DNA from: a virus | Virus record (IMG/VR): IMGVR_UViG_3300030090_005562 | Span: 84,762-148,761 of that record | Length of the DNA stretch: 64,000 nt | Reading direction: 5' to 3' (one strand) | Shown: positions 1-64,000 of the stretch, in pieces | How the letters are laid out: the number at the start of each line of letters is the position of its first letter | How positions within the stretch are numbered: position 1 is the first letter of the stretch | Made by a program: the position numbers and the translations under genes | Notes under the pieces: model-generated | The model's database searches: none | What the model was told of the DNA's origin: nothing | What the model saw: only the letters and a program-made list of their open reading frames with translations

Positions 1-1000
1 GGATTACTCTACGGTTGTCGAGAACGGCAAAGCCATGCTCAGCAAAACCATAGAATCCAGCTCTACGCTGACGATGGAGGTTCTCATCCTCGTAAACCTG
101 AACGTTTTCACGAACCGGACGCACAAACGAATCGTTTGAGCTGAGGTCCAATCCAACAAGAAGCTCAACATCAGAAGCCTGAAGACTTCCGCTGAGTTCA
201 TTCTTGAAGAAGTTCTGGTACTCTTGACCAACACCAAGCTCATCAATGTCTTGAATGTTGACAGAGAAAATACGATTGATGGTCGCTGCGCCATCTTCAG
301 CCGTGTAAATTTCACGACGAGTGATGTCGTCAACTTGGTCTACGCCCCAGTTACGAATATCTTCGATAGCTTCGGGCGAAACGTACAAGTCTGTCAATTT
401 GCCACGATTAATGCTGCTGGAGTTTCCACCACCATTACGTCTCATGACAGTCTTCAACAGAGACACGATTCTCTTCGTAAACTGACCAGCTGCTGCGTCA
501 GCGTCGTAAACCAAAATATTTCGGTCAACGCCAGCGGCAAGCAACGTGTGCCAAGCATCGTCATTAGTCTTCTTGACGAAGCTAGACTGTAAAACCTGAA
601 GCGCTCTACTGACGATATCCCAACGAGCGTCACGAGCGTAACGAAGCGTCCAGTCAATACTGGAAGCAATCTCGAAAGTAGGAATCATCACATAGTCACC
701 TTCCACATAACGCTCAGGAACACGACCATGATTAGGAACGCTGTAAGCAACGAAATCTTTTTCCGTGCCAGGAGCAAGAAAATCCAAAGGAAATTCTGGC
801 GTGGCGCCGGGTTCAAGATTGATAGTCTCAAAGATATTACCCGTAATATCTCCGCTCATCACGCCCTGACGCAGAGGCTGTTCAAGCGCAACAGCTAGCT
901 GATGCGTAGCCTCAAGCGAATCGGCTCGATTTGCAGAGCCGCTCTTCTTCAAAAGTGCGGTCATCTCTGGCGTAGGAGCGCTAATAATATTTCTACTCAT
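1..1000 (-). CDS. Major capsid protein (3' end runs off the window)
   Basis: Missing from the ORF track. Hand translation from ATG at 1000: MSRNIISAPTPEM...PEFPLDFLAPGTEKDFVAYSVPNHGRVPERYVEGD...SIDWTLRYARDARWDIVSRAL...LTDLYVSPEAIEDIRNW; open to position 1; SD GGAGA upstream; follows portal, scaffold and decoration genes. Confidence 0.88.
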   Translation of the reverse strand, partial: MSRNIISAPTPEMTALLKKSGSANRADSLEATHQLAVALEQPLRQGVMSGDITGNIFETINLEPGATPEFPLDFLAPGTEKDFVAYSVPNHGRVPERYVEGDYVMIPTFEIASSIDWTLRYARDARWDIVSRALQVLQSSFVKKTNDDAWHTLLAAGVDRNILVYDADAAAGQFTKRIVSLLKTVMRRNGGGNSSSINRGKLTDLYVSPEAIEDIRNWGVDQVDDITRREIYTAEDGAATINRIFSVNIQDIDELGVGQEYQNFFKNELSGSLQASDVELLVGLDLSSNDSFVRPVRENVQVYEDENLHRQRRAGFYGFAEHGFAVLDNRRVI

Positions 1001-1010
1001 TTTAGTTCTC

Positions 1011-1526
1011 CTATCTATTTGGATAATAATTAGCATCTGCTTGCGGTAGGTTTACATAAACCTTTGCATAACCGTCTTCATCTTTCAAACTTCCGAACTC
1101 ACCAATGACTTTACCACCGGTGCGATTCTGACGATTCAACAACGGCGAGGAATTAGTATTAGTAATAAGTCCGCTAGGACCAACAAACGCTAAATCGCCT
1201 GCTGCGATAGTCACGCCTGGGTCAATCTGGTTTGTAGTAACCCAACCCTTACGAAGCAGAGTTACCTTGCCGCCTTTTTGCATCTCATTCTTGTGGAAAT
1301 TGATGTGCTGACGAGTCTGGTCGATGTTGACCATATCGTTGAGCAGGATTCCAACCGGAGTAAGACCCGACTGGGCGGCTGCATATGTAACCAACGCGGC
1401 TGATTGGTCAAGAGCAGCACCAGAACCTGCAGTGCTAAGAGTAACGCAACCGCCACGTTCAGCAACTTCATTCAAGAAGAAGTCTGTGGTGGTTTCGAAC
1501 TCGTATCGGTCGCCTTTAAGTGCCAT
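1011..1526 (-). CDS. Putative capsid decoration/cement protein
   Basis: 171 aa, Gly/Ala/Thr-rich (GKVTLLRKGWVTTN, AGDLAFVGPSGLIT); lies between scaffold and major capsid genes. Confidence 0.6.
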   Translation of the reverse strand: MALKGDRYEFETTTDFFLNEVAERGGCVTLSTAGSGAALDQSAALVTYAAAQSGLTPVGILLNDMVNIDQTRQHINFHKNEMQKGGKVTLLRKGWVTTNQIDPGVTIAAGDLAFVGPSGLITNTNSSPLLNRQNRTGGKVIGEFGSLKDEDGYAKVYVNLPQADANYYPNR

Positions 1527-1540
1527 AATTTATTTCTCCT

Positions 1541-3214
1541 TTACGACTCTTTTTTATTGCCAGTGCCACTTAAAACTTCGTTAAAGTATTGATTCAAGCT
1601 AGCCACAATTTGCTCGCTCTCCTCTTCATTGGTAGCGGCAAGTGCTGCTGCCTCTGCTTCTACTTCAACGTTATCTAAGATTTCTGCATCCTCTGCCTCT
1701 TCGGCAAACTCTGCATAATCTTCGGAATCAGCCTTTGCTTCCTTCTTCTCTGCCATTTTTTTATAATGGCTAGGTGCCTCGGCCTTTTTCTCATCGCCTT
1801 TGTGTCCAGCCTTCTTGTAATGCATGGGTGCATCAGCTTTCTTCTCCTCATCCTTCTTTTTATGCATGGGAGCTTCAGCCTTCTCTTTGTCTTCCTTCTT
1901 CTTCTTTTCATCTTTGTCATGAAAAGGAGCTTCGGAAAGCTTCAGAACAAGAGCGTCAAACTGCTCATCGGTAATACCAGCGAAAGTTTCAACCAAAGAT
2001 TCAGCTTCAGTTTTTTCTACGCCGCTATCAACAAGAGCGCTAATACGACTGGTTTTCAAGCTTTCAGCTTCAATAGCATCAAGCTTTTCTGTTAATTCAG
2101 AAATCATTTTGTCAGCTTCCGCTTTCGCGGTAGAAACCTCATCATAAGCCTTCTTAGACTCCGTGAGAGTTTCACTGACAGCTTCAATTTTGGAGCTAAG
2201 TTCAGAAATTTCCGCGTCTTTGCCAGCACATGCTGCCTCAAACTCGGAGATTTGAGCCTGCACCTTCTCTTCATCCAAAGCTTTAAGTCGAGCTTCAAGT
2301 GTTTCAACCTGAGCCTTCAAAGCTTGGACTTGCTCATTGTTATCTGACATTGAGCTTTCTCCTTTACTACTAGTAACTAGTGCATTGAAATTTGGTTGTG
2401 ACGTAGCCACACCTTTAAAAATCTCATTATCTTCTCGCTTGAAAATAATAGACTCAGGATTGCCTGGATTTTCAACCAACCCTTTTCCACTAAAAGTCAT
2501 ATTCCTCATAAGTCTGCCAACCCTGCTGCCTTCATATTCACCAGCTCCGCCATAAGAGCGAAGATGCTTGCTCAGGAAAGCTGTGTCTTCATTTCTGTTG
2601 ACAATAGTTTGCTCTCCGCTAGCAGTCATTAAAGCATAGTCGAAATTTGAAAATAAAGCCTCCATTGAAACAAACCACTTTCCTTCTAAAATTTCTTGCA
2701 AAAGAGCTTTGGTAGCTAAACTCAATTTTTCATCTTTACTAGATATGTGCTTATAAATAACAGCACTAGTCAAGATATGAAACTTATCTGGAAGTGAATC
2801 AACTTCTGACTCTTCTCTAACTAGCTCATAGTTGTCATCAACTACAGCATTCCCAGTTATATGTCCAATGATAACATTGGGGTCATGCCCTTTATTAAAG
2901 GGCTTGTCCTCAGCAGTGCTTCTCGCAGACCATGTTTCGTAACTGTCAAAAACATCATCATTTCTATTCCATCCTGTAGTTGCTAGTATGGAATATATAT
3001 ATTCTAAATCAAACTGCTGTTGATTAGCTGCTTTGGATTGGTAGAATGAATCTACATCTTTAATCTTTGTTTGTTCTAACGCAGCAGCTGAAATTATATT
3101 TTTATCAGTAAATATTGGACAATAAGCCGCAACGGACCTATTCTCATCAGCTTGTATGGCTTCGGATAATCCAGCCTCAGCCTCAGCTTTATATACCGGT
3201 ATTTCTCTGTACAT
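1541..3214 (-). CDS. Putative prohead protease/scaffold fusion
   Basis: Globular N-half (WNRNDDVF, KPFNKGHD, VSMEALF, FSGKGLVENPGN) plus acidic coiled-coil C-half; between portal and capsid genes. Confidence 0.7.
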   Translation of the reverse strand: MYREIPVYKAEAEAGLSEAIQADENRSVAAYCPIFTDKNIISAAALEQTKIKDVDSFYQSKAANQQQFDLEYIYSILATTGWNRNDDVFDSYETWSARSTAEDKPFNKGHDPNVIIGHITGNAVVDDNYELVREESEVDSLPDKFHILTSAVIYKHISSKDEKLSLATKALLQEILEGKWFVSMEALFSNFDYALMTASGEQTIVNRNEDTAFLSKHLRSYGGAGEYEGSRVGRLMRNMTFSGKGLVENPGNPESIIFKREDNEIFKGVATSQPNFNALVTSSKGESSMSDNNEQVQALKAQVETLEARLKALDEEKVQAQISEFEAACAGKDAEISELSSKIEAVSETLTESKKAYDEVSTAKAEADKMISELTEKLDAIEAESLKTSRISALVDSGVEKTEAESLVETFAGITDEQFDALVLKLSEAPFHDKDEKKKKEDKEKAEAPMHKKKDEEKKADAPMHYKKAGHKGDEKKAEAPSHYKKMAEKKEAKADSEDYAEFAEEAEDAEILDNVEVEAEAAALAATNEEESEQIVASLNQYFNEVLSGTGNKKES

Positions 3215-3252
3215 ATTTTATATATCTCTGTTTTCAAAGATGCTTACAAATT

Positions 3253-3260
3253 TATACACC
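3253..3260 (-). promoter_or_regulatory. Putative late promoter GGTGTATA (scaffold/capsid operon)
   Basis: One of nine gene-junction copies. Confidence 0.7.
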
Positions 3261-3281
3261 ATTTTTAAAAATAGGATAAAA

Positions 3282-5456
3282 TTAGACGCATAACGCATAG
3301 GCTGCAGCCTGTATACTTCTAATTTCCTCTAAGGAAGGCTGTCTTTTTACGTTCTTTACATGGTGCGAAAGAAGAGAATTGTAGCATTTAAGTATGTGGG
3401 ATGAAATCTGGGGATTACTAGAAACTGTGTCAGATACGGTCTTTTGGGTTATAGGCGAGTTTTTTGGAAGAGAACAAAGGACTTTAAATTTCACAGATTC
3501 AAATGATGTAGCCTGCTCCGCAGATAAACTCCTTAGGTTTTTCTTCCCGTAATGCTTTAATATTCCAGGGGATAGTATTGATGATATTGAGGACTGATGA
3601 CTTCTAGCCAAAGCCATATTGTTTAAGAACTCGCTAACATCACCCGCTATTGTGGCAGAGGTTCTTGGTTTAAAAGAACGGTCTCTAACTATAGATGGGT
3701 CATCTTTAGTGTTTTTAGGGCGACCTTCACCAGGGACGCCAATCTCCTTATCGTCTACTTGTGGATTTACGGTGTTCATAGGCTCTGCATTCTCAGGCTC
3801 GGCCTTTTCTTCAACTTCAATTCCAGCGTCATCTGGTTCTATGAGGCCTTTTGATAATGCTATTTTAACCAGTTCATGTATTTTGTCTTTCGAGTAAGGA
3901 CCAAGCTTTTCAACTCTTCTTCCAGAGTCTCTTTCTCTTTTCTCTCTTTTCTTTCTGCTGTTTTCTAATTCAGGTATCGCACCAAACATCTCTATAACCA
4001 TTTCTTCGCTAACTAAGTTTCTGTCTAGCAGTTGAATAAGCAATGCTTTTTCTGCCGCTTCGTCTTTTAAAATCATGTGGTCAAACTGAATTGACGGAGC
4101 TTTGCCCCATCCCATTGCTTTTGTAAGAAGCTCTAGCTCTTGTTGCCAAAATTTAGTGACTTGCTGTCTTCCATACTCAAGCCTCTGAACAAGCGTTTGT
4201 AAAGATATAAAATTATTAGTCGCCCCAGAAGACCTTGAAGAGCCTGTTAATGTAGGGGGAACACCAAGGCCGCTAAATATATTGTCAAGAATGGGCTCGT
4301 ATTTCGTAGAGCCAAGAAAGTTGTGTACGGATGTAGTAACCTCCTCAAAGCTCAATTCAGGACCCCATATTAAATCAAAAGCGCCTCCTCCAGGATTGCT
4401 AAGCAGAATGTCTGCGAGCTTTTGTATAGCGGCGTCTGTTGGAAGTATTCCCTTGTCTAGGTCTCCAAGCCTCCATACTCTAATCTGAGATATTGCGCCG
4501 TCTAGTGCGGCTAAATCTGCAAGCTTCATCTTTTCTAAAACTGATAGGTCGTCAAGAATTGACTCAAGCATTGGAGACGCCCAAGCGTCCCAATCGTCTT
4601 TTTTGTAGCTGTACGAACTAATTTTAGAATTGTCTAGAGGAAGAACATTAACCCCTTTTCTGACAGCCTCTACAAGCTCTGCTGGAAGTTTTTCAACAAG
4701 AGTTTTCTCCATTTCATTTTTAGGAGATGTAATCTTCATTCTAAGCCTACCTGTAATTTTTAATCCGTAGGCTTGTGTGCCAGCAAACTGCGCAAGCTCT
4801 CCTCCAGCAATTTCAAGGGTTAAAGGATTAAGGAAAGAATAACCGCATGGTATAACTCTTTTTCTTGGCTTGAGCGGTTCCTCTGGTGTATGAGTCGGCT
4901 CTAAAATTGTATCAGCCATCGCAAGTCGTCTTTCCTCAGTGATAGACATCTTAGCCATTTGTCTTTGCGATACAACCGTGCCAATTCTATATAAATAATT
5001 CAAAAATCTTTCTGTAACTCTAACACCATCTACTTTGTGATTGAACCATCTCTGCGCAAATCTTTGTATTCTTTTATTTTCGTGAGAGACCCTAACTCCT
5101 TGACATCCAAAGTCTGCCATTAAATCTATTACATTTCTAACAATACCAACTTTTTTGTAGGCTGTATTACAGGCGCCCATTATAGCTTTAGCCCTAGCGG
5201 GACGAGCCTCAGAGTCTCTGTATGCGTCATAGTCGCTTCTAGAAAACTCATTCCTTACAGATATATTTTTGCTAATATCTTCAAATCTATCCCTAGCGCC
5301 AGAGTTTCCAACAGCTTGATACAAATCCAGGGCTCTAGCATTATGCATGGCATTTGCTGCTTCTTCAGGATTATTTGGGTCAAAAGTGACAAACGCAACC
5401 CCATTGTTGCTTTCTGGAATTTTATTAGTTTTTATAGGGTCTTTTCGCTGAGCCAT
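3282..5456 (-). CDS. Portal protein
   Basis: 724 aa directly downstream of terminase; GIVRNVIDLMADF, FSGLGVPPTL, LDRNLVSEE segments typical of large-phage portals. Confidence 0.8.
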   Translation of the reverse strand: MAQRKDPIKTNKIPESNNGVAFVTFDPNNPEEAANAMHNARALDLYQAVGNSGARDRFEDISKNISVRNEFSRSDYDAYRDSEARPARAKAIMGACNTAYKKVGIVRNVIDLMADFGCQGVRVSHENKRIQRFAQRWFNHKVDGVRVTERFLNYLYRIGTVVSQRQMAKMSITEERRLAMADTILEPTHTPEEPLKPRKRVIPCGYSFLNPLTLEIAGGELAQFAGTQAYGLKITGRLRMKITSPKNEMEKTLVEKLPAELVEAVRKGVNVLPLDNSKISSYSYKKDDWDAWASPMLESILDDLSVLEKMKLADLAALDGAISQIRVWRLGDLDKGILPTDAAIQKLADILLSNPGGGAFDLIWGPELSFEEVTTSVHNFLGSTKYEPILDNIFSGLGVPPTLTGSSRSSGATNNFISLQTLVQRLEYGRQQVTKFWQQELELLTKAMGWGKAPSIQFDHMILKDEAAEKALLIQLLDRNLVSEEMVIEMFGAIPELENSRKKREKRERDSGRRVEKLGPYSKDKIHELVKIALSKGLIEPDDAGIEVEEKAEPENAEPMNTVNPQVDDKEIGVPGEGRPKNTKDDPSIVRDRSFKPRTSATIAGDVSEFLNNMALARSHQSSISSILSPGILKHYGKKNLRSLSAEQATSFESVKFKVLCSLPKNSPITQKTVSDTVSSNPQISSHILKCYNSLLSHHVKNVKRQPSLEEIRSIQAAAYALCV

Positions 5457-5508
5457 TTTTATGTTCTTTCATTAGTATTGGTATTTGATTGGTAATACTA
5501 TTGTATGT

Positions 5509-5516
5509 TATACACC
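5509..5516 (-). promoter_or_regulatory. Putative late promoter GGTGTATA (portal)
   Basis: One of nine gene-junction copies. Confidence 0.7.
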
Positions 5517-5517
5517 A

Positions 5518-7563
5518 TTATTTTCTTCTTACCCCAATCCCGTATATCCCAGACATTTTTTTAATTAAATGCTCTGGTCCTGTATAAAGTTGCCCCTTTT
5601 TTGCGCCTCTGTCTTGATTCGCATACCCTCCGACAAACTTGTGTTCTTGGCCAGAAAGCTGGTTATGTAAAGTATGCGCAACCTCATTTGCCATGAGCAG
5701 TGACGAGTATCTATCTTTTCGGAGCCTTCCCTTTTTCCCTCCGGCCTCTACAGTCTGAGGGGTGTCCCATTTATCTCTACCGGTTGAGGTTTGAGTGTGT
5801 TCTATAGTCGCCAATTCGTCTTTCAAAGATTCTATTTCCATAACGCAATCTTCTAGAGTATCATAATGCCTGTTAGATAATTTGTCTTGGATTATTGCTT
5901 CTGAAAGCAGAACGGTATCAAATTTAGGGAATAGTAAACAGTTCGTTTCAAAGTCTTTTCTTAAATTGTGGTTTGCTTTAAATGTAAACTCAGATTTAGC
6001 AAATTGAATCATGTGCAATATGTGCAAACCAGCTTCGCCATCTGTAGGTTTATTTGAAGATTCCCAGTAAAAACCGTCTTTTTCATCATGCTTTACATAT
6101 GGCCAAAGAGGCTGTTCTCCGTCTTTCAGAAGATTCTTGTCGTGCAAAGCTTCCATGATTGCTATTCCGCCGCCCTGAGCATCAATGGCTATGTTATTTG
6201 TTGGAAATACTTTGGTTAAATCTAGTATTTTTCGAGCGCAGTAATTATAAAAACTTTCAAGCGTAGAGTCTTTTTTAGTTTTTATTCTTTCTCTCATCAC
6301 CTGTCGGCTGCAAGTCCAGACGTAAACTATTCTTCTGTGTGATTCATTTTGTTCTAGGATAACTATAGAAAAATTATCTGTTTCTGATGCGGGGTCAACA
6401 CCATATATGTATTTTTTATTTGGATTGCCCGTAAGCATGGCGTCAAATTGAACCTCATCTCCTGACGGTAAAGCTACCACTTCGTTTGTTACACATCTTT
6501 CTATTAGGCTTCTCTTAAAGAAACCCTCCGAGTCTTTTGCAAAACATGCCTCATATTCCATTTCATACCTTGATGAATGTAGCATAGCTTTGGCTTGTGC
6601 TAATTGAGATTTATCCATAAACCCATCAGGCAATAATCCTTCGGGTATTCTCATAACTGAGTATTGTTTCCAGTCAAAGCCATCTGGTATTTGACCTTTA
6701 AATACCTTTTCTTCTAAATATTTCTCGTCTCCCCTGCTTTTGACTATTTCCCTTTGTCTTGTGAAATATTCATAAAAATGATTAAAAGCATAATATGCAG
6801 TTCCAGCTATAATAGTTTGGTTTCCAAAGCCCATTTCATCTTCAATTTCTTCGGCCTGAGAATACATACCTAATTCTTTAAGCTTTTGTATTTGAGCGTA
6901 TTCCTTTACTCTGTCTGCTGGATTTGCTGACACCGCACCAAAACCCTTAATAACAACTTCAAAAATTTCCTGCGGAATAGATGCAAATTCGTCAGCTATA
7001 ATATAGTTTGCGCGAAGACCACGAATCTTAGAGCCATCACCAAGAGGTATTGCAATTATTTCGCTTTTTCCAACGTAAAATGTACATCGGTCTATATCTC
7101 TCTTTGGGCCCTGGCCTTTGCCCGCACCAACCATATTTGCAAATACAGGAGAATTTTTATAAAATGTCTCCATGTATTCAAACAAAAGTTTTGACTGCCT
7201 GAAAGCCGCACCAATTACGATAATTTTACAGCCTTGCATAAAAAACGCTCTAAGTAAAGAGTACAGCGCAAGAATCCAAGTTTTACCTGCTCCGCGAGTG
7301 GCTATTAACATTGGGAATTTTCTATTCCATAGCTCTTCAAGTATACACAATTGAAATGGTAAAAGGTCAACATTAAGTAGATATTTGCATGTGAACCAAA
7401 AGTTTTCTGGCTTAGACATGAAGTCTAAGTATTCCATGATAGGGTTATCATAGTCATGCTCTGGATTAATGAGTTTATTTTTAACATTGACGTTTTGAAC
7501 ATCGCCAAGGTTTAAATGCGCATGTCTTAAAAGATTTTCTATGTGTTCTTTACTTGTGTCCAT
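5518..7563 (-). CDS. terL: Terminase large subunit
   Basis: Walker A ATRGAGKT, Walker B IIADEFA, nuclease GVDPAS and KDRYSS; likely start ATG 7563 overlapping the upstream gene. Confidence 0.93.
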   Translation of the reverse strand: MDTSKEHIENLLRHAHLNLGDVQNVNVKNKLINPEHDYDNPIMEYLDFMSKPENFWFTCKYLLNVDLLPFQLCILEELWNRKFPMLIATRGAGKTWILALYSLLRAFFMQGCKIIVIGAAFRQSKLLFEYMETFYKNSPVFANMVGAGKGQGPKRDIDRCTFYVGKSEIIAIPLGDGSKIRGLRANYIIADEFASIPQEIFEVVIKGFGAVSANPADRVKEYAQIQKLKELGMYSQAEEIEDEMGFGNQTIIAGTAYYAFNHFYEYFTRQREIVKSRGDEKYLEEKVFKGQIPDGFDWKQYSVMRIPEGLLPDGFMDKSQLAQAKAMLHSSRYEMEYEACFAKDSEGFFKRSLIERCVTNEVVALPSGDEVQFDAMLTGNPNKKYIYGVDPASETDNFSIVILEQNESHRRIVYVWTCSRQVMRERIKTKKDSTLESFYNYCARKILDLTKVFPTNNIAIDAQGGGIAIMEALHDKNLLKDGEQPLWPYVKHDEKDGFYWESSNKPTDGEAGLHILHMIQFAKSEFTFKANHNLRKDFETNCLLFPKFDTVLLSEAIIQDKLSNRHYDTLEDCVMEIESLKDELATIEHTQTSTGRDKWDTPQTVEAGGKKGRLRKDRYSSLLMANEVAHTLHNQLSGQEHKFVGGYANQDRGAKKGQLYTGPEHLIKKMSGIYGIGVRRK

Positions 7564-8038
7564 ATTTTTGTTGAGACTCCATAAACCTCTTAAATATACT
7601 AGAACAAACTTCTTTAGCGTACTTGCCACAAAAGATAAATGGAACGTCGTATTTCTTTTGAAATTCTAGTATTCTCTTTAGGAAGAATGGTCCTCTCACT
7701 TTCATGTATTTTCTCTTATAGGCGGGTATTTTACTTCCTTTAGGAAATTCAACCACATCTTTCATTTCAAACTCTAACAATACATATCTCCATGGAAACT
7801 CTATCATTCTCTCAAGCTCTCTCTCAAACCTTGGTTGTGTTATGTTTGTTGCTAGCTCTGATACATTTCCTTTTCTCTCTATACATATATGATTTTCGTA
7901 TCCGTATAAAGTATAATCCCCAGTCTTTATGGTTTGCTCCTCTGTTCCGGCGCAATATCCAGACTGTGCAAATTCCCAGCCGTCTTTTTCTCTGGTATCC
8001 CTATAAACTAAATAAGGGTCGTATTTTTCTTTGGACAT
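7550..8038 (-). CDS. ERCC4-domain (XPF/Mus81-like) nuclease
   Basis: DTRE...GDY...IERK motif series, RFERELERM. Confidence 0.85.
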   Translation of the reverse strand: MSKEKYDPYLVYRDTREKDGWEFAQSGYCAGTEEQTIKTGDYTLYGYENHICIERKGNVSELATNITQPRFERELERMIEFPWRYVLLEFEMKDVVEFPKGSKIPAYKRKYMKVRGPFFLKRILEFQKKYDVPFIFCGKYAKEVCSSIFKRFMESQQKYGHK

Positions 8039-9075
8039 GATTCGTTTATGTCATGCTCTACCATTCTTTTAACCATTTCATTGAAGGGAGTTTCTACAGT
8101 CCATCCAATCTCATTTTTTGCCTTATTGGCGTCTCCATGTAAAAACTCTACCTCCGCAGGTCTATAAAATTTGGGGTCAACAACTACTAAGTTTTCCCAT
8201 TCTTTTATGCCTATAAAGTCAAAAGCTATTCTAACAAAATCCCTAACGGTTCTGCTAGTTCCGGTAGCTATAACATAATCCTCTGCTTGTTCTTGTTGTA
8301 ACATCATCCACATCGCCTTAACGTAATCAGGCGCATAGCCCCAATCTCTGGCCGCATCCAAATTTCCTAATCGCAGTTTTGGAAAGCTTTCCTCTGGGTT
8401 CATTACAGAAAGTATGTTGTCTGGGTCAGAGACTGCATCGAATGGCTTGTTCTCGCTAGCCATCCAGTTTCTAAATTCAGCTACCCATTTCGTAATCTTT
8501 CTGCTCACAAACTTCTCTCCTCTTCTCTCGCTCTCATGATTGAATAAAATACCACTGCAAGCATACATTCCATAAGCCTCTCTGTAGATTCTTACTTTGT
8601 GGTGTGAAGCAAGTTTTGCTATGGCGTATGGAGACTGAGGCTCAAATGGCGTGCTTTCTCTTTGATAGCCATCTGGGTCAACAGAGCTTCCAAACATTTC
8701 AGATGTGCTTGCCTGATAAAATTTAGCCTTAAAAGAGTGTCTTCTGACTGACTCAAGTATATTTAGTGGGCCTTCAGCGTCAACCCTCCATGTATGTAGA
8801 GGCTCATTGAACGATGTCGCAACATGAGACTGAGCCGCAAGATTGTAAACTTCGTCAGGCTGAAAGTCATTGATAATCGAAGAAACACTGATAAAATCAG
8901 TCACATCGCCTTCGACTAGGCTAAAACCATCATTTTGTTCTAGGTGTCGTAATCTTCCTGTGTTGTCTATGCTTGCTCTGCGAATAACGCCTAAAACTTT
9001 GTATCCTTTTTCTAAAAGAAGTTCGGATAGGTAAGAGCCGTCTTGTCCTGTAACCCCAAATATAATAGCTTTCAT
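8008..9075 (-). CDS. gmd: GDP-mannose 4,6-dehydratase
   Basis: GVTGQDGSYL, YNLAAQSHV, YQASTSEMFG, SPYAIAK, GILFNHES, LGNLDAARDWG. Confidence 0.97.
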   Translation of the reverse strand: MKAIIFGVTGQDGSYLSELLLEKGYKVLGVIRRASIDNTGRLRHLEQNDGFSLVEGDVTDFISVSSIINDFQPDEVYNLAAQSHVATSFNEPLHTWRVDAEGPLNILESVRRHSFKAKFYQASTSEMFGSSVDPDGYQRESTPFEPQSPYAIAKLASHHKVRIYREAYGMYACSGILFNHESERRGEKFVSRKITKWVAEFRNWMASENKPFDAVSDPDNILSVMNPEESFPKLRLGNLDAARDWGYAPDYVKAMWMMLQQEQAEDYVIATGTSRTVRDFVRIAFDFIGIKEWENLVVVDPKFYRPAEVEFLHGDANKAKNEIGWTVETPFNEMVKRMVEHDINESCPKKNTTLI

Positions 9076-9077
9076 TG

Positions 9078-9896
9078 TTAATCCTTTTGCTCGTCTTCAA
9101 GTTCCGCTTCTGGCGTAAGCCATACTTTGTCAACCTCTCCATCAGCAAAAACCATATTTTGCTTCATTTGTCCTTCTTTAGTTTTAGATGCCTCATAAAC
9201 CAAACCGGTCATTCTACCCTCTGTCTCGCGCATCTTTTGTTCATCCAGTAACTTGATGAGGGCAAATATATTTTTACCCGATTCTTCCACCGTCTTGAGC
9301 CTTTCATTTCTCGTGGCCTTCAGGTCTTTAAATTTACCATCCTTTGTTTTCTTAATTTCGTTTATCTCTTTTGTGTACGCTTCTGAGGTGCCGCGAAGTT
9401 GAACAATGGTGCGAAGTGCATTCGTCATAAAATCAGAGTCCCTGTCGTCCATGTCTTTTTCTCTCTCCTCGGCCAACAAACGCTCGTTCTCTTTTATTTC
9501 CTCTAATATGTTCTTCTTCTGTTCCAAAGCCCGGTGCAGCAATATGTCTTCAATTATAACATCCTTCATCATTATCTCGTCAGTCGCAGTTACGCCTTGA
9601 TGAAAGAATTGGGAATAGAGAGAGGCCCAGCTATTTTCAAATGTTTCTACCTCCTCATGAAGTAGGCTCTTTTTGATAGTCGTCCAGAAATGCTTAGAAT
9701 GAAGTTGGGAAACATAGCCCTGTAGCTCTGTGTTTGCGTTTTCTTGAGGGGCAACAGCCCTTCTTTGGGATATTGCCTCAACGCTTCTATCTAGCTTCTG
9801 CGCAATCTGCTCGTCAGTCATGTTGGACAGATTGGAGTCTATGAAAGATATCTCGTCTTTTCTAAGCCTGCCCGTCTTCATCTTCGCTCCATTCAT
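9078..9896 (-). CDS. HTH plus coiled-coil protein; candidate terminase small subunit
   Basis: N-terminal HTH-like MTDEQIAQKLDRSVEAISQRR; upstream in the packaging operon. Confidence 0.45.
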   Translation of the reverse strand: MNGAKMKTGRLRKDEISFIDSNLSNMTDEQIAQKLDRSVEAISQRRAVAPQENANTELQGYVSQLHSKHFWTTIKKSLLHEEVETFENSWASLYSQFFHQGVTATDEIMMKDVIIEDILLHRALEQKKNILEEIKENERLLAEEREKDMDDRDSDFMTNALRTIVQLRGTSEAYTKEINEIKKTKDGKFKDLKATRNERLKTVEESGKNIFALIKLLDEQKMRETEGRMTGLVYEASKTKEGQMKQNMVFADGEVDKVWLTPEAELEDEQKD

Positions 9897-10494
9897 AATG
9901 TTCAGACAGAATATTTTTTATTTCCTGCATAAGATTGTCTCTTTTGTTTTTTGGAAGCTTAACGCCATCAATAAACATTCTGTAATCGGACCTAATCGAA
10001 GCTGGAATATGCTCATTTAAAATCTTGATAATGTCTGATGATAAAAGCTTTTCGTTGAAATTAGAGACGAATGATGCATCTCTTGTGTGTATTTCGTCAA
10101 CGTCAAACGGCTCCATCAGACTTCTCTTTGCCATATTTCTCTGAACCCAGTTTGAGTATTTCTTACAGTCTAGTCTGTTGGCTGAGTCTTCTTTGCATAA
10201 TTTACAGTCACATAGAGGCGGCTCAATCCTCGTAAGGCTTTTCCTTCTCATGTTCAGAAACCTCCACCTGACATGAGTTTTTAGAAAAGTCAAAAGCGCG
10301 TCCTTTACATCGTCCTGATTTGATTTATTGAAATTGAATGACGGTAAGGCCTCGATGCAGAATATAGTGCCCTCCTGCTTCATGTCGTCTATATCAAAAT
10401 AGCCAAATTTGAAGCTGGGGGCTAAATATGCCACGGCCTTATCAATAACTTGTAAAACGTCTTCTTCAGTCAGTCCCTTGGGTATTTTCATCAA
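9862..10494 (-). CDS. Phage sigma70-family-like factor with Cys4 insert
   Basis: Region-2-like DIDDMKQEGTIFCIEALPSFN...LLTFLKTHVRWRFLNMRRK; CDCKLC...C. Confidence 0.65.
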   Translation of the reverse strand: MMKIPKGLTEEDVLQVIDKAVAYLAPSFKFGYFDIDDMKQEGTIFCIEALPSFNFNKSNQDDVKDALLTFLKTHVRWRFLNMRRKSLTRIEPPLCDCKLCKEDSANRLDCKKYSNWVQRNMAKRSLMEPFDVDEIHTRDASFVSNFNEKLLSSDIIKILNEHIPASIRSDYRMFIDGVKLPKNKRDNLMQEIKNILSEHYEWSEDEDGQA

Positions 10495-10615
10495 TTATTT
10501 CTTTGGCAATCGATTTTTCTGGGTCAGGCGTATTAAGCTCATCCTCAGTTTTTTTCTTGCTTTCTTCGGCCTCTGTTGTGTATAATATCGAAGGGGTAAG
10601 TTTTTTATCGGACAT
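10466..10615 (-). CDS. Hypothetical protein (49 aa)
   Basis: Hand-translated MSDKKLTPSILYTTEAEESK...QGTD; SD GGAGA; overlaps start of the sigma-like gene. Confidence 0.55.
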   Translation of the reverse strand: MSDKKLTPSILYTTEAEESKKKTEDELNTPDPEKSIAKEIIDENTQGTD

Positions 10616-10691
10616 ATTTTGTCTCCAAGGAAAAAGTGGACATTATATTATACCCTAAAAATGCGAAAAAGTCAATAAAGTGAGGAAAATT

Positions 10692-10919
10692 ATGAATCAG
10701 GTATGGACGGAAGCCGAGCGGCAATTTATCAAAGATTCCGCTGGAACCTTGACAGATGAGGCTGGAGCTGTAGAATTAAGTAAGGTTTGTGGTAGAATCA
10801 TCACTGTTAATGCTTGGAGAAAGCAGAGACAGAAGATGGGTATTAAAAAGAACCCTGGTAGAGGGGTTTGTTCCGTAAAGAAAGAAGACCAAATATGCGA
10901 AAACTCACATTCGGATTGA
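10692..10919 (+). CDS. Small HTH DNA-binding protein
   Basis: WTEAERQFIKD...LTDE...RKQRQKMGIKK; SD GAGGA; first gene after the strand switch. Confidence 0.6.
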   Translation: MNQVWTEAERQFIKDSAGTLTDEAGAVELSKVCGRIITVNAWRKQRQKMGIKKNPGRGVCSVKKEDQICENSHSD

Positions 10920-11422
10920 TTATATTCTGTGTAGTATGCACTGCTAGTGGACAAAGCTGGCAGGACGAGGAACATGTATGGAATGAGGAGAAAGGTAAGT
11001 GGGAAGTGATAAATAAGGCTGGTGCGACAGTGACAAACGTTGAGCCTAGTTCTCATACAGCCATAAAAAACAGGCCTTTTGAGGGAGAACCTTGGGAAAA
11101 ATACCTATCTAAGAACGTCAAATATGGTAGAAGGGCTCCTAGCGAATGGGAGCTTAACGAGGCTAAAAGGAAGTATTCAGCAAATGAAGCTCTTAAGGAA
11201 AGGGGACGGAAAAAAGCAGAAGAGCGAAAGCAAATTATAGCATATAGAAGGGCTACGGGTTGGTATGACGAAAGAAGAAACGCGGGCCTTTATCAGGGAA
11301 CTGGAGCATACAGAATGTTTGTCGGATATAATCAATATCGCGCGCCTAACAGGTATCACCAATCAAGCTGTGTAGCACATAGAACCTCATTTTATGACAC
11401 ATCGGTACGTTCTTGGAAATAG
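10895..11422 (+). CDS. Hypothetical secreted protein
   Basis: Signal peptide MRKLTFGLIIFCVVCTASG. Confidence 0.6.
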   Translation: MRKLTFGLIIFCVVCTASGQSWQDEEHVWNEEKGKWEVINKAGATVTNVEPSSHTAIKNRPFEGEPWEKYLSKNVKYGRRAPSEWELNEAKRKYSANEALKERGRKKAEERKQIIAYRRATGWYDERRNAGLYQGTGAYRMFVGYNQYRAPNRYHQSSCVAHRTSFYDTSVRSWK

Positions 11423-11441
11423 TAGTGTTAAAATTGTTTTT

Positions 11442-11449
11442 GGTGTATA
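11442..11449 (+). promoter_or_regulatory. Putative late promoter GGTGTATA
   Basis: 9 nt before ATG 11459; other plus-strand copies at 44799, 52423, 55138, 56888, 59706, 60487. Confidence 0.7.
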
Positions 11450-11458
11450 AATAGTATT

Positions 11459-12733
11459 ATGCCACTACCAAAAAGAGAAAAGGGCGAAGAAGCCCAAAAA
11501 TTCATGGGTCGATGCATGACATCTGAAGTCATGGGTAAAGAATATCCCGACCAAAAACAAAGAGTTGCCATATGTATGCAACAATCTAGAGCTGCAGCCA
11601 ATAAGTCTAATCTGTCTGAAATGGTGCAAGAAGAACTTGTGTATGCAGGATATTTGCATGAAGAAGACTGTGATTGCGGAGAAGTAGAAGAGCTTACAGA
11701 AGCTAACTTTATCGTACCAGACGAAGAAGATTATGAAGACTTTGGAGAGGAGACAGAAGAAGTTGACGCTGCAAGTCTATGGGACAACATTCGTAAAAAG
11801 AAAGAGCGCGAGGGAAAGAATTATAAACCCGCGCGACCTGGAGACAAAGACCGTCCTCAAAAGGATGCTTGGGATAGAGCTAAGGGCGATTCTATGAAAG
11901 AGTATGTGTTTAAGTCCAAAGAAGCGGCTGAAAAGAAAGCCGAAGAAATCGGTCTAAAGGGCGCTCATGAACATAAGATAGGTGACGGTTCTACCGTGTG
12001 GATGCCTGGAAGTCAGATGAAAGACTTTCAAGAATGGTATGATAAAAATAAAGAATCTTCTCAGGCATTGCAGTATGGAAAGCCAAAAAAGAACGACCCA
12101 AGAAAAACACCAGCCAAGCCGTCTGAGAGAAAAAAGGGCTCAAAGAAGAATAAGCCAAAGAGCGCATCAAAGCCTAATAAATCTATCAAGTTTAGTAAAA
12201 AAACCACCGATAGATTAAGTAAGATGGTAACAGAACATAATAAAAAGGGAAAGGGCTCTCGAGCTGGTTTAGGCGCACTAAAGGCCGTCTACAGAAGGGG
12301 CGCAGGAGCATTTTCAACTAGCCATGCTCCTAAGATGAGTAGAGATGGATGGGCTATGGCTAGAGTCAGGGCCTTTCTTTATCTTTTAAGAAATGGCCGT
12401 CCCTCTAACCCCAACTACAAGCAAGACAATGATTTGTTGCCAAGCGGGCATCCAAGAAGTTCAAAGGCTGAATTTGAAGGGGCTGATGCGGCTAAGTATC
12501 AGGGAAGAACTGTAACATTGAATAAGCCCTTTCTAACTCCTGGTGGGCCTAAAAAGCGTTCTGTCTATGTAAAGAACGAAAAAGGGAATGTGGTCAAAGT
12601 CAACTTTGGCGACCCTAACATGCGTATTAAGAAGAGCAATCCTGAGAGAAGAAGAAATTTCCGCTCAAGGCATAATTGCGACAATCCTGGTCCAAAATGG
12701 AAGGCGCGATACTGGTCGTGTAAGGCTTGGTAA
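11459..12733 (+). CDS. Multi-module basic protein, probable head/internal protein
   Basis: Concatenated small phage modules; C-terminal KKRSVYVKNEKGNVVKVNFGDP...RRNFRSRHNC...ARYWSCKAW; GGTGTATA motif just upstream. Confidence 0.7.
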   Translation: MPLPKREKGEEAQKFMGRCMTSEVMGKEYPDQKQRVAICMQQSRAAANKSNLSEMVQEELVYAGYLHEEDCDCGEVEELTEANFIVPDEEDYEDFGEETEEVDAASLWDNIRKKKEREGKNYKPARPGDKDRPQKDAWDRAKGDSMKEYVFKSKEAAEKKAEEIGLKGAHEHKIGDGSTVWMPGSQMKDFQEWYDKNKESSQALQYGKPKKNDPRKTPAKPSERKKGSKKNKPKSASKPNKSIKFSKKTTDRLSKMVTEHNKKGKGSRAGLGALKAVYRRGAGAFSTSHAPKMSRDGWAMARVRAFLYLLRNGRPSNPNYKQDNDLLPSGHPRSSKAEFEGADAAKYQGRTVTLNKPFLTPGGPKKRSVYVKNEKGNVVKVNFGDPNMRIKKSNPERRRNFRSRHNCDNPGPKWKARYWSCKAW

Positions 12734-12960
12734 TGAAAAAGGCTTTCCTTGCAATTCTAATACTTCTTATTTTCAGTAATGTGGCGTTTGGCAGAAGCAC
12801 TAGGTTTACTAAAGAGCGAAAAGCTCAGGTGCAACAAAGAAGAGATAGAATAATGCAGAACGGCAACATAGATAATGTTTATCCCAGGCAATTTAATGTA
12901 GAGTGGTTTATTGCGAATAATAAAGCATACATGGGCATATTTTTTAATCGGAGTAGATAA
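12733..12960 (+). CDS. Hypothetical secreted protein
   Basis: Signal peptide MKKAFLAILILLIFSNVAFG; TAATG coupling. Confidence 0.6.
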   Translation: MKKAFLAILILLIFSNVAFGRSTRFTKERKAQVQQRRDRIMQNGNIDNVYPRQFNVEWFIANNKAYMGIFFNRSR

Positions 12961-13412
12961 TGGGCACAACAATCGTCCCTGCAACGTTAACGGTTACAGT
13001 TACCGAAGAAATTACATTAAACAATAATAACTACAACTCTACGATAGCAAAAGAAGTTGTAAGTATAGGCAATTTCTCTAGAAGAATATTTACGATAACA
13101 GCAAGCAGCACGCATACATTGGCCGAGTTTGCAAGTAGCGTGACTAATGATAAGTTTGACCTAGAGGATACTAAATACATTAGAATTACTAATTTAGACG
13201 ACGCTTCCGATTTAACCTTAACGCTTGGCGGAGCATCGGTTGCGGCGGGAATAAAAATACCGGCGGGTGGAAGTCATGTTTTGTTCGGAACAGATGTAAA
13301 TGGGGCAGCCGCTGGCTCTGCGTTAACATCAACGGCTAGCTTAGTTAATTTGTTTCTACATAATGCAACCGGAACTGCGGTAGACGCAGAGATGGTTATA
13401 GCTACACTTTAG
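12960..13412 (+). CDS. Putative virion structural protein
   Basis: Thr/Ala/Ser-rich beta-type sequence, KYIRITNLDD. Confidence 0.55.
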   Translation: MGTTIVPATLTVTVTEEITLNNNNYNSTIAKEVVSIGNFSRRIFTITASSTHTLAEFASSVTNDKFDLEDTKYIRITNLDDASDLTLTLGGASVAAGIKIPAGGSHVLFGTDVNGAAAGSALTSTASLVNLFLHNATGTAVDAEMVIATL

Positions 13413-13443
13413 GATTATTTGAGAGGGACATTGGAAAATAATA

Positions 13444-13779
13444 ATGTCTCCTGAAGAAATTTCGGCAAAGTATCATAACTTAAAATATGCCGTACTGAGT
13501 ATTTGCGACTGTATAGAGTCTTGTTCGGTAAAAAAGGTTGTAGAAGAAAAATATCTTCCTATGTTAGACGATTATAGCAATAGGTTGACTGAAATTAAAA
13601 AAGAGCTTGGCAAGCATATGTCGCAAGAAGATAAGCAAAAGGGCCGATGGGCTAAAAAGGTAAAATGCCTGTCTGTCGAAGCTATTCTAGACGAAACTTT
13701 ATCAGACGAATTAAAGGAAAGGATTACGCTAGAGCTTGAGGAACTAGCAAAGCGAATTGAAGGACATGAAGGCTCTTAA
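13444..13779 (+). CDS. Hypothetical protein
   Basis: 111-aa ORF in operon. Confidence 0.6.
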   Translation: MSPEEISAKYHNLKYAVLSICDCIESCSVKKVVEEKYLPMLDDYSNRLTEIKKELGKHMSQEDKQKGRWAKKVKCLSVEAILDETLSDELKERITLELEELAKRIEGHEGS

Positions 13780-14029
13780 AGTTTGTTGGGCGATATTAGT
13801 CGCTGTACATATGTCAATCATAATAGGGAATGCGCTAGCATTTCTCTTCTTGCCGTTTCTGGCTCCTTGGTATATAGCTCTTCCTTGTTGTACTATGATT
13901 GGTAGGGTGTTGTGTACTACAGTGAAATGCCCTTTGACTGTTTTGGAAAATAAAATTAGGAAAAAATTAGGCTGGCCTACGATACATAGGTTCGTTGGGC
14001 ACTATATAATTAGATGGATAAAAAAATAA
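13766..14029 (+). CDS. DUF2784-like membrane protein
   Basis: TM helices plus CPLTVLENKIR...FVGHYI. Confidence 0.65.
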   Translation: MKALKVCWAILVAVHMSIIIGNALAFLFLPFLAPWYIALPCCTMIGRVLCTTVKCPLTVLENKIRKKLGWPTIHRFVGHYIIRWIKK

Positions 14030-14658
14030 TTATAGCGAGATACAATGAAGATGTACATTGGGCAAAGTATATTAATTTTGCTGATGTAATTATATACAAT
14101 AAGGGAGAAGACGATATTCCTGGTGCAATAAGACTCCCTAATGTTGGGCGCGAGTCTGGCACATATCTTAGGTTTATCATAGATAACTATGACAATATAA
14201 GTTCTTCAACGCTTTATTTTTTCCTTCAAGCAAACCCTTTTGAACATGGACTTGATTTGGAAAAAATTGAGAACACATACACGCCATGTGAGTTGGGTAA
14301 AGTGAAGTGGTTGGAGTCTACAAGCGGAGTATCTAACAAATATTTCCCGGCAGGATTGCCTGTAAAAGAATTTTGTGAAATGATTTTTGTTGAAAGCCCT
14401 TTTGAATCAGACACGCATAATATATGTGGTGGGGCTTTGTTTTGTTGTTATGGATTAAATATAAAAAAGAGATGCAAGCAGTTCTATGAATTCCTTAGCA
14501 TTTATGCTCAAAGCCTAAATCCGTTAGAAGGGCATATAATGGAAAGAATATGGAAATATATAATGTTTACTGATGTAAAAGACAAAATAACTGAATACTC
14601 AAAAAAAAGAAAAGTGTTTGCCAGAAATGCAAGCTGGAATGGAATGAAAATTGATTGA
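14014..14658 (+). CDS. DUF3431-like putative glycosyltransferase
   Basis: IARYNEDVHW, IYNKG, LPNVGRESGTYLRFIIDNYD, FLQANPFEH, GHIMERIW. Confidence 0.8.
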   Translation: MDKKIIIARYNEDVHWAKYINFADVIIYNKGEDDIPGAIRLPNVGRESGTYLRFIIDNYDNISSSTLYFFLQANPFEHGLDLEKIENTYTPCELGKVKWLESTSGVSNKYFPAGLPVKEFCEMIFVESPFESDTHNICGGALFCCYGLNIKKRCKQFYEFLSIYAQSLNPLEGHIMERIWKYIMFTDVKDKITEYSKKRKVFARNASWNGMKID

Positions 14659-15727
14659 CTATTTAATAGTCGGGGCAGGAATGTTTGGCTCTGTCTTCGC
14701 TAGACAAATGACTGACGCTGGATATAAATGCAAGGTCATAGATAAAAGAAGCCATATTGGTGGAAATTGTTACACTGAAAATATAAGCGGAATAAATGTA
14801 CATAAGTATGGGGCTCATATATTCCACACAAATAATAAGAAGGTGTGGGATTATGCGAATAAATACGCTGAGTTCAATGGATACCGCCATCATCTAAAAA
14901 CAACGGCCGCAGGTCGTGTATATTCTTTTCCAATAAACATGATGACGCTTTCTCAAATGTGGGGCGTTTGCACCCCTGAACAAGCTGAGCATGAGTTGAG
15001 GGACAGGAAAATAAAAATAGAGAATCCGGATAATCTTGAAGAGTGGATTCTGTCTCAGGTTGGAGAAGAAATATACAAGAAGTTTATAAAAGGATATACA
15101 ACTAAACAGTGGGGAAAGGCTCCAGCAGAACTACCGGCGTCAATAATACAAAGACTGCCGATAAGGTTGACTTACAACGATGGTTACTTTAGCGACAAGT
15201 ACCAGGGAATACCCATAGGGGGCTACACGGCGATGTTTAAGAGGCTTTTAAAGAAAATACCCGTACAGTTAGGCGTCGATTATTTAAAAGACAAAGACGC
15301 TCTGGATAAGAAGGCAAAGAAGGTAGTTTACACTGGTGCGCTGGATGAATTTTTTGATTATGAGTATGGAGAACTTGAATGGAGAAGTCTTAGGTTCTCT
15401 GAAGAGGTGCACACAGGAGATTATCAGGGCGTCTCTGTGATGAACTATGCAGACGAGAATATTCCGTATACCAGAATAATAGAGCACAAGCATTTTGAGC
15501 AGAAAGTGTGTGACAATACTGTGATAACTATGGAGTACCCACAGGAATGGTCTAGGGGATTGCCTAAGATATATCCGGTTAATGATGATAAGAATACTTC
15601 TCTATATAACAAATATAAAAAGGCTGTGGATAAGGATAAATATATTCTGGGGGGTAGATTGGCTACCTACAGGTATTATGACATGCATCAAGTAATGGGC
15701 TCAGCTCTTAAATGGACATCACAGTAG
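14651..15727 (+). CDS. glf: UDP-galactopyranose mutase
   Basis: IVGAGMFG, HIGGNCY, HKYGAHIFHT, GYTTKQWG, YTRIIEHKHF, GRLATYRYYDMH. Confidence 0.97.
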   Translation: MIDYLIVGAGMFGSVFARQMTDAGYKCKVIDKRSHIGGNCYTENISGINVHKYGAHIFHTNNKKVWDYANKYAEFNGYRHHLKTTAAGRVYSFPINMMTLSQMWGVCTPEQAEHELRDRKIKIENPDNLEEWILSQVGEEIYKKFIKGYTTKQWGKAPAELPASIIQRLPIRLTYNDGYFSDKYQGIPIGGYTAMFKRLLKKIPVQLGVDYLKDKDALDKKAKKVVYTGALDEFFDYEYGELEWRSLRFSEEVHTGDYQGVSVMNYADENIPYTRIIEHKHFEQKVCDNTVITMEYPQEWSRGLPKIYPVNDDKNTSLYNKYKKAVDKDKYILGGRLATYRYYDMHQVMGSALKWTSQ

Positions 15728-16560
15728 TAATAACCGCATTAGACGAACCGTATGTAAATAAAACTATTGAAGGAATAATAGAAAGCGACAACGGGAGTCT
15801 AAAAGAGATAATCGTAATAGACGATGTAAGCAAAGAGCCCATCTCTCATCCAGAGGCTAGGGTTATTCGCAATGAAGGGCAGAAAGGTTTAGTGTGGGGA
15901 AGGAATCATGGCGCTAAACTGGCTGATTCTGAAATAATAATATCTATAGACCCGCATTGTAAGATTACCAGTAAGAAGAGATGGCTATCTACTATATCTA
16001 AAAGGCTGTCTGAGGATTACAACTGTGTGGCGATTCCTAGAACTTATTGTCTGGACCCGATTGCGTGGCAGGAGATAAAAATAACCCCTGGTTCTAAAAC
16101 TAAGTGGGATTGGAAATTGGATTTTAACTGGGCTAATACTCCAGGCCCGTACATGCCAGCTTTTGCCGGTCATTGTTTTGCTTTTACCAAGTCTTGGTGG
16201 GAGGAGTGTGGTGGATTTGATACGGGCATGAAGATATGGGGAGGAGAGAATATAGAGTTTTCTTTAAGGACATGGTTGTTTGGAGGAACAGTTGAGCTGG
16301 TTGATTGTTTTGTAGCTCACTGGTTTAAGGACAGATTTCAGTATCACATGCCTAACAACATTCTTCTGGAGAATAAATCAAGGATAGCAGAGAGTTGGTT
16401 TGATGAGTATACTCAAAAATTTTATGGCGCTGTTAGTATGCCCAGAGGCTCTATAAACTTTGGCGACATAAGGGATGTACTAAGGATAAAGTCGAGAAAA
16501 CAAAAAAAATCTTTTAAATGGTTTCTCGAGAAGTTTAAGCCGGAGCTACAGCTCTACTGA
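15712..16560 (+). CDS. GT-A glycosyltransferase (GT2; ppGalNAc-T-like motifs)
   Basis: IIVIDDVS, GLVWGRNHG, SIDPHC, GGFDTGMKIWGGENIEFSLRTWLFGG. Confidence 0.85.
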   Translation: MDITVVITALDEPYVNKTIEGIIESDNGSLKEIIVIDDVSKEPISHPEARVIRNEGQKGLVWGRNHGAKLADSEIIISIDPHCKITSKKRWLSTISKRLSEDYNCVAIPRTYCLDPIAWQEIKITPGSKTKWDWKLDFNWANTPGPYMPAFAGHCFAFTKSWWEECGGFDTGMKIWGGENIEFSLRTWLFGGTVELVDCFVAHWFKDRFQYHMPNNILLENKSRIAESWFDEYTQKFYGAVSMPRGSINFGDIRDVLRIKSRKQKKSFKWFLEKFKPELQLY

Positions 16561-16750
16561 TAAAAGTTGTCCTTTCGTTTTTTAGGGACGCTTGCTTTTT
16601 TTGTACCACCCGGCGTTTTACAACAATAACAATACATACGTTAATTTTTATAAAAACCCCCCTTTGTAATCACAAGCAACTAAAAGCAGCATTGTGATAA
16701 TACAGTCCCGTTTTACTCTCCGCCAGTTAAGCCCTAGACCGCAAATTCTC

Positions 16751-16829
16751 GTATCTCTTGTGACCACAACGACTTAGCACTCTGCGGCGTGCCCGCTTCG
16801 ACGTAACTCTTTACGCAATAAGCACTTAC
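16751..16829 (+). repeat. 79-bp double-dyad element 1
   Basis: GTATCTCTTG-tgaccac-AACGACTTAG / 25 bp with gcggcg-t-gcccgc / GTAACTCTTT-acgcaat-AAGCACTTAC. Confidence 0.9.
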
Positions 16830-16857
16830 AACTATTCTGCTTTTTTTTCTTTTTTTC

Positions 16858-16897
16858 TCAAGAATGCTCTTGACTTTTGCCGATAATATATTATAAT
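16858..16897 (+). promoter_or_regulatory. Nested sigma70 and sigma28-like early promoter
   Basis: TCAAG 16858, TTGACT 16870, GCCGATAA 16879, TATAAT. Confidence 0.75.
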
Positions 16898-16942
16898 GGG
16901 GGCATGACAAACAACAATAATACTACTAAGGAAAACAATAAC

Positions 16943-17176
16943 ATGTTTCAAGTAATTCAAACCATCGCTCGCTTTGGCCGTTTCAATCAAGAAGTTATCG
17001 GTAGCTTCGATACAATGAAAGAGGCGGCGGACTTCGCCAAGCGTTGCCACAATGGTAATCCTACTACGTGCATCAAGGATACTGAAAGCAATAAGGTATT
17101 CACCGCCCATAGGGATACCAATGGCACTTCGTTGGTATGGCAAACCGGTCCGATTTTCGCTGACCAAATACTTTAA
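16943..17176 (+). CDS. Hypothetical protein, HNGNPTT family copy 1
   Basis: SD AAGGA; paralog of 18185-18406. Confidence 0.75.
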   Translation: MFQVIQTIARFGRFNQEVIGSFDTMKEAADFAKRCHNGNPTTCIKDTESNKVFTAHRDTNGTSLVWQTGPIFADQIL

Positions 17177-17193
17177 AAAATTATCAGAATTAT

Positions 17194-17234
17194 TCAAGAA
17201 TGCCCTTGACAAATGACGATAATTATATTATAAT
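17194..17234 (+). promoter_or_regulatory. Nested sigma70 and sigma28-like early promoter
   Basis: TCAAG, TTGACA-17-TATAAT, GACGATAA; near-duplicate of the 16858 promoter. Confidence 0.75.
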
Positions 17235-17283
17235 GGCAAACATGACAAACAACAATCAACAACGTTTTGAGAGGTTTAATACT

Positions 17284-17370
17284 ATGAAAGAAATTATCTG
17301 CCAAATTTTGATGCCGCTGTGGGCGGTAGCCGTTGCACTCATTCCGATGGTTGCAATGTTCATCCTCTAG
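17284..17370 (+). CDS. 28-aa hydrophobic peptide
   Basis: MKEIICQILMPLWAVAVALIPMVAMFIL; SD GAGG; own promoter. Confidence 0.6.
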   Translation: MKEIICQILMPLWAVAVALIPMVAMFIL

Positions 17371-17454
17371 GGGATAGCATTAGGGCATCGACCCGCAAGC
17401 CTAGCCCAAGATGCTAGCATAGGTTGCCCCGCCTATTCAAGAAGGGGGCTTGAT

Positions 17455-17533
17455 ACAAAACCTTATGCTGTAAGCACTTAGGGTGGCTCGGCCTGCCCGC
17501 CGTGACGTAACTCTATACTACATAACGGCTTAC
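17455..17533 (+). repeat. 79-bp double-dyad element 2
   Basis: ACAAAACCTT-atgctgt-AAGCACTTAG / 25 bp / GTAACTCTAT-actacat-AACGGCTTAC. Confidence 0.9.
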
Positions 17534-17574
17534 AACTATTATGACTTTTTTTTTCTTTTTTGGTGAAATAGGGC

Positions 17575-17603
17575 TTGTATTTCCCAAACCATTCGATTAA
17601 AAT
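17575..17603 (+). promoter_or_regulatory. sigma70-type promoter
   Basis: TTGTAT-17-TAAAAT; near-identical to 18661-18689. Confidence 0.65.
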
Positions 17604-17787
17604 ATAGTATAAGAAAAAGGGAAAAACATTAAAGAAACAAGCAACAAAATGACGATAATAATAATAGAGAAAACAAACACGTGTGCCCCGCACACCTGTA
17701 GCCTTCCGGCGAGAAGGACAGAAGCGGGTTAAAGAAGATATGCAAACAACAAACAACAATACTCTAACCAAGAAAGGAGAAACAATC

Positions 17788-17952
17788 ATGGATTTTGATA
17801 ATGGTATTTTTCGTACCGTTCCCCATGACACCATCGACGGTGTTGTGTGGTTGGTCCGCGTGGCTGATGGTGAGAGAATCACCTTCTGCCGGACTCAAGC
17901 TGACGTAGATTCCTGCGTCGCTGAGTTGATGCGACAAAGGCTTAGCCTTTGA
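17788..17952 (+). CDS. Hypothetical protein (54 aa), MDxDNGIF family copy 1
   Basis: SD AAAGGAG; paralog of 19811-19978. Confidence 0.8.
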   Translation: MDFDNGIFRTVPHDTIDGVVWLVRVADGERITFCRTQADVDSCVAELMRQRLSL

Positions 17953-18010
17953 GCATCGGCGGGAAACGGGGCTTGACACATTGATTTTTGTTTGGTAGAA
18001 TGAGAGAGTT

Positions 18011-18181
18011 ATGATTGACATTGATAAAGCGATTACAGAACACACCGAAAAATTCGACGCGATGATGGAAAAGCATCGTGCATTAATGGCGAAGCAAGAT
18101 AGAGAAATTGCTGAGTTGCGGAATCAGCTTAATGGGTTGATTGGCGTATTGGCTGATTGTAAATTAGAAATGAGGGATTGA
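18011..18181 (+). CDS. Hypothetical coiled-coil protein (56 aa)
   Basis: Hand-translated MIDIDKAITEHTEKFDAMM...; follows a TTGACA-17-TAGAAT promoter. Confidence 0.6.
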   Translation: MIDIDKAITEHTEKFDAMMEKHRALMAKQDREIAELRNQLNGLIGVLADCKLEMRD

Positions 18182-18184
18182 GTT

Positions 18185-18406
18185 ATGAGTGAATTTTTAC
18201 CCTACGAAGTTCGGCAGACGGTTGTAAGAGACGGGCAATTTTGCACCGCCGTGATTGATGAGGCTTCGACTCTGAACGCCGCAAAGCTAATTGCGTATCG
18301 TTCACACAATGGGAATCCTACAACGCATATTCATTGTGCGTTATCTGGGGATACTTGGGGATATAAGAATAAAGATTGGAGATGGATAAGTGGAAAAAAA
18401 AGATAA
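18185..18406 (+). CDS. Hypothetical protein, HNGNPTT family copy 2
   Basis: Shares V.QT..R.G.F...VI and R.HNGNPTT.I with 16943-17176. Confidence 0.75.
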   Translation: MSEFLPYEVRQTVVRDGQFCTAVIDEASTLNAAKLIAYRSHNGNPTTHIHCALSGDTWGYKNKDWRWISGKKR

Positions 18407-18541
18407 ATCACACGTATTGGTGAAGAAGGATTGCGGTTGGCACTTTGGGAAAACTGGAGGGCCTTGCGAGAAGTGTAAAGATAAAGCGACTTCAATGGCT
18501 GCACAGCGTAGGCTGAAATGGCTCAAGCGGGACTTCAACCC

Positions 18542-18620
18542 GTAACCCCTTGCGGCATAAGCACTTACGGGGCGGCGGGCGGCCCGCCTAGCTCTAACTC
18601 TATATGCAGTAACGACTTAT
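18542..18620 (+). repeat. 79-bp double-dyad element 3
   Basis: GTAACCCCTT-gcggcat-AAGCACTTAC / 25 bp with GCGGGCgGCCCGC / CTAACTCTAT-atgcagt-AACGACTTAT. Confidence 0.95.
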
Positions 18621-18695
18621 GCTATTTTGTCTTTTTTTTTGTTTTTTTGCTCAACTGGGCTTGTATTTCCCAAACCATTCGCTTAAAATATAAGT

Positions 18696-19226
18696 ATGAA
18701 AAACAGTAAAAAAGATTCAAGAGTTGCTACCCTAAATGCCGATAATAATAATATGAAAGCTTTCGTTTTTGATTTTGATGACACTCTTGCGACAACCGAT
18801 TGCTTGGTTGAAGTTATCTTCAATGGTTCCGTTGTTCGTGAACTCACCCCTGCTGAATTCAATACTTTTGAACTAGCAGAAGGTGAAAGCTTTGGATTCA
18901 ATCAATTCAAGGATATTATCAATCCGGTAGCTTTACCCTTGACGCAATTGGCTCTTGATGTACAATCTGAGAATCACAACGTTTTCATTCTGTCCGCTCG
19001 TCCGGTAGAAGCAACCGAAGCAATCAACGGTTTTCTAAAATCAATCGGTATTCAAGCCAAGCGTATCATTTGCGTAGGTGGAAAGCCGGTTGACATTGCA
19101 AAAGCAAAGCGAACCGTTTTAATGTCCATCATTGAGAATCACGAAGTGGTTTGGTTTTTTGATGATGATGATAAAAATATTCAACAGGCTAATAGTATTT
19201 CTGATTTAAATGTGAGGAAAGTGTAA
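18696..19226 (+). CDS. HAD-superfamily phosphatase
   Basis: FDFDDTL (motif I), ILSAR (II), K (III), FFDDD (IV); alternative start 18753. Confidence 0.85.
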   Translation: MKNSKKDSRVATLNADNNNMKAFVFDFDDTLATTDCLVEVIFNGSVVRELTPAEFNTFELAEGESFGFNQFKDIINPVALPLTQLALDVQSENHNVFILSARPVEATEAINGFLKSIGIQAKRIICVGGKPVDIAKAKRTVLMSIIENHEVVWFFDDDDKNIQQANSISDLNVRKV

Positions 19227-19304
19227 AATGGGTTTTACTGATTTGTGTTTCGCTTGTGTTTTCGGCGTTTTGTCCGCTTGGTTGTGGGTAGCCATAGTAA
19301 CGCT

Positions 19305-19383
19305 CTAAACCCTTATGGGGTAACGAGTTACATCGCTGCGGCCTGCCGGGTACTTTGTAACTCCTTATGTAGTAACGACTTAC
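19305..19383 (+). repeat. 79-bp double-dyad element 4
   Basis: CTAAACCCTT-atggggt-AACGAGTTAC / 25 bp / GTAACTCCTT-atgtagt-AACGACTTAC. Confidence 0.92.
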
Positions 19384-19469
19384 GGCGTGCCAAAAGTGAA
19401 AATTCTGTCCGAGAATCGTGCCAAAAAGGCGAAAATCATGCCAAAAAAAATAAATGGGCAAAAACCACT

Positions 19470-19641
19470 GGGGCATAATGCCACGGCGGGGCACAATGCC
19501 ACACCCCCCATGGGGCAAAATGCCACACTATCTGTGATTGTAAATCGTTGCGAGATATTGACTTATAATGTGGGGCAAAACGCCCCAAACGCACTGTGGC
19601 AAAACGCCACGGTTGAAAATTGCGATGGGGCAAAATGCCAC
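19470..19641 (+). repeat. Six 15-bp palindromes G(G/T)GGCAnAA(T/C)GCC(A/C)C
   Basis: Copies start at 19470, 19488, 19512, 19572, 19596, 19627. Confidence 0.9.
19540..19566 (+). repeat. Solo 27-bp dyad (half element)
   Basis: GTAAATCGTT-gcgagat-ATTGACTTAT. Confidence 0.65.
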
Positions 19642-19675
19642 ATGCCAAAAATCAGAGGAAAAGAATTGGCACGCT

Positions 19676-19702
19676 GTAACTTGTTTGATAGTAATGACTT
19701 AG
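19676..19702 (+). repeat. Solo 27-bp dyad (half element)
   Basis: GTAACTTGTT-tgatagt-AATGACTTAG, followed by the usual T-rich tract. Confidence 0.75.
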
Positions 19703-19736
19703 AGAAATATGTCTTTTTTTTTATTTTATTTCCTAT

Positions 19737-19753
19737 TTGGTACGATATATGCA
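19737..19753 (+). promoter_or_regulatory. sigma54-like (-24/-12) promoter
   Basis: TTGGTACG-atat-ATGCA versus consensus TGGCACG-N4-TTGCW; GG-N10-GC spacing exact. Confidence 0.6.
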
Positions 19754-19810
19754 CTATATAGAAGTAACAAGAGAGAAAAACAACAATAACAATTTTAAGA
19801 GGTTTTTATT

Positions 19811-19978
19811 ATGGATTATGATAATGGTATTTTTTGCACAGTTCCCTGCGATAGAGTCGAAGGTGCTGTGTGGGTAGTCCGAAAATCGGACGGTGAAAAA
19901 ATCACCTTTTGCCGTGGATATGATGACGTCATGTTCACGGTGGGTGAGCTGATGAAACAGCGGATTGCCGCCCTTTAG
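19811..19978 (+). CDS. Hypothetical protein (55 aa), MDxDNGIF family copy 2
   Basis: Hand-translated MDYDNGIFCTVPCDRVEGAVWVVRKSDGEKITFCRGYDDVMFTVGELMKQRIAAL; SD GAGG. Confidence 0.8.
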   Translation: MDYDNGIFCTVPCDRVEGAVWVVRKSDGEKITFCRGYDDVMFTVGELMKQRIAAL

Positions 19979-20225
19979 GGTTTAACCCGTAAGCCTACCC
20001 CTAGTCGGTAGCAAAGCTGGAGAGCTTTTCAAGATACTCAGAGGGACTTCCCCCCCTCTTAAAAGATTGGTGGGTGAAGCGGTTTAGCTTGCTACCGTAT
20101 AAAAGGCAAGTCAGCACGCTGCTGCTGGGCTGGAGAGGCGAAAGCCGTTGACCCTTAAATAAGCAATAAAGCAGCAAAAACATTTGACAGAGTTTTGTTT
20201 GTTTGGTAAAATGAGGTTTATGATT

Positions 20226-20468
20226 ATGAGTCAGCAAGAATTCACCGATGCAGTCGCCCGCGTTCCCGCCCTTTGGGGTCGTAAAGTTGTGAGCGTTTTG
20301 GAAGTGACCGATGGTATGGCATCGGTTCGCGTGTCCGGTAATGTTCACGGCTTCTGGGTTCCTGTGGAGAAGTTGGAGCGTGTCGGTCACAAGCCTGCAA
20401 AGCCGAAACTGTATTTCGATGGTGAGTCTTGGGGTACACAACCAGTTAAACGTTCGGAGGTATTTTAA
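20226..20468 (+). CDS. Hypothetical protein, SH3-like
   Basis: Follows TTGACA-17-TAAAAT at 20184; SD GAGG. Confidence 0.6.
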   Translation: MSQQEFTDAVARVPALWGRKVVSVLEVTDGMASVRVSGNVHGFWVPVEKLERVGHKPAKPKLYFDGESWGTQPVKRSEVF

Positions 20469-20930
20469 TGAGTTTCCCCGGTTTACAAGCAGAGGCAAAT
20501 GGATTGGTTTGGTCTGATGAACTTGACCGCTGGGTACATCCTGACGAATTTACTAATGAGAGTCTTGAAGAATTGGAGAACTTGCAAAATGGTTAAGACT
20601 ATTGCAAAATGTTTGCTGTCGTTGTTTGGTTGGTGTGTTGTGATTATTGCGGCTTGGGGCGGTGGTACGTTGTTCGCCGCTTGGATGTTAAATTTTGGGA
20701 GGCCTCTCTAGTATGATTGAGTTACTCAAAGCCCTTGGGCTTGCTTTTTGTTTGGGTTGTGCGTTGGTAATCGGCCCGCTTGTTTTGCAGCTTCACGTTC
20801 AGCACCTTGAGCTTGAGCAGGCAAGACAGGCGGAAACTGTTCTTGGCTGGATTGAAAATGAGGCCAACGACACGAGGCTCTCCGAGTATCGGCCCGATTG
20901 AGTCGCAGCCAATGCGGCCGGATGCGGCGC

Positions 20931-21009
20931 GTAAACCTATGTGTGGTAAGCACTTAGGAGGGCGCGGCCTGCCCGCTTGAGCGTAAACCCTTTGGTAGTA
21001 ACGACTTAT
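20931..21009 (+). repeat. 79-bp double-dyad element 5
   Basis: GTAAACCTAT-gtgtggt-AAGCACTTAG / 25 bp / GTAAACCCTT-tggtagt-AACGACTTAT. Confidence 0.95.
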
Positions 21010-21037
21010 AACTATTTTGATTATTTTTTATTTTTTA

Positions 21038-21078
21038 TAAAGAATTCTGTTGACATGGTCGATAATATATAGTAGAAT
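21038..21078 (+). promoter_or_regulatory. Nested sigma70 and sigma28-like promoter
   Basis: TAAAG 21038, TTGACA-17-TAGAAT, GTCGATAA. Confidence 0.75.
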
Positions 21079-21208
21079 GGTTTTATTATGACAGTTAAGA
21101 AATTTTTGCTACGACTGCGATACACAAACAAAAAACCGCTTGACATTAGTGCGGCTCGATGGTATGCTATGGTCAAGCAATACAACAACAATAAAGAGGT
21201 TTTTGAAA

Positions 21209-21562
21209 ATGAGTGAGATAAAAAAATTGTGGCACTTCCGACAGAACAACAGCGGCGGCAAGTATACCGGACCCGCTTACAATATCGTTGTGGAAGGCGA
21301 CACGATGGACGAAGCATGGGCCGAAGCTGAAAAGCTCGGAGCGACTAACATTGGTAGCTGCTCGTGCTGTGGCGACCGCTGGAATGATGCCAATGAAATT
21401 AAGAGTAGGGACTATATCATTTATCTGGATATGGCAATCGAAGACAGCACTTATACAAGCCAGACGGGTGGAAAGTTTCCGCTGGTTCTCGGTTGTCCTG
21501 AGTGGCGGCGGCTTGAATTTCGTGTCTCTATGGATTATGAGAATTTTGTAAAAAACGCTTGA
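21209..21562 (+). CDS. Conserved phage protein (QNNSGG...CSCCGDRW type)
   Basis: FRQNNSGG and SCSCCGDRW motifs; SD GAGG. Confidence 0.75.
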   Translation: MSEIKKLWHFRQNNSGGKYTGPAYNIVVEGDTMDEAWAEAEKLGATNIGSCSCCGDRWNDANEIKSRDYIIYLDMAIEDSTYTSQTGGKFPLVLGCPEWRRLEFRVSMDYENFVKNA

Positions 21563-21621
21563 CACGGTTTTTTTATCTGGTAAAATATACGAGTAACAAC
21601 AAACAACAGCAGAGGAAACAA

Positions 21622-21903
21622 ATGATTACAATCGACGCAAACGAACGATTCACGCCAGTTGAACAGTGCCGTATGTTTAATGTGGATATGTCTGAATTGA
21701 TGGACCCGAAAGATATTCGGGGAAACAATAAATTTCTGATTCGATGCAAGGCACACAATGATGCGGCTAAAAAAGACCCCGCAAGTGTAGCTTGTAAGGT
21801 CGACCCTAAAACGCATGAAATAATCAGTGGCACGCCCGAACGTATTGCAAACCTCAATGCTCACATGGAGCGAATTCAAAAGGAGATGGAAACGAATGGC
21901 TAA
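21622..21903 (+). CDS. Hypothetical protein
   Basis: SD GAGGA, promoter at 21559. Confidence 0.65.
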   Translation: MITIDANERFTPVEQCRMFNVDMSELMDPKDIRGNNKFLIRCKAHNDAAKKDPASVACKVDPKTHEIISGTPERIANLNAHMERIQKEMETNG

Positions 21904-22057
21904 AAAAGAATTTAGCATCTGCACGTTGGAAAGTGGAAAGTGGAAACAGTGGGGAGCGGGTGAGACCAATATTCAGAACCGCTCTGAGTTGGTCAAGCAT
22001 GTTCAAAAGGTAGCGGTCAAGGCAAACGGTTGTGTTCGAGTCAGGAGAAAATCATAA
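21896..22057 (+). CDS. Hypothetical protein
   Basis: SD AAGGAG; overlaps upstream stop. Confidence 0.55.
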   Translation: MAKKEFSICTLESGKWKQWGAGETNIQNRSELVKHVQKVAVKANGCVRVRRKS

Positions 22058-22058
22058 C

Positions 22059-22292
22059 ATGGAAAACACGGTTGTAGCGTTTGACATTTTCAAACAACTC
22101 GAAGGGTCTTGGATGGGAACCATCCGGCTCAAAAATATCTCGATGAGTAAAATCTCACAGATACATTCTGACCTTGAGCGTCGAGGTGAGAGGGTGCCGA
22201 ATTATTTAATGAAAGCAGAAGGTCATGACGTTGTGTTGACTCTTGACGTTTGCCGAACGTGTAAAGGAACAGGAAAAACAAATGCCAACTAA
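22059..22292 (+). CDS. Hypothetical protein with C-terminal CxxCxGxG
   Basis: CRTCKGTG; SD AGGAG. Confidence 0.6.
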   Translation: MENTVVAFDIFKQLEGSWMGTIRLKNISMSKISQIHSDLERRGERVPNYLMKAEGHDVVLTLDVCRTCKGTGKTNAN

Positions 22293-22458
22293 AAAATATA
22301 TGATTAAAGAGGAGCGACATTATCGCAGGCCGTTGGTCGCTCGTCTGGTAGAATATGCCCTCTGTGCTTATCTGTTTTGTGCTGCTGTTGGTGGTACGGT
22401 AGTCGGTGGGCTGTGGGCGTTTGGCTATCTGGAAATGTGGATGCCGCCAACGTTTTGA
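22282..22458 (+). CDS. Small membrane protein
   Basis: One hydrophobic helix. Confidence 0.5.
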   Translation: MPTKKYMIKEERHYRRPLVARLVEYALCAYLFCAAVGGTVVGGLWAFGYLEMWMPPTF

Positions 22459-22607
22459 TTGAGGGGAAAAATGAAATTTGATTTGATTTTTTTAGCTGTT
22501 GCGTTGCCATTTAACTTTTTTGTTTTTTGGTCAACACCCTTGACGGCTTTAATTGTTTTTGCTACAATGTTGTTATTACGATATGTTTCACCAGTGGGAG
22601 AATGAGA

Positions 22608-22700
22608 ATGGACCCGTACGATTACGATGAACTGTATTTTGATGACGGTCATTATGATGATGACCCGAACCCGTATCACGGGGACTACTCCGAGGAGTAG
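22608..22700 (+). CDS. 30-aa acidic/aromatic peptide
   Basis: MDPYDYDELYFDDGHYDDDPNPYHGDYSEE; SD GGGAG. Confidence 0.6.
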   Translation: MDPYDYDELYFDDGHYDDDPNPYHGDYSEE

Positions 22701-22811
22701 GCTAGAAGCCGGGCCGATTCCCCTCTGCCCGGTGGATACATAAAGCGGTCCCAGTCAAAGCCTCCTAGCTGGAAGGGCTCGACGGTAAGGCTTACCGTGC
22801 CGCTATCTTTC

Positions 22812-22890
22812 ATAACCCGTTGGTGTATATAGACTTACGCCCTGGCGGGCTGCCCGCTGCTCCGTAACCCCTTTGATATTACACACTTAC
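22812..22890 (+). repeat. 79-bp double-dyad element 6
   Basis: ATAACCCGTT-ggtgtat-ATAGACTTAC / 25 bp with GCGGGCtGCCCGC / GTAACCCCTT-tgatatt-ACACACTTAC. Confidence 0.92.
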
Positions 22891-22968
22891 ATAGTGTATT
22901 ACCTAAGCCTACCGGCTAGGGCAGGGCAAAAGCTGCGAGGCCGTGGCCAGGGAAATTTTGAGATTTTC

Positions 22969-23008
22969 TAAAGTTTTTCTTTGACAATGACGATAAATAT
23001 AGTATACT
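22969..23008 (+). promoter_or_regulatory. Nested sigma70 and sigma28-like promoter
   Basis: TAAAGTTT 22969, TTGACA-16-TATACT, GACGATAA. Confidence 0.75.
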
Positions 23009-23014
23009 TAAATC

Positions 23015-23194
23015 ATGAAACGAAAAAACAAAAAACAGTCTGATAAGATTCTGATACGGAAAGAGGATATAAAACCCTCGACCGGTCATAGTCAGCACGA
23101 CAGTGGTAGCGGGTATCACGATGGGCGACCGAAACGACAACGAACTCGGGCCGCACAAAACCGTCAAGCATTAAAGGATTACGATGTACGATAA
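23015..23194 (+). CDS. Basic 59-aa protein, probably leaderless
   Basis: Hand-translated MKRKNKKQSDKILIRKEDIKPSTGHSQHDSGSGYHDGRPKRQRTRAAQNRQALKDYDVR; ATG 6 nt after the -10 box. Confidence 0.65.
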   Translation: MKRKNKKQSDKILIRKEDIKPSTGHSQHDSGSGYHDGRPKRQRTRAAQNRQALKDYDVR

Positions 23195-23423
23195 AAAAAC
23201 TTATTTTATTGTGTCTTGCCGTTGTGGTGACAAGCTAAATAGAGTGAAGTGGTTCAAAAATATATTCGACGCCACTGCTTGGATTGATGGATTAGAGTGG
23301 GCAGTTGGATTTGATGTAGATGTGTCGGTTACTATTGACAAACGGGAAATGCCTGTTAAACTTGATAGTACCCGTCAAATGAGTTTGTTTCCTGTTTTTA
23401 ATGAAGGAGAGTTGAGTAAATGA
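23184..23423 (+). CDS. Hypothetical protein
   Basis: SD AAAGGA; coupled to neighbours. Confidence 0.6.
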   Translation: MYDKKTYFIVSCRCGDKLNRVKWFKNIFDATAWIDGLEWAVGFDVDVSVTIDKREMPVKLDSTRQMSLFPVFNEGELSK

Positions 23424-23755
23424 TTTTTACACGTAAAAAATCGTTGGCCGAGTGTGCCGCTGGTGATGTTGTTGGTTTTTCTTACGGTAATAAGAATACC
23501 AGTCAGGGGCTTCCCCGCCGTCAGGGTACGGTTGTGGAAGTGCGGGATACTCACAAGCACCCGATTGCATCGTCTACTAAGGCGAGCAATAAAATTCAGC
23601 GTAGCCGGTTTTTGGTTACGGTGGAAGATGGGCCGGAACAATATCGGCAGTTTTACGCCGAGGATATTGCAGGTCGTGCGGTTCAGTTTACTTGGTTGGG
23701 TAAGATTCTCAACAACTGGACCCGTAAGGTCGGCATTTCCGGTTCGTGGTTGTAG
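23420..23755 (+). CDS. Hypothetical protein, SH3/WYL-like
   Basis: GDVVGFSYG...RRQGTVVEV...YRQFY; SD AAGGAG. Confidence 0.6.
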   Translation: MIFTRKKSLAECAAGDVVGFSYGNKNTSQGLPRRQGTVVEVRDTHKHPIASSTKASNKIQRSRFLVTVEDGPEQYRQFYAEDIAGRAVQFTWLGKILNNWTRKVGISGSWL

Positions 23756-23926
23756 GGTATCCGTTAGTCTAGAGCAGACGAGACCATGCCTGCGTGGCGT
23801 ATAGAGAAGCGTCCGCACCAATATTGTACTTTCACACCGGCGGTAGGGGATTCCCCGATGCGGTTTCCCCTGCCGTCAAACGTGAAAAGAGTTGACAACA
23901 ACAAAAAAAGGTGTAGAATAGAGACC

Positions 23927-24139
23927 ATGAAACCACGAACACAAAGTTTTTACGTTGAAGCAGATATTGCCAATGATACTGGATATGTTCGCGGTATATT
24001 TATTGCGGTCAATCGCTGCTTGCCTAAACCGTACGGATGCGGTGGAGAAGCGACCGAGTTTAATAATGAGCCTAGCGAGCGTGAATACGCTATGAGTGGG
24101 CTATGTCAAAAATGTCAAGATAAATTTTTTGGAGAATAA
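23927..24139 (+). CDS. Small Cys-containing phage protein
   Basis: CGGEATEF...SEREYAMSGLCQKCQDKFF; promoter at 23892. Confidence 0.65.
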   Translation: MKPRTQSFYVEADIANDTGYVRGIFIAVNRCLPKPYGCGGEATEFNNEPSEREYAMSGLCQKCQDKFFGE

Positions 24140-24140
24140 G

Positions 24141-24290
24141 ATGCAATTGATTTCTATCGGTGGGAAGATTACTATCAAGGGTAAAGAGGCTCGCGTAACT
24201 AATATTACGCAAACCCATGTGCATGCTGTGGACGCAAACGGCAAAACCCACAAGGTAACGCTCAAGGAAGCGGAAACCCTTGTAGGGTAA
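24141..24290 (+). CDS. Small beta-barrel-like hypothetical protein
   Basis: SD GGAG; stop codon lies inside element 7. Confidence 0.65.
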   Translation: MQLISIGGKITIKGKEARVTNITQTHVHAVDANGKTHKVTLKEAETLVG

Positions 24291-24350
24291 CGACTTAGGG
24301 CGAGGCGGGCCGCCCGCCGCATCGTAACCCCTTGCCACACAACGACTTAC
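24272..24350 (+). repeat. 79-bp double-dyad element 7
   Basis: GGAAACCCTT-gtagggt-AACGACTTAG / 25 bp with GCGGGCcGCCCGC / GTAACCCCTT-gccacac-AACGACTTAC. Confidence 0.95.
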
Positions 24351-24450
24351 AGCAATTAAGTTTTTTTTTCTTTTTTTCTCAAGCTGACCCCTTGACAATG
24401 CCGATATATAGTTATAATAGGGGAAACAACAAACAACAAGAGGTGAGAAA

Positions 24451-25242
24451 ATGGAACAAATTATTTACGATGGTCCGCTAGTTTTTGGCAAAGCAAACGC
24501 CAAGCTCAAAGCCCTAGAGAAAATTCACGGCAAGCTGTCAACGTTTTCTGTATTGTCTGGGCATACTTGCCCCTATGCTAAAGAGTGTCACAGTAAGGCG
24601 GTAGTCGTGGATGGTAAGCGTAGGATTCAGGACGGCGAACACACAAAGTTTCGTTGTTTTTCTGCATCGCAAGAGGTGCAGTATGATGGTGTGTATCGTA
24701 GTCGTGCGGGAAACACTCAAATAATTACGGCAGCGGCAAGAGATTGCAACGGGTCTGCTATTGCAATTAGTCGAGCGATTCCAAAGAATACAAAAATTGT
24801 ACGGATTCATGTGGGCGGCGATTTCAAAACGCAAGCCTATTTTGATTGCTGGATGAAAGTCGCAGAGACAAACCCAGACATTCATTTTTACGCATACACA
24901 AAGAGTCTGCCGTTTTGGGTAGCACGCATGGAAGAATTAAAATCAATTCCGAATTTTGTTTTGACTGCAAGCCGTGGAGGTTTTCAGGACAAACTTATTA
25001 AGCAGCACAATTTGCGGGAAGCGGTTGTGGTTTATTCTGAAGAACAAGCAGAGGAACTGGGTCTAGAGATAGACCATGATGATAGTCACGCTGCAAACCG
25101 TGGCGGCAATTTTGCTTTGCTTATTCATGGCACACAGCCGAAGGGAAGCGAAGCAGGCGAAGCATTGAAGCAACTCAAACGTAAAGGTTGGACAGGTTAT
25201 AGTGACAAAGGGAGAAAACAAAATGTCAAAGCTAAAGCGTAA
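24451..25242 (+). CDS. GP88-family (radical-SAM-like, Cys-containing) phage protein
   Basis: ANAKL, TCPYAKEC, CFSASQE, VRIHVGGDF, FYAYTKS. Confidence 0.75.
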   Translation: MEQIIYDGPLVFGKANAKLKALEKIHGKLSTFSVLSGHTCPYAKECHSKAVVVDGKRRIQDGEHTKFRCFSASQEVQYDGVYRSRAGNTQIITAAARDCNGSAIAISRAIPKNTKIVRIHVGGDFKTQAYFDCWMKVAETNPDIHFYAYTKSLPFWVARMEELKSIPNFVLTASRGGFQDKLIKQHNLREAVVVYSEEQAEELGLEIDHDDSHAANRGGNFALLIHGTQPKGSEAGEALKQLKRKGWTGYSDKGRKQNVKAKA

Positions 25243-25456
25243 GCAATACTGCTGGGCGATGGACCCGCACGCAGAGGGCTATTGTTGTGTGTTTGTCTAT
25301 ATTAGACGGAACGAGAAGGACACGAACGACGAAGAGGTACGGCTAGAATTTGATAACCCGAACGCTTCGATATCGTTCCACAAACTGCTAATCGAGGCCG
25401 GTTATAAATTCAAGCAGGTTAAAATTGTGACCACCCCCGAATGGGTGAAGTATTAA
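25223..25456 (+). CDS. Hypothetical protein
   Basis: SD GGGAG. Confidence 0.6.
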   Translation: MSKLKRKQYCWAMDPHAEGYCCVFVYIRRNEKDTNDEEVRLEFDNPNASISFHKLLIEAGYKFKQVKIVTTPEWVKY

Positions 25457-25486
25457 AAATTCTCCTTGTTGTTGTTGTTTGTTGCC

Positions 25487-25565
25487 CTAACCCCTTTGTG
25501 CGTAAGCACTTAGGGGCTAGCGGCCCGCCCGCCGCGCCGTAAACCCTTGCCCTGTAACGACTTAC
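25487..25565 (+). repeat. 79-bp double-dyad element 8
   Basis: CTAACCCCTT-tgtgcgt-AAGCACTTAG / 25 bp / GTAAACCCTT-gccctgt-AACGACTTAC. Confidence 0.95.
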
Positions 25566-25690
25566 GACGACTCTTTATTTTGTGAAAAAAAAATTTATTT
25601 CTCTAAAGAAAACCCCCTTGACAGGACGATATATTAAGTATAATAAGAGCATGTTAGTTGGTTATGTAAGTTTTTTAGGAGAATGTGTTT

Positions 25691-26929
25691 ATGAGTGAAC
25701 AACTTGGAAACGGTGTTAAGGTTGGCGAAGCTGGTTCGCACTTTACAGACAGTCAAGCGAAGGCGAAAGACTTTCGCAACGTGTCTAGTATCTGGGCGAG
25801 CAAGTGCATCTCTTTCGATGAAGGTCTGGAAAAGCTCAGCAACGAGCAGTCTGTTATCGAGGATTTTCGTGAGCCTCTTTCCGCGTTCGATACCGTTGTA
25901 ACTGACAAGGGCAAGTTTGCAATTCGCAAGAAGTCTACCGGCAAGGATTATATTCCTACGCCGCACGCCCTACGTCAAATGGCGGTAGCAGGTCAAACGT
26001 CTGCGTGGATGTTCGAGGATTTGTGTACCGATAAAGTCGGCACCAAAAAGGGTGAGGAATTCAAGTATCGACGCGATTCGTCAGATGCGGGATTGCTCAA
26101 GCGTATCGTTGACCATACTCTATTCAATGGCAATCGGTTCGACCAAGACAAAACCCGTTTGTTCCGCACTTGGAAAAATGGTAGTCTGCGTGCTGTTCTG
26201 TCTGATAAGTATGCAATCGTGAATAATGAGTGGTATCTTGAACTGCTCAAAAAGTTGGTTCCAGGCGGTCTGTTGTCCCACTGGCGTGGCGATGCTGACT
26301 CCCTCTATGGTAACATTCTGATTCCCGATAGTATCCGACAGGAAACTGATTCGGCCTATGGTGCGATGTTGAGCGTGGGCAATAGCGAAATCGGTATGCG
26401 GCGAATCTCGAACCTGCCGTCTGTCTTTCGAGCAATCTGCATGAATGGTTGCATCTGGGAGCAAGAGTCTGGCAAGAATGTTCGTCAGGTTCACCGTGGG
26501 GAATTGAATCTTGACCAGTTGGAATATACTATCAAGACCAATATCCAGGCCCAAATTCCGCTGCTCAACAAGGGGATTGATACCCTGCTTGATACTCGCA
26601 GTCGGACGTTCGGTGATGTCTCGGTTGACCAGATGCTTGCCGCTACTGCAAAGCAGTACAAGGTAAGTCGTACCGATATGGTTGGAATCCGCAAAGGTTT
26701 CGACGTAGAGGTTGGAATTCTTGGGACCGATGCTCGTAGCTCGTTTGGTCTGATTAACGCAATCACCCGCCACAGTCAGAATTGTGAGCCTGATGCGTGG
26801 GTATCGTTTGACCAACTCGGCGGTCGTCTTTCGCAACAGAGTGAAAAACAGTGGGGGAATCTCAAAGCCCTCGGCAAAACTTTCACCGAAACGAAGGACG
26901 TTGAGAAGTTGATTGGGCTAAATGTCTAG
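25691..26929 (+). CDS. DUF932-family protein
   Basis: RAVLSDKY, NSEIG, FRAICMNG, RQVHRG, FGLINAITR. Confidence 0.8.
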   Translation: MSEQLGNGVKVGEAGSHFTDSQAKAKDFRNVSSIWASKCISFDEGLEKLSNEQSVIEDFREPLSAFDTVVTDKGKFAIRKKSTGKDYIPTPHALRQMAVAGQTSAWMFEDLCTDKVGTKKGEEFKYRRDSSDAGLLKRIVDHTLFNGNRFDQDKTRLFRTWKNGSLRAVLSDKYAIVNNEWYLELLKKLVPGGLLSHWRGDADSLYGNILIPDSIRQETDSAYGAMLSVGNSEIGMRRISNLPSVFRAICMNGCIWEQESGKNVRQVHRGELNLDQLEYTIKTNIQAQIPLLNKGIDTLLDTRSRTFGDVSVDQMLAATAKQYKVSRTDMVGIRKGFDVEVGILGTDARSSFGLINAITRHSQNCEPDAWVSFDQLGGRLSQQSEKQWGNLKALGKTFTETKDVEKLIGLNV

Positions 26930-26958
26930 TCTCCATAGCGGGGATAATCTGCCCCGAA

Positions 26959-26995
26959 GGGGGTTGGGGAATTTTCCCCGCCCCCTACCTTTTTT
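26959..26995 (+). terminator. Intrinsic terminator
   Basis: GGGGGTTGGGGA...TCCCCGCCCCC then T tract. Confidence 0.7.
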
Positions 26996-27132
26996 ATTAA
27001 AGTTGACAACGTTGGATTGTCGATGTATAATAGGGGATTGGAGGCTATGCCTATGGAAGAAACTTTGTTATTGTTAATTGGTTTGACAGGTGTTATAGTT
27101 GGTTGTCTTGAATCTATTAGGGGAGATTTAAA

Positions 27133-27576
27133 ATGAGAAAAGTTTTCGTATATTACAATTTACACAAGCACAAATGGTCCGTAAAGGATGTAAAAACAGG
27201 GCGTGTAATTGGCCATCATTACGAAGTATCGCTCTATAACGCCAAGTTCAAAGTAAGTGAGGCCGGAAGGGCTCGCGTTTTAAAAGAGAAGCGTAAAAAC
27301 GTCCACGCGGGCGTTGAGGGCTATCTGACGAAGCATGCCCTGCCTCGAAAAATGGACGGCACGATTCTCTGGGAATCTCAATCGGAGCGGCACAAGGTAA
27401 CGTATGACCCCTACAAGTACGATACCTTTGTGACCGTCTCTGATAAGGAGCCTATCCACAAAGCCTACTTTGTGAGAATGGTGGCCTATGGTACGAACTG
27501 GGACGGTAAGGGGCAGTATCATGCCCCAGATGTTACAGCGGTGGTGCCGGTGGTGAAGGGGCTGATAACTGCTTGA
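27133..27576 (+). CDS. Conserved phage hypothetical protein
   Basis: VYYNLHKHKWSV, FKVSEAGRARVLKEKRKNVHAGVEG; stop 1 nt before element 9. Confidence 0.8.
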   Translation: MRKVFVYYNLHKHKWSVKDVKTGRVIGHHYEVSLYNAKFKVSEAGRARVLKEKRKNVHAGVEGYLTKHALPRKMDGTILWESQSERHKVTYDPYKYDTFVTVSDKEPIHKAYFVRMVAYGTNWDGKGQYHAPDVTAVVPVVKGLITA

Positions 27577-27577
27577 C

Positions 27578-27656
27578 GTAAACCCTTATGGCGTAACGAC
27601 TTAGGGGGCGGCGGGCGGCCCGCTTGAACGTAAATGGTGTGATGACAACGACTTAC
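27578..27656 (+). repeat. 79-bp double-dyad element 9
   Basis: GTAAACCCTT-atggcgt-AACGACTTAG / 25 bp with GCGGGCgGCCCGC / GTAAATGGTG-tgatgac-AACGACTTAC. Confidence 0.95.
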
Positions 27657-27668
27657 GTTGACTTTCCC

Positions 27669-27696
27669 TCAAGTTCTGATAAAATATAACCGATAA
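27669..27696 (+). promoter_or_regulatory. Stand-alone sigma28-like promoter
   Basis: TCAAGTT...ACCGATAA with no nested TTGACA; 8 nt before tRNA-Arg. Confidence 0.55.
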
Positions 27697-27704
27697 AGAA
27701 TAAT

Positions 27705-27777
27705 GCACCTGTAGCTTAATGGATAAAGCAACGGACTTCTAATCCGTAGACTGAAGGTTCGAGTCCTTCCAGGTGTA
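27705..27777 (+). tRNA. tRNA-Arg(TCT)
   Basis: Acceptor GCACCTG/CAGGTGT, anticodon arm ACGGA-CTTCTAA-TCCGT, T arm GAAGG-TTCGAGT-CCTTC. Confidence 0.95.
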
Positions 27778-28167
27778 CTACCCCTTCCGGCCCCATAAGT
27801 CTCGGCATAGTCTCCAATAGTGATAGTCAGCGAGTTTTTGGGGTTTGTATAGTCTGATGAAGAGCAGGGAAAATGAATTGGGAAAATTTATTTGTCTCAG
27901 CCAAGGCTGTCAGACAGGATAATCCAATAGTCAGCGAAAGTCTGGAGCATCTGGTGACATCTATAGTGTAGTAAGTGTCTGAGCATATACGGAGAAAGGA
28001 ATGGGTCATGAGTGTGTGTCTCACGCAATGCAGCAGCAGAGCGGTCATAGTGATAGTCAGCCAATTTAAGTCTCACCCAACCCCACCCCATCGGTCTTTG
28101 TAGATAGTCAGCCAACATTTATGACATGTGCGGTTGACAAAAGCAGGAAGAATGAGTATAATATTAG

Positions 28168-28275
28168 GTGAGCCTCGCGAGCGTTGGGCTACACTTCGTA
28201 GTCTGGCGCTCCATCGGATATGGCATCTACCGGTGTACTGTTCAAGTCTAACGTAGGTGCCTATCCATTTTTTTT
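28168..28275 (+). ncRNA. Candidate structured small RNA or leader
   Basis: Perfect TTGACA-17-TATAAT at 28134-28162; hairpins 28179-28211 and 28216-28266; T tract. Confidence 0.5.
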
Positions 28276-28288
28276 GAGGAGATATAAA

Positions 28289-28486
28289 ATGAAGAAGTTG
28301 GTATTATTCCTGCTATTAAGTGTGGTCGCTGTCGAAAGCGGTTACGCTTTTATTTTTGGCGGTGGGGCATGGAGGCGTCATTACAGGAGACATAGAACGG
28401 GTCGATTGACTTGTGTAGATAAGGCAGTCGGGCCTCCGTCATTGCAGGCGGTTAGAGATGCTGTAGATGAGGAAATAAGGAGGTAA
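28289..28486 (+). CDS. Small secreted Arg-rich protein
   Basis: SD GAGGAG; signal peptide MKKLVLFLLLSVVAVESGYA. Confidence 0.65.
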   Translation: MKKLVLFLLLSVVAVESGYAFIFGGGAWRRHYRRHRTGRLTCVDKAVGPPSLQAVRDAVDEEIRR

Positions 28487-28554
28487 AGGTAAGCTGGTTG
28501 CATCCGGCGCTCTTATAAGGCGCTATTAGTCTGGTTCGATTCCAGATACCTCTA
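28479..28554 (+). tRNA. tRNA-Ile(TAT)
   Basis: Acceptor GGAGGTA/TACCTCT, anticodon arm GCGCT-CTTATAA-GGCGC, T arm TCTGG-TTCGATT-CCAGA; D arm atypical. Confidence 0.8.
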
Positions 28555-28556
28555 TT

Positions 28557-28681
28557 CGGTGTGATTTACTTCCTGAAAGAAAGGAGGTGTGATTACGTCT
28601 AAGGATTGGTCATCCTGTCTAACATGACTGGCCCGCAGGGTTTTATTGTATCAAATAAGAAACTGTCGGGCCTCTTTTTTT
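28557..28681 (+). ncRNA. Candidate three-hairpin RNA ending in a terminator
   Basis: Hairpins 28561-28596, 28608-28629, 28630-28672 then T tract. Confidence 0.4.
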
Positions 28682-29620
28682 GTCTCAGCTAAACGACCGC
28701 GAGGGCCGTGATTGGTCATAGTCAGCCAATTTCTATAGCATGTAGAATAAATGCGGGCGTGGAAGAGATTAGTGGTAAGACTAAGACAAGCCCGCAAGCC
28801 ATCGCTAAGATAACTCTCCACTTTCTTGTCATAGAATGTGATTCTAGTAATATATTATAACCCAAAACATAAATTTGTCAACTTTTAGGAGAAAAAACTG
28901 GTGCTTAAAAAAGTGTGTACTTAGGCATTGGTCTAATAGAGGGAATAAGGAATCATAATAGCAGGAGGGTTCATATTAGCGGTATGTATCACATAGGATA
29001 TATTATCATCTCCCTGCTATAAAAAGTATATAGTGTATATTGTAATTCAGTATTCTATCTGTATGGACATATTATCCCCCTGGCAATTTTGCTCCAAAAA
29101 AAACAAAATCGACTTCCCTTATTTTCTCAAGTAACAGAATATAAGAGCCTTGGGCCAGTACGGACTCACCACTCCCAAGGATTTTCCAAATTACCTCATT
29201 TATAGGAACTCAGGGCCATTGTAGGCGAGGTTCTATTCCTTTGTGCATATTGTGGCACTATATCATCTACTTATACCTATTATAGGCCCATAATCATTTC
29301 TGTCAATCAAAAAAAGTGGTTGACATATACATTCTTCCTGCTATAATTACATAGAAAAGCACCTTTTACGGGTTTACGAAATAAAAATGTGGGTTTTTGA
29401 CCCTTGTTTGCACGTTTATGCGGCAAGTTTGTGGGTTTATGGCCCTTTTATTGTCTCGTTGCGTATGGCCGAGGTTGGAGCATTTATTCTGTTAATTCAT
29501 ACCCAATCTCCAATCTCGCCCTACGCTTCTATTATAGTGTATAGTATGGTATGTTATAGGTACTATGCCTATTGTTCTTAGTTATACTACTATATGAAAA
29601 GAAAAGAAAAGGTGAGAAAA

Positions 29621-29791
29621 ATGCCGAAACCAATCGAAATAAAACTTTGCCGTGGCAGAGGATGTTGTCCCGTTATTACTATTTCTGAAAAAGGTGCGAA
29701 AATTACTGATGATAATGGTGGTGAAGTGACGATAACTAATACAGAGTTAGAAATTCTAAAAGAAAAGCTAAATGAGCTTGACAACCTATAA
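29621..29791 (+). CDS. Small Cys-motif protein
   Basis: IKLCRGRGCCPVI...ITDDNGGEV. Confidence 0.65.
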   Translation: MPKPIEIKLCRGRGCCPVITISEKGAKITDDNGGEVTITNTELEILKEKLNELDNL

Positions 29792-30140
29792 TCATGTGGT
29801 ACAATCATGGACATGAAAGACACAGACAAAGACAATCAGACCGATGGCGTTCGACAACCGCTGTACACTCAGATATACAGGGGTCGTAGAATCTTCTGCA
29901 CATTCGTTGAGGGTGAGCAAGAAGAAGGTTGGGAGCTAGCTAAGGTAGAGGATTATGCGTGACATTGTGAAATATGCCGCACTCTCCCTTCTGCTATTCT
30001 TTGCCGGTGTAGGTGCTGCAACGACCGCTTATGCAATCGTAGAACTTATTGCACTTAGATGATAGACGACCTTCCTATATGGCTGATTACAGTCAGACTT
30101 TTACCGTTTATAATGTATAGTATTTACTTGGGAGTGATAT

Positions 30141-30590
30141 ATGAATATAGCAGGAGAGAATAAGTATATCTGGGGAGCAGAGGAAATCCTTACTCTAGGT
30201 GATGAACGCCTTGAGTATATTCACCTGTTTAGAGGATACGCAACTGCCGCTGGATGGAACATAACTGTACAAGCAATGATTCCCTCAGTTAAGCATGGAT
30301 ATTCATGGGCGACCACTAGGCGTTATTTCAGAAAACAAAGGTTTCCCAATGCTAATACTGTCAAACAAGTAATTCAGGAAGTCGCAGAACTTTCCTATAT
30401 GATTGACCCTCTTACTACACAGTATGAGGGATATAAAGTAGTTGACAAGGCCAGAAAATCTGGTATAACGAAGGAACAATTACAAAAGATTCAAAGTCAA
30501 ATAACCGATAAGTATGGTAAGGGTTGGACATATACAAATCCTGCCGCACAGAAAGAAGCATTGGAGATAATCAATGGAATTAAATCTTGA
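30141..30590 (+). CDS. Hypothetical protein
   Basis: 149 aa; SD GGGAG. Confidence 0.65.
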   Translation: MNIAGENKYIWGAEEILTLGDERLEYIHLFRGYATAAGWNITVQAMIPSVKHGYSWATTRRYFRKQRFPNANTVKQVIQEVAELSYMIDPLTTQYEGYKVVDKARKSGITKEQLQKIQSQITDKYGKGWTYTNPAAQKEALEIINGIKS

Positions 30591-30872
30591 TATTGGAACA
30601 GTAATCATGGTGTTCTGTTTGTACGGTGTATGGACTTTCAGTAAAGATATTGGTCACTTAATTTGTGACGTTATTTTAAAAGTCTGGAAGGCAAACAATG
30701 AGCAAACGGAATCTGAACCTGAACAATCAGTTCCTAGCATTTAGCACTATTACACTATACATACTGTTAATTGCTGGAATAATATATTTCAAGTTTTTCT
30801 AAAGACTTGACAGGATAAAGTCGATAAGTATAATATAGGAATTAGGACCGCAATTCTTTTGGGAGAGAGAAT

Positions 30873-31547
30873 ATGATTGTAAGGAATGAGAACACCGTTC
30901 TCGATTTTGGGAATGTAGAGCAGAAGATAAACTCTATCAGACAGTCTACGGTTGACCGTTACTGTGATTACTGGTACGGCATCGAGCCGCGAAGCACAGA
31001 GGATAAGTGGCGACGATGGCTATTTGCCTTCGTATCTATTCGCGCCCAATGGAAGGCGAATAAAGAATCCTACCGCATGTTAGCTGGTGAGAATTGGCAA
31101 TCTAAAGATGAACTGTCAAAGATACTCCATGACTCTCGAATTGGACTGGTTCCGATGCGTGAGCGAGCTATTTGGGAGTTTACGCAGGAGGTCAAAAAGG
31201 ATAAGTCTATCATCGAACCGGAACTGGACGATACATGGCAAACATGGAGAAATAGACTGGTAAAAAAATTCTTTGGGATTGGATTAGCCAAAGTATCCTT
31301 TGCGATGGAAATGTGCTACCCGTTGTATTGTGGAGTTGTTTGTCTGGATACGCATATCCTACAAATGTATGGCGTTGACCCCAAGAAGGGTTGCGGCAAG
31401 GCTTTGTATGAGGAAATGGAAGCACATTGGTTAAAAATTTGTCTTGACAAAGGGTATCCATCTGCTATAACTAGACATATCCTATGGGATAAGATTCAGA
31501 ACAAACGGAATACTAGATACTGGTCGCATGTATTGGAGGCAGCGTAA
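30873..31547 (+). CDS. HhH-superfamily DNA N-glycosylase/lyase-like protein
   Basis: HhH FFGIGLAKVSF followed by VVCLDTHIL. Confidence 0.75.
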   Translation: MIVRNENTVLDFGNVEQKINSIRQSTVDRYCDYWYGIEPRSTEDKWRRWLFAFVSIRAQWKANKESYRMLAGENWQSKDELSKILHDSRIGLVPMRERAIWEFTQEVKKDKSIIEPELDDTWQTWRNRLVKKFFGIGLAKVSFAMEMCYPLYCGVVCLDTHILQMYGVDPKKGCGKALYEEMEAHWLKICLDKGYPSAITRHILWDKIQNKRNTRYWSHVLEAA

Positions 31548-31726
31548 ATGGGTCACGATAAAAACTATACTTTCAAGATTACGATTTTCGGCCAAGACTA
31601 CAAGGCCAAAGAGACTTTCTTAATTGAGAATGTAACAGAGCGAGAGGCAAACAAGATTGCTAAGTCTGACCCTCGCGTCATCGAGGCTGGTGATAAATGG
31701 TGGGCTATCAATCAGGAGCGAGAATA

Positions 31727-31912
31727 ATGGATTACAGAAAACATACCACAGGATATGTAACCCAGGTATTCAAGGATGGAAAGTGTGTCGAGCAACATTT
31801 TACCGCTGGCGGTCACAGTGACTACGAAGATTATGAAACCTGCGAACCGATTGAGCCTATGGGCGACGAGACTTATTTCCCCTTTTTAATGGAGCAACCA
31901 AAGGATGAGTAG
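31727..31912 (+). CDS. Hypothetical protein
   Basis: KHTTGYVTQVF...YFPFLMEQP; SD AGGAG. Confidence 0.6.
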   Translation: MDYRKHTTGYVTQVFKDGKCVEQHFTAGGHSDYEDYETCEPIEPMGDETYFPFLMEQPKDE

Positions 31913-32087
31913 TAGATTCTCAGTATCATTTTACGATGGACAAAACTTACTTGGTAGGTTTGACCTACCGGATTGTTTTGAGCAGGAAGATGCGCATGAG
32001 GCGGCACAGGAAATGTCAAAGAAGTATGGCAACAAGCCAGATATTATTGTATCTGAAGAAACAAATGCTGCGGGAGATTATGTATGA
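31905..32087 (+). CDS. Hypothetical protein
   Basis: 60-aa coupled ORF. Confidence 0.5.
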   Translation: MSSRFSVSFYDGQNLLGRFDLPDCFEQEDAHEAAQEMSKKYGNKPDIIVSEETNAAGDYV

Positions 32088-32226
32088 GGGATTATGTTTT
32101 CTGGATATTGGCAGCAATGATGTTAATTATGGTGGGTGGATGTAAAACAACTGTAGTCTTGTCGGCTAATAGGTATTTTGAAGAAGAACAAACTCATACG
32201 AGTGCAGAAGTAAGGATGGAAAAACA

Positions 32227-32475
32227 ATGGTAGATAGAGAAGATGGTGGTGTTCCACTGGTATTTATGTTGAGTTGTATAACTATTGTGGTTATTCTGTC
32301 ATGTATAACATTTGTTGCTGAAAGACAAAAGATTATAAATCAAGATGCTAATGAATTTTACTCTAAATCAATAACGCAAGAGCAGATAGATGAGTCGTTT
32401 AAAAAATTCCAGCAGAGAGAGGCCATTCGTAAATCCTCCACCAAAGAAAAACGAGATAAGCAAACTGGTGATTGA
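32227..32475 (+). CDS. Small membrane protein
   Basis: N-terminal TM helix. Confidence 0.55.
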   Translation: MVDREDGGVPLVFMLSCITIVVILSCITFVAERQKIINQDANEFYSKSITQEQIDESFKKFQQREAIRKSSTKEKRDKQTGD

Positions 32476-32646
32476 TAGACGCCCCACAGAATTTGCTCTT
32501 TATCTCACTAGTGGAGGTCCGGTATGGACTATTTATCCTGTAGAAGATACAGGAAAATATATTAAAGATTCTATTGACAAGTGACGATAATGTTTTATAA
32601 TTGGTACAAGAGTTTTGTTAATTTAGTTATGAAGAAAGAGGACACT

Positions 32647-33327
32647 ATGAGTTTGACAAATGGAAGCGTTCGCGTTCGTAAACTTAGCGATGCGAAGGAA
32701 GGTAATGTTATTAGTTTTGTGTATTATGGTCATGGACAAAATCATGGTCAGTTGCGATACGCAGAGGTTCTTGAGGTTTTGGCTGACGGTATCTTGGCAC
32801 AGGAGGTCAACGGCACGCATCCCAAGCACTTCAAGAATGGTGAAGCAGAGGATGTAAAGATGGAAGAAAAGCTGCAACAGATTGTATCTGGTGAAACAAA
32901 GGGTGTCACGTTTCTTGATGCAAAGGAAATGCTTGAGGAAGCTGGTTGGGCAAATGAGATTGTGCTTGATATGCTCACAGGCGAACAGTTGACGGTCTTG
33001 TTTGGCAGTTTTCATACTGCCAGAGAAAATGCTGATGCTGGCGAATTTGAATATCAGTGGGATTCCGAGAACGGAAATGTTCTGGTGATTGACAATCGTA
33101 ATACGTCAAATATCAGTGTTGAACCTGTAGCCCATGACCATACGCTTCGATACGTTACGTTTCGAGTGACCAACAATAAATTTGCACCTGGATTGATTGG
33201 TGGGTTCAGTGATTTTCGAGTTACCGTGGATGCGATGGGTAAAATTACGTTTCAGCATAATGAGGATGTTGTGAGCGTAGAGGATTTTTCCAAGGCACTT
33301 AACAGCCTGATTAACATTGAGGTTTAA
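32647..33327 (+). CDS. Hypothetical protein with SH3/WYL-like N-terminus
   Basis: SD GAGGA; nested promoter at 32563-32601. Confidence 0.7.
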   Translation: MSLTNGSVRVRKLSDAKEGNVISFVYYGHGQNHGQLRYAEVLEVLADGILAQEVNGTHPKHFKNGEAEDVKMEEKLQQIVSGETKGVTFLDAKEMLEEAGWANEIVLDMLTGEQLTVLFGSFHTARENADAGEFEYQWDSENGNVLVIDNRNTSNISVEPVAHDHTLRYVTFRVTNNKFAPGLIGGFSDFRVTVDAMGKITFQHNEDVVSVEDFSKALNSLINIEV

Positions 33328-33328
33328 G

Positions 33329-33769
33329 ATGCTTGTTGATATAGCCAAATACAAAATGCAACATTGCGATTTGAAGGAGGCTAAGAAGGGCCAAACTGCT
33401 CATTATGTGGAATTAAATCCCATGTGGGCAGTAAAGTTCTTCGAGCATAAAGAGGACAGGGACCACACATATCGTCTACAGAAGTATGCCAGCGAATCGT
33501 TCGCGGCACCTCCTGTGGGCGAGGTTCTTGTTGTTACTAGACAGAATAAGTTAGGACTCAGCACTACATTTTGGGGATACATAACTGGTGTAGCAAAGGT
33601 TGACAAAGACATTTCGTCTGATAAAATACAATGGTTATCCGACAAGTTACTTAGCATCGGAATCAAGTGGAACGATAAGCGTAGAGCAAACTGCGGTTAT
33701 TACAATGGTAAATTAGTTTGCATCGACTTTGACTGTGAGGTTATAGACCATGAACATATTTTACCTTGA
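33329..33769 (+). CDS. Minimal protein-kinase-like fold protein
   Basis: WAVKFF, AAPPV, WNDKRRANCG, LVCIDFD. Confidence 0.6.
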   Translation: MLVDIAKYKMQHCDLKEAKKGQTAHYVELNPMWAVKFFEHKEDRDHTYRLQKYASESFAAPPVGEVLVVTRQNKLGLSTTFWGYITGVAKVDKDISSDKIQWLSDKLLSIGIKWNDKRRANCGYYNGKLVCIDFDCEVIDHEHILP

Positions 33770-34238
33770 CCATGACCAGAGTATTTGTGCAAAGTACCAC
33801 AACGACCGGCATTGTGTCAAAATGATACTAGAGTATGCACAGTTACTATGCACAGCACACAGAGAGTTAGACGGTGAGGATTGTGTTGAGCCAGAAGTTA
33901 TGTATAAGCCCGCATACAAGAATCATCCATCAGCAATATGGGCGAGAGCGTGCAGCAGAAATTATCTTTGGCTATACAAAATGTTCAAGGAATTATGCAA
34001 AGAATATACATATAGATACGAGAAAGAACATGCTTCATGGACTAAACTAGGATATCTGTTGGCACAAGTGCCAAAGAACATTGATGTAACGCCAGGGTTT
34101 ACTCCACCAACGCCAGCGATGCCAGATGAATGTAAAATTGGCCCAACATCGCTAGAGAGTTACAGACACTACTATAATACAGAAAAAAGACACTTGGCAA
34201 CATGGAAAAAACGTCCAGTTCCGGTATGGTATGACTAA
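33750..34238 (+). CDS. Pyrimidine-dimer DNA glycosylase (DenV-like) family protein
   Basis: MNIFYLD...HNDRHCVKMILEYAQLL...HPSAIWAR...AMPDE...YRHYY. Confidence 0.8.
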   Translation: MNIFYLDHDQSICAKYHNDRHCVKMILEYAQLLCTAHRELDGEDCVEPEVMYKPAYKNHPSAIWARACSRNYLWLYKMFKELCKEYTYRYEKEHASWTKLGYLLAQVPKNIDVTPGFTPPTPAMPDECKIGPTSLESYRHYYNTEKRHLATWKKRPVPVWYD

Positions 34239-34683
34239 AATATGGGGAATCGGTCTACCAAGGACCGGAACAACATCGCTAGCAGAGGCATTAAGTCTGT
34301 TGGGTTTCAAGACCTCTCATCACTGTAAACTACAGAATGGAGACTCGTACCTATCAGATATATTAGAACAAGCACTAGACAATCAGGCAGTTGTAAATAA
34401 CCATTTATACGATTTTTATCAGCGTATTTATGAGTTAGAGGCCATGGACGGGAAAATTGGTTTATATGTATTAACGTATCGTTTGGATAAATATGTATCA
34501 GAGAACTTGAAATACATGGCAGAAACCTACTCTTTCTTCGAGGAAAGGGGCTCAACAGACCATTTATTATTACTTGATACAGGAGCAAACGAAAAAGAGA
34601 AATGGAGAAAACTATCCGGTTTTCTAAGTATGGATACGCCCACTCATTCATTTCCTCATTTGAATAAGGGTTTGGGAATTTGA
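34231..34683 (+). CDS. Sulfotransferase-family protein (short)
   Basis: 5'-PSB loop GIGLPRTGTTSL; C-terminal W..L..FL...FPHLN. Confidence 0.75.
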   Translation: MTKIWGIGLPRTGTTSLAEALSLLGFKTSHHCKLQNGDSYLSDILEQALDNQAVVNNHLYDFYQRIYELEAMDGKIGLYVLTYRLDKYVSENLKYMAETYSFFEERGSTDHLLLLDTGANEKEKWRKLSGFLSMDTPTHSFPHLNKGLGI

Positions 34684-35028
34684 AATATAGTGAATCAACA
34701 TTACGGCATATAGGAGATTTAGTAAATCAGGGTAGATTACAGGATGCAATAGAGGCGGCAAAGGATTCTGGAAAATACAGTGAGGACGAGGCAAAGTCGT
34801 TTATACTCCAGAATGAAAGCGAACTTAGAAATGGCAGACAAGAAACAAGGTCCGGTAATTGACCCAAAATCTTTTTATGACCCGTACAAAGAGAATGACC
34901 CCAGACCTAGAATCGTAGTAGAGAAAAAAAGAACGGAATCAGAGGTCATGATAAATTACTTGACAATCATTACTTCAATAGTTACAATAGCGGCAGCTAT
35001 CAAATACCTGATATTTAGCTAGAGAAAA

Positions 35029-35271
35029 ATGCGATATAAAAATAGGATGAAGGAAGTATTTGATAAAATGGAAGAGCCTGACGATAAATATGCGGAAAGG
35101 TTTGCAGAGGAACTACGCCGTGAACTGCTTGGCTATCAGGCCACCACTCAAAACCAAGTGGCAAGCACAATGCAGATAGCGATTAGATTCGTTATCGTTT
35201 CAGCGTTTGCCTTTTTCTGTGCCTGTTCTCTTGTTATTTCAGCATGTATAAAGTATTTATTTTTTAATTAA
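35029..35271 (+). CDS. Small membrane protein
   Basis: C-terminal TM helix ending IKYLFFN, resembling the upstream ORF ending IKYLIFS. Confidence 0.55.
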   Translation: MRYKNRMKEVFDKMEEPDDKYAERFAEELRRELLGYQATTQNQVASTMQIAIRFVIVSAFAFFCACSLVISACIKYLFFN

Positions 35272-35357
35272 AGTTTTTTGTTGACACATGCCGATAATCA
35301 TTTATAATGGTGGCATGACATTTAATTTTTAGGATTGGTTTTCAAAAGGGAGAGAAT

Positions 35358-37604
35358 ATGAAAATCGCACAGGATTACGGTAAGACTAGGACAAGTGGGG
35401 CAGTAGTAAAGGGTTCGTTCACTATGGACGAATCACCAGAGGCGTTCGAGATTCTTTCGGACGGTCTTTATCCAAACAAAATCAAAGCGGTTGTGCGTGA
35501 GTTATCCACAAACGCTGTAGAGTCTCATATCACCAGACATAAACAGCTTACTGGTGAGGAAATTACAAAAGAGGTCATCGACTCTCTGCCACAGTTTGAG
35601 ATTCATCTTCCGACGACTATGGAACCTCATTTCTCTATACGAGATTTTGGTACGGGTCTTAGTCACGATGACATTATGAATATGTACACAACGTATTTTC
35701 GTTCTACCAAACGAGATACGAATGATGTTGGAGGATGCTTGGGTCTAGGTTCCAAGTCTCCCTTTGCATACTCAGATAACTTCAGCGTAGTCAGCGTTCA
35801 CAAGGGGCGCAAGACCTGTTACAATCTGACGATTGACAATGGGTATCCCACTCCATCGTTTTTCGCCAACGAAGATGGTAGTCCGGTATCTGAGGAAACA
35901 AGCGAACCAGATGGTCTGCTCATTACCATACCATGCAAGTCCTCTGACGAGTATGAATGGGAGAATGAGGCACAGATAATCTACAAATACTTCCGTATCA
36001 AGCCGAAGTTTATCGGTAAGCAAGTACATATTCATTCTCCAGAATATATTGTAGAAGGTAATGGTTGGGGTATTCGAGAGCGTGACCACAAGGGACCGCG
36101 AGCTATCATGGGTAGCATCGCATACCCCATCAGTCGTACCTCGATTAAATGTTGGGATGATACGGACAAAAAAGATTCTAGCCTTGAGTCTATACTGCGA
36201 GCAGACATTGACTTGTACTTTCCACTTGGAGTATTAAAGATTACTCCCAGTCGTGAGGCACTTGGCTACAAACCGTCTACCCAGAAGAACATCAAGGCTA
36301 AGTTGACCTCTGTGTATGACGAATTAAGAGAGCAGGTGAGTACGTCTTTCGATGAGTGTCAGAGTCTATGGCAGACTCGTTGCCTCGCCAATGAGTTATT
36401 CTATATGGGTAATGCCGCACTACGTTCTGTAGACAACGTGTTCGATGTTGCTGCTGTTAAATGGAATGGTAAAGAGATTGGTGGGCGTGACGTTAATCTG
36501 AGAGATTTCCGTGGCTCAGTACACAGGTTTTACCTTAAATCCTACTATAGTCAGGAGGATAAGTGTCACCACCAGAGGGACTTCACATACCTCATGGCAA
36601 ATCCAGAGATTACATTCATCGAGGCAGATTTGAATGTGGGTAACTTTGCCAGGGCGAGACATGCCGTAAAGTCTGGAAAATATACAGAGGCAGTTGTTCT
36701 GGAATATAATGCCGGTAACGGCAGACGAAAGGCTTTATTAGACAAGATAGGGATTCTAGAGTCTGACATTGTGAAAGCCTCTGAGCTTGAGCGTCCACCG
36801 AAACGTGCGAAGAACAGCGGTGGAGGATTCAGTTCTGGTAAGACTGGTCAACTGTTCAAGATGACTCCAAGGCTCGGTGGTCACAACAAGAATGACTACT
36901 GGCAAGAAGAAACTGTAGACCTAAGCGAGGGCGGCATATATGTTGAAATGACAAGATGGGATGCCAAGGACGATACCGGCGACCTTATTGAGCCATCGGA
37001 TGTAGCAGAAGGTATAATCAAACTCCAAAAGTGTACCGGCAAAAAGGTCAAGGTCTATGGTTGTCGTAGCCAAATGGCAAAAGAGTTTGTCGAGGCAGAT
37101 AACTGGGAGGACTGGTGGACATACTCTCAGCGTGAAGGCGAGGCAGTCTTTAAGACTAAAAATGCCAAACACGCTCAGATTGCATCAATAATTAGCGAAC
37201 TTGGCGAAGAACAACTGCTCAGAGACTTGCTTGAGAATGTAAGTCTTAACAGAAGGGTTCCTAGCCCAATGGTTGATTTGCTCAAGGATTTCAAAAAGAT
37301 GGACGAGTCAAACGAGATTCTTGAGAAGCAGGGTGTGTCTTGGGGTGCTATCGTAGGTCTATCTGTGATTCTGAACATCAAGATGCCGTCCGTACCTGAG
37401 AGAATGAACCTCAAGTCTAGGTGCGAGGCTATCCTGCAAGAATACCCGATGGTGGTCGCGGCGTATGAGTCTGCCGGTCGATATTACTACGGACAAGGCT
37501 GGAAGAAGAATTTTCTGAGCAGCACAAACTGCAAGAAGATGATGGGTGACTATGTTAAGCTGGTTGACGACAATCGAGAATGTCAGAAGGGCTTGACAAA
37601 GTAG
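35358..37604 (+). CDS. rIIA: rIIA-like protein (GHKL ATPase)
   Basis: LSDGLYPNKIKAVVRELSTNA, IRDFGTGL, STK...GCLGLGSKSPFAY, ITPSREAL. Confidence 0.92.
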   Translation: MKIAQDYGKTRTSGAVVKGSFTMDESPEAFEILSDGLYPNKIKAVVRELSTNAVESHITRHKQLTGEEITKEVIDSLPQFEIHLPTTMEPHFSIRDFGTGLSHDDIMNMYTTYFRSTKRDTNDVGGCLGLGSKSPFAYSDNFSVVSVHKGRKTCYNLTIDNGYPTPSFFANEDGSPVSEETSEPDGLLITIPCKSSDEYEWENEAQIIYKYFRIKPKFIGKQVHIHSPEYIVEGNGWGIRERDHKGPRAIMGSIAYPISRTSIKCWDDTDKKDSSLESILRADIDLYFPLGVLKITPSREALGYKPSTQKNIKAKLTSVYDELREQVSTSFDECQSLWQTRCLANELFYMGNAALRSVDNVFDVAAVKWNGKEIGGRDVNLRDFRGSVHRFYLKSYYSQEDKCHHQRDFTYLMANPEITFIEADLNVGNFARARHAVKSGKYTEAVVLEYNAGNGRRKALLDKIGILESDIVKASELERPPKRAKNSGGGFSSGKTGQLFKMTPRLGGHNKNDYWQEETVDLSEGGIYVEMTRWDAKDDTGDLIEPSDVAEGIIKLQKCTGKKVKVYGCRSQMAKEFVEADNWEDWWTYSQREGEAVFKTKNAKHAQIASIISELGEEQLLRDLLENVSLNRRVPSPMVDLLKDFKKMDESNEILEKQGVSWGAIVGLSVILNIKMPSVPERMNLKSRCEAILQEYPMVVAAYESAGRYYYGQGWKKNFLSSTNCKKMMGDYVKLVDDNRECQKGLTK

Positions 37605-37668
37605 AGTAGTCTAGTATAATATAGAGTTAGTAAAGTATTAACAGTTTTTTATGAGGGAGATTTAGGAT

Positions 37669-38520
37669 ATGTTGAATTACATTTGTTCAGCGAACGGAAA
37701 CATCACCATCTCGTTTGATGGTCAAGTCAAGTGTGTAGCGAATGACCATGCGAATTATCGCAAGGTAGTCGAGGCACTCAAGAAGAATGATAAGGAGGCT
37801 CTTGGCGAGGCTCTGAACATTCAGAAGGCAGTCTCACAGTACATCGGGTCTAGCGATGTTGAAGTCAAGGATGGGTGCGTCTTTTATCGAGGCGAACAAG
37901 TCAGAGGCTACATCGTGGACCGGATTCTCGCTCAGATGCGAGCAGGGTTCGGATACGAACCAATGTGTGCGTTTCTTGAGAATATGTACGACAATCCTTC
38001 ACCGGCATCGGTGGAGCAGTTGTTCAAGTTTCTTGAGGACAACGGACTTGTTCTCACAGATGATGGATGTTTCCTCGCCTATAAATATGTAGATAAGGGC
38101 GAAGATGGAAAGTTCTATGCTAATTGGGCAAATAAGGATGGCACTCACAACGAGTCCGGTCCTGGCTCAGTGGTTCGTATGCCAAGGTCTGAGGTTGAGC
38201 ATGACCCTTCAAAGAGTTGCGCCCCTGGACTTCACGTTGGCAGCATGGAGTATGTCCAGCACAGTCAATGGGTGATGACCTGCAAGGTCAATCCCAAGCA
38301 TGTGGTCAGCGTTCCCGACCATGAGTCTGGCAAGATGCGTACTTGTCAGTATGAGGTAATCGAGGTCAACGAGAATAAAGAGGCCAAACAAGGTCTTATC
38401 TACTCAAATGACCTTGGACGTAGCGAACACGCACCCGATGTTGATTACGAAACTAATGACCATTGGGATTATGATGGTGACGATTACGATGGATTCTGGG
38501 ACGACGAGTACGACTACTAA
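37669..38520 (+). CDS. rIIB: rIIB-like protein
   Basis: NPS, LTDDGCFLAYK, MPRSEV...CAPGLH, VNPKHVVSVP, KMRTCQY; follows rIIA. Confidence 0.92.
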   Translation: MLNYICSANGNITISFDGQVKCVANDHANYRKVVEALKKNDKEALGEALNIQKAVSQYIGSSDVEVKDGCVFYRGEQVRGYIVDRILAQMRAGFGYEPMCAFLENMYDNPSPASVEQLFKFLEDNGLVLTDDGCFLAYKYVDKGEDGKFYANWANKDGTHNESGPGSVVRMPRSEVEHDPSKSCAPGLHVGSMEYVQHSQWVMTCKVNPKHVVSVPDHESGKMRTCQYEVIEVNENKEAKQGLIYSNDLGRSEHAPDVDYETNDHWDYDGDDYDGFWDDEYDY

Positions 38521-38541
38521 ACAAATCTCTCCCTCTGGGTT

Positions 38542-38582
38542 GGGGGTGGGCTTGATAACACCCGCCCCCTTCCCTATTTTTA
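38542..38582 (+). terminator. Intrinsic terminator
   Basis: GGGGGTGGG...CCCGCCCCC then T-rich tract. Confidence 0.65.
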
Positions 38583-38595
38583 TAAGGAAACAGCT

Positions 38596-38961
38596 ATGCC
38601 AAGACCAATAAAAAAACATAAATACTATGTCAAGTGCGGTCAATTAGAGAAGTGGGTGATTGCATACGACGAGATAAACGCAGCGGTAGTCACGCTGATG
38701 AACGCGCCTGGGGAAACTATGCTTGACCCATACTACTTCTTTGTTAGCAAAAACTACCATGCGAATGTCGAGGACAGATACTTCCAAGACAATCCGATGA
38801 AGAAAGAAGATTTGAAAGACGTACATATTGTGCAGACAGACGATGTTCTTGAGATGTGCAATATGATTACTGAGGAAGCTGACGAGTTCTATCTGAAAGA
38901 TATGAACAACGAGGACGATGATAACGGTTGGGCCGATGATAGGTCTAACGAAGAATTTTAA
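38596..38961 (+). CDS. Hypothetical protein
   Basis: 121 aa with acidic tail. Confidence 0.65.
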   Translation: MPRPIKKHKYYVKCGQLEKWVIAYDEINAAVVTLMNAPGETMLDPYYFFVSKNYHANVEDRYFQDNPMKKEDLKDVHIVQTDDVLEMCNMITEEADEFYLKDMNNEDDDNGWADDRSNEEF

Positions 38962-38977
38962 CCAAGGAAGGATGAAT

Positions 38978-39313
38978 ATGAAACGTATTCTGCTTATTAT
39001 GTCTCTGGCGATTGCAGGTCTGGCGTTTAGCCAAACCGCACAAGCGTTCGGAGGCAGAGAAGTGGAGGTTACTAAAGAATACATCGTAGACCAATGCGGT
39101 TACGTTGTAGGTCGCAAGGTGACAAGGGTTGTGACAGTGGCAAGGCCGCGACCGTTACGCTCTGTGTGCGAGTGTGTTGAAGGTGCAGTCGAATATGTCT
39201 GCCGACCACTGGTACGTTGCTGCGAGAGGACAAAGACAGTTGTAGTCGAAAAGAGTTGTTGTCAGCCCCCTCGACGACAAGTCTGGCGAGCCTGCGATTG
39301 TGGATGCAAGTAA
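38978..39313 (+). CDS. Cys/Arg-rich secreted protein
   Basis: Signal peptide ending AQA; CECV, RCC, SCC, CDCGC. Confidence 0.7.
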   Translation: MKRILLIMSLAIAGLAFSQTAQAFGGREVEVTKEYIVDQCGYVVGRKVTRVVTVARPRPLRSVCECVEGAVEYVCRPLVRCCERTKTVVVEKSCCQPPRRQVWRACDCGCK

Positions 39314-39326
39314 TCTTTACTTATTC

Positions 39327-39360
39327 GGGAGAGTGTGCTTCATGCGCCTCTCCCTTTTTT
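39327..39360 (+). terminator. Intrinsic terminator
   Basis: GGGAGAG...CTCTCCC then T6. Confidence 0.75.
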
Positions 39361-39377
39361 ATTAAGAAAGGAATCTT

Positions 39378-39884
39378 ATGAATTTTTTATTTGACATAAT
39401 AGGTTTAATCTGCGTATACTTAATTGCGACACTTGGAGACTCGACATTACCAGAGCCTGTAACAAAAAAGATATTAACAATCAAGGACAACTTGACGATT
39501 AAGAGTATGTGCGATGAGAGTAACAGGATAAGGTCAGAAGCAGGTAAACCTCGCCATGAGCTTAGTCAAGAACTATGTAGCGCAGCACAAGGACACGCAG
39601 AGTATATGGCAGAGCATGCAAATATGTCTCACTATGTTAATGGTTCTCCAAGTAGTCGGGCGAAAGATGCTGGCTGGAGTGGAGGCTTTGTTACAGAGAA
39701 TATAGCTTGCGGCCAGAGAAATGTCAAGAGTGTATTTAGTGTGTGGCGAAACTCAGGAGGTCACTATGCTAACATGACCGGAAGATATGATAGATGTGGG
39801 TTTGGGATGTCGAGGCGAGGTAATATGATTTACTGGTGTGCCGTCTATGCTAGGTCAATACCGGCACTTGACAAAAAGAAATAG
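39378..39884 (+). CDS. CAP (SCP-like) domain protein
   Basis: NRIR...AAQGHAEYMA...MSH...ENIACGQ...WRNSGGHYANM. Confidence 0.9.
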   Translation: MNFLFDIIGLICVYLIATLGDSTLPEPVTKKILTIKDNLTIKSMCDESNRIRSEAGKPRHELSQELCSAAQGHAEYMAEHANMSHYVNGSPSSRAKDAGWSGGFVTENIACGQRNVKSVFSVWRNSGGHYANMTGRYDRCGFGMSRRGNMIYWCAVYARSIPALDKKK

Positions 39885-39932
39885 TCTGGTATAATGATGG
39901 GGTCGATGAATTAGTTTTAACGGGAGAGATTT

Positions 39933-40334
39933 ATGAAAGGCAAAAAGACTTGCCCAAAGTGTCAAACGATGACGGGACCACGCACAAAGATTTGCAAGAA
40001 GTGCGGTTATCATTTTGTGTTTAAGTTCAGAGGGCGTAAGGTAAAGACGAACGAATTAAAAGACTGGAAGTCACTCAAGAGAGGCGATGTAGTCAAATCA
40101 ATTCAGGGTTATGGTCCGTACTGGATTAACGAAGATGGCGAGAGAGAGTCGCTGGGATACTACGGTCTTTTTAAAGTTAGATATGTAGAGGACGATGGAA
40201 TAGGCGCGTATCCCTACGGCACTAAGCAGAGACATGGAGGGTTTCACTTTCTCTACATGGGTAAAGAAAAGCAGTCTATAACAGGTGGAGTAAGCCGTTC
40301 ACATAAGCTGGAGATTGTTAAATGCCAAAACTAA
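39933..40334 (+). CDS. Zinc-ribbon protein
   Basis: CPKC...CKKCGYHF. Confidence 0.7.
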   Translation: MKGKKTCPKCQTMTGPRTKICKKCGYHFVFKFRGRKVKTNELKDWKSLKRGDVVKSIQGYGPYWINEDGERESLGYYGLFKVRYVEDDGIGAYPYGTKQRHGGFHFLYMGKEKQSITGGVSRSHKLEIVKCQN

Positions 40335-40822
40335 TTGAGCCTGACAAAGTACAAGTGAATCCTGTGTACGTGTGCAAATCTTGCAAGTCAAGTCATTATG
40401 AGAGTATTGACTACGTTAATAAAATAGGCAAGATATTGTGCTACTGTGGAGAAGTAATACACCTTAGACCCATATCAAGTTTTAGGGTTAAGCCTGTTTA
40501 CGTTGACGTAAGAAAGATAGAAAAGAAAAAAGACTTCATTGATATTGAAACAGAATACGAAGAAGACGACTTTTCATCAGACGAGATTGGGTTCGCAGAC
40601 GATGAGCCTGTTGCGGCACCACCTGTGACGCAAGAAAAGGACAAGCCTTTGTTTTCAGACGAAGAATTTCTTGATAGGTCAATTGATTTTCTTGTGTCTC
40701 TGGGATATAAGAAAAAAGAGGCCCGCTCAGTAATTGATAGGCGTTCAAGAGTGTTTAGTGACACTCCCATAAATGAGGATAACTTTGAAGACTTTGCAAA
40801 GTTTCTTTTATTTGAGAGGTAA
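40322..40822 (+). CDS. Zinc-ribbon protein with RuvA-C-like C-terminus
   Basis: CKSC...CYCG; FLVSLGYKKKEA. Confidence 0.6.
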   Translation: MPKLIEPDKVQVNPVYVCKSCKSSHYESIDYVNKIGKILCYCGEVIHLRPISSFRVKPVYVDVRKIEKKKDFIDIETEYEEDDFSSDEIGFADDEPVAAPPVTQEKDKPLFSDEEFLDRSIDFLVSLGYKKKEARSVIDRRSRVFSDTPINEDNFEDFAKFLLFER

Positions 40823-40940
40823 CAATGACTATAATTATGAAGATTGCTGTGTGGCTTGGCATATTAGTTGGAGCCTATCAGCTTTGGAAGGGAAGAAAAA
40901 ACCCAATTCAGTTTGAAGAAAAAACTATAAAGATAGAAAT

Positions 40941-42104
40941 ATGAACATATCACAAGATACAAAATTAGACTTCTCAGACGTTCTATTAACTCCCGCATGG
41001 TCTATCAATGCGTCTAGGTCTGACGTAAACATGGAGCGTGTATTTAATGGATTCTACCACTCAGACAAAGAGTGGAAAGGTTTGCCCATTATGATTGCAA
41101 ACATGGACACCACAGGAACATATCCTATGTGGGATGAAATCCATAAATGGGATGCGATAGTCTGCCTAGACAAAAGGTATAACATATACAGATATGCAGA
41201 CTCTCCAGGCCCACAGTTGATAGAGAGATATGTCAAGGCTAACGAGCTAATGTCCAGAACAGGTTGGATAAGCACAGGGATTACTGAGCCTGATATAAAG
41301 AGGATGGAAGAATTAAGCTATGTGTCCAATTACAGAATCCGTCCAGGCGAAGAAGTCTGCTTATCAAAGAGACCTGACCCACAAAACAGGAGGGTCCATG
41401 CTATTCAGCCGAGTATCTGCGTAGATGTTGCAAACGGTTACTCTCAGTATTTTGTAGAGAAGGTGGAGTACATACGCTCTCTATTTCCTAATTCAATAAT
41501 TATGGCTGGCAACGTAGTCACACCAGAGATGGTATTAAAACTAATTCATGCCGGTGCAGATATAGTCAAGATAGGCATAGGGCCAGGGAGTGTTTGTACC
41601 ACCAGATTAAAAACAGGCGTTGGTTATCCTCAGTTCTCTGCTATCGTCGAGTGCGCTAATGCTGCACACGGAATCAAGAATCCAGACAACGGTAGAGTAG
41701 GAAGAATATGTGCTGATGGAGGATGTACTACCACAGGAGATATTTGCAAGGCACTTGGGGCCGGAGCAGACTTTGTAATGATTGGAGGCATGGTTGCTGG
41801 AACCGACCAATGCAACGGAAAGTGGAGTACAGATATAGCTGTAGGAAAAAAAGTATTTCAGTTCTATGGGATGTCGTCTTACGAGGCCCAAGACAAATAT
41901 GATAGCAGAAAGAAACACAGAACGAGCGAAGGAAAGCTCGTAGAGATTCCAGCGAAAGGGTGCGTCAGCACTGTCATGCAAGACATAGTTGGTGGAATAA
42001 GAAGTTGTTGTGCGTACATCGGAGCCACCAGTATAAAAGATATTCATCGATGTGCAAACTTTGTTCGAGTTAATAATACACATAATAAGATTTTTGGAGG
42101 TTGA
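40941..42104 (+). CDS. guaC: GMP reductase
   Basis: KLDFSDVLL, ANMDTTGT, DVANGYS, GIGPGSVCTTR, ADGG, FYGMSS, RTSEGK. Confidence 0.93.
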   Translation: MNISQDTKLDFSDVLLTPAWSINASRSDVNMERVFNGFYHSDKEWKGLPIMIANMDTTGTYPMWDEIHKWDAIVCLDKRYNIYRYADSPGPQLIERYVKANELMSRTGWISTGITEPDIKRMEELSYVSNYRIRPGEEVCLSKRPDPQNRRVHAIQPSICVDVANGYSQYFVEKVEYIRSLFPNSIIMAGNVVTPEMVLKLIHAGADIVKIGIGPGSVCTTRLKTGVGYPQFSAIVECANAAHGIKNPDNGRVGRICADGGCTTTGDICKALGAGADFVMIGGMVAGTDQCNGKWSTDIAVGKKVFQFYGMSSYEAQDKYDSRKKHRTSEGKLVEIPAKGCVSTVMQDIVGGIRSCCAYIGATSIKDIHRCANFVRVNNTHNKIFGG

Positions 42105-42105
42105 T

Positions 42106-42465
42106 ATGGGATGTTGTGGAGGTGGCGCCGAAACTGTTACACTGGATGCTTACCAGGAGATTTCTAATCTAACGGCTATTTATCCAAACAAGGGGAGCAA
42201 TATGTCTTATCCCGCACTTGGATTGTGTGGTGAGGCAGGAGAAATAGCAAATAAAGTAAAGAAGATTTATCGTGACCATGACGGAGTTCTTACTCAGGAA
42301 TATAGAGAAATTCTTTCCGCTGAACTTGGCGATGTTCTGTGGTATGTCGCAGCCATTGCATCCGAATTGGATGTAAGCCTCGGAGAAATAGCATTAAGCA
42401 ATGTAGATAAACTAGCCGACCGTCAAGCAAGAAATAAATTAGGCGGCGATGGCGACAAACGATAG
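42106..42465 (+). CDS. MazG-like nucleoside triphosphate pyrophosphohydrolase
   Basis: LGLCGEAGEIANKVKK, ELGDVLWY, NVDKLADR. Confidence 0.9.
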   Translation: MGCCGGGAETVTLDAYQEISNLTAIYPNKGSNMSYPALGLCGEAGEIANKVKKIYRDHDGVLTQEYREILSAELGDVLWYVAAIASELDVSLGEIALSNVDKLADRQARNKLGGDGDKR

Positions 42466-42499
42466 ATTGACAAAGCAACGTATCATGCTATCATAATAT

Positions 42500-43093
42500 A
42501 TGAATAGACTATTTGGAATGAGAACCTATCTAGTCGGAGCAATGGATAGGGTTGAAGATGGCGGTGTGGAATGGAGAGAGCGACTAGAGCCTGAGTTAAA
42601 TAAATTAGGCGTGGTTGTTTTCAATCCATGCAATAAAGCTATACCCATAGCTGACGAGAGCGAGGACTCTAGGAACAGAAGGCAGAAGTATAAAAATGCT
42701 GGCGCCTATAATTCTGCCGTAGAGGAAATGAAAGAGATTAGGAATGTTGACCTGAGAATGGTTGACATATCTGATTTTATCATAGCAAACATAGACCTCG
42801 ATGTTCATGCCTGCGGAACCTATGAAGAAATAGTGACCGCAAACAGGCAGAAGAAACCTATCATAGTCAGAATGAAGCAAGGCAAGTCTCATACCCCAGA
42901 TTGGCTACTTGGAATGATGGGTTCTTCTCACAACATGATTTTCCACACTTGGGAAGAAATTGTGGACTACCTCAAAGATATAAATGAGTGTTCTGAAAAC
43001 AGTATCCGTAGTCTGAACCATCACGGTAGGTGGGTATTCTTTGACCTTCATTCTTTATATGACAAGGTGCTAAATGGTGTAGGGATAGTATGA
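42500..43093 (+). CDS. Nucleoside 2-deoxyribosyltransferase-like protein
   Basis: TYLVGAM, WRE, FNP, DLRMVDISD, GTYEEI. Confidence 0.75.
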   Translation: MNRLFGMRTYLVGAMDRVEDGGVEWRERLEPELNKLGVVVFNPCNKAIPIADESEDSRNRRQKYKNAGAYNSAVEEMKEIRNVDLRMVDISDFIIANIDLDVHACGTYEEIVTANRQKKPIIVRMKQGKSHTPDWLLGMMGSSHNMIFHTWEEIVDYLKDINECSENSIRSLNHHGRWVFFDLHSLYDKVLNGVGIV

Positions 43094-43256
43094 ACAACAA
43101 TATGGGGAGAAATAGAGGCATCCTTTCTGTTACTTCGGATGCCAAGGCTCTAATCGCTAAAATAGATAAGCTGATTGAAAAGATAGACGTAAATGGGCTA
43201 AGAATAAAGGTCGTTAAAATCTGGCCCCTAACACTTGACATTAGGATAAAAGAAAA

Positions 43257-43613
43257 ATGATTGATTTTATTACACAAAACAAAGGCTGGGTTATCGTTGC
43301 TGTAGTTCTTCTCCTGTTGTTTAATAACAGAGAAAAGCTCTCATTTCTATATACATGGCCCGCAAAGATTTTTAGCTTCCTCAAGTTTCCATCAACGAGC
43401 AGAGGTGCAAGCCCAGATGACAGAAAGGCTTTATACGATTGCTTAATTCAGCTTCAAGACTATCTGGCTATCTGTGGAGTTGAGAGAGAAAAGATGGATA
43501 GTCTAACACTCGCGGAGGTTGGCGAGCTTACCGTTAGCGCAACCACACCTCTTAAACAATCTCTAAAAGGTTCTCATCCAGACGAAAAGCTTCTTGATGG
43601 AGTTGGACTATGA
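43257..43613 (+). CDS. Membrane-anchored hypothetical protein
   Basis: N-terminal TM helix. Confidence 0.65.
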   Translation: MIDFITQNKGWVIVAVVLLLLFNNREKLSFLYTWPAKIFSFLKFPSTSRGASPDDRKALYDCLIQLQDYLAICGVEREKMDSLTLAEVGELTVSATTPLKQSLKGSHPDEKLLDGVGL

Positions 43614-43981
43614 AAAGTACACTAAATACAGTTTGTATTGTTCTTCTAGCCATACTCCTTCTGGACGCTGACTGGAACTTCAAGCTACCAACCATCACCA
43701 CACCTGATACAGTTGCAGTGATTTATGAATCTTCTGACACAATACCTCCCCCATACGTTACTGGCGCTTTGGGGAACCTGCAAGCGGATGGGTTGCAAAC
43801 TAGAATTTTTGATAAAGATGTGGTTACCGGAGCGGGTCAGGTTCCAGAGTATCTGAAAAATGCTATTGACGAAGCTACAAAGAACGGACTTCCTGCTTTG
43901 GTTGTTCTGTCTAAAGGAAATGTAATTAAGGTTCAGGATTTACCCAAAACCGAATCAGAGATTATAGAGGCAGTAAAATGA
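43610..43981 (+). CDS. Secreted thioredoxin-like-fold hypothetical protein
   Basis: Signal anchor; LPALVV...LPKT tail. Confidence 0.55.
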   Translation: MKSTLNTVCIVLLAILLLDADWNFKLPTITTPDTVAVIYESSDTIPPPYVTGALGNLQADGLQTRIFDKDVVTGAGQVPEYLKNAIDEATKNGLPALVVLSKGNVIKVQDLPKTESEIIEAVK

Positions 43982-44796
43982 TAGACCCTAAATTAGTTGA
44001 TGTTGAATTTGAGTTTGATGGCTTATCATCTGATATAAGAGAAGAGGACTTGCTTTACGCAGGAGCAAAGAGACTGCCTAGCGATTTATATATAGACAGG
44101 TCAGAATGGGACGACCGTATTCGTGAGCATGAGAAGCACAAGAGTAGCGCGGATTTCTTTAGCGGTCGTTTCACAAATCAAGCAAACAGCCATGAGTGCG
44201 TCTGTCACGCTGCACAACAAGCGTTTATGACAGCATACAACAGACAGCTAGGTGGTTTGGAGCATGATGTATGGTTTAGTCCTCTTGCTTTGTATACCAG
44301 AATAACTGGTGGCCGAAGATGGGGCGGCTCTGTGGTTATTGATTCTATGTATGAGATGATAGAGAATGGAATGATTCCTGACCATGACGGACCAGCAGGA
44401 AATAATAGCCAGAAAGATAAATTCAAACACACGCTGCATCAAACATCTGGAAGAACAGAGGACTGGTGGCCTACAAGCGGTTGGGTTCGACCTTCTGAAC
44501 TGCCTAGTGGATGGAAGGAAACAGCAAAGCATTTTCGAGCGTTGGAGGTTTACACCGTACCAAATGAAGAGGCTCATGCCAGTTGCTTATTACAGGGTTT
44601 ATGCGTAGTAAATGGTCGTAATGGTCATTCAATTCCACATATGAATTTGGTGAAAGATGATGGGCGTTATTACTCCAGATATAAGGACAGCTATAACGTA
44701 TTTAGATTTGATAGCCAAAGACTGTGGGGAGGCGGGTATGTAATCAGAAGCACAACTATGCCGAACGACCCATCAAATCCAGCAGAAAATAGTTAA
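43978..44796 (+). CDS. Papain-like cysteine peptidase candidate
   Basis: NQANSHECVCHA (Q..C), FSPLALY, GHSI, KDSY. Confidence 0.65.
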   Translation: MIDPKLVDVEFEFDGLSSDIREEDLLYAGAKRLPSDLYIDRSEWDDRIREHEKHKSSADFFSGRFTNQANSHECVCHAAQQAFMTAYNRQLGGLEHDVWFSPLALYTRITGGRRWGGSVVIDSMYEMIENGMIPDHDGPAGNNSQKDKFKHTLHQTSGRTEDWWPTSGWVRPSELPSGWKETAKHFRALEVYTVPNEEAHASCLLQGLCVVNGRNGHSIPHMNLVKDDGRYYSRYKDSYNVFRFDSQRLWGGGYVIRSTTMPNDPSNPAENS

Positions 44797-44840
44797 TTGG
44801 TGTATAAAATAGTGACACACAACTTATTTGGTGATTTAAG

Positions 44841-45044
44841 ATGAAAACTATCAATATAGCTGCGTTTTTTATACTTGGACTCACTCTTATGTCTGATGAG
44901 AAAAAGAGTGTTGACATTCCAGAAGTATGCATGCCGGTTATTGAGTCGGGAAAGGAGGTCGTAGTTGATTCGCAAGAATTAACTGCGGATATCTTTTCCA
45001 GACCAAGAAAACCCTGCCCCCCAAGCGGACCAGGAAGAAAATGA
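44841..45044 (+). CDS. Secreted hypothetical protein, possibly frameshifted (extension to 45114)
   Basis: Signal-like N-terminus; preceded by GGTGTATA. Confidence 0.5.
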   Translation: MKTINIAAFFILGLTLMSDEKKSVDIPEVCMPVIESGKEVVVDSQELTADIFSRPRKPCPPSGPGRK

Positions 45045-45098
45045 CCGTAAAGCAAGTTCAACGAGGCGGTCGCCTCCAAGAAGAAGGTTGTTTAGAAT

Positions 45099-45407
45099 AT
45101 GGCAAAGACGATAGCCGGTCTACAACTGGAAGCATCTACCAAAGGCCCCTGGCTAGCCAGGAGGTTTCCCAAAATAACCAACGCAGTTGTCTATCAATGC
45201 GTCACACACTGGTACAGTTTGAGTGCATCTGTCGGAGAGAGAATGTGGGCAGAAAGAATCATAAGACAGAGAGTACAGAAAGCTTTTCCGTTTATTTATG
45301 CTATAATAATAAAAATAATTGTTTCCTTGATTATATCTTGGATTCTAGAAAAAAGGAATTACAAGTTTAACAGGGATGTAGAAAACATTAACAGGTATTT
45401 ACAATAA
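45099..45407 (+). CDS. Membrane protein
   Basis: C-terminal TM helix. Confidence 0.55.
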   Translation: MAKTIAGLQLEASTKGPWLARRFPKITNAVVYQCVTHWYSLSASVGERMWAERIIRQRVQKAFPFIYAIIIKIIVSLIISWILEKRNYKFNRDVENINRYLQ

Positions 45408-45423
45408 AGTAAAGGAGTTTAGT

Positions 45424-45591
45424 ATGAGAAGTAATTGGCGGACTACGGTTGCGGGTCTTTGTACCGCAGCAATCGCTTGCCTCGCAGCAGGCAGAGCAAT
45501 CATTGATGGCGAGTCACCTGATTGGCCCACTACGATTGCCGCTGTAACGGCTGCGTGGGGTTTGTTGTTTGCAAAAGATGCAAAGAACTAG
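45424..45591 (+). CDS. Putative holin (55 aa, 2 TM)
   Basis: Hand-translated MRSNWRTTVAGL...AWGLLFAKDAKN; SD AAAGGAG. Confidence 0.6.
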   Translation: MRSNWRTTVAGLCTAAIACLAAGRAIIDGESPDWPTTIAAVTAAWGLLFAKDAKN

Positions 45592-45780
45592 TTTTTGTTT
45601 TACAAGAGGGAGAAAAATCATGTGGAACGAGTGTAAGGGATTTATAGCTGTAATGCTTATATTTGCCCTGGCAGCGTGTTTAATTATAATTGGCATGTTT
45701 ATAGAAAGGGAGGCTACTAATAAAGAGCTTCCTAGATTAAAGCCACAAGTGACCGTGCATCCACAACCGGAGAACAAAAA

Positions 45781-46005
45781 ATGAAAGCCCTTAAAAACTT
45801 ATCGGCAGAAGCGGCTGGAGTAATTTTATCTATAGTCATTATAATCGCTAGCGTTGGGGCTACCTTTGGGATTACTCAACATCAAATCAATAGTCATGAA
45901 GATAGGTTAGAAGAGATGGATGAGGAGTACCAAAGAGACCATGACTTACTTCTGCAAATCAAGAGAGATGTACACTGGATTAGAGGCGCACTAGAGTCAA
46001 AGTGA
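45781..46005 (+). CDS. Small TM plus coiled-coil protein
   Basis: One TM helix then coiled coil. Confidence 0.6.
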   Translation: MKALKNLSAEAAGVILSIVIIIASVGATFGITQHQINSHEDRLEEMDEEYQRDHDLLLQIKRDVHWIRGALESK

Positions 46006-46026
46006 CCTTTACAAAATAAATACTTA

Positions 46027-46058
46027 GGGGCCAGTTAATTTTGATTGGCCCCTTTTTT
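46027..46058 (+). terminator. Intrinsic terminator
   Basis: GGGGCCAGT...ATTGGCCCC then T6. Confidence 0.8.
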
Positions 46059-46127
46059 ATTGACAAATTCTGCTTTTTTGTGTATATATAATAGTCTAAT
46101 CAGATGTACAACTAGCGGAATTTTGTC

Positions 46128-46433
46128 ATGGCAAACAGATGCAAACATTGCGAAGAAGGGTATGTCAAAAAGAATGGGGTCTATATCCCGTGCAAACACT
46201 GTATAACTCCAGACAGATTTGAGAAAACTCTTGATAAGGCAATCGCTAATTGTTCGGTTGATGTAGCAAAGAAGAAGGTTTTAATTCGTATTAAAAATAA
46301 TCTTCCTGACTATCCGGTTATGGCTTTAATGGAGGCTGAAACTTATGGGAAGTTGTCGAAGGAATTTATTTCAATGTTGAAATCAGCTTATGACATTAAA
46401 CCCTTCATGGATGTAAATTATAAACCAATATAG
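46128..46433 (+). CDS. Zinc-finger hypothetical protein
   Basis: CKHC...CKHC. Confidence 0.65.
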   Translation: MANRCKHCEEGYVKKNGVYIPCKHCITPDRFEKTLDKAIANCSVDVAKKKVLIRIKNNLPDYPVMALMEAETYGKLSKEFISMLKSAYDIKPFMDVNYKPI

Positions 46434-46446
46434 TTAGGAGAAAAAA

Positions 46447-46734
46447 TTGCGAGCGCTATGGCTTTTATATGCCATAGTCAGCCTAGCGGATTTGATATTA
46501 ACATGCTTGTATCTGAGCCCACAGCTAGAGGCTAACCCAATAGCATCATGGATATGGTCTAAGTTTGGCTATTTAGGTATAATATCTTTCAAGTTTTTAA
46601 TCATACTATGCTTAGTGTATCCAATATGTGGTATGATAGAAAATAGAAGTCCCGCTGCCGCTAAAGTAGTTTTGTCTCTAGGGATATTTTTTACTTGTAT
46701 TGCGTTAATACTATTTGGAGTTTTTTATATATGA
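46447..46734 (+). CDS. DUF5658-like membrane protein
   Basis: LADLILT...EANPIA...FKF. Confidence 0.7.
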   Translation: MRALWLLYAIVSLADLILTCLYLSPQLEANPIASWIWSKFGYLGIISFKFLIILCLVYPICGMIENRSPAAAKVVLSLGIFFTCIALILFGVFYI

Positions 46735-46864
46735 GCAATGGAAAAGGAAGCAGGCGAAGGTCTATGAAAATTTCACAGGAAAAATATTACGAAAACTGGA
46801 ACAAAATTTTCAACAAGAAAAATCAAAATAACAAAACAGAAAAGAAAAAAAGGGAGGACTAGTC

Positions 46865-47974
46865 ATGAAAAAGGCAGTCGCATTCAAAAATTATACAATC
46901 GGCCGAAACTGCGGGGAGCGTGGTTGGCTCACCCTCTCCGTCAGTAATTTTAAAGTTATGCTTATTGCGTTGATGTTGTTTTCTGGTATGTCCCTCACCT
47001 CTTCAGCGGAGGAAATTGAAGGGCCGCTCGCCCCATACCTTCAAAGCATTTCCGTGACAATTCGCGCCGACAGAGGACAGGGCTCTGGAGTTCTCGTTAC
47101 CAGAGAGATGATTGGTCTCGATGGCAAGCCTGTCAAGGTAAACTTTGTTTGGACAGCCGCTCATGTTTTAAGCCGACTTAGAAAAACTAGAACCGTAATT
47201 GACAGTAAGACAGGTCAATCAAAAACATTAGTAGAGTTTAGGGATGCAGAGATTGTTCAAGAGATAGTCGAGAACGGTCGTAGAGTTGGCGAAAAGAAAA
47301 TGCTCGCCAGTGTCATCAAGTATAGCGATGCCGATGAAGGTCAAGACCTAGCCCTGCTGATGGTAAGAAAAATTGGCATGACTGAAAAGAGTGCGGTGTT
47401 CTACGACGAGGCAAACGAGATACTTCCTATCGGAACAAAAGTCTTTCACGTTGGCTCTCTACATGGTCAATTCGGCGCAAACAGCATGACTGATGGAATC
47501 ATGTCTCAGATTGGTAGGGTACTAAATATTGGCAGCGCTGGTGGCGGCGTTGTGTTTGACCAAACAACCGTCAACGCTTTTCCTGGCAGTAGTGGTGGCG
47601 GCGTGTTCGTCGCCGGAGACTCAGAGGAAACCAAGAAGTTTCGAGGTCAATACTGTGGCATGATTGTTAGAGGTGCAGGTGAAACTTTCAACTTGATTGT
47701 TCCCATCAGGCGAATGAGAACTTGGGCAAGGGCGGCTGGATGTGAGTGGGCGATTAAGAACGACCCAAAAATCACTCCTCCTCTCTCTGAAATATACAAG
47801 CCTGGATGGGTTATTGAGGACACTGGAGGTGTCTGGAACGCCAAGGCCTACGCAGTAAGAGAAACCGCTTTCTTTTTCTGGCTTAGAGATAGAAGCAAAG
47901 TTGCTTCAACGATACTCAAGCCAGGAGTCGAAGGAATTAAATCGGAAACTTACATCGAGATAATGCCTAAATGA
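46865..47974 (+). CDS. Trypsin-like serine protease, secreted
   Basis: GSGV, WTAAHV, DLALL, PGSSGGGVF. Confidence 0.9.
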   Translation: MKKAVAFKNYTIGRNCGERGWLTLSVSNFKVMLIALMLFSGMSLTSSAEEIEGPLAPYLQSISVTIRADRGQGSGVLVTREMIGLDGKPVKVNFVWTAAHVLSRLRKTRTVIDSKTGQSKTLVEFRDAEIVQEIVENGRRVGEKKMLASVIKYSDADEGQDLALLMVRKIGMTEKSAVFYDEANEILPIGTKVFHVGSLHGQFGANSMTDGIMSQIGRVLNIGSAGGGVVFDQTTVNAFPGSSGGGVFVAGDSEETKKFRGQYCGMIVRGAGETFNLIVPIRRMRTWARAAGCEWAIKNDPKITPPLSEIYKPGWVIEDTGGVWNAKAYAVRETAFFFWLRDRSKVASTILKPGVEGIKSETYIEIMPK

Positions 47975-48642
47975 AAATCAATGATTTTTTTCAAGAGGCT
48001 TATTGTATAAATCTGGATAGAAGGAAGGATAGATGGGAATTTTCTTGCGTTCAATTTGAAAAAAACAATATAGAAGTAAAAAGGTTCCCTGCTGTTGACG
48101 GGCTTAAACTTCAAAAAGAAATACCTGAGTCTCCAAGTAAGCTTGATGATGTATATATAAAATTTATAGAAAAATGGAGTCCAATGACTTGGGGAGCAGT
48201 GGCATTAAATTTAACTAGACGCATCTTACTTCAGAAGGCTAAAGAAAAAAAAATAGAATCTATAATAATATTCGAGGATGATGTTTTATTTGTAGATAAT
48301 TTTGAAAGTAAATTTTTTAATTTGTCCTATAAAGTTCCAGAAGACTGGGACATGCTATATTTAGGAGGATGGAATCAAAAAGGGCTCGGTGATAAAGTTT
48401 GTGACGGATTATATAGATGCAAGTGGACTTTATGCGCACACGCGGTAGGAATTCACAGTAGAATGTACGATAAGATTTTGAAGGCCAAAGACAACAATAT
48501 ATTTTGCATGAAAGGAGACGCTTTTCTTGCGGATATGCACTCAAAGTGCAATGCGTATGTATTCTCTCCACTTTTAGCTACTCAATGCGAAGGGTATAGC
48601 GACATAGAATATGAAAACCGAACACAAGACTATATCAGTTAG
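47971..48642 (+). CDS. Glycosyltransferase family 25
   Basis: INLDRRKDRW, RFPAVDG, IFEDDV, DWDMLYLG. Confidence 0.88.
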   Translation: MKINDFFQEAYCINLDRRKDRWEFSCVQFEKNNIEVKRFPAVDGLKLQKEIPESPSKLDDVYIKFIEKWSPMTWGAVALNLTRRILLQKAKEKKIESIIIFEDDVLFVDNFESKFFNLSYKVPEDWDMLYLGGWNQKGLGDKVCDGLYRCKWTLCAHAVGIHSRMYDKILKAKDNNIFCMKGDAFLADMHSKCNAYVFSPLLATQCEGYSDIEYENRTQDYIS

Positions 48643-48654
48643 GCACATTATAAA

Positions 48655-49050
48655 ATGAAAAGACCAAGGCCAGAAGACAGAGAAACTGAGTGGTCAAAAT
48701 GGATTGCTTACAAGATGAATGGCGAAGCAGAGGCTAGAACTTTCTGTGGGGCCAGATGTGATGTGCTGACCGAAACCCATGCGTGGGAAGTAGAGTGGAT
48801 GAAAAAATACAATCAAGCCCCTGGACAAGCCCTGCTTTACGCTTCTTTATTTAACAAAAAACCTGGAATAATTCTCTTATCTAGAGCAGATGATAGAGAC
48901 AGTATTTATTATCTAAGGTGCGCCGTAATCTGCGAGAGCGCCGGAATAGACCTGCAAGTAATAGAAACCTATGATGAAGAGCAGGATAAGGTTGGCTTGG
49001 CAGACATAATAAAGCACGGGTGGGATAAAATAAGAGGAAAGAGAGGTTGA
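48655..49050 (+). CDS. PD-(D/E)XK-like fold protein
   Basis: RCDVLTETHAWEVEW...GQALLYA. Confidence 0.55.
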   Translation: MKRPRPEDRETEWSKWIAYKMNGEAEARTFCGARCDVLTETHAWEVEWMKKYNQAPGQALLYASLFNKKPGIILLSRADDRDSIYYLRCAVICESAGIDLQVIETYDEEQDKVGLADIIKHGWDKIRGKRG

Positions 49051-49119
49051 CAAAACTTTTATCGTTACTATAATACTACATACAGTATTTTACATTTATT
49101 TAAATTTGGAGATTTTTTA

Positions 49120-49530
49120 ATGGCTAGTTTTAACAGAGTGATTTTGGCCGGAAATCTTACGCGAGACATTGAGCTTCGTGAGACTCCTGGCGGGGCATCG
49201 GTTGCCGATGCTGGTCTTGCCGTAAACGATAGACGTAAGCAAGGAGATGAATGGGTTGACGAAACTTCGTTCATTGACCTGACTCTTTGGGGTCGAACGG
49301 CAGAGAATGCTGCCGAGTATCTTTCTAAAGGCTCTCCCATTCTTATTGAGGGTCGTCTCAAGCAGGACAGTTGGCAAAACGAGCAGGGTGAAAAGCGTAC
49401 CAAGCTCAAGGTTGTTGTTGACCGTCTTCAATTCCTTTCAAATGGAAATGGTGAAAAGCCGTCACAAAAGAAAGAGCCTGTTAGCGCAGGTGCTTCTGGA
49501 GGAAAGGGCGATAGCGATATCCCGTTTTAG
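49120..49530 (+). CDS. ssb: Single-stranded DNA-binding protein
   Basis: [24 protein letters not shown]-terminal DIPF. Confidence 0.97.
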
Positions 49531-49537
49531 TTTTTGA

Positions 49538-50620
49538 ATGGAAATAAATCTAACTGCACCAATAAATGACTTGGGTTATGGTGTTGCTGGCCTAAATGTA
49601 TTAAAGGGTCTGGTAAGGAACGGCTGTAAAGTTTCTTACTGGCCCATAGGTCAGGCTACTCCTAGAACTCAAGAAGACGCTGATATAATAAGTCAGTGTA
49701 TGTCTAATGCACAATTCTTTGACAGCCAAGCTCCTAGTCTCAGGCTATGGCATCAACACGACATGTCTCATCATGTAGGGCATGGAATCAAGGTTGGCTT
49801 TCCTGTTTTTGAATTAGATAAATTTTCAGAGCTTGAAAAGCACCACCTGCAATCTCTCGACAAAATAATTGTTTGTAGCGAGTGGGCTAAAGGAGTTGTA
49901 GAAAAAGAAGTTCCTGGCTCTCGCGTAGATGTTGCTCCTCTAGGAGTAAACGTTTCTATATTTAAGCCACAAGAAATAGAACCTAGAAGCACAACTGTAC
50001 TACTCAATATAGGCAAATGGGAAATAAGAAAAGGCCATGATATATTATGGGAGGCTTTTAACGAGGCATTCAATGAAAATGACGATGTAGAATTGTGGAT
50101 GATGAACCACAACCCGTTTCTCGATGAAGCACAAGAGGCAGAGTGGCACAATCTATATCTGCAATCTAAGCTAGGCTCTAAAATAAAAATACTACCGAGA
50201 GTGGAAACACATCTTGAGGTTGCTCAGATAATGCGTCAGGCAGACATTGGGGTTTTTCCGTCCAGAGCAGAAGGATGGAATCTTGAGGCGTTAGAAATGA
50301 TGGCTATGGGCAAGTATGTAATACTGACAGACTACTCTGCGCACACGGAATTTGCAAGTCAAATTAATTCCAAGTTAATTAAAATTGATGAAACTGAGTC
50401 TGCTTATGACGGCATCTGGTTTCATGGACAGGGAGAGTGGGCTTCTATTGGTGACAGTCAAATGGAACAATTAGTATCCCACATGAGAACACTTCACGAA
50501 CTAAATCAAAAAGAATACAAAGAGAACAGAAGGAATAAAAACGAAAGAGGAATTGTCACAGGTGAAAAATTCAGTTGGGATAATTGCGCACACAAAATAA
50601 TGGAGTCTTTATCAAAGTGA
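49538..50620 (+). CDS. Glycosyltransferase family 4 (GT-B)
   Basis: GKWEIRKGHDIL, FPSRAEGWNLEALEMMAMG. Confidence 0.9.
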   Translation: MEINLTAPINDLGYGVAGLNVLKGLVRNGCKVSYWPIGQATPRTQEDADIISQCMSNAQFFDSQAPSLRLWHQHDMSHHVGHGIKVGFPVFELDKFSELEKHHLQSLDKIIVCSEWAKGVVEKEVPGSRVDVAPLGVNVSIFKPQEIEPRSTTVLLNIGKWEIRKGHDILWEAFNEAFNENDDVELWMMNHNPFLDEAQEAEWHNLYLQSKLGSKIKILPRVETHLEVAQIMRQADIGVFPSRAEGWNLEALEMMAMGKYVILTDYSAHTEFASQINSKLIKIDETESAYDGIWFHGQGEWASIGDSQMEQLVSHMRTLHELNQKEYKENRRNKNERGIVTGEKFSWDNCAHKIMESLSK

Positions 50621-51414
50621 ATAGGGTAATATGGACATACTGGAATGACAAAAACATTCCGGACCTTGTGCTTAGATGTCTGAACTCTATAAAAAGACAA
50701 AATAAAGATTATTCGGTAATTACACTACATGAAGATGATATTCCAGACGAAGTATATAAGGTGTTCTCTCCAGAGTCCGTTAGCCAAGGAAAGAAAAAAT
50801 TAAATGACGTAAGTGACCATTATCATCAGCATTTGTCTGATATATTAAGAATCTGGCTTCTTAAAGAGTATGGCGGCGTGTGGCTTGACATCTCAACATA
50901 TTGCAACGCACCCATTGATGTGTCTTTAGAAGGGGGTTATGATTTTTATGCAGAGTATCACGACCCATCTGTATACGAGGCTACAAAAGAAATACCATAC
51001 TTCGAGTGTATACTAATGTCTTCAAACCCAAACGGAAAGATTATTAATAGGTGGTGGGAGGAGTGTAAATTCCTGTGGACTTTTGACTACCCATTAAAGT
51101 ACATAGATTATTTGACTAATATTCAAAAAGTTAATCTTGATGGAATACATCACTTTAATTCATATTTATGGCCTTGCCTAGCACTTAGAAGTGTTTTAAC
51201 TAAAAATCCCAACCTTGTCCAACACATCAAGAAAAAACCACTTTCGGAAGGATACTATTTTCTACCAGATTCCTGCGACTGGGATTGTGCAAAAATGTAT
51301 AAAACATACGATGAAAAAAAACATAAAATAGTAAAGCTGACTCATACTCTTAGGAGTGATTTACAAATACAAAAAATGATACTAGAGTCGGACTCCAAAT
51401 ATGACAATAAATAA
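50617..51414 (+). CDS. DxD glycosyltransferase (GT32/capsular polysaccharide synthesis type)
   Basis: IWTYW, SDILRIWLLKEYGGVWLD. Confidence 0.85.
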   Translation: MNRVIWTYWNDKNIPDLVLRCLNSIKRQNKDYSVITLHEDDIPDEVYKVFSPESVSQGKKKLNDVSDHYHQHLSDILRIWLLKEYGGVWLDISTYCNAPIDVSLEGGYDFYAEYHDPSVYEATKEIPYFECILMSSNPNGKIINRWWEECKFLWTFDYPLKYIDYLTNIQKVNLDGIHHFNSYLWPCLALRSVLTKNPNLVQHIKKKPLSEGYYFLPDSCDWDCAKMYKTYDEKKHKIVKLTHTLRSDLQIQKMILESDSKYDNK

Positions 51415-52411
51415 AAAAGACATAATAACCTGCAAGTCATACCAACCTTTATGCGATTACCTGTATGACTATCCAAACCTGGATGACATTCCACCCACAG
51501 GGCTTGTTCATGTTCCCCTAGACCACATAGAAGAATTCTTTAAAAGAATAGATAGTAACGGCCATAGGTATGTTGTTGTTAGCTCATGTTCAGACTATGG
51601 AGTTGCGATGCAGAATGAGCATCCAGCATGGAAAGATTTGCTAAAATGGATTAACATGCAAGTCGGGCCATCGCTTGCGTATGGCGGTATAAAGATGCCA
51701 GCGAGAGTCGACCATGACAAATGCGACCTAAGAGATACATATTCTGTAAAAATGCACTCATGGACAAACGCTACTTTTCCTGCGATACCACATAACGTAC
51801 ATCACTGGTTTCTGACAAACCTTATGTTTGTTCCTGATGCCGAAGAATATAACTTTATGTACGAGACCAATACACACGAAAAGATAACAGCAATTCCTTT
51901 TGGAATAGCAGAAGGAAAAGCTGATGAGCTTCATGCCGCAATGCAGAGCAAGAGGCCGCACAAAGATAGAGAAAATAAGATATACATAAGCTACAATGAC
52001 ACTACTCTTGAGAGGTATGAGCTTAGAGGAGAATTAATGGAATGGCAAAGCTATGGGGGACTCGACGCCCTTAGTGTAAATTTGCCCAATCAGCAAGATT
52101 CGTATGAAGATTATTTAAAGAAGCTTGGTACACACAAATATGTTTTGTCTCCACCAGGAAATGGAGCGGACTGCTACAGAACACTTGAATCAGTATACAT
52201 GGGGTGCATAACCTTCGTAGAAGATACTGCAACAAATTATCTTACAGACTTACCCGTAATGAGATATAAAAACGCCGATGACATAATATCATGGTATAAT
52301 TATAATCAGGGGAACGGACCTCAGTTATCCGAGGGGTTTGAAAACAAAGAACAGGTAAAACTTTCCTATTGGAAAGAGATGATACATTCTAAGCTCTCTG
52401 AACTTTTCTAG
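51401..52411 (+). CDS. Exostosin/GT47-like putative glycosyltransferase
   Basis: AIPFG, KYVLSPPGNGADCYRTLESVYMG. Confidence 0.7.
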   Translation: MTINKKDIITCKSYQPLCDYLYDYPNLDDIPPTGLVHVPLDHIEEFFKRIDSNGHRYVVVSSCSDYGVAMQNEHPAWKDLLKWINMQVGPSLAYGGIKMPARVDHDKCDLRDTYSVKMHSWTNATFPAIPHNVHHWFLTNLMFVPDAEEYNFMYETNTHEKITAIPFGIAEGKADELHAAMQSKRPHKDRENKIYISYNDTTLERYELRGELMEWQSYGGLDALSVNLPNQQDSYEDYLKKLGTHKYVLSPPGNGADCYRTLESVYMGCITFVEDTATNYLTDLPVMRYKNADDIISWYNYNQGNGPQLSEGFENKEQVKLSYWKEMIHSKLSELF

Positions 52412-52470
52412 GCTTTTATTTTGGTGTATATACATAAGTATCACATCACCCTCTTTCTGAGGAGAAACAA

Positions 52471-53166
52471 GTGTCTAGAAAAAAGAATGGCAACAATAAT
52501 AACAATGGCACCCATCTCAAACAAAATAGTCTTTCAGCAAAAACCCCAAACCAAAAAGAATACATTAAGTCAGTAAAAGACAATCAGGTGGTGATTTGTT
52601 CCGGTCCAGCCGGTACGGGTAAAACACACATAGCGACATCTATGGCTATAATGGGTCTGGTAAAAGAACAGTATGAAAAGGTAATAATAACTAGACCATT
52701 GGTTCAAGCAGGGGAAGACACTGGTTTTTTACCTGGGAATATAAGAGAGAAGATGTCTCCATATCTCAGGCCCATATTTGATGAGCTTTTATGTTATGTG
52801 AGTAACTCAGACATAATAACGATGATGAACTCTGGGCAAATTGAAATATGTCCACTGGCGTACATGCGGGGCAGAAACTTTCACCACTGTTTTATTGTGG
52901 CCGATGAATGTCAAAACGCCTCAGAAAAACAGCTAATGATGCTATTGACAAGAATAGGAAAAGGTAGTAAAATAGTTATGACTGGTGACGCTAGCCAGTC
53001 GGACCTCAACTATAGAAATCAAGGAGGGTTTAAAACTTGTATTGATGGATTGAGCGGCGTTGATGGAGTAGAAATAGTAAATCTTGGAAACGAGGATATA
53101 GTAAGAGAGCCGATAGTAGAAAGAATCGTCACGGCAATGGAAAAATATCATTCAAGTTCTGATTGA
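52471..53166 (+). CDS. phoH: PhoH-family ATPase
   Basis: GPAGTGKT, GFLPG, YMRGR, DECQN, LTRIG, GDASQSD. Confidence 0.96.
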   Translation: MSRKKNGNNNNNGTHLKQNSLSAKTPNQKEYIKSVKDNQVVICSGPAGTGKTHIATSMAIMGLVKEQYEKVIITRPLVQAGEDTGFLPGNIREKMSPYLRPIFDELLCYVSNSDIITMMNSGQIEICPLAYMRGRNFHHCFIVADECQNASEKQLMMLLTRIGKGSKIVMTGDASQSDLNYRNQGGFKTCIDGLSGVDGVEIVNLGNEDIVREPIVERIVTAMEKYHSSSD

Positions 53167-53194
53167 CAAAAGACGATAATCATATATAATAAGA

Positions 53195-53267
53195 AGCGGG
53201 TTGTGGTGTTGGTTCCACCACTGGTCTCATAAATCAGTCTACGCAGGTTCAATTCCTGTACCCGCAA
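53195..53267 (+). tRNA. tRNA-Met(CAT) with 1:72 mismatch (initiator-like)
   Basis: AGCGGGT/ACCCGCA, anticodon arm CTGGT-CTCATAA-ATCAG, T arm GCAGG-TTCAATT-CCTGT; nested promoter 53152-53190. Confidence 0.85.
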
Positions 53268-53296
53268 TTTTTTTAATTTTTCATTAGGAGGTTTAC

Positions 53297-53917
53297 ATGC
53301 CTGTAGTTATGAAGGACATTGATTTTAACAAGAGAAACAAGAACGATTATGAAAACAATTCAAACGAGATGTATTCTTTAAAACAGTATACTAACATTGC
53401 CAAGAAGTGCATATCAAAGTTTTCCGGAGATGGTGTATCTCACTCAATGTTAAAAAGCGAAGATGCAATTTCTCATGTCGCTGAACATATCATGTGGGGT
53501 CACGTAAGGTGGCGCGAAGATGGTGGAAGGGCCTTAAAAAGCTACCTTAATCAGTGTGCGATATGGGCTATAAAGTCGTGGAAGACAAAGATTTATAAGA
53601 ACGAAGATATTGCATCTCTTAATTACTGCAAACCAAGCGAAGCTGCCGGAAGAGAAACACAGGCGTATCAAAATGTACAAGATAAGAAGTGCAAAGAGCC
53701 GTTTGAGCTTCTTTATAATAATAATTTGTCAGAAATGAAATCTCTCATTGAGAGCAAATGCTTGACAAAACTTCAAAGTAAATGCCTTTACGAAAGATAC
53801 GTCGAAGGAAAAAAACTTAGGCAAATAGCAGAAACACTTTGTGTGAGTAGACAGGCAGTAAACCAACACATCAGTAAGGCTGTTAAGAAGTTGAGGAAAG
53901 AAAATGGGATTTGTTAG
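53297..53917 (+). CDS. Phage sigma70-family-like factor
   Basis: LKSYLNQCAIWAI (region 2); LRQIAETLCVSRQAVNQHISKAVKKLR (region 4). Confidence 0.8.
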   Translation: MPVVMKDIDFNKRNKNDYENNSNEMYSLKQYTNIAKKCISKFSGDGVSHSMLKSEDAISHVAEHIMWGHVRWREDGGRALKSYLNQCAIWAIKSWKTKIYKNEDIASLNYCKPSEAAGRETQAYQNVQDKKCKEPFELLYNNNLSEMKSLIESKCLTKLQSKCLYERYVEGKKLRQIAETLCVSRQAVNQHISKAVKKLRKENGIC

Positions 53918-54407
53918 CGATAGAATAAAAGGAGAGAAAGCAGAAGATTCTGTTTCGAGAATTCTTTCGTGTCTCTGGGATGTCTGCAAAGCATCAGAAG
54001 TAGAGAAAGGAGCTTTTTCTGATTGGGATTTGTCTGTGTCGCAAGTAGGTACAGGTTATGAAGTTTTTACTGTTGAGGTAAAATACGACGAGATGCAGTC
54101 TAAGACTGGGAATATAGCCATAGAAATATATAATCCAAGGTCAGGAAAGCCGAGCGGCTTAACTGCAACCAAGGCAAGCCTTTGGTGTCATGTATTACAA
54201 GACTCTATATGGATTACTAGCATAGATGAACTTAAGAAGTTTTGCGAAGATGTCCCTCCCTTTAAATCATTTAATTCTGTTGGAGATGGAAACGCTTCAA
54301 TACTTCTTTACAAAACAGAAGACATACTTAAAATTTTTGAGAGGATTGATAAATGCAGCAAAATACAGTTGCAGCAAAAGATACATTCGCTGTTAAAATT
54401 AGTGTAG
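53904..54407 (+). CDS. PD-(D/E)XK nuclease-like protein
   Basis: WDL...VEVKYD...TGNIAIE...PSGLTATKA. Confidence 0.75.
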   Translation: MGFVSDRIKGEKAEDSVSRILSCLWDVCKASEVEKGAFSDWDLSVSQVGTGYEVFTVEVKYDEMQSKTGNIAIEIYNPRSGKPSGLTATKASLWCHVLQDSIWITSIDELKKFCEDVPPFKSFNSVGDGNASILLYKTEDILKIFERIDKCSKIQLQQKIHSLLKLV

Positions 54408-54763
54408 TTCCATTTGTAATTGGCAAAAATCCAAAAGTGGCCTTAATTAAAAATGAACAGGGAGACTACTTGATTCCAGAGGAAAAGTTAATGTCTGGAG
54501 AAACATGCTTTCAAGTTGCAGACAGAATTGTAAACACCTGCTGTGCGTTAGATAAGACCGATGTGTTTTCCATAAATTTATCGAGCTGCTTAACGTCTAA
54601 AGATACCATAAATTTAATTTTTTGCCTACACTGCAAGCAAAACACAGAACTTAATGAGGAGCTTTTACTTTTCACACCGAAAGAAGTGTCAGAACTTTAC
54701 TTTGAAAATAAATTTTTTGAAAAAAGCGGAGAAGTTGTAATATCAGCTATAGAAAATGGGTGA
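54353..54763 (+). CDS. Degenerate NUDIX-like protein
   Basis: KVALIK...LIP...GET...ADR. Confidence 0.4.
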   Translation: MQQNTVAAKDTFAVKISVVPFVIGKNPKVALIKNEQGDYLIPEEKLMSGETCFQVADRIVNTCCALDKTDVFSINLSSCLTSKDTINLIFCLHCKQNTELNEELLLFTPKEVSELYFENKFFEKSGEVVISAIENG

Positions 54764-55136
54764 CACTGATAAAGAAAAAAAAGATTTAGAAAACATACAA
54801 AGCTACTTAGAGAGCCTTGGGTGTGACGAAAACAAAAAGCCTGTAGACAACTTTTTGATATATTTTTCGGTTGGAGATGTTGGCATCGTTGACGTTGGCA
54901 TAGATTGGCCAGAGCATCATACGGAGGAATCTATATATATGATTGCAACGCTTCTTTTTTCACTCAACACAGGTCTTTTAAAAAATCTAACGCTTGAAGC
55001 AATAAATGACAGCATTCTTAAGTACCCAGAGCTTAAATCAGATGTGCAAAAAGTAGTCGAAAAGTGGCTTGAAATACAAAATTTTTCAGATGAGACCCCG
55101 TGTATTAAACCCACAGACACCCTAAAAAATATTTGA
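54756..55136 (+). CDS. Hypothetical protein
   Basis: 126-aa coupled ORF. Confidence 0.65.
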   Translation: MGDTDKEKKDLENIQSYLESLGCDENKKPVDNFLIYFSVGDVGIVDVGIDWPEHHTEESIYMIATLLFSLNTGLLKNLTLEAINDSILKYPELKSDVQKVVEKWLEIQNFSDETPCIKPTDTLKNI

Positions 55137-55194
55137 CGGTGTATATTATATCGGATATTTTCTTATTTACACATTTTAATCTATGGTGTGCCTC

Positions 55195-55725
55195 ATGAAT
55201 GTGAAAAAAATTGTATGGGAAAAGTGGATTGACCCTCTGAATAAGAATGTTGACGAGGTTGAATACCCAGGCTACAAATCAGAAGATTCAGATAATGATA
55301 TCGAAATGTTCTCATCTGACGAAAATTTTGAAAAGAAAATGGACGCATGGGCTGATTACGATGAAGACATTGAAGATGACAGAAAAAAAGTCAGCTTTAA
55401 TCCAGCCAGGATAGCCTCGACCCCTCATGGCTTAGTGAGCATGACGGAGCATTCTTTTGCTTCAAAGCATTTTGATTTTTGGACTATGCATTATAATCAT
55501 GATATAACTCCAAATATAATTGATGTTATAGAAAAGTGCGACGGCGTGGAGACTCTCAATACTTTGACAAGATATAGGGTAAGGATAGGCTTCAATAGGC
55601 CGCTAATACAATCAGGGGCATTTAACTTAAATGATATAAGAAAAGGAATAGAGGATGCAGTAATTAACAACGCATCTAAGAAAGATTGCGTTGAAGACTT
55701 TTTAAAAAGCAATAAGGCAAAATGA
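55195..55725 (+). CDS. Conserved phage hypothetical protein
   Basis: IVWEKWIDP, FDFWTMH, GVETL...RYRVRIG; after GGTGTATA. Confidence 0.7.
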   Translation: MNVKKIVWEKWIDPLNKNVDEVEYPGYKSEDSDNDIEMFSSDENFEKKMDAWADYDEDIEDDRKKVSFNPARIASTPHGLVSMTEHSFASKHFDFWTMHYNHDITPNIIDVIEKCDGVETLNTLTRYRVRIGFNRPLIQSGAFNLNDIRKGIEDAVINNASKKDCVEDFLKSNKAK

Positions 55726-56405
55726 CATCTAGCAGAAAAACGAACAGCGAGCTTATAAACGATGTTCACAATTTTAGCTTAAATGTAGAGACAAGAGAAA
55801 TCTTTCTAAATAGTCACATCGCAGATTGTGAAGAAGAAGCTGGCGTAGATTGGCGTATGGCTACAAAGTTTAATAAGAACATTAGACTTTTAACATCTGG
55901 CCCACAAGCAGAGCAACCAATACTCATACACATGCATACTGTGGGTGGTAATTGGGAAGACGGTCTTGCTATATACGACATAATTAATTCCTGCACAAAT
56001 ACACACATAACTATAATTGCATACGCTCATGCTAGGTCAATGAGCAGCATTATCTTTCAAGCCGCAGACACCAGAATATTCATGCCAAATTCTATATGGC
56101 TAATGCACATGGGTGACATGGGTTTTGATGGTCAGGCTCAGTCATTTGAGGCAGAAGCGGAGTGGGCTAAAAAAGACCACGATAGAATGCTTGACATATA
56201 CACTGAATCGGCGTATGGTAGTGTAGCTTACAAAGGAAAAAGCAGAAAGCAAATTAAAAACTTTATAGACAGGGGTCTACGGCTAAAGCAGGAATGGTAC
56301 ATGTCTGCCAGAGACGCAATAGAACATGGCTATGCAGACGCTGTTTTTGGAGACCCTGGATATGAAAGTATGGAAGCAATTAAAAAAATAGGAAAAGAAA
56401 CTTGA
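55722..56405 (+). CDS. ClpP-like protease subunit
   Basis: HTVGG...GLAIYD, ARSMSS, WLMH, WYMSARDAIEHGYAD. Confidence 0.88.
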   Translation: MTSSRKTNSELINDVHNFSLNVETREIFLNSHIADCEEEAGVDWRMATKFNKNIRLLTSGPQAEQPILIHMHTVGGNWEDGLAIYDIINSCTNTHITIIAYAHARSMSSIIFQAADTRIFMPNSIWLMHMGDMGFDGQAQSFEAEAEWAKKDHDRMLDIYTESAYGSVAYKGKSRKQIKNFIDRGLRLKQEWYMSARDAIEHGYADAVFGDPGYESMEAIKKIGKET

Positions 56406-56896
56406 AGCACGTTACCGACGAAGAATTTGAAACAGCATATAATAATCAAGACAACAAAAATATAATAAATGCTGTAACAAAAAAATACGCAAATAAGCTG
56501 TCGAAGGATACTCAGACCTCTTGCGGCCTTCATGGATTATGGAGGTGCATACAGAGTCATGACGATAGCTACGGTAGAAAGTTTACAACCAGCCTCTTCA
56601 TACACGTTGACTGGGAATGTAAAAGAGAAATTAGCTATCTGAACAGAAAGAAGCTTGGTCAGTTGGGAGACTCCGATGATGATATTGTGTCTCCGGTTCC
56701 TAGCGGCGAAGTTTCTGAGATACTAGAATCTTTGCCCGAGAGAGAGAAGGAGATGATGTATCAAAGATTCTATGAAAACAGGACTCTTGAGGAGATTGGC
56801 GAAGGGCAAGGCTACAGCAAAGAAGCCGCTAGGCAAAATATAAACAAGATTATATCTAGGCTACGAGAAAATATCTCTGAAGATTTTGGTGTATAA
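56402..56896 (+). CDS. Phage sigma70-family-like factor
   Basis: GLWRCIQSHD...KFTTSL; LPERE...RTLEEIG...SKEAARQ. Confidence 0.82.
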   Translation: MKHVTDEEFETAYNNQDNKNIINAVTKKYANKLSKDTQTSCGLHGLWRCIQSHDDSYGRKFTTSLFIHVDWECKREISYLNRKKLGQLGDSDDDIVSPVPSGEVSEILESLPEREKEMMYQRFYENRTLEEIGEGQGYSKEAARQNINKIISRLRENISEDFGV

Positions 56897-56944
56897 TAAT
56901 CTGTAGCTACAGTCATACGCTAAAATTCAACAGGAGTCTTTAAA

Positions 56945-59701
56945 ATGCCCAGAGAATCATTCATAGTTGCAGTTAGTGGACAACCCACTAAAAATCTAGG
57001 CGCAACAGTAGTAAACGCCGGAAATACACCTAATTTTGGCGACTCTACAAATAATAACGCTGGCTTTGGCGTTCTGACAGGCTCTAATACTGGAAAAAGT
57101 TCCGGTTCAAAAGTGGTCGAAAGAGAAGGCATCCCTCAAGCAAGTGGACAACTTCAAGCCGGTCCTGGAGTTCAGTCAGCCGTATTTACAGACCCATTTG
57201 CCGGCTCTCCCCTTGGGCAAGTTATTGGAAAATCATTTAGCTGGAAAGACCAGTATACCGGAAGACTTCCTGTTCGATTTAATCATGTGCAGTCAAAGTA
57301 TCCAAATATTGCTAATGAGGACACGTACAGTAAGAAGACCATCAGTCGCGGCACTCAAAGTTGCGTTTATCGAGATGACGGTGCTTTGTATGGCTCAAAT
57401 GTTTCATTAACAATGGGCTCTGCTGGAATGGTTTGCGCTGTTGGCGCCCCAAGCGGCCAAAATGCAACAAGAGGCACTGTTGCCCCGTATTGGCCACACC
57501 GCAGGAATGAGGGCTTTGTCGAGGTTCAAGAATTCAATAAGCCTAAAACCTTGACACTTGGAGATATCAGTAAAGATGGATTTTTAGTTAAAGACCCCAA
57601 CGACGATTGGTTTTCATGTGGTTATGCAGGAAAATCATTATGCACTCAGAGTGGACCACTTGAATTCAAGGGGCAAGCACTCAGATACAGCGATTTAGGC
57701 TCTGATAGACTATCGGGATATCCAAAACATGGAATTACAGCTTCTGGAACGGCTTTCGGTCACGCTGTAACATTTAATTCTGGTGGCACAAGAATGGCTG
57801 TTGGCGCTCCTTATGCGGATGGCGAAAGAGGAGAGGTTACAGTTTATGAATTTACAAGCGGCTCAGGCACAAAAGGCGAATGGATTAGAGTTGGCGCTCC
57901 AATCACAGGCAATGGCCTACCAAACGATAGATTTGGTTGGGACGTTGCGCTTGATGGCCCTGGCGATATTGTATTTTGTGGCGCTCCTCGTCCTGGTGGA
58001 ACTGGTTATGTTGCAAAATTTGAATTACAAGGAACGTATCCTGGAGGCGCGACTTGGAAAAGAGATAATCATGGCGGCTCGGTTTCAGGCGTTGCGCCGC
58101 GCGATAAATTTGGATACTCCATAAGCACTAACACAGAAGCAACAATACTGGCGGTTGGTGCGCCTAACGCATCTGGTACTCGCGGAACCGCAGAGTGTTT
58201 CCACAGAACAGGTGTTGGCGGAACAGTCTCATATCCATGGAAGGCTTTGACGAGAGGCGCCACTGGCGATGTTCAACGTGTTGTAGGAACCGCATCTGGA
58301 GAAATGCTTGGTTGGTCAGTTTCATTGATGTATAACAGTAAGGCCGCGCTTGATGCAGGTAGATTTAATCCTATGATGGCTGTTGGTTCTCCGTTCTATA
58401 GCAAGAGTGTTGCTGAGTATGACTTTAGCAGGAGAACATTTGCGGAGAGAGCTGCTGGAGTACCAATTTATGACGGAGACCCTGTTATTGGCGGAGCGGG
58501 TCCAGAAGCTGCCGAACAACAATCACTTCGTATTGGGTATGCTTACGACAAGGTAGGCCTAACCTGCGAAGGCCGAGTAACAGTCTGGCAGTTTAACAAA
58601 GTTCCGGCTCACAGAAAACACGGTTACACTACTCTTGAGTGGTTACCCAAGGGTAAATATAGCGCAAGAAAGATGATGGTGGGGCAGTATCCTCAAAGTG
58701 AAATGGGATACTCAGTTGCACTTAGCAAGACTGGCGACTACCTTGCTGTAGGCTGTCCTGGCACAGATGGAACTTTTGATGTGTCTGACTGTGAACAGTT
58801 GACTGCTATGACTAAGGCTGACTTTGAAGGTGGTGTTACTAGCCTTGTGGCGGCAGACCCAACCGCTGAACACGAGAAATACAAATACAACTACGTCTAC
58901 AGACCAGATTCTCGTTCAGAAGAGTGTTACAAGAAAGATGGGTTTTACCTTCATAAGGCCGAGGGCATAGGCGGCGGCGAAGTCGCACCAGGATTCTTCA
59001 AAGCTGCAAGCCTGCGAAGCAAATACGGTATCGGCTCTGTAAAAACTTTCCGATATGTGTGGGAAGGCGAAGCTGGAGATGCGGCAAGAAGAGAACATTA
59101 CTTAGGCTCAGATAGAGAGGATGTTTGGATTAAGTATGGGCCAACGATTCCTGGTACGGAAAGTCCTGTATATGATTACACTTATCGAGGTCCTGAACAT
59201 GGCAGAAGATACGCTCGCCCAAACTTCCAAGACCTTCAAGGCTTAGTGAAAATGCCTAAGCATTCTCATCACGAAAGATTTGGAACAGACGTTTCTATCA
59301 TCGACGTTATATCTCCGGTTGTAGCTGTTGGCGCACCCTTTGCTCAGGACCGTCGATATAACTCTGAATTTGTACGGGAGGGAGAGGATATCCAGCGCGG
59401 AAAATATACGGTTACTGGAAGAGTAGACATCTACGCCGCAACACCAACTAGACTTAGAGACAACGTAATGCCATTTGGAGGTGGAGCTTCAGCCCCTGCT
59501 GGAGGCCCATTGTCAAGCAGAACGAAAACTAAGTTTGAATATGATGCTGCTGGCTCTGTTGTCGCTTCTTCTGGAGGTGGTAGAGAAGCCTACTTCATAG
59601 CTCCTAATGTTTCTGGCTCTGGACTGGCTGATGACAATGCTTTGAAGACAAGCAGAAAAACATTTGGTACAGGTGGAATAAACTTCACATCGAGCGACTA
59701 A
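56945..59701 (+). CDS. FG-GAP (integrin-like beta-propeller) repeat virion protein
   Basis: Repeated FG.sVa...AVGAP motifs (about 7); after GGTGTATA. Confidence 0.8.
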   Translation: MPRESFIVAVSGQPTKNLGATVVNAGNTPNFGDSTNNNAGFGVLTGSNTGKSSGSKVVEREGIPQASGQLQAGPGVQSAVFTDPFAGSPLGQVIGKSFSWKDQYTGRLPVRFNHVQSKYPNIANEDTYSKKTISRGTQSCVYRDDGALYGSNVSLTMGSAGMVCAVGAPSGQNATRGTVAPYWPHRRNEGFVEVQEFNKPKTLTLGDISKDGFLVKDPNDDWFSCGYAGKSLCTQSGPLEFKGQALRYSDLGSDRLSGYPKHGITASGTAFGHAVTFNSGGTRMAVGAPYADGERGEVTVYEFTSGSGTKGEWIRVGAPITGNGLPNDRFGWDVALDGPGDIVFCGAPRPGGTGYVAKFELQGTYPGGATWKRDNHGGSVSGVAPRDKFGYSISTNTEATILAVGAPNASGTRGTAECFHRTGVGGTVSYPWKALTRGATGDVQRVVGTASGEMLGWSVSLMYNSKAALDAGRFNPMMAVGSPFYSKSVAEYDFSRRTFAERAAGVPIYDGDPVIGGAGPEAAEQQSLRIGYAYDKVGLTCEGRVTVWQFNKVPAHRKHGYTTLEWLPKGKYSARKMMVGQYPQSEMGYSVALSKTGDYLAVGCPGTDGTFDVSDCEQLTAMTKADFEGGVTSLVAADPTAEHEKYKYNYVYRPDSRSEECYKKDGFYLHKAEGIGGGEVAPGFFKAASLRSKYGIGSVKTFRYVWEGEAGDAARREHYLGSDREDVWIKYGPTIPGTESPVYDYTYRGPEHGRRYARPNFQDLQGLVKMPKHSHHERFGTDVSIIDVISPVVAVGAPFAQDRRYNSEFVREGEDIQRGKYTVTGRVDIYAATPTRLRDNVMPFGGGASAPAGGPLSSRTKTKFEYDAAGSVVASSGGGREAYFIAPNVSGSGLADDNALKTSRKTFGTGGINFTSSD

Positions 59702-59785
59702 GTTCGGTGTATACAATACTTAGGAATGGGATTTAATATTTTAGGACTACGGGAAATTTCATACTTTTGTATGGAGAAATAAATT

Positions 59786-60406
59786 ATGGCATCACAAGCT
59801 GTAACAAGTGGAAAGTCAAAAAATAATGGCTCCACTATTGTAAACGCTGGTAATGTACCAGTAACAAACAAGACTATTAATGACGCTGGTTTTGGTAAAG
59901 TCATTGGTGACGGCGAAGGTCGTTACAAAGGCACTCCAGGTAACCGCAAGCAGAGAACTCCTTCGGCAGGTAACTTTAGCGCGTTCAGCAATGGCGGCGT
60001 TATCACTGCCAAGGGAAGCGGAACGTTTGCCTATGATGGTAAAGCTGGCAAATTCATTGGTATTAGGCTTACTGAGTCGATTAACAATGTTGACAACAGC
60101 ACCCTGCTTTCTGGCGGCAGTGCAAAGGGACAGTTTAAAGGTTCGATTCACGGACTTGAATCTTACAGAACTCTTCCGAAGTTTACAACCAATGCAGACG
60201 GTTCGTATGCGTCCACCTCTTCTGCTGGTGGTTCAGATACCGACTACATTGATTCTGCCGGAAATGGTTCGACTGCATCTAGCGATTCGGCTGCTAATCC
60301 CACTAGAGCAATTCCTGGCGAATTGGTCTACACGGATACGTCGAAGGCAAGAAGCGGTTCCTTGGCATCTCCGAAGCAGGACGACTACAAGGCCAAAACT
60401 GGTTAA
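59786..60406 (+). CDS. Gly/Ser/Thr-rich virion protein, paralog of the termini of 56945-59701
   Basis: KNNGSTIVNAGN...AGFG; SD GGAG; after GGTGTATA. Confidence 0.7.
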   Translation: MASQAVTSGKSKNNGSTIVNAGNVPVTNKTINDAGFGKVIGDGEGRYKGTPGNRKQRTPSAGNFSAFSNGGVITAKGSGTFAYDGKAGKFIGIRLTESINNVDNSTLLSGGSAKGQFKGSIHGLESYRTLPKFTTNADGSYASTSSAGGSDTDYIDSAGNGSTASSDSAANPTRAIPGELVYTDTSKARSGSLASPKQDDYKAKTG

Positions 60407-60431
60407 TATTCTTGTTTCAAGATATAAGACT

Positions 60432-60466
60432 GGCTCGCGTTTCGGCGCGGGCCTTTCTTTTTTTTT
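60432..60466 (+). terminator. Intrinsic terminator
   Basis: GGCTCGCG...CGCGGGCC then T tract. Confidence 0.8.
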
Positions 60467-60680
60467 AATTGACAAATAAGATGTTGGGTGTATAATATAT
60501 ACGTGTAAGGTATTAAAATCGGCTTCATTTAAAGGAACCGAACGATATGTTTAACAATCACGGTCAGGCGGCAGCGAAGCCTAGACAACGTTGTTACCTA
60601 AAGCGATAAGTTGAGATAATCAGCAAGACTTCGCAACACATCAAATTGCTGCCGCCTTTTTTATCTTGAGGTATTTCAAA

Positions 60681-61019
60681 GTGATAGTTAATGTTACCAA
60701 TACTGTAAAAAACGTTATAATGGTATTTATTAAGAATGGCAATATAAGTCAGTCTGTTGTCACTTTAAATTCAGGCATGATGATGAAGGCAGAATACGTG
60801 CAAAAGCAAGAAGACAACAAAGCAAATGTGCATTTAATTAATGGAACAGTTCTGCTAAACATTGACAGAGACTCGCTAGGGTATGATAAAAAAGCTAACA
60901 ATGAATACATATCTAGAAAAGAAAACGTGGGCCACAGCCCTGTTGAAACCCCAGGAGCAGTTCAAGACCCGCTCCCAAAACCAGCTATAAAAAGAAGGAG
61001 GGGTTGCTGCGGTGGATAA
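60681..61019 (+). CDS. Hypothetical protein ending RRRGCCGG
   Basis: SD GAGG, GTG start. Confidence 0.65.
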   Translation: MIVNVTNTVKNVIMVFIKNGNISQSVVTLNSGMMMKAEYVQKQEDNKANVHLINGTVLLNIDRDSLGYDKKANNEYISRKENVGHSPVETPGAVQDPLPKPAIKRRRGCCGG

Positions 61020-61305
61020 AGATGTTTTTGAAATCATAGTAACAGAGAACTTTGATGCAAAACAAGTATTAATAAGTATGGTCAACGGAGGCATAGACGT
61101 TACTCAAGAAAATGTATCCTTTTCCCCAGGCGACATAATAAAGGTTATGTCTATCTCAAATTCAAGTGAAAAAAAATTTTTAAATATAACTTTAGAAAAT
61201 TCCTCTACAATAATGGATGTTCCATCCACTAGCATTTCATACAAAAAAGAAGCCGCAAAAAATGCATCGCGTGGATGCGGTGGATGCGGCAGAGGAAGAA
61301 GATAA
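61012..61305 (+). CDS. Hypothetical protein ending GCGGCGRGRR
   Basis: Coupled ORF. Confidence 0.65.
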   Translation: MDKDVFEIIVTENFDAKQVLISMVNGGIDVTQENVSFSPGDIIKVMSISNSSEKKFLNITLENSSTIMDVPSTSISYKKEAAKNASRGCGGCGRGRR

Positions 61306-61329
61306 GCTAAGCAAACAGAAAGGCGCAAA

Positions 61330-61596
61330 ATGGGACAAATTAAACTAGAGTCAACTACAACTCTTGAGTGTACTTGCGAAGATGGGACAAAGTGCGAGAC
61401 TACGTTAAACGAAGGAAGAAATATTTCTGCGGAAAAAATTATCAATATCTCCGAGACAAAGTGCGATGTTGTTCTTTCCTCCGGCAAAACAGTCCATGGG
61501 CTTGATAAAAGTCTTTTTACAAAGATTGGAAGTGTTGCAGAAGAAACACAACAGGAACAGCCGCCGAAGACAAATCCATTTTATAAATTTAGTTAG
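61330..61596 (+). CDS. Hypothetical protein
   Basis: Resembles the two upstream ORFs. Confidence 0.65.
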   Translation: MGQIKLESTTTLECTCEDGTKCETTLNEGRNISAEKIINISETKCDVVLSSGKTVHGLDKSLFTKIGSVAEETQQEQPPKTNPFYKFS

Positions 61597-61785
61597 ATGA
61601 ATTCTCTTCAAAATTTATTTAAAGCGGTAAGTAAAAATGAAAACCTTCTAAAAGGCTATGCGTCTAGAAAGTGTAAAAACTGTTACGGCAGAGGGTACAT
61701 AGAGCTTTCGGAAAAATCATCGACCCCTGAAAAATACATGTGCGAATGTGTTGCAAAAAATATAAAAAAAGAATATAAAAAATGA
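61597..61785 (+). CDS. Small zinc-finger protein
   Basis: CKNCYGRGY...CEC. Confidence 0.65.
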   Translation: MNSLQNLFKAVSKNENLLKGYASRKCKNCYGRGYIELSEKSSTPEKYMCECVAKNIKKEYKK

Positions 61786-62309
61786 TGTCTCTTTCCGATA
61801 AGTCTTATTCCTACATGAAGTCATGTCATGGTCATAATGTAAAAACACAGAGACCAGCATGGACCGACTATTTTTTATCAATAGCATCTCTTGTAAGCCT
61901 CAGAAGCTCAGACTCTCAAACAAAACATGGGTGCGTCATAACCGACAATAAAAATAGAATACTTGGCGTGGGGTATAATAGCTTTCCATCAGGCATGCCT
62001 GACGAGCTTTTGCCGAACATTAGACCACACAAATATAAGTGGATGGTCCATGCAGAAAGAAATGCTCTTGCAAATTGCACAATAAGACCCGAGTCAGGAA
62101 TAGCATATATAACTGGAAGACCATGCATTGACTGCGTAAAATCTCTTTATCAGGAAGGGGTAAGAAATTTAGTTTGCATCGACGGTCATGGTACACATTT
62201 AGAAGATTCTGAGGACGAGTGTGTGTTGGAAATAATCCAAAACTACGGAGGGTTAAAAATTGATTGGGTCAAGCCCGATTTGAAAAACGTATTTAAGGAA
62301 CTGATATGA
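61782..62309 (+). CDS. dCMP deaminase
   Basis: RPAWTDYF, GYN, HAERNAL, PCIDC. Confidence 0.93.
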   Translation: MMSLSDKSYSYMKSCHGHNVKTQRPAWTDYFLSIASLVSLRSSDSQTKHGCVITDNKNRILGVGYNSFPSGMPDELLPNIRPHKYKWMVHAERNALANCTIRPESGIAYITGRPCIDCVKSLYQEGVRNLVCIDGHGTHLEDSEDECVLEIIQNYGGLKIDWVKPDLKNVFKELI

Positions 62310-62497
62310 AAGAAATAGACTTTAATAGTTCTAGTAGTAATTCGCCAAAAGTTGAGGTTACTGTGCAGATTAGAGATAAAAACGGAAATCCGACTGGTAA
62401 AACAAAAACTTACAGAGGAGAAAGTTGCAGAGATGCATCTGATTGGTATAATAAACAAAAACCAACCAAGAAAAAGAAGAGAAAGAAAAAGAAATAA
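62306..62497 (+). CDS. Small basic hypothetical protein
   Basis: Coupled at both ends. Confidence 0.6.
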   Translation: MKEIDFNSSSSNSPKVEVTVQIRDKNGNPTGKTKTYRGESCRDASDWYNKQKPTKKKKRKKKK

Positions 62498-64000
62498 TGT
62501 ACGGATACCAAGAAGCTTTAGAAGCATCAATAGGCTACTTTAACGGAGATGAGCTGGCGGCAAAAGTTTTTGTAGATAAATATGCGCTTAGAGATAACGA
62601 CAAAAATCTTTTAGAAAAAACACCAGACGATATGCATCTTCGTATAGCTAGTGAGATAGCTAGAGCGGAGAGGTCTAAGTACAAAGACACAAAGATAAAG
62701 CCTCTGTCTAAACAACAAGTATATGAATACCTAAAGGGCTTTAAGAAGATTGTGCCACAGGGAAGCCCTATGTATGGCATAGGAAATACGAATCAATGCG
62801 TAACTCTTTCTAACTGCTATGTTCTTGATTCTCCAGAAGATAGCTATGGCGGTATTCACTGGACAGACGAGCAGATTACTCAGATTTCTAAAAGAAGAGG
62901 CGGTGTAGGAATAGACATTTCTAAGCTCCGCCCAGTCGGAGAGTCCACTAAGAACTCTTCTAGAACTACCAGCGGCATTGCAAGCTGGATGGAGAGGTTT
63001 TCAAATAGCACAAGAGAGGTGGGTCAGGATGGTCGTCGTGGCGCACAGATGCAATCCATTAGTGTTCATCACCCAGAAGTTCTTACTTTTGCGAATATCA
63101 AAAAAGACAGAACAAAGGTTACAGGAGCCAACATATCTATCAGGCTTACTGATGAATTTCTTAAAGCGGTATATAGCGACAGCAAGTATGAGCAGAGATG
63201 GCCTGTTGATTCTAAGGAGCCAAAGATAAAGAATAAGGTTTCTGCTAGAGAAGTCTGGAGGCAGATAATTGAAAATGCTCATGACAATGCCGAACCAGGG
63301 CTTTTATTTTGGGATAACGTAATCGCAAACAGTCCCGCCGACTGCTATCCAGAGGAGGGTTTTGAGACCATTTCTACTAACCCCTGCTCAGAGCTTCCTC
63401 TCTCTGCCCTAGACTCATGCAGACTTCTTCTACTAAACTTATTTGGCTATGTAAAAGAACCGTTCACAAGCAAGGCTTATTTTGACTATCAAGAATTCTT
63501 TAAGGACGCCAAGATTGCACAAAGAATGATGGATGATATCATAGACCTCGAAATGGAGGCTATAGAACGAATTATTAAAAAGATTGAGTCTGACCCAGAA
63601 TCAAAAGACATTAAAGCCAGAGAGCTTGATATGTGGCACAGAATCCATGATAATTGCAAGAACGGCAGGAGAACGGGCTTAGGAATTACGGCCCTTGGCG
63701 ACACAATCGCCGCCCTTGGATTTAAGTATGCTAGCGAGCGTAGCATTCAAGAGACAGACCAAATTTTTAAGACTCTAAAGTTTGCCTCATACATTTCGTC
63801 TGCGGAGATGGCAGAAGACCTTGGGCCATTTCCTGTATGGAACTATGAGAAAGAAGCCGGAAACAAATTCCTAAAAAGAATGTATGCCGAGAAGCTGGAT
63901 TTTGGCGGACTAGATATTAAAGGCAAAGATGTTCTTGAGAAGGTGAAACAAGTAGGGCGTAGAAACATATCTAACCTAACATGCGCTCCTGCCGGAAGCG
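62497..64000 (+). CDS. nrdJ: Class II (adenosylcobalamin) ribonucleotide reductase, 3' end runs off the window
   Basis: Missing from the ORF track. Hand translation: FNGDELAAKVFVDKYAL, PQGSPM, TLSNCYV, KRRGGVG, GRRGAQM, TGANIS, TNPCSELPL, RRTGLG, RRNISNLTCAPAGS. Confidence 0.92.
   Translation, partial: MYGYQEALEASIGYFNGDELAAKVFVDKYALRDNDKNLLEKTPDDMHLRIASEIARAERSKYKDTKIKPLSKQQVYEYLKGFKKIVPQGSPMYGIGNTNQCVTLSNCYVLDSPEDSYGGIHWTDEQITQISKRRGGVGIDISKLRPVGESTKNSSRTTSGIASWMERFSNSTREVGQDGRRGAQMQSISVHHPEVLTFANIKKDRTKVTGANISIRLTDEFLKAVYSDSKYEQRWPVDSKEPKIKNKVSAREVWRQIIENAHDNAEPGLLFWDNVIANSPADCYPEEGFETISTNPCSELPLSALDSCRLLLLNLFGYVKEPFTSKAYFDYQEFFKDAKIAQRMMDDIIDLEMEAIERIIKKIESDPESKDIKARELDMWHRIHDNCKNGRRTGLGITALGDTIAALGFKYASERSIQETDQIFKTLKFASYISSAEMAEDLGPFPVWNYEKEAGNKFLKRMYAEKLDFGGLDIKGKDVLEKVKQVGRRNISNLTCAPAGS

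Follow-up and report, generated by a model that had tools for sequence, protein, structure and literature searches.

The nine 79-bp repeats described here are members of a widespread, undescribed family of DNA elements in uncultured marine phages, and we consider it somewhat probable that the element acts on double-stranded DNA as a control module placed upstream of host-type early promoters. The repeats lie within a window of 64,000 nucleotides (positions 84,762 to 148,761 of the 148.8-kb record IMG/VR IMGVR_UViG_3300030090_005562; all positions below are those of the window). Early transcription of uncultured marine phages is almost unknown, and the family offers a defined cis-element with hundreds of natural variants, whose fixed geometry and helical-phase rule lead to a testable model of how such phages drive or time their first genes.

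A first-pass annotation, made from the letters of the window alone, had described nine co-oriented elements between 16751 and 27656, each of 27+25+27 bp with no indels. Both the sequence and the scores of a weight matrix built from the 18 constituent boxes bear this out, the member boxes scoring 21.6–36.4 bits, far beyond chance when compared to 20 shuffles of the whole 148.8-kb record (maxima averaging 14.8 bits, highest single shuffle 19.7). The proposed profile search of the rest of the genome added two solo boxes, both inside the same region, and the scan of the record gave no further box and nothing above 12 bits outside 16751–27656. The features are as follows:

Element 1: 16751–16829, + strand; box, GC-rich linker, box, with -35 TTGACT 40 bp past its end.
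Phased T-run spacer and sigma70-type promoter of cassette 1: 16830–16897, + strand; an example of the composite, a layout repeated after elements 5, 7 and 8.
Element 2: 17455–17533, + strand; weak promoter-like match TTGTAT-N17-TAAAAT 41 bp past its end.
Element 3: 18542–18620, + strand; the same weak block as for element 2, 40 bp past its end.
Element 4: 19305–19383, + strand; central palindrome degenerate, followed by a cluster of small palindromes and no promoter.
Solo 27-bp box: 19540–19566, + strand; 19.3 bits, within the palindrome cluster.
Solo 27-bp box: 19676–19702, + strand; 19.6 bits, at the end of the palindrome cluster and followed by a T-run.
Element 5: 20931–21009, + strand; -35 TTGACA 40 bp past its end.
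Element 6: 22812–22890, + strand; -35 TTGACA 90 bp past its end.
Element 7: 24272–24350, + strand; TTGACA 41 bp past its end, with a 15-nt spacer to TATAAT.
Element 8: 25487–25565, + strand; TTGACA 52 bp past its end, with a 15-nt spacer to TATAAT.
Element 9: 27578–27656, + strand; -35 TTGACT 1 bp past its end, driving tRNA-Arg at 27705–27778.

Each box follows the quasi-palindromic 27-bp pattern GTAA-N4-TT-N7-AA-N4-TTAC, to which relatives usually add a left-hand GAC and a right-hand GTC. The arms are of two half-site types, and the element is polar, with no true dyad. Box centres within an element lie 52 bp apart, equivalent to five helical turns, which places both boxes on the same helix face, and a conserved GGGC-N-GCCC core is found exactly halfway between them; the 13-bp central palindrome reported as perfect in elements 3, 6, 7 and 9 is indeed so. 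The reported intervals of 625–2012 bp between elements are also correct, whereas the order of T-tract, promoter, leader and genes proposed for them holds after elements 1, 5, 6, 7, 8 and 9 but not after elements 2 and 3, with their weak match only, or after element 4, which has no promoter. The cluster of small palindromes at 19384–19675, punctuated by the solo boxes, could be an origin or a regulatory hub.

A search of related phage contigs, as the annotation had recommended, recovered 698 boxes across 543 kb of marine metagenome and IMG/VR loci, compared to one in shuffled sequence. The geometry was retained, as the distance to the next box was 52 bp in 281 pairs and 53 bp in 23, other values being rare, and it emerged from a search that did not select for spacing. 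Each phage carries one array of 6–14 elements, located in a region of small genes; one relative has 6 (G001) and another about 14 within 15 kb (G004). In a 98%-complete relative of 162.7 kb (G005), ten elements are found only across the record ends, with polarities matching its two divergent gene arms. In metagenomic phage contigs the element can serve as a sequence tag by which the early region and its direction of transcription are recognised. Bacterial genomes essentially lack the family: the composite pattern gave seven matches in 185,579 bacterial species genomes, only one of them a true element, on a 1.7-kb phage-like contig. At the Rfam gathering threshold the window yields tRNAs and no match for the element, and the box words were found in no paper, in agreement with the earlier remark that this is not a described family.

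The elements are tied to promoters on one side. Among 241 unique elements, a sigma70-type match of at least 10/12 was found within 130 bp on exactly one side in 141 and on both sides in none; a strong promoter call nearby was missing for 100, some of which lie at contig ends. Polarity tracks the promoter, with the (BA,BA) arrangement seen 38 times against 3 for the reverse. Spacings between the end of an element and its -35 hexamer cluster at 19, 29–31, 39–41 and 50–51 bp with almost nothing between, the best-fitting period being one of 10.4–10.5 bp (R = 0.78, reached by 0 of 2000 uniform nulls) that persists with the 56 sequences left after dropping those at least 75% similar. The distances in the window are 40, 41, 40, 40, 41, 52 and 90 bp, and element 9, 1 bp from its hexamer, is about 3 bp out of phase. 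Spacer sequences vary widely inside each distance class, and A-runs (36 elements) and T-runs (43 elements) are interchangeable, centred near -6, -17, -27 and -37 from the -35 hexamer.

A distance tolerated only in helical-repeat steps is the mark of a face-of-helix site, and the quantisation thus points to a function on duplex DNA, either as an upstream activator or as an operator module. It could partly reflect spacer growth by duplication of 10–11-bp A-run units, in which case the phasing would reflect curved DNA and promoter rather than the boxes. We infer that a protein binds the boxes, which would be putative sites for a dimeric DNA-binding protein, while the GC centre may be a third site or a stiff spacer and intrinsically bent DNA of phased A- and T-runs would join the module to the promoter. 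Since spacer length changes in one-helical-turn steps only, a box-bound factor would keep its rotational setting relative to RNA polymerase, as at class I activator sites and Fis sites, and the module would either activate the promoter or shut it off. It is not needed for promoter function as such, since about half of the strong early promoters lack it (16 are listed in the window, 7–8 with elements).

Some known upstream activator sites work from integral helical turns, as exemplified by class I CAP sites and by Fis sites with the UP element at rrn P1. The likeness to these lies in the position far upstream of the -35 hexamer on one helix face, with A/T-rich DNA between and steps of about 10.5 bp. 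However, the box matches neither the CAP nor the Fis consensus, and here two long sites and a GC centre make up a fixed 79-bp unit, with both the binder and a positive effect being putative.

A role on duplex DNA independent of promoter strength was also considered: the element could insulate tandem strong promoters from each other's supercoils or transcription, act as a roadblock to read-through polymerases, or offer sites to a protein involved in organising or replicating the early region. The occurrence of elements at the first promoter of a cassette and not at internal ones, the solo boxes within the palindrome cluster and the single array per genome would all suit such a role, which we nevertheless hold to be improbable, as helical phasing relative to the -35 hexamer argues for an interaction with the promoter complex, one that would still leave room for a roadblock or boundary function.

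The folded strand was assessed over 137 aligned elements. Pairing was found in 72.8% of cells compared to 73.9% in column shuffles (500 of 500 shuffles reached the observed value), and the covariation score of 0.075 was below the shuffled mean of 0.087. Mutual-information tables held no pairing signal in the box arms, in the centre or in a long hairpin between left and right box, and the shared fold given by RNAalifold was limited to the short GC centre. The GGGC-N-GCCC core is present, but outer stem positions vary without compensation, and a 27-bp box stands between the core and the AT-rich stretch. Base pairing is thus not under selection, although the invariant letters of the boxes are mutually complementary and, judged by these letters, may form a short conserved hairpin recognised by its sequence. 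The lack of covariation, the rigid 52–53 bp spacing and the 10.4-bp periodicity all fit the second option of the first-pass annotation, a repeated multi-protein operator on double-stranded DNA, its protein part being a prediction.

These data also bear on a possible RNA role at the upstream cassette end, where three hairpins would terminate the transcript, mark it for processing or stabilise its 3' end. Elements 7 and 9 had been noted to overlap or abut the preceding stop codon (element 7 overlaps the end of ORF 24096–24290 and element 9 starts 2 bp past the stop of ORF 27133–27576), and the first letters of element 3 likewise overlap the stop of ORF 18390–18545. Furthermore, the centre is able to form a G/C hairpin of 5–6 bp, and stem-loops of the promoter-early stem-loop (PeSL) cassettes terminate transcription in phage RB49 (PMC2839356). 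The role is very improbable, however, given that covariation is absent from the three putative stems and the long hairpin, that Rfam gave no match and that a role in RNA would not account for the phasing to the -35 hexamer. The G/C hairpin lacks a U-run directly after it; a T-run comes about 37 nt later, replaced by A-runs in 36 members. An intrinsic terminator abuts the upstream edge in 7 of 128 elements under a strict test (a few more by eye), and termination is provided separately there. The element itself was rejected as an intrinsic terminator on the position of its T-run and on a consensus scan without a terminator call at any of the elements.

Since every element stands at the head of a promoter-bearing cassette, it also marks the boundaries between cassettes over evolutionary time, and the differences between relatives comprise whole cassettes next to elements. 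One relative (L047) lacks the HAD cassette found between elements 3 and 4, two others (L053 and L113) join different genes to an element-headed cassette, and at about position 22458 three relatives carry three different inserts, each of element, promoter and ORF. The first option of the annotation, shuffling by a recombinase, is thus sustained as regards element-headed cassettes and differences adjoining them, but not as regards mechanism. For 36 non-redundant indel events between relatives of at least 80% identity, the breakpoints were no nearer to boxes than random placements (p about 0.3–0.9 at 30–150 bp), and one clean case resembles a deletion between direct repeats of 7 nt that lie outside the boxes. 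Searches with Phage_integrase (PF00589), Resolvase and Y1_Tnp found no tyrosine recombinase, serine recombinase or Y1 transposase in the record (G000, about 60% complete), and Phage_integrase and Resolvase had no match in four relatives (G001, G004, G006 and the 98%-complete G005).

It is accordingly highly improbable that the boxes are core-type sites at which a site-specific recombinase of a tyrosine-recombinase-like or integron-like kind excises and integrates cassettes. The 10-bp arm, 7-bp core and 10-bp arm do resemble tyrosine-recombinase core sites, and the cassette organisation fits, but besides the missing enzymes and the unenriched breakpoints, no two of the 18 seven-base cores in the window are the same and the family as a whole shows free variation in the core, upholding the earlier argument that non-identical cores speak against core recombination. 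The bottom-strand folding constraint of attC-type sites is likewise absent. A tyrosine-recombinase core site, which calls for a 6–8 bp core identical in partner sites and for a PF00589 enzyme in the genome, and an integron attC, which calls for conserved pairing of R''/L'' with L'/R' and an IntI integrase, were therefore both rejected. An integron-like reading is tempered to one in which cassette turnover occurs and the boxes are unsupported as recombination sites.

The PeSL cassettes known from T4-type phages (Arbiol et al. 2010, PMC2839356; Comeau et al. 2014, PMC4122927) are the closest known analogue, being likewise repeated intergenic composites among small, variable early genes, with cassettes that vary between relatives next to the repeats. 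A PeSL would also be expected to coincide with insertions, deletions and replacements between relatives and to form mini-circles. A PeSL-like linker would be a terminator-plus-promoter block whose copies let general phage recombination insert, delete and swap cassettes and which persists by travelling along. The published order of a G/C stem-loop motif, an AT-rich stretch upstream of the -35 hexamer, a strong, near-consensus sigma70 promoter and small genes of unknown function is matched here, the whole-cassette differences are as described, and the occurrence in two lineages with almost no common genes is what a mobile block would give. We regard this as unlikely, though worth keeping in mind. 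The breakpoints are not enriched at the elements, the one clean loss lies outside the boxes, and copies inside one genome, only 60–73% alike and identical over short runs, are ill suited to homologous exchange. Being a linker would not in itself account for a 52-bp geometry kept strictly through hundreds of diverged copies, or for the 10.4-bp phasing. PeSLs have no boxes, while here the G/C motif has a conserved 27-bp box at a fixed distance on either side, shows no pairing covariation and stands at a promoter distance quantised by the helical repeat. Moreover, PeSL carriers are T4-type myoviruses, whereas no T4-type kinship was seen here: the best terminase match, with 27% identity over half its length, was to Bacillus phages, and this comparison gave no close cultured-phage relative among 50,697 phage records.

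Two further repeat systems share parts of the layout. In cluster A mycobacteriophages, which are temperate, the immunity repressor binds stoperators, each a single site of 13 bp; as here, many co-oriented asymmetric sites lie at gene junctions across the early arm, and stoperators are read by one protein. In contrast, the present repeat is a 79-bp unit that precedes its own promoter, in a phage with no evident repressor or integrase. REP/BIME sequences, present in hundreds of copies in bacterial chromosomes and mobilised by the RAYT (Y1) transposase, are mosaic intergenic repeats as well, with imperfect palindromes, a conserved 5' tetranucleotide and fixed-length linkers. A REP/BIME identity was rejected, with no RAYT-type transposase in the record, no hairpin covariation and chromosomal copies essentially absent, the 185,579 species genomes holding one true element.

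For the upstream control module, a host protein is the more likely predicted binder than a phage protein, because two near-unrelated lineages share the element with no detectable shared candidate protein (just seven ORF matches in common, none an evident DNA-binding protein). A host binder would predict boxes in host genomes. The suggested search of Planctomycetota gave 20 of 301 genomes with 1–3 box matches each, compared to eight with a control-pattern match, and no genome was enriched. If the box reader is a host protein, the element could help link phages to hosts. Some relatives have a perfect sigma54-type motif, TGGCAC-N5-TTGC, directed into a box at a distance of exactly 13 bp, and the sigma70-type promoters at integral helical turns from the element also carry sigma28-like boxes. 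That the element is a portable, enhancer-like docking platform, read by a putative host protein, shared horizontally by unrelated marine phage lineages and serving several promoter classes, is quite unlikely, but if so, a modular upstream element would connect early cassettes to a host activator, perhaps one of the enhancer-binding proteins, as soon as infection begins. As to the gene content of the carrier, the record includes an rIIA-like gene, and two cassette genes belong to families named after mycobacteriophage proteins (GP88 and L5 gp82).

The nine elements that the first-pass annotation had placed in the window (79-bp repeats of two 27-bp boxes around a 25-bp linker with a GC centre, numbered along the window) were all recovered in place and in the same orientation, each measuring 27+25+27 bp with zero indels. 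The 13-bp central palindrome was perfect in elements 3, 6, 7 and 9, and all 18 seven-base cores differed, as had been described. A weight matrix built from the window's 18 boxes scored them at 21.6–36.4 bits, compared to a maximum averaging 14.8 bits (top single value 19.7) when the whole record was shuffled 20 times. The search of the rest of the genome that had been proposed earlier was run with this matrix, and within the 148,761-bp record, of which the window is bases 84762–148761 and which has an estimated completeness of 60%, boxes were confined to window positions 16751–27656, including two solo boxes (single 27-bp boxes without a partner):

Window 19540: solo box, weaker by weight-matrix score
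Window 19676: solo box, weaker by weight-matrix score

Each element comes after a gene end, and to elements 7 and 9, correctly described as overlapping or abutting the preceding stop codon, element 3 can be added. Downstream of element 4 comes a cluster of other small palindromes. At window 19384–19675, TGCCAAAA occurs three times and 15-bp palindromes of the type GGGGCA-N3-TGCCAC six times, interspersed with the two solo boxes and the right-hand box of element 4, making this stretch a candidate origin or regulatory hub; the arrangement is identical in the element-bearing locus L047. Family-wide, the box core follows TT-RY-NNN-RY-AA, with ATA, GTG, CAC, TAT, CCC and GGG as common central triplets. 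Identical letters are favoured over complementary ones at box positions 13/15, on either side of the box centre (mutual information 0.39), perhaps because the centre is bendable.

A pattern based on the element centre led to a second IMG/VR phage (G001, 91 kb) with six copies of the same geometry, each 28–30 bp ahead of a consensus promoter. With a looser pattern, real copies were found on five IMG/VR contigs and on at least 120 contigs from marine metagenomes, many bearing 2–5 copies. Of the seven places matched in 185,579 species genomes only one was a true element, located on a 1.7-kb contig of a Planctomycetaceae MAG (locus L040) that has boxes nowhere else; the remaining six were box-free and were dismissed as chance matches. 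Likewise, the 25 single matches to a strict single-box pattern in IMG/VR were not regarded as relatives, with about 23 calculated for chance, and no meaningful match came from a blastn search of 50,697 phage records with an element and its spacer. A symmetrised box matrix detected 698 boxes in 543 kb of loci and one in shuffled sequence, the box-to-box distance being 52 bp for 281 pairs and 53 bp for 23. Elements are grouped in a single array per phage: about 14 elements lie inside 15 kb in the contig G004, all six of G001 are at the contig end, and the ten of G005 (162.7 kb, 98% complete) occur only across the record ends, with a polarity matching two divergent arms of small genes. The record studied here shares 62 ORFs with G005 and only 7 matches, mostly sugar enzymes, with G001, and the element thus spans two or more phage lineages that are nearly unrelated.

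The layout described for most intervals, with a promoter after the element, held for elements 1, 5, 6, 7, 8 and 9, where a sigma70-type promoter has its −35 start 40, 40, 90, 41, 52 and 1 bp from the element end, respectively; elements 2 and 3 have a common weak promoter-like match 41 and 40 bp downstream, and element 4 has none. As an element is lacking at roughly half the strong promoters of the window's early region, the element marks the first promoter of a cassette (element, promoter and small genes) and not all promoters. Across the family, 141 of 241 unique elements had a promoter match of at least 10/12 within 130 bp on exactly one side, and none on both. Promoter orientation was used to orient the elements, since flanking ORF content proved unreliable on short contigs (60 agreeing, 51 disagreeing, 127 ambiguous); so oriented, the half-site order (BA,BA), which gives the succession of half-site types A and B across both boxes, was seen in 38 cases against 3 in reverse.

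The distances from element to −35 cluster at 19, 29–31, 39–41 and 50–51 bp with nearly empty gaps between. The best-fitting period was 10.4–10.5 bp (R = 0.78), a value as high being reached by 0 of 2000 uniform nulls, and it was unchanged in the 56 sequences left by dereplication at 75%. The main caveat is that this quantisation may come solely from spacers growing through duplication of 10–11-bp A-run units; spacer sequences were dissimilar inside every distance class. The spacers consist of A- or T-runs whose centres fall near −6, −17, −27 and −37 from the −35 hexamer, and A-runs (36 elements) and T-runs (43 elements) are interchangeable, which is a property of duplex curvature and not of an RNA U-run. 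Among element-linked promoters, 74% had G[CA]CGAT in the spacer versus 36% of those without an element, a contrast that carries little information because the latter set includes chance promoter matches.

Several further motifs accompany these promoters. Words resembling TAAAGTTT and GCCGATAA (sigma28 consensus) are interleaved with the sigma70-type −35/−10 hexamers at window 16858–16897, 22970–23008 and 24380–24418 and in most family promoters. In relatives, 22 of 34 unique matches to a perfect sigma54-type motif (TGGCAC-N5-TTGC) are directed into the element and stop exactly 13 bp short of a box (chance expectation about 1.5); the motif is located inside the spacer on the strand opposite to the sigma70 promoter (e.g. 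L055:988, L075:990, L113:540, L076:5201, L138:3118–3186 and L157:1694–1762). L138 and L157 carry three tandem copies in 26-bp steps, and the motif is absent from the window's own 148.8-kb record. In G001 (L027 14239–19403, minus strand) the ATG lies about 7 nt past the −10 hexamer, leaving little or no leader on its predicted early mRNAs, in contrast to the CAA-rich leaders of the window.

Whether the repeats act as duplex DNA or as a folded strand was addressed with a three-hairpin structure on 137 aligned elements (alignment A2). Paired cells amounted to 72.8%, compared to 73.9% in column shuffles, with 500 of 500 shuffles reaching the observed value, and the covariation score was under the shuffled mean. 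At the variable arm positions 5/23, 6/22, 7/21 and 8/20, mutual information was near zero and pairing equalled expectation, leaving the conserved palindromic letters as the only source of pairing; central positions 34/46 and 35/45 and a long hairpin between left and right box likewise gave no pairing signal. Single-sequence MFE folds varied by copy and RNAalifold retained a 4-bp centre only; taken with the covariation tests, this led to rejection of an RNA fold. The absence of covariation and the phased promoter distance both favour sites for proteins on double-stranded DNA, in agreement with the earlier preference. The half-sites are of two types at positions 5–6 (GT versus A/C then C/T), and the elements are polar, with (BA,BA) in 56 and inverted arrangements in 4. 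By a strict test, a canonical intrinsic terminator abuts the upstream edge in 7 of 128 elements, in which termination is provided separately; a few further upstream edges resemble terminators by eye.

With a 40-bp spacer, the midpoints of the right box, the GC centre and the left box fall near −89, −115 and −141, and in the other spacer classes all three are moved by whole helical turns. Class I activator sites and Fis-plus-UP arrangements behave in the same way. The element would then act on double-stranded DNA, facing RNA polymerase from a fixed side, and is a putative protein-binding upstream activator or operator. A slight balance of probability favours an upstream control module that works on duplex DNA at helically phased distances.

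The nearest described system is the PeSL of T4-type phages (PMC2839356, PMC4122927), in which a G/C stem-loop precedes an AT-rich stretch and then a strong sigma70 promoter. PeSLs recur among the small, variable genes of the early region and have been linked to the exchange of cassettes. The element has the same order of G/C motif, AT-rich stretch and sigma70 promoter, but has in addition two conserved boxes with fixed spacing and a rule of helical phase, and its carrier phages are unrelated. Its features do not place it among tyrosine-recombinase sites, attC sites, REP/BIME, intrinsic terminators or any Rfam family; at gathering thresholds Rfam returned tRNAs only, and the box words were found in no paper of the literature searched, in line with the initial view that no described family was recognisable. 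The element is a real, widespread and previously undescribed cis-element.

The first-pass annotation had also raised cassette shuffling by a recombinase. Gene order was mostly conserved in relatives, with elements at orthologous junctions. Cassette differences do lie beside elements: L047 is without the HAD-type cassette that separates element 3 from element 4, in L053 and L113 other genes are joined to element-headed cassettes, and at a hot spot near window 22458 two genes that are adjacent in the window are kept apart in three relatives, each with a different insert composed of an element, a promoter and a small ORF:

L090:3141–3446, hot-spot insert
L113:2170–2560, hot-spot insert, with a 7-nt direct repeat at its borders that lies outside the boxes
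L155:1380–2190, hot-spot insert

The proposed clustering of gene gain and loss inside the elements found no support in 36 non-redundant indel breakpoints between relatives of at least 80% identity, which were no closer to boxes than random placements. Nor was the suggested tyrosine recombinase found in this record, and neither tyrosine nor serine recombinases were detected there or in G001, G004, G005 and the further element-bearing contig G006; a search confined to this record gave no Y1 transposase. The boxes are therefore regarded as cassette heads and probably not as crossover sites.

Two proteins with a C-terminal sigma70 region-4 helix-turn-helix, in which region 2 was undetected, were considered as box binders:

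Window 53297–53917, protein of 206 aa
Window 56402–56896, protein of 164 aa

Both were rejected as not common to all element-bearing phages, the second alone having a homologue in G005, and only there (30% identity). A sigma54-activator domain was looked for and not found, and the gene-content intersection of this record with G001, G004 and G005 held zero DNA-binding candidates. As two unrelated lineages have the element and no candidate protein in common, a host protein is the simpler guess for the reader of the boxes. No host regulon emerged from the 301 Planctomycetota genomes scanned, with box matches in 20 (1–3 each) versus a control match in 8, which was not an enrichment.

The window belongs to a large tailed phage encoding a terminase, a portal, an rIIA-like protein, sugar-modifying enzymes and three tRNAs, with no close cultured relatives (top terminase match 27% identity). 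The plus strand carries the genes from about 10.9 kb on. Cassette genes at window 24451–25242 and 27133–27576 belong to Pfam GP88 and Phage_L5_gp82, families of unknown function named for mycobacteriophage early-arm proteins, which are the commonest neighbours of elements in relatives (30 and 23 loci). Within this otherwise plus-strand region, directly past element 9 and the tRNA genes, two perfect 12/12 sigma70-type promoters lie on the minus strand at window 28854–28881 and 29279–29306.

Follow-up and report, generated by a model that had tools for sequence, protein, structure and literature searches.

A control island of about 380 non-coding bases stands ahead of one small early gene in a large tailed phage. 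Its best reading, proposed from sequence and given about even chances, is an enhancer-dependent promoter region of the sigma-54 type, on which a host activator would act through two enhancers of three sites each and which would stand in for the sigma-70 promoter of the other early cassettes. Promoters of this class stay off unless an ATPase activator that senses a signal turns them on, and through a gene placed behind one a phage could sense a particular physiological condition of the host. The island is conserved and locked in its geometry in abundant marine phages, and the match of its palindrome word to bacterial loci supplies concrete candidate partners, namely the NtrC-family regulators of L210, L233, L237 and L231.

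Architecture of the control island

The window analysed here is a stretch of 64,000 nucleotides, bases 84,762-148,761 of a 148,761-bp IMG/VR virus record rated by CheckV as 60% complete. The record belongs to a large tailed phage, with terminase, portal and RIIA genes inside the window and an upstream replication block that holds ribonucleotide reductase, a UvsX-like recombinase, a DnaB-like helicase, primase and DnaE. Its terminase (TerL) is less than 28% identical to those of cultured phages, a DNA similarity search against known phages gave no match, and no loci related through the upstream HAD/PNK-like gene were found. The phage group is taken to be marine because the island homologues come from Tara Oceans and other marine metagenomes; the cyanophage marker psbA was absent from the record, which is not decisive.

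The early region is split into cassettes by a repeated element composed of a 27-bp box, a GC-rich palindrome, another 27-bp box and a T-run (window positions 16740-16860, 17455-17610, 18540-18700, 19297-19383, 20946, 24287, 25502 and 27593). The element is probably a large terminator hairpin, and a strong sigma-70 promoter comes after each one. In the other cassettes the T-run and the sigma-70 promoter follow directly after box B; here the island starts there instead, with about 290 bp standing between box B (19357-19383) and a second copy of the box with its T-run (19676-19735). A consensus scan found no sigma-70-type promoter ahead of the gene at 19811, whereas the promoters of neighbouring cassettes score 11-12 out of 12. 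A different motif, TGGTGTATA(a/t), often preceded by T-runs, occurs at 11441, 22821, 44798, 52422 and 56887 on the plus strand and at 3261 and 5517 on the minus strand, upstream of structural and other genes; it is a candidate late-promoter word of the phage and unlike the island promoter. The features of the island are as follows (window coordinates).

19357..19383, plus strand: box B, the last 27-bp box of cassette element 4, repeat family D2 (compared with the cassettes at 16740, 17455 and 18540)
19386..19444, minus strand: three CRTGCCAAAA boxes (TTGGCAYG on the minus strand) at 19386, 19417 and 19437, conserved in 14 homologues
19470..19526, no strand assigned: first palindrome triplet, copies at 19470, 19488 and 19512, spacers of 3 bp and 9 bp
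19540..19566, plus strand: solo 27-bp box between the palindrome triplets, with the conserved pattern TGTAA..GTT..ATAT(T/C)GACTTA
19572..19641, no strand assigned: second palindrome triplet, copies at 19572, 19596 and 19627, spacers of 9 bp and 16 bp
19641..19673, no strand assigned: two further boxes, CATGCCAAAAA at 19641 (minus-strand TTGGCATG) and TTGGCACG at 19666 (plus strand)
19676..19735, plus strand: second solo 27-bp box, then a T-rich tract, matching a normal cassette-element end
19738..19753, plus strand: candidate sigma-54-type core promoter TGGTACGATATATGCA, GG at -24 and GC at -12, 10/12 consensus match
19797..19978, plus strand: AAGAGG ribosome-binding site and 55-aa gene with its ATG at 19811

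The elements that the sequence-only reading had described are present. The six 15-bp palindromes share the form GKGGCAnAAYGCCMC (GKGGCANAAYGCCMC), which has six exact matches in the 64 kb against 0.10 expected, a number reached in none of 100 shuffles; the word occurs nowhere else in the 148,761-bp record. Their core is a GG-(N7)-CC dyad, arranged in two groups of three and bordered by A- and T-tracts, and each triplet is proposed from its sequence to provide sites for three activator dimers. The six dyad centres lie 105-262 bp upstream of the promoter GG, in keeping with a UAS of at least two dyads at about 80-300 bp.

Of the five TTGGCAYG boxes in 19386-19673, that at 19666 is on the plus strand and the other four are on the minus strand; the window holds nine copies where 3.9 are expected, and five of these nine fall inside the 290 bp of the island. 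The CRTGCCAAAA boxes, two of which (19417 and 19437) sit in 20-bp direct repeats, resemble a sigma-54 -24 element or half-site, and TGGCA is common to boxes and palindromes. All five boxes match the -24 element without a -12 partner and are not complete promoters; on hand check of the minus-strand boxes, the GG-N10-GC spacing was found only at 19437(-), where it is not conserved, and their reading as full promoters was rejected. Box 19666 and the left end of the island form a 20-nt inverted repeat (19374-19393 / 19666-19685) that is 85% complementary. The solo 27-bp dyads at 19540-19566 and 19676-19702 proved to be copies of the cassette-ending box of family D2 (e.g. 19357-19383), and the T-rich tract with the second solo box may give intrinsic bending between enhancer and promoter. 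Hand checking of the window and its homologues revealed no conserved match to the IHF consensus in this interval.

The promoter-like site, TTGGTACG-N4-ATGCA at 19737-19753, has its GG and GC in sigma-54 register. The GG-N10-GC spacing is exact when compared with the consensus TGGCACG-N4-TTGCW. TGGTACGATATATGCA departs from this consensus in TGGTAC and ATGCA, and five equal scores of 10/12 occur elsewhere in the record by chance; L056-type homologues carry TGGCACAATAGATGCA at the core promoter and reach 11/12. In the Klebsiella nifH promoter the sequence is TGGTAT-N5-CTGCAC, which suggests that a promoter with T at -23 and TGCAC at -12 can function. Sigma-54 promoters start about 12 nt after the GC, and from the sequence the start is predicted near 19763-19766. 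An invariant TATA sits at 19755-19758, just downstream of TGCA; it may serve as the -10 element of a sigma-70 promoter whose activator binds the TTTGGYAC box near -30, and the -24-like element may be simply another TTGGCAYG box. A T7-like promoter (CACTATAG) and the phage's own TGGTGTATA were discarded, as the spacing or sequence of the island promoter fits neither.

The 55-aa gene at 19811-19978 is paralogous to a 54-aa gene at 17788-17952, with which it shares MD(F/Y)DNGIF...ITFCR...ELM(K/R)QR; the paralogue stands behind a sigma-70 promoter and gene 19811 behind the island. The 55-aa protein had no family match in Pfam or Atlas, the latter giving sub-threshold matches only, and neither paralogue yielded a lead to a family or a fold. 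An open reading frame of 124 aa covers 19387-19761, which the sequence-only reading had nonetheless taken as non-coding; among the 14 homologous islands neither its strand nor its frame is conserved, and the island is therefore regarded as non-coding.

Conservation among marine homologues

Two homologues (L054 and L056) were obtained from a scan of viral contigs with the 15-mer and twelve more from a metagenome scan with the first palindrome pair, and a 14-way alignment showed that the island is kept in 14 marine phage contigs. Inside diverged spacers, the alignment has footprints at the palindromes, the CRTGCCAAAA boxes, the TGGCAYGCYGTAA..GACTTA box and the T-run. The promoter, compared in 13 homologues, consists of an invariant TTTGG.A and an invariant TGCA(Y)TATA with 6-7 variable positions in between at fixed length. 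Spacing varies by no more than 1-2 bp: in every homologue the palindromes follow one another at 18, 24, 60-62, 24 and 30-31 bp from centre to centre, and the promoter comes 103-105 bp after the last of them. Copy 5 shows a symmetric double change between homologues (GTGGC..GCCAC to GGGGC..GCCCC), copy 4 decays in L054 and L256, and two haplotypes recombine within the island. Because the spacings are kept and the open reading frame is not, we interpret the island as a non-coding nucleoprotein site of fixed geometry. An extra GC-rich, hairpin-like insert (GTAGCCCCGTAGGCCCCCCAGAGAGGGGGCGG) is present in the leader between promoter and small gene at L054:9240-9300 and also in L252 and L256.

The palindrome word in bacteria and other phages

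The sequence-only reading had proposed a search of candidate host genomes for the 15-mer upstream of -24/-12 promoters. One genome per species, 185,579 bacterial species in all, was scanned with a two-palindrome pattern, and 51 arrays were found against about 0.3 expected. A sigma-54-type promoter was scored when it matched at least 10 of 12 positions within 200 bp and read away from the array. Such promoters were found 30-110 bp from the array in 12 of the 51 cases (about eight independent lineages, among Myxococcota, Desulfuromonadota-type bacteria, Planctomycetota and Thioalkalivibrio); at randomly chosen positions of these loci the figure was 22 of 1707 (1.3%).

Eight of the 51 loci have a gene for an NtrC-family activator inside the 8-kb stretch. 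In six of these eight, the palindrome pair comes directly after the stop codon of a REC-Sigma54_activat-HTH_8 gene and is followed by the promoter (modules at L210:640-860, L233:3500-3760 (-), L237:4540-4760, L212:2090-2350, L215:5850-6100 (-) and L231:780-1050); examples of promoters behind such pairs are TGGCACGCTGCTTGCG and TGGCACACAGGTTGCG. The dyads of these modules (GGGGCAnnnTGCCCC) are 2-3 bp apart in five loci and about 19 bp apart in L231, with a canonical sigma-54 promoter next to them, and in L210, L233 and L237 the dyads are separated by 3 bp, just as the first two palindromes of the window are. The five delta/myxobacterial module loci have a single-domain response-regulator gene downstream. 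NCBIfam offered no specific name for the activators of the modules, the strict pair pattern recovered only the seed genome among 301 genomes of one phylum, and no experimental study of these modules was found in the literature. Like the window, the modules (together with L234, L242 and L219) carry GKGGCAnnnYGCCMC with TGGCAC-N5-(T/G)TGC(A/T) downstream. Unlike the window, they consist of two sites at 30-110 bp from the promoter with an activator gene adjoining, whereas in the phage island there are six, at 105-262 bp, with no gene for an activator, and the enhancer-to-promoter distance exceeds that of the bacterial loci.

The word has other uses as well. O-like wHTH initiator genes that neighbour SSB, found in viral contigs and in one gammaproteobacterial locus, hold 3-5 copies internally (L118:838-1728, L136:660-1220 (-), L205:4542-5399 (-) and L086:1083-2039 (-)); the forms there are GTGGCAAAAYGCCAC or AGGGCAAAATGCCCC, in unrelated phages or prophages, and these arrays are presumably the origins of those phages. 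In nine Firmicutes or spirochaete genomes, a DUF4143/AAA_14 ATPase gene is preceded by a pair of aaaacGGGGCAAAAYGCCCCgaaa repeats 33 bp apart (L199, L201, L202, L204, L206, L216, L223, L224 and L238), which could be short terminator hairpins on the opposite strand. The word is thus reused in three settings, as enhancer, as O-like iteron and upstream of DUF4143 ATPase genes, and since it occurs in several contexts the word alone is not diagnostic and context decides. This three-way reuse of a 15-bp word warns against inferring function from a motif alone. In the window, where a conserved -24/-12 site occupies the position of a promoter and no initiator gene is present, the context matches the settings with a sigma-54 promoter and an activator gene and not the others.

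Palindromes combined with a sigma-54-like site were also seen in two unrelated viral contigs, L122 and L107; at 2 of 41 viral arrays versus a background of 2.7%, this combination is not above background. Immediately upstream of its array, L122 carries an HTH gene of the XRE family. In L107, a 112-kb viral contig of 57% GC, four GCGGCArAATGCCGC palindromes at positions 100-470 come after a set of about ten CCGTGCC boxes, part of which form 17-bp tandem units; this is the bipartite layout of the window, and TGGCACGGCATGTGCT reads away on the other side. G001, a complete 157-kb phage genome with terminal repeats (64% GC overall and higher locally), has a 1-kb gene-free gap at G001:C1:25300-26325 (L017:1290-2320) with five to six of the same palindromes and a 40-bp direct repeat (GGGGCTACGAGATGACCGACTGGTCAG). 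The palindrome cluster is single per genome in the window's record and in G001.

A phage-encoded binder or activator was then sought. Searches of the 148.7-kb record with PF00158, PF04552, phrog_678, PF13730, PF02954, PF03869 and PF02195 were all negative; Sigma54_activat was absent from this record and from G001-G003, and Sigma54_DBD, HTH_36, HTH_8, Arc and ParB were absent from the record. Neither the ten small genes nearby nor the larger neighbours yielded a DNA-binding family. When all open reading frames of the window's phage were compared with G001, only an HNH nuclease and one 48-aa stretch were shared, and no DNA-binding protein was common to both. The best protein match between these unrelated phages is the HNH/endonuclease VII-like gene, with 44% identity over the C-terminal 94 aa; in the window's record (G000) it lies just 5' of the first DnaE gene (G000:C1:11970-12848, L081:971-1849). 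Given that G001 shares the word and not a binder, and that the phage offers no candidate, the palindromes point either to a factor of the host or to a phage protein that evolves very fast, and a cognate activator, encoded neither in the record nor in G001-G003, would have to be supplied by the host. A partition site (parS/centromere) was rejected, as there was no ParB_N match and the sole AAA_31 match is the P-loop of the DnaB-like helicase.

Proposed mechanism, alternatives and known systems

In the proposed mechanism, host RNA polymerase with sigma-54 would wait as a closed complex on TGGYAC-N5-RTGCA (19738-19753), while dimers of a host NtrC-family enhancer-binding protein would fill the six dyads in their two groups of three and build ATPase hexamers. 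The T-rich tract and the intervening 27-bp box would assist DNA looping, the TTGGCAYG boxes would belong to the complex, and ATP hydrolysis would open the promoter, so that the 55-aa gene at 19811 would be transcribed only when a signal turns on the host activator. Three points are inferred: sigma-54 and a matching activator are present in the host, this activator binds the palindromes, and transcripts begin near 19765. As the island replaces an ordinary promoter and its palindromes match sigma-54 activator sites in bacteria, the small early gene is probably activator-gated and on only while a signal-sensing host activator is active. The enhancer/promoter interpretation put forward in the sequence-only reading gains from the 13 homologues, in which the -24/-12 blocks are invariant and the spacer variable, and from several bacterial phyla in which the word occurs beside NtrC-family genes and ahead of canonical sigma-54 promoters; this support is partial, the same word also forming iterons within O-like initiator genes.

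Iterons are what the palindromes would be if the island were a replication origin or a once-per-genome assembly site, where a phage dimeric initiator would bind them and the flanking A/T-rich tracts would unwind. The four dyad iterons recognised by lambda O likewise have an A-tract at the centre, and such a function would agree with the single cluster in both the window's record and complete G001, with the 3-5 copies of the word in the O-like genes of L118, L136, L086 and L205, with the rigid geometry and the A- and T-tracts around the array, and with a phage that owns a helicase, a primase, DnaE and a UvsX-like recombinase. An origin had also been considered from the sequence alone, and the skew analysis suggested at that point did not favour it: the cumulative GC skew has no extremum at the island, no DnaA boxes lie nearby and there is no initiator, while in complete G001 the skew minimum is at 35 kb and the array at 25.8 kb. 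The replication genes are about 87 kb from the island, and PHROG, Pfam and a custom HMM built from the four array-bearing O-like proteins detected no O-like initiator at E<=10 in the window's record (60% complete), G001, L054 or L056. An origin would also leave the conserved -24/-12 blocks and the exact location at the place of a promoter unexplained. We consider it unlikely, and retain it at that level because 40% of the genome is missing and iterons of this kind have precedent. In another reading the palindromes are an operator array for a phage-encoded regulator, its gene possibly in the missing 40%, which via the TTTGGYAC box would activate a -10-only sigma-70 promoter (TATAnn, 19755-19760), an arrangement resembling T4 MotA middle promoters or lambda cII. 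TATA is indeed invariant just past TGCA (TATAGT in L056-type homologues), the box-to-TATA distance of 12 bp is similar to the geometry of T4 middle promoters, TGGCA recurs in boxes and palindromes, and the L122 array has its XRE-family HTH gene directly upstream. A global activator, however, would be expected at many promoters, and the box and the palindrome are confined to this place; the ten small and the larger neighbouring genes contain no DNA-binding family, and the G001 palindromes are identical, yet the two phages have no detectable DNA-binding protein in common. This arrangement seems rather unlikely to us.

Titration offers another use for so many sites. As a decoy, the dyads of the multiplying genome would titrate the host enhancer-binding protein and the boxes would park sigma-54 holoenzyme, shutting down a host sigma-54 regulon instead of driving a phage gene or besides doing so. 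There are far more sites than the pairs at bacterial promoters, the five boxes match -24 without -12, and L107 repeats the layout with about ten boxes; a decoy would nevertheless not need a fixed distance to a conserved core promoter, and to our knowledge DNA-site titration is not known for phages and sigma-54. We hold this to be very improbable. Little better are the prospects of a decoy that is a promoter as well, in which the six amplified dyads would soak up the host activator and the -24-only boxes would park sigma-54 holoenzyme: were this so, the host sigma-54 regulon (e.g. stress, motility, defence) would be silenced with one phage gene tied to the same signal, and the parallel layout of L107 would mark a recurrent phage strategy. 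Least credible of all is that the island forms a structured RNA or an array of single-strand hairpins, or that it is a small mobile insertion with the 20-nt inverted repeat as its ends. The terminal repeat is 85% complementary, the RNA fold z-score is -2.6, and the island looks like an insertion that separates box B from the T-run and has duplicated the box. In all homologues, though, the G/A mismatch at positions 2/14 persists in four of the six palindromes, and two copies have A/C at position 6/10, and since these mismatches persist, base pairing is not the conserved property. The hairpin reading was rejected on this conserved 2/14 mismatch and on the decay of copy 4 in L054 without compensation; there is one copy per genome and no transposase, and tRNA and Rfam searches found no RNA family in or near the island.

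The island was compared with known systems. Like a lambda-type origin, the island has a GC-armed dyad array with an AAAA(C/T) centre next to A/T-rich DNA; unlike such an origin, the array is intergenic and coupled to a promoter-like site, and no O-like gene was found. A literature search for the palindrome word returned only primers for NorR mutants and the AmrZ operator. The operator amrZ1 of AmrZ, an Arc-like ribbon-helix-helix protein, contains GGCAAAACGCC, with GGC/GCC half-sites and an A-tract centre (PMC3325190). It differs from the island in being a single site in Pseudomonas, and no Arc-family protein was found in the phage. Enhancer-binding proteins that carry Fis-type HTH domains recognise dyads of 11 bp whose centre is 3 bp of A/T. 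At E. coli norV, NorR recognises three GT-(N7)-AC dyads with an 11-bp core and a 3-bp A/T centre, one dimer per site and three dimers to one hexamer, the sites being about two helical turns apart upstream of a sigma-54 promoter (PMC2831303). The island dyads likewise have an 11-bp core and an A/T centre, and they come in two triplets. Their GG..CC form is exactly the mutation that inactivates NorR sites (PMC2831303), which implies an activator other than NorR. The island further differs from the NorR enhancer in its six sites and -24-like boxes, in its location in a phage and in having no activator gene nearby.

Sigma-54 control had been called rarely reported in phages, which is fair: a published case is Pseudomonas phage YuA, a lytic phage with a sigma-54-like promoter that depends on host factors (PMC10914365, citing Ceyssens et al., 2008). 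Among the few published phage cases, we found no multi-site enhancer with a word that can be matched to bacterial activator loci. In the consulted parts of the same source (PMC10914365), no multi-site enhancer is described for the YuA promoter, and YuA belongs to another phage group with another host. Sigma-54-type phage promoters thus have a published precedent in YuA, and the island is most likely, at about even chances, a promoter of this class that depends on a host activator and has an unusually large, geometry-locked enhancer.
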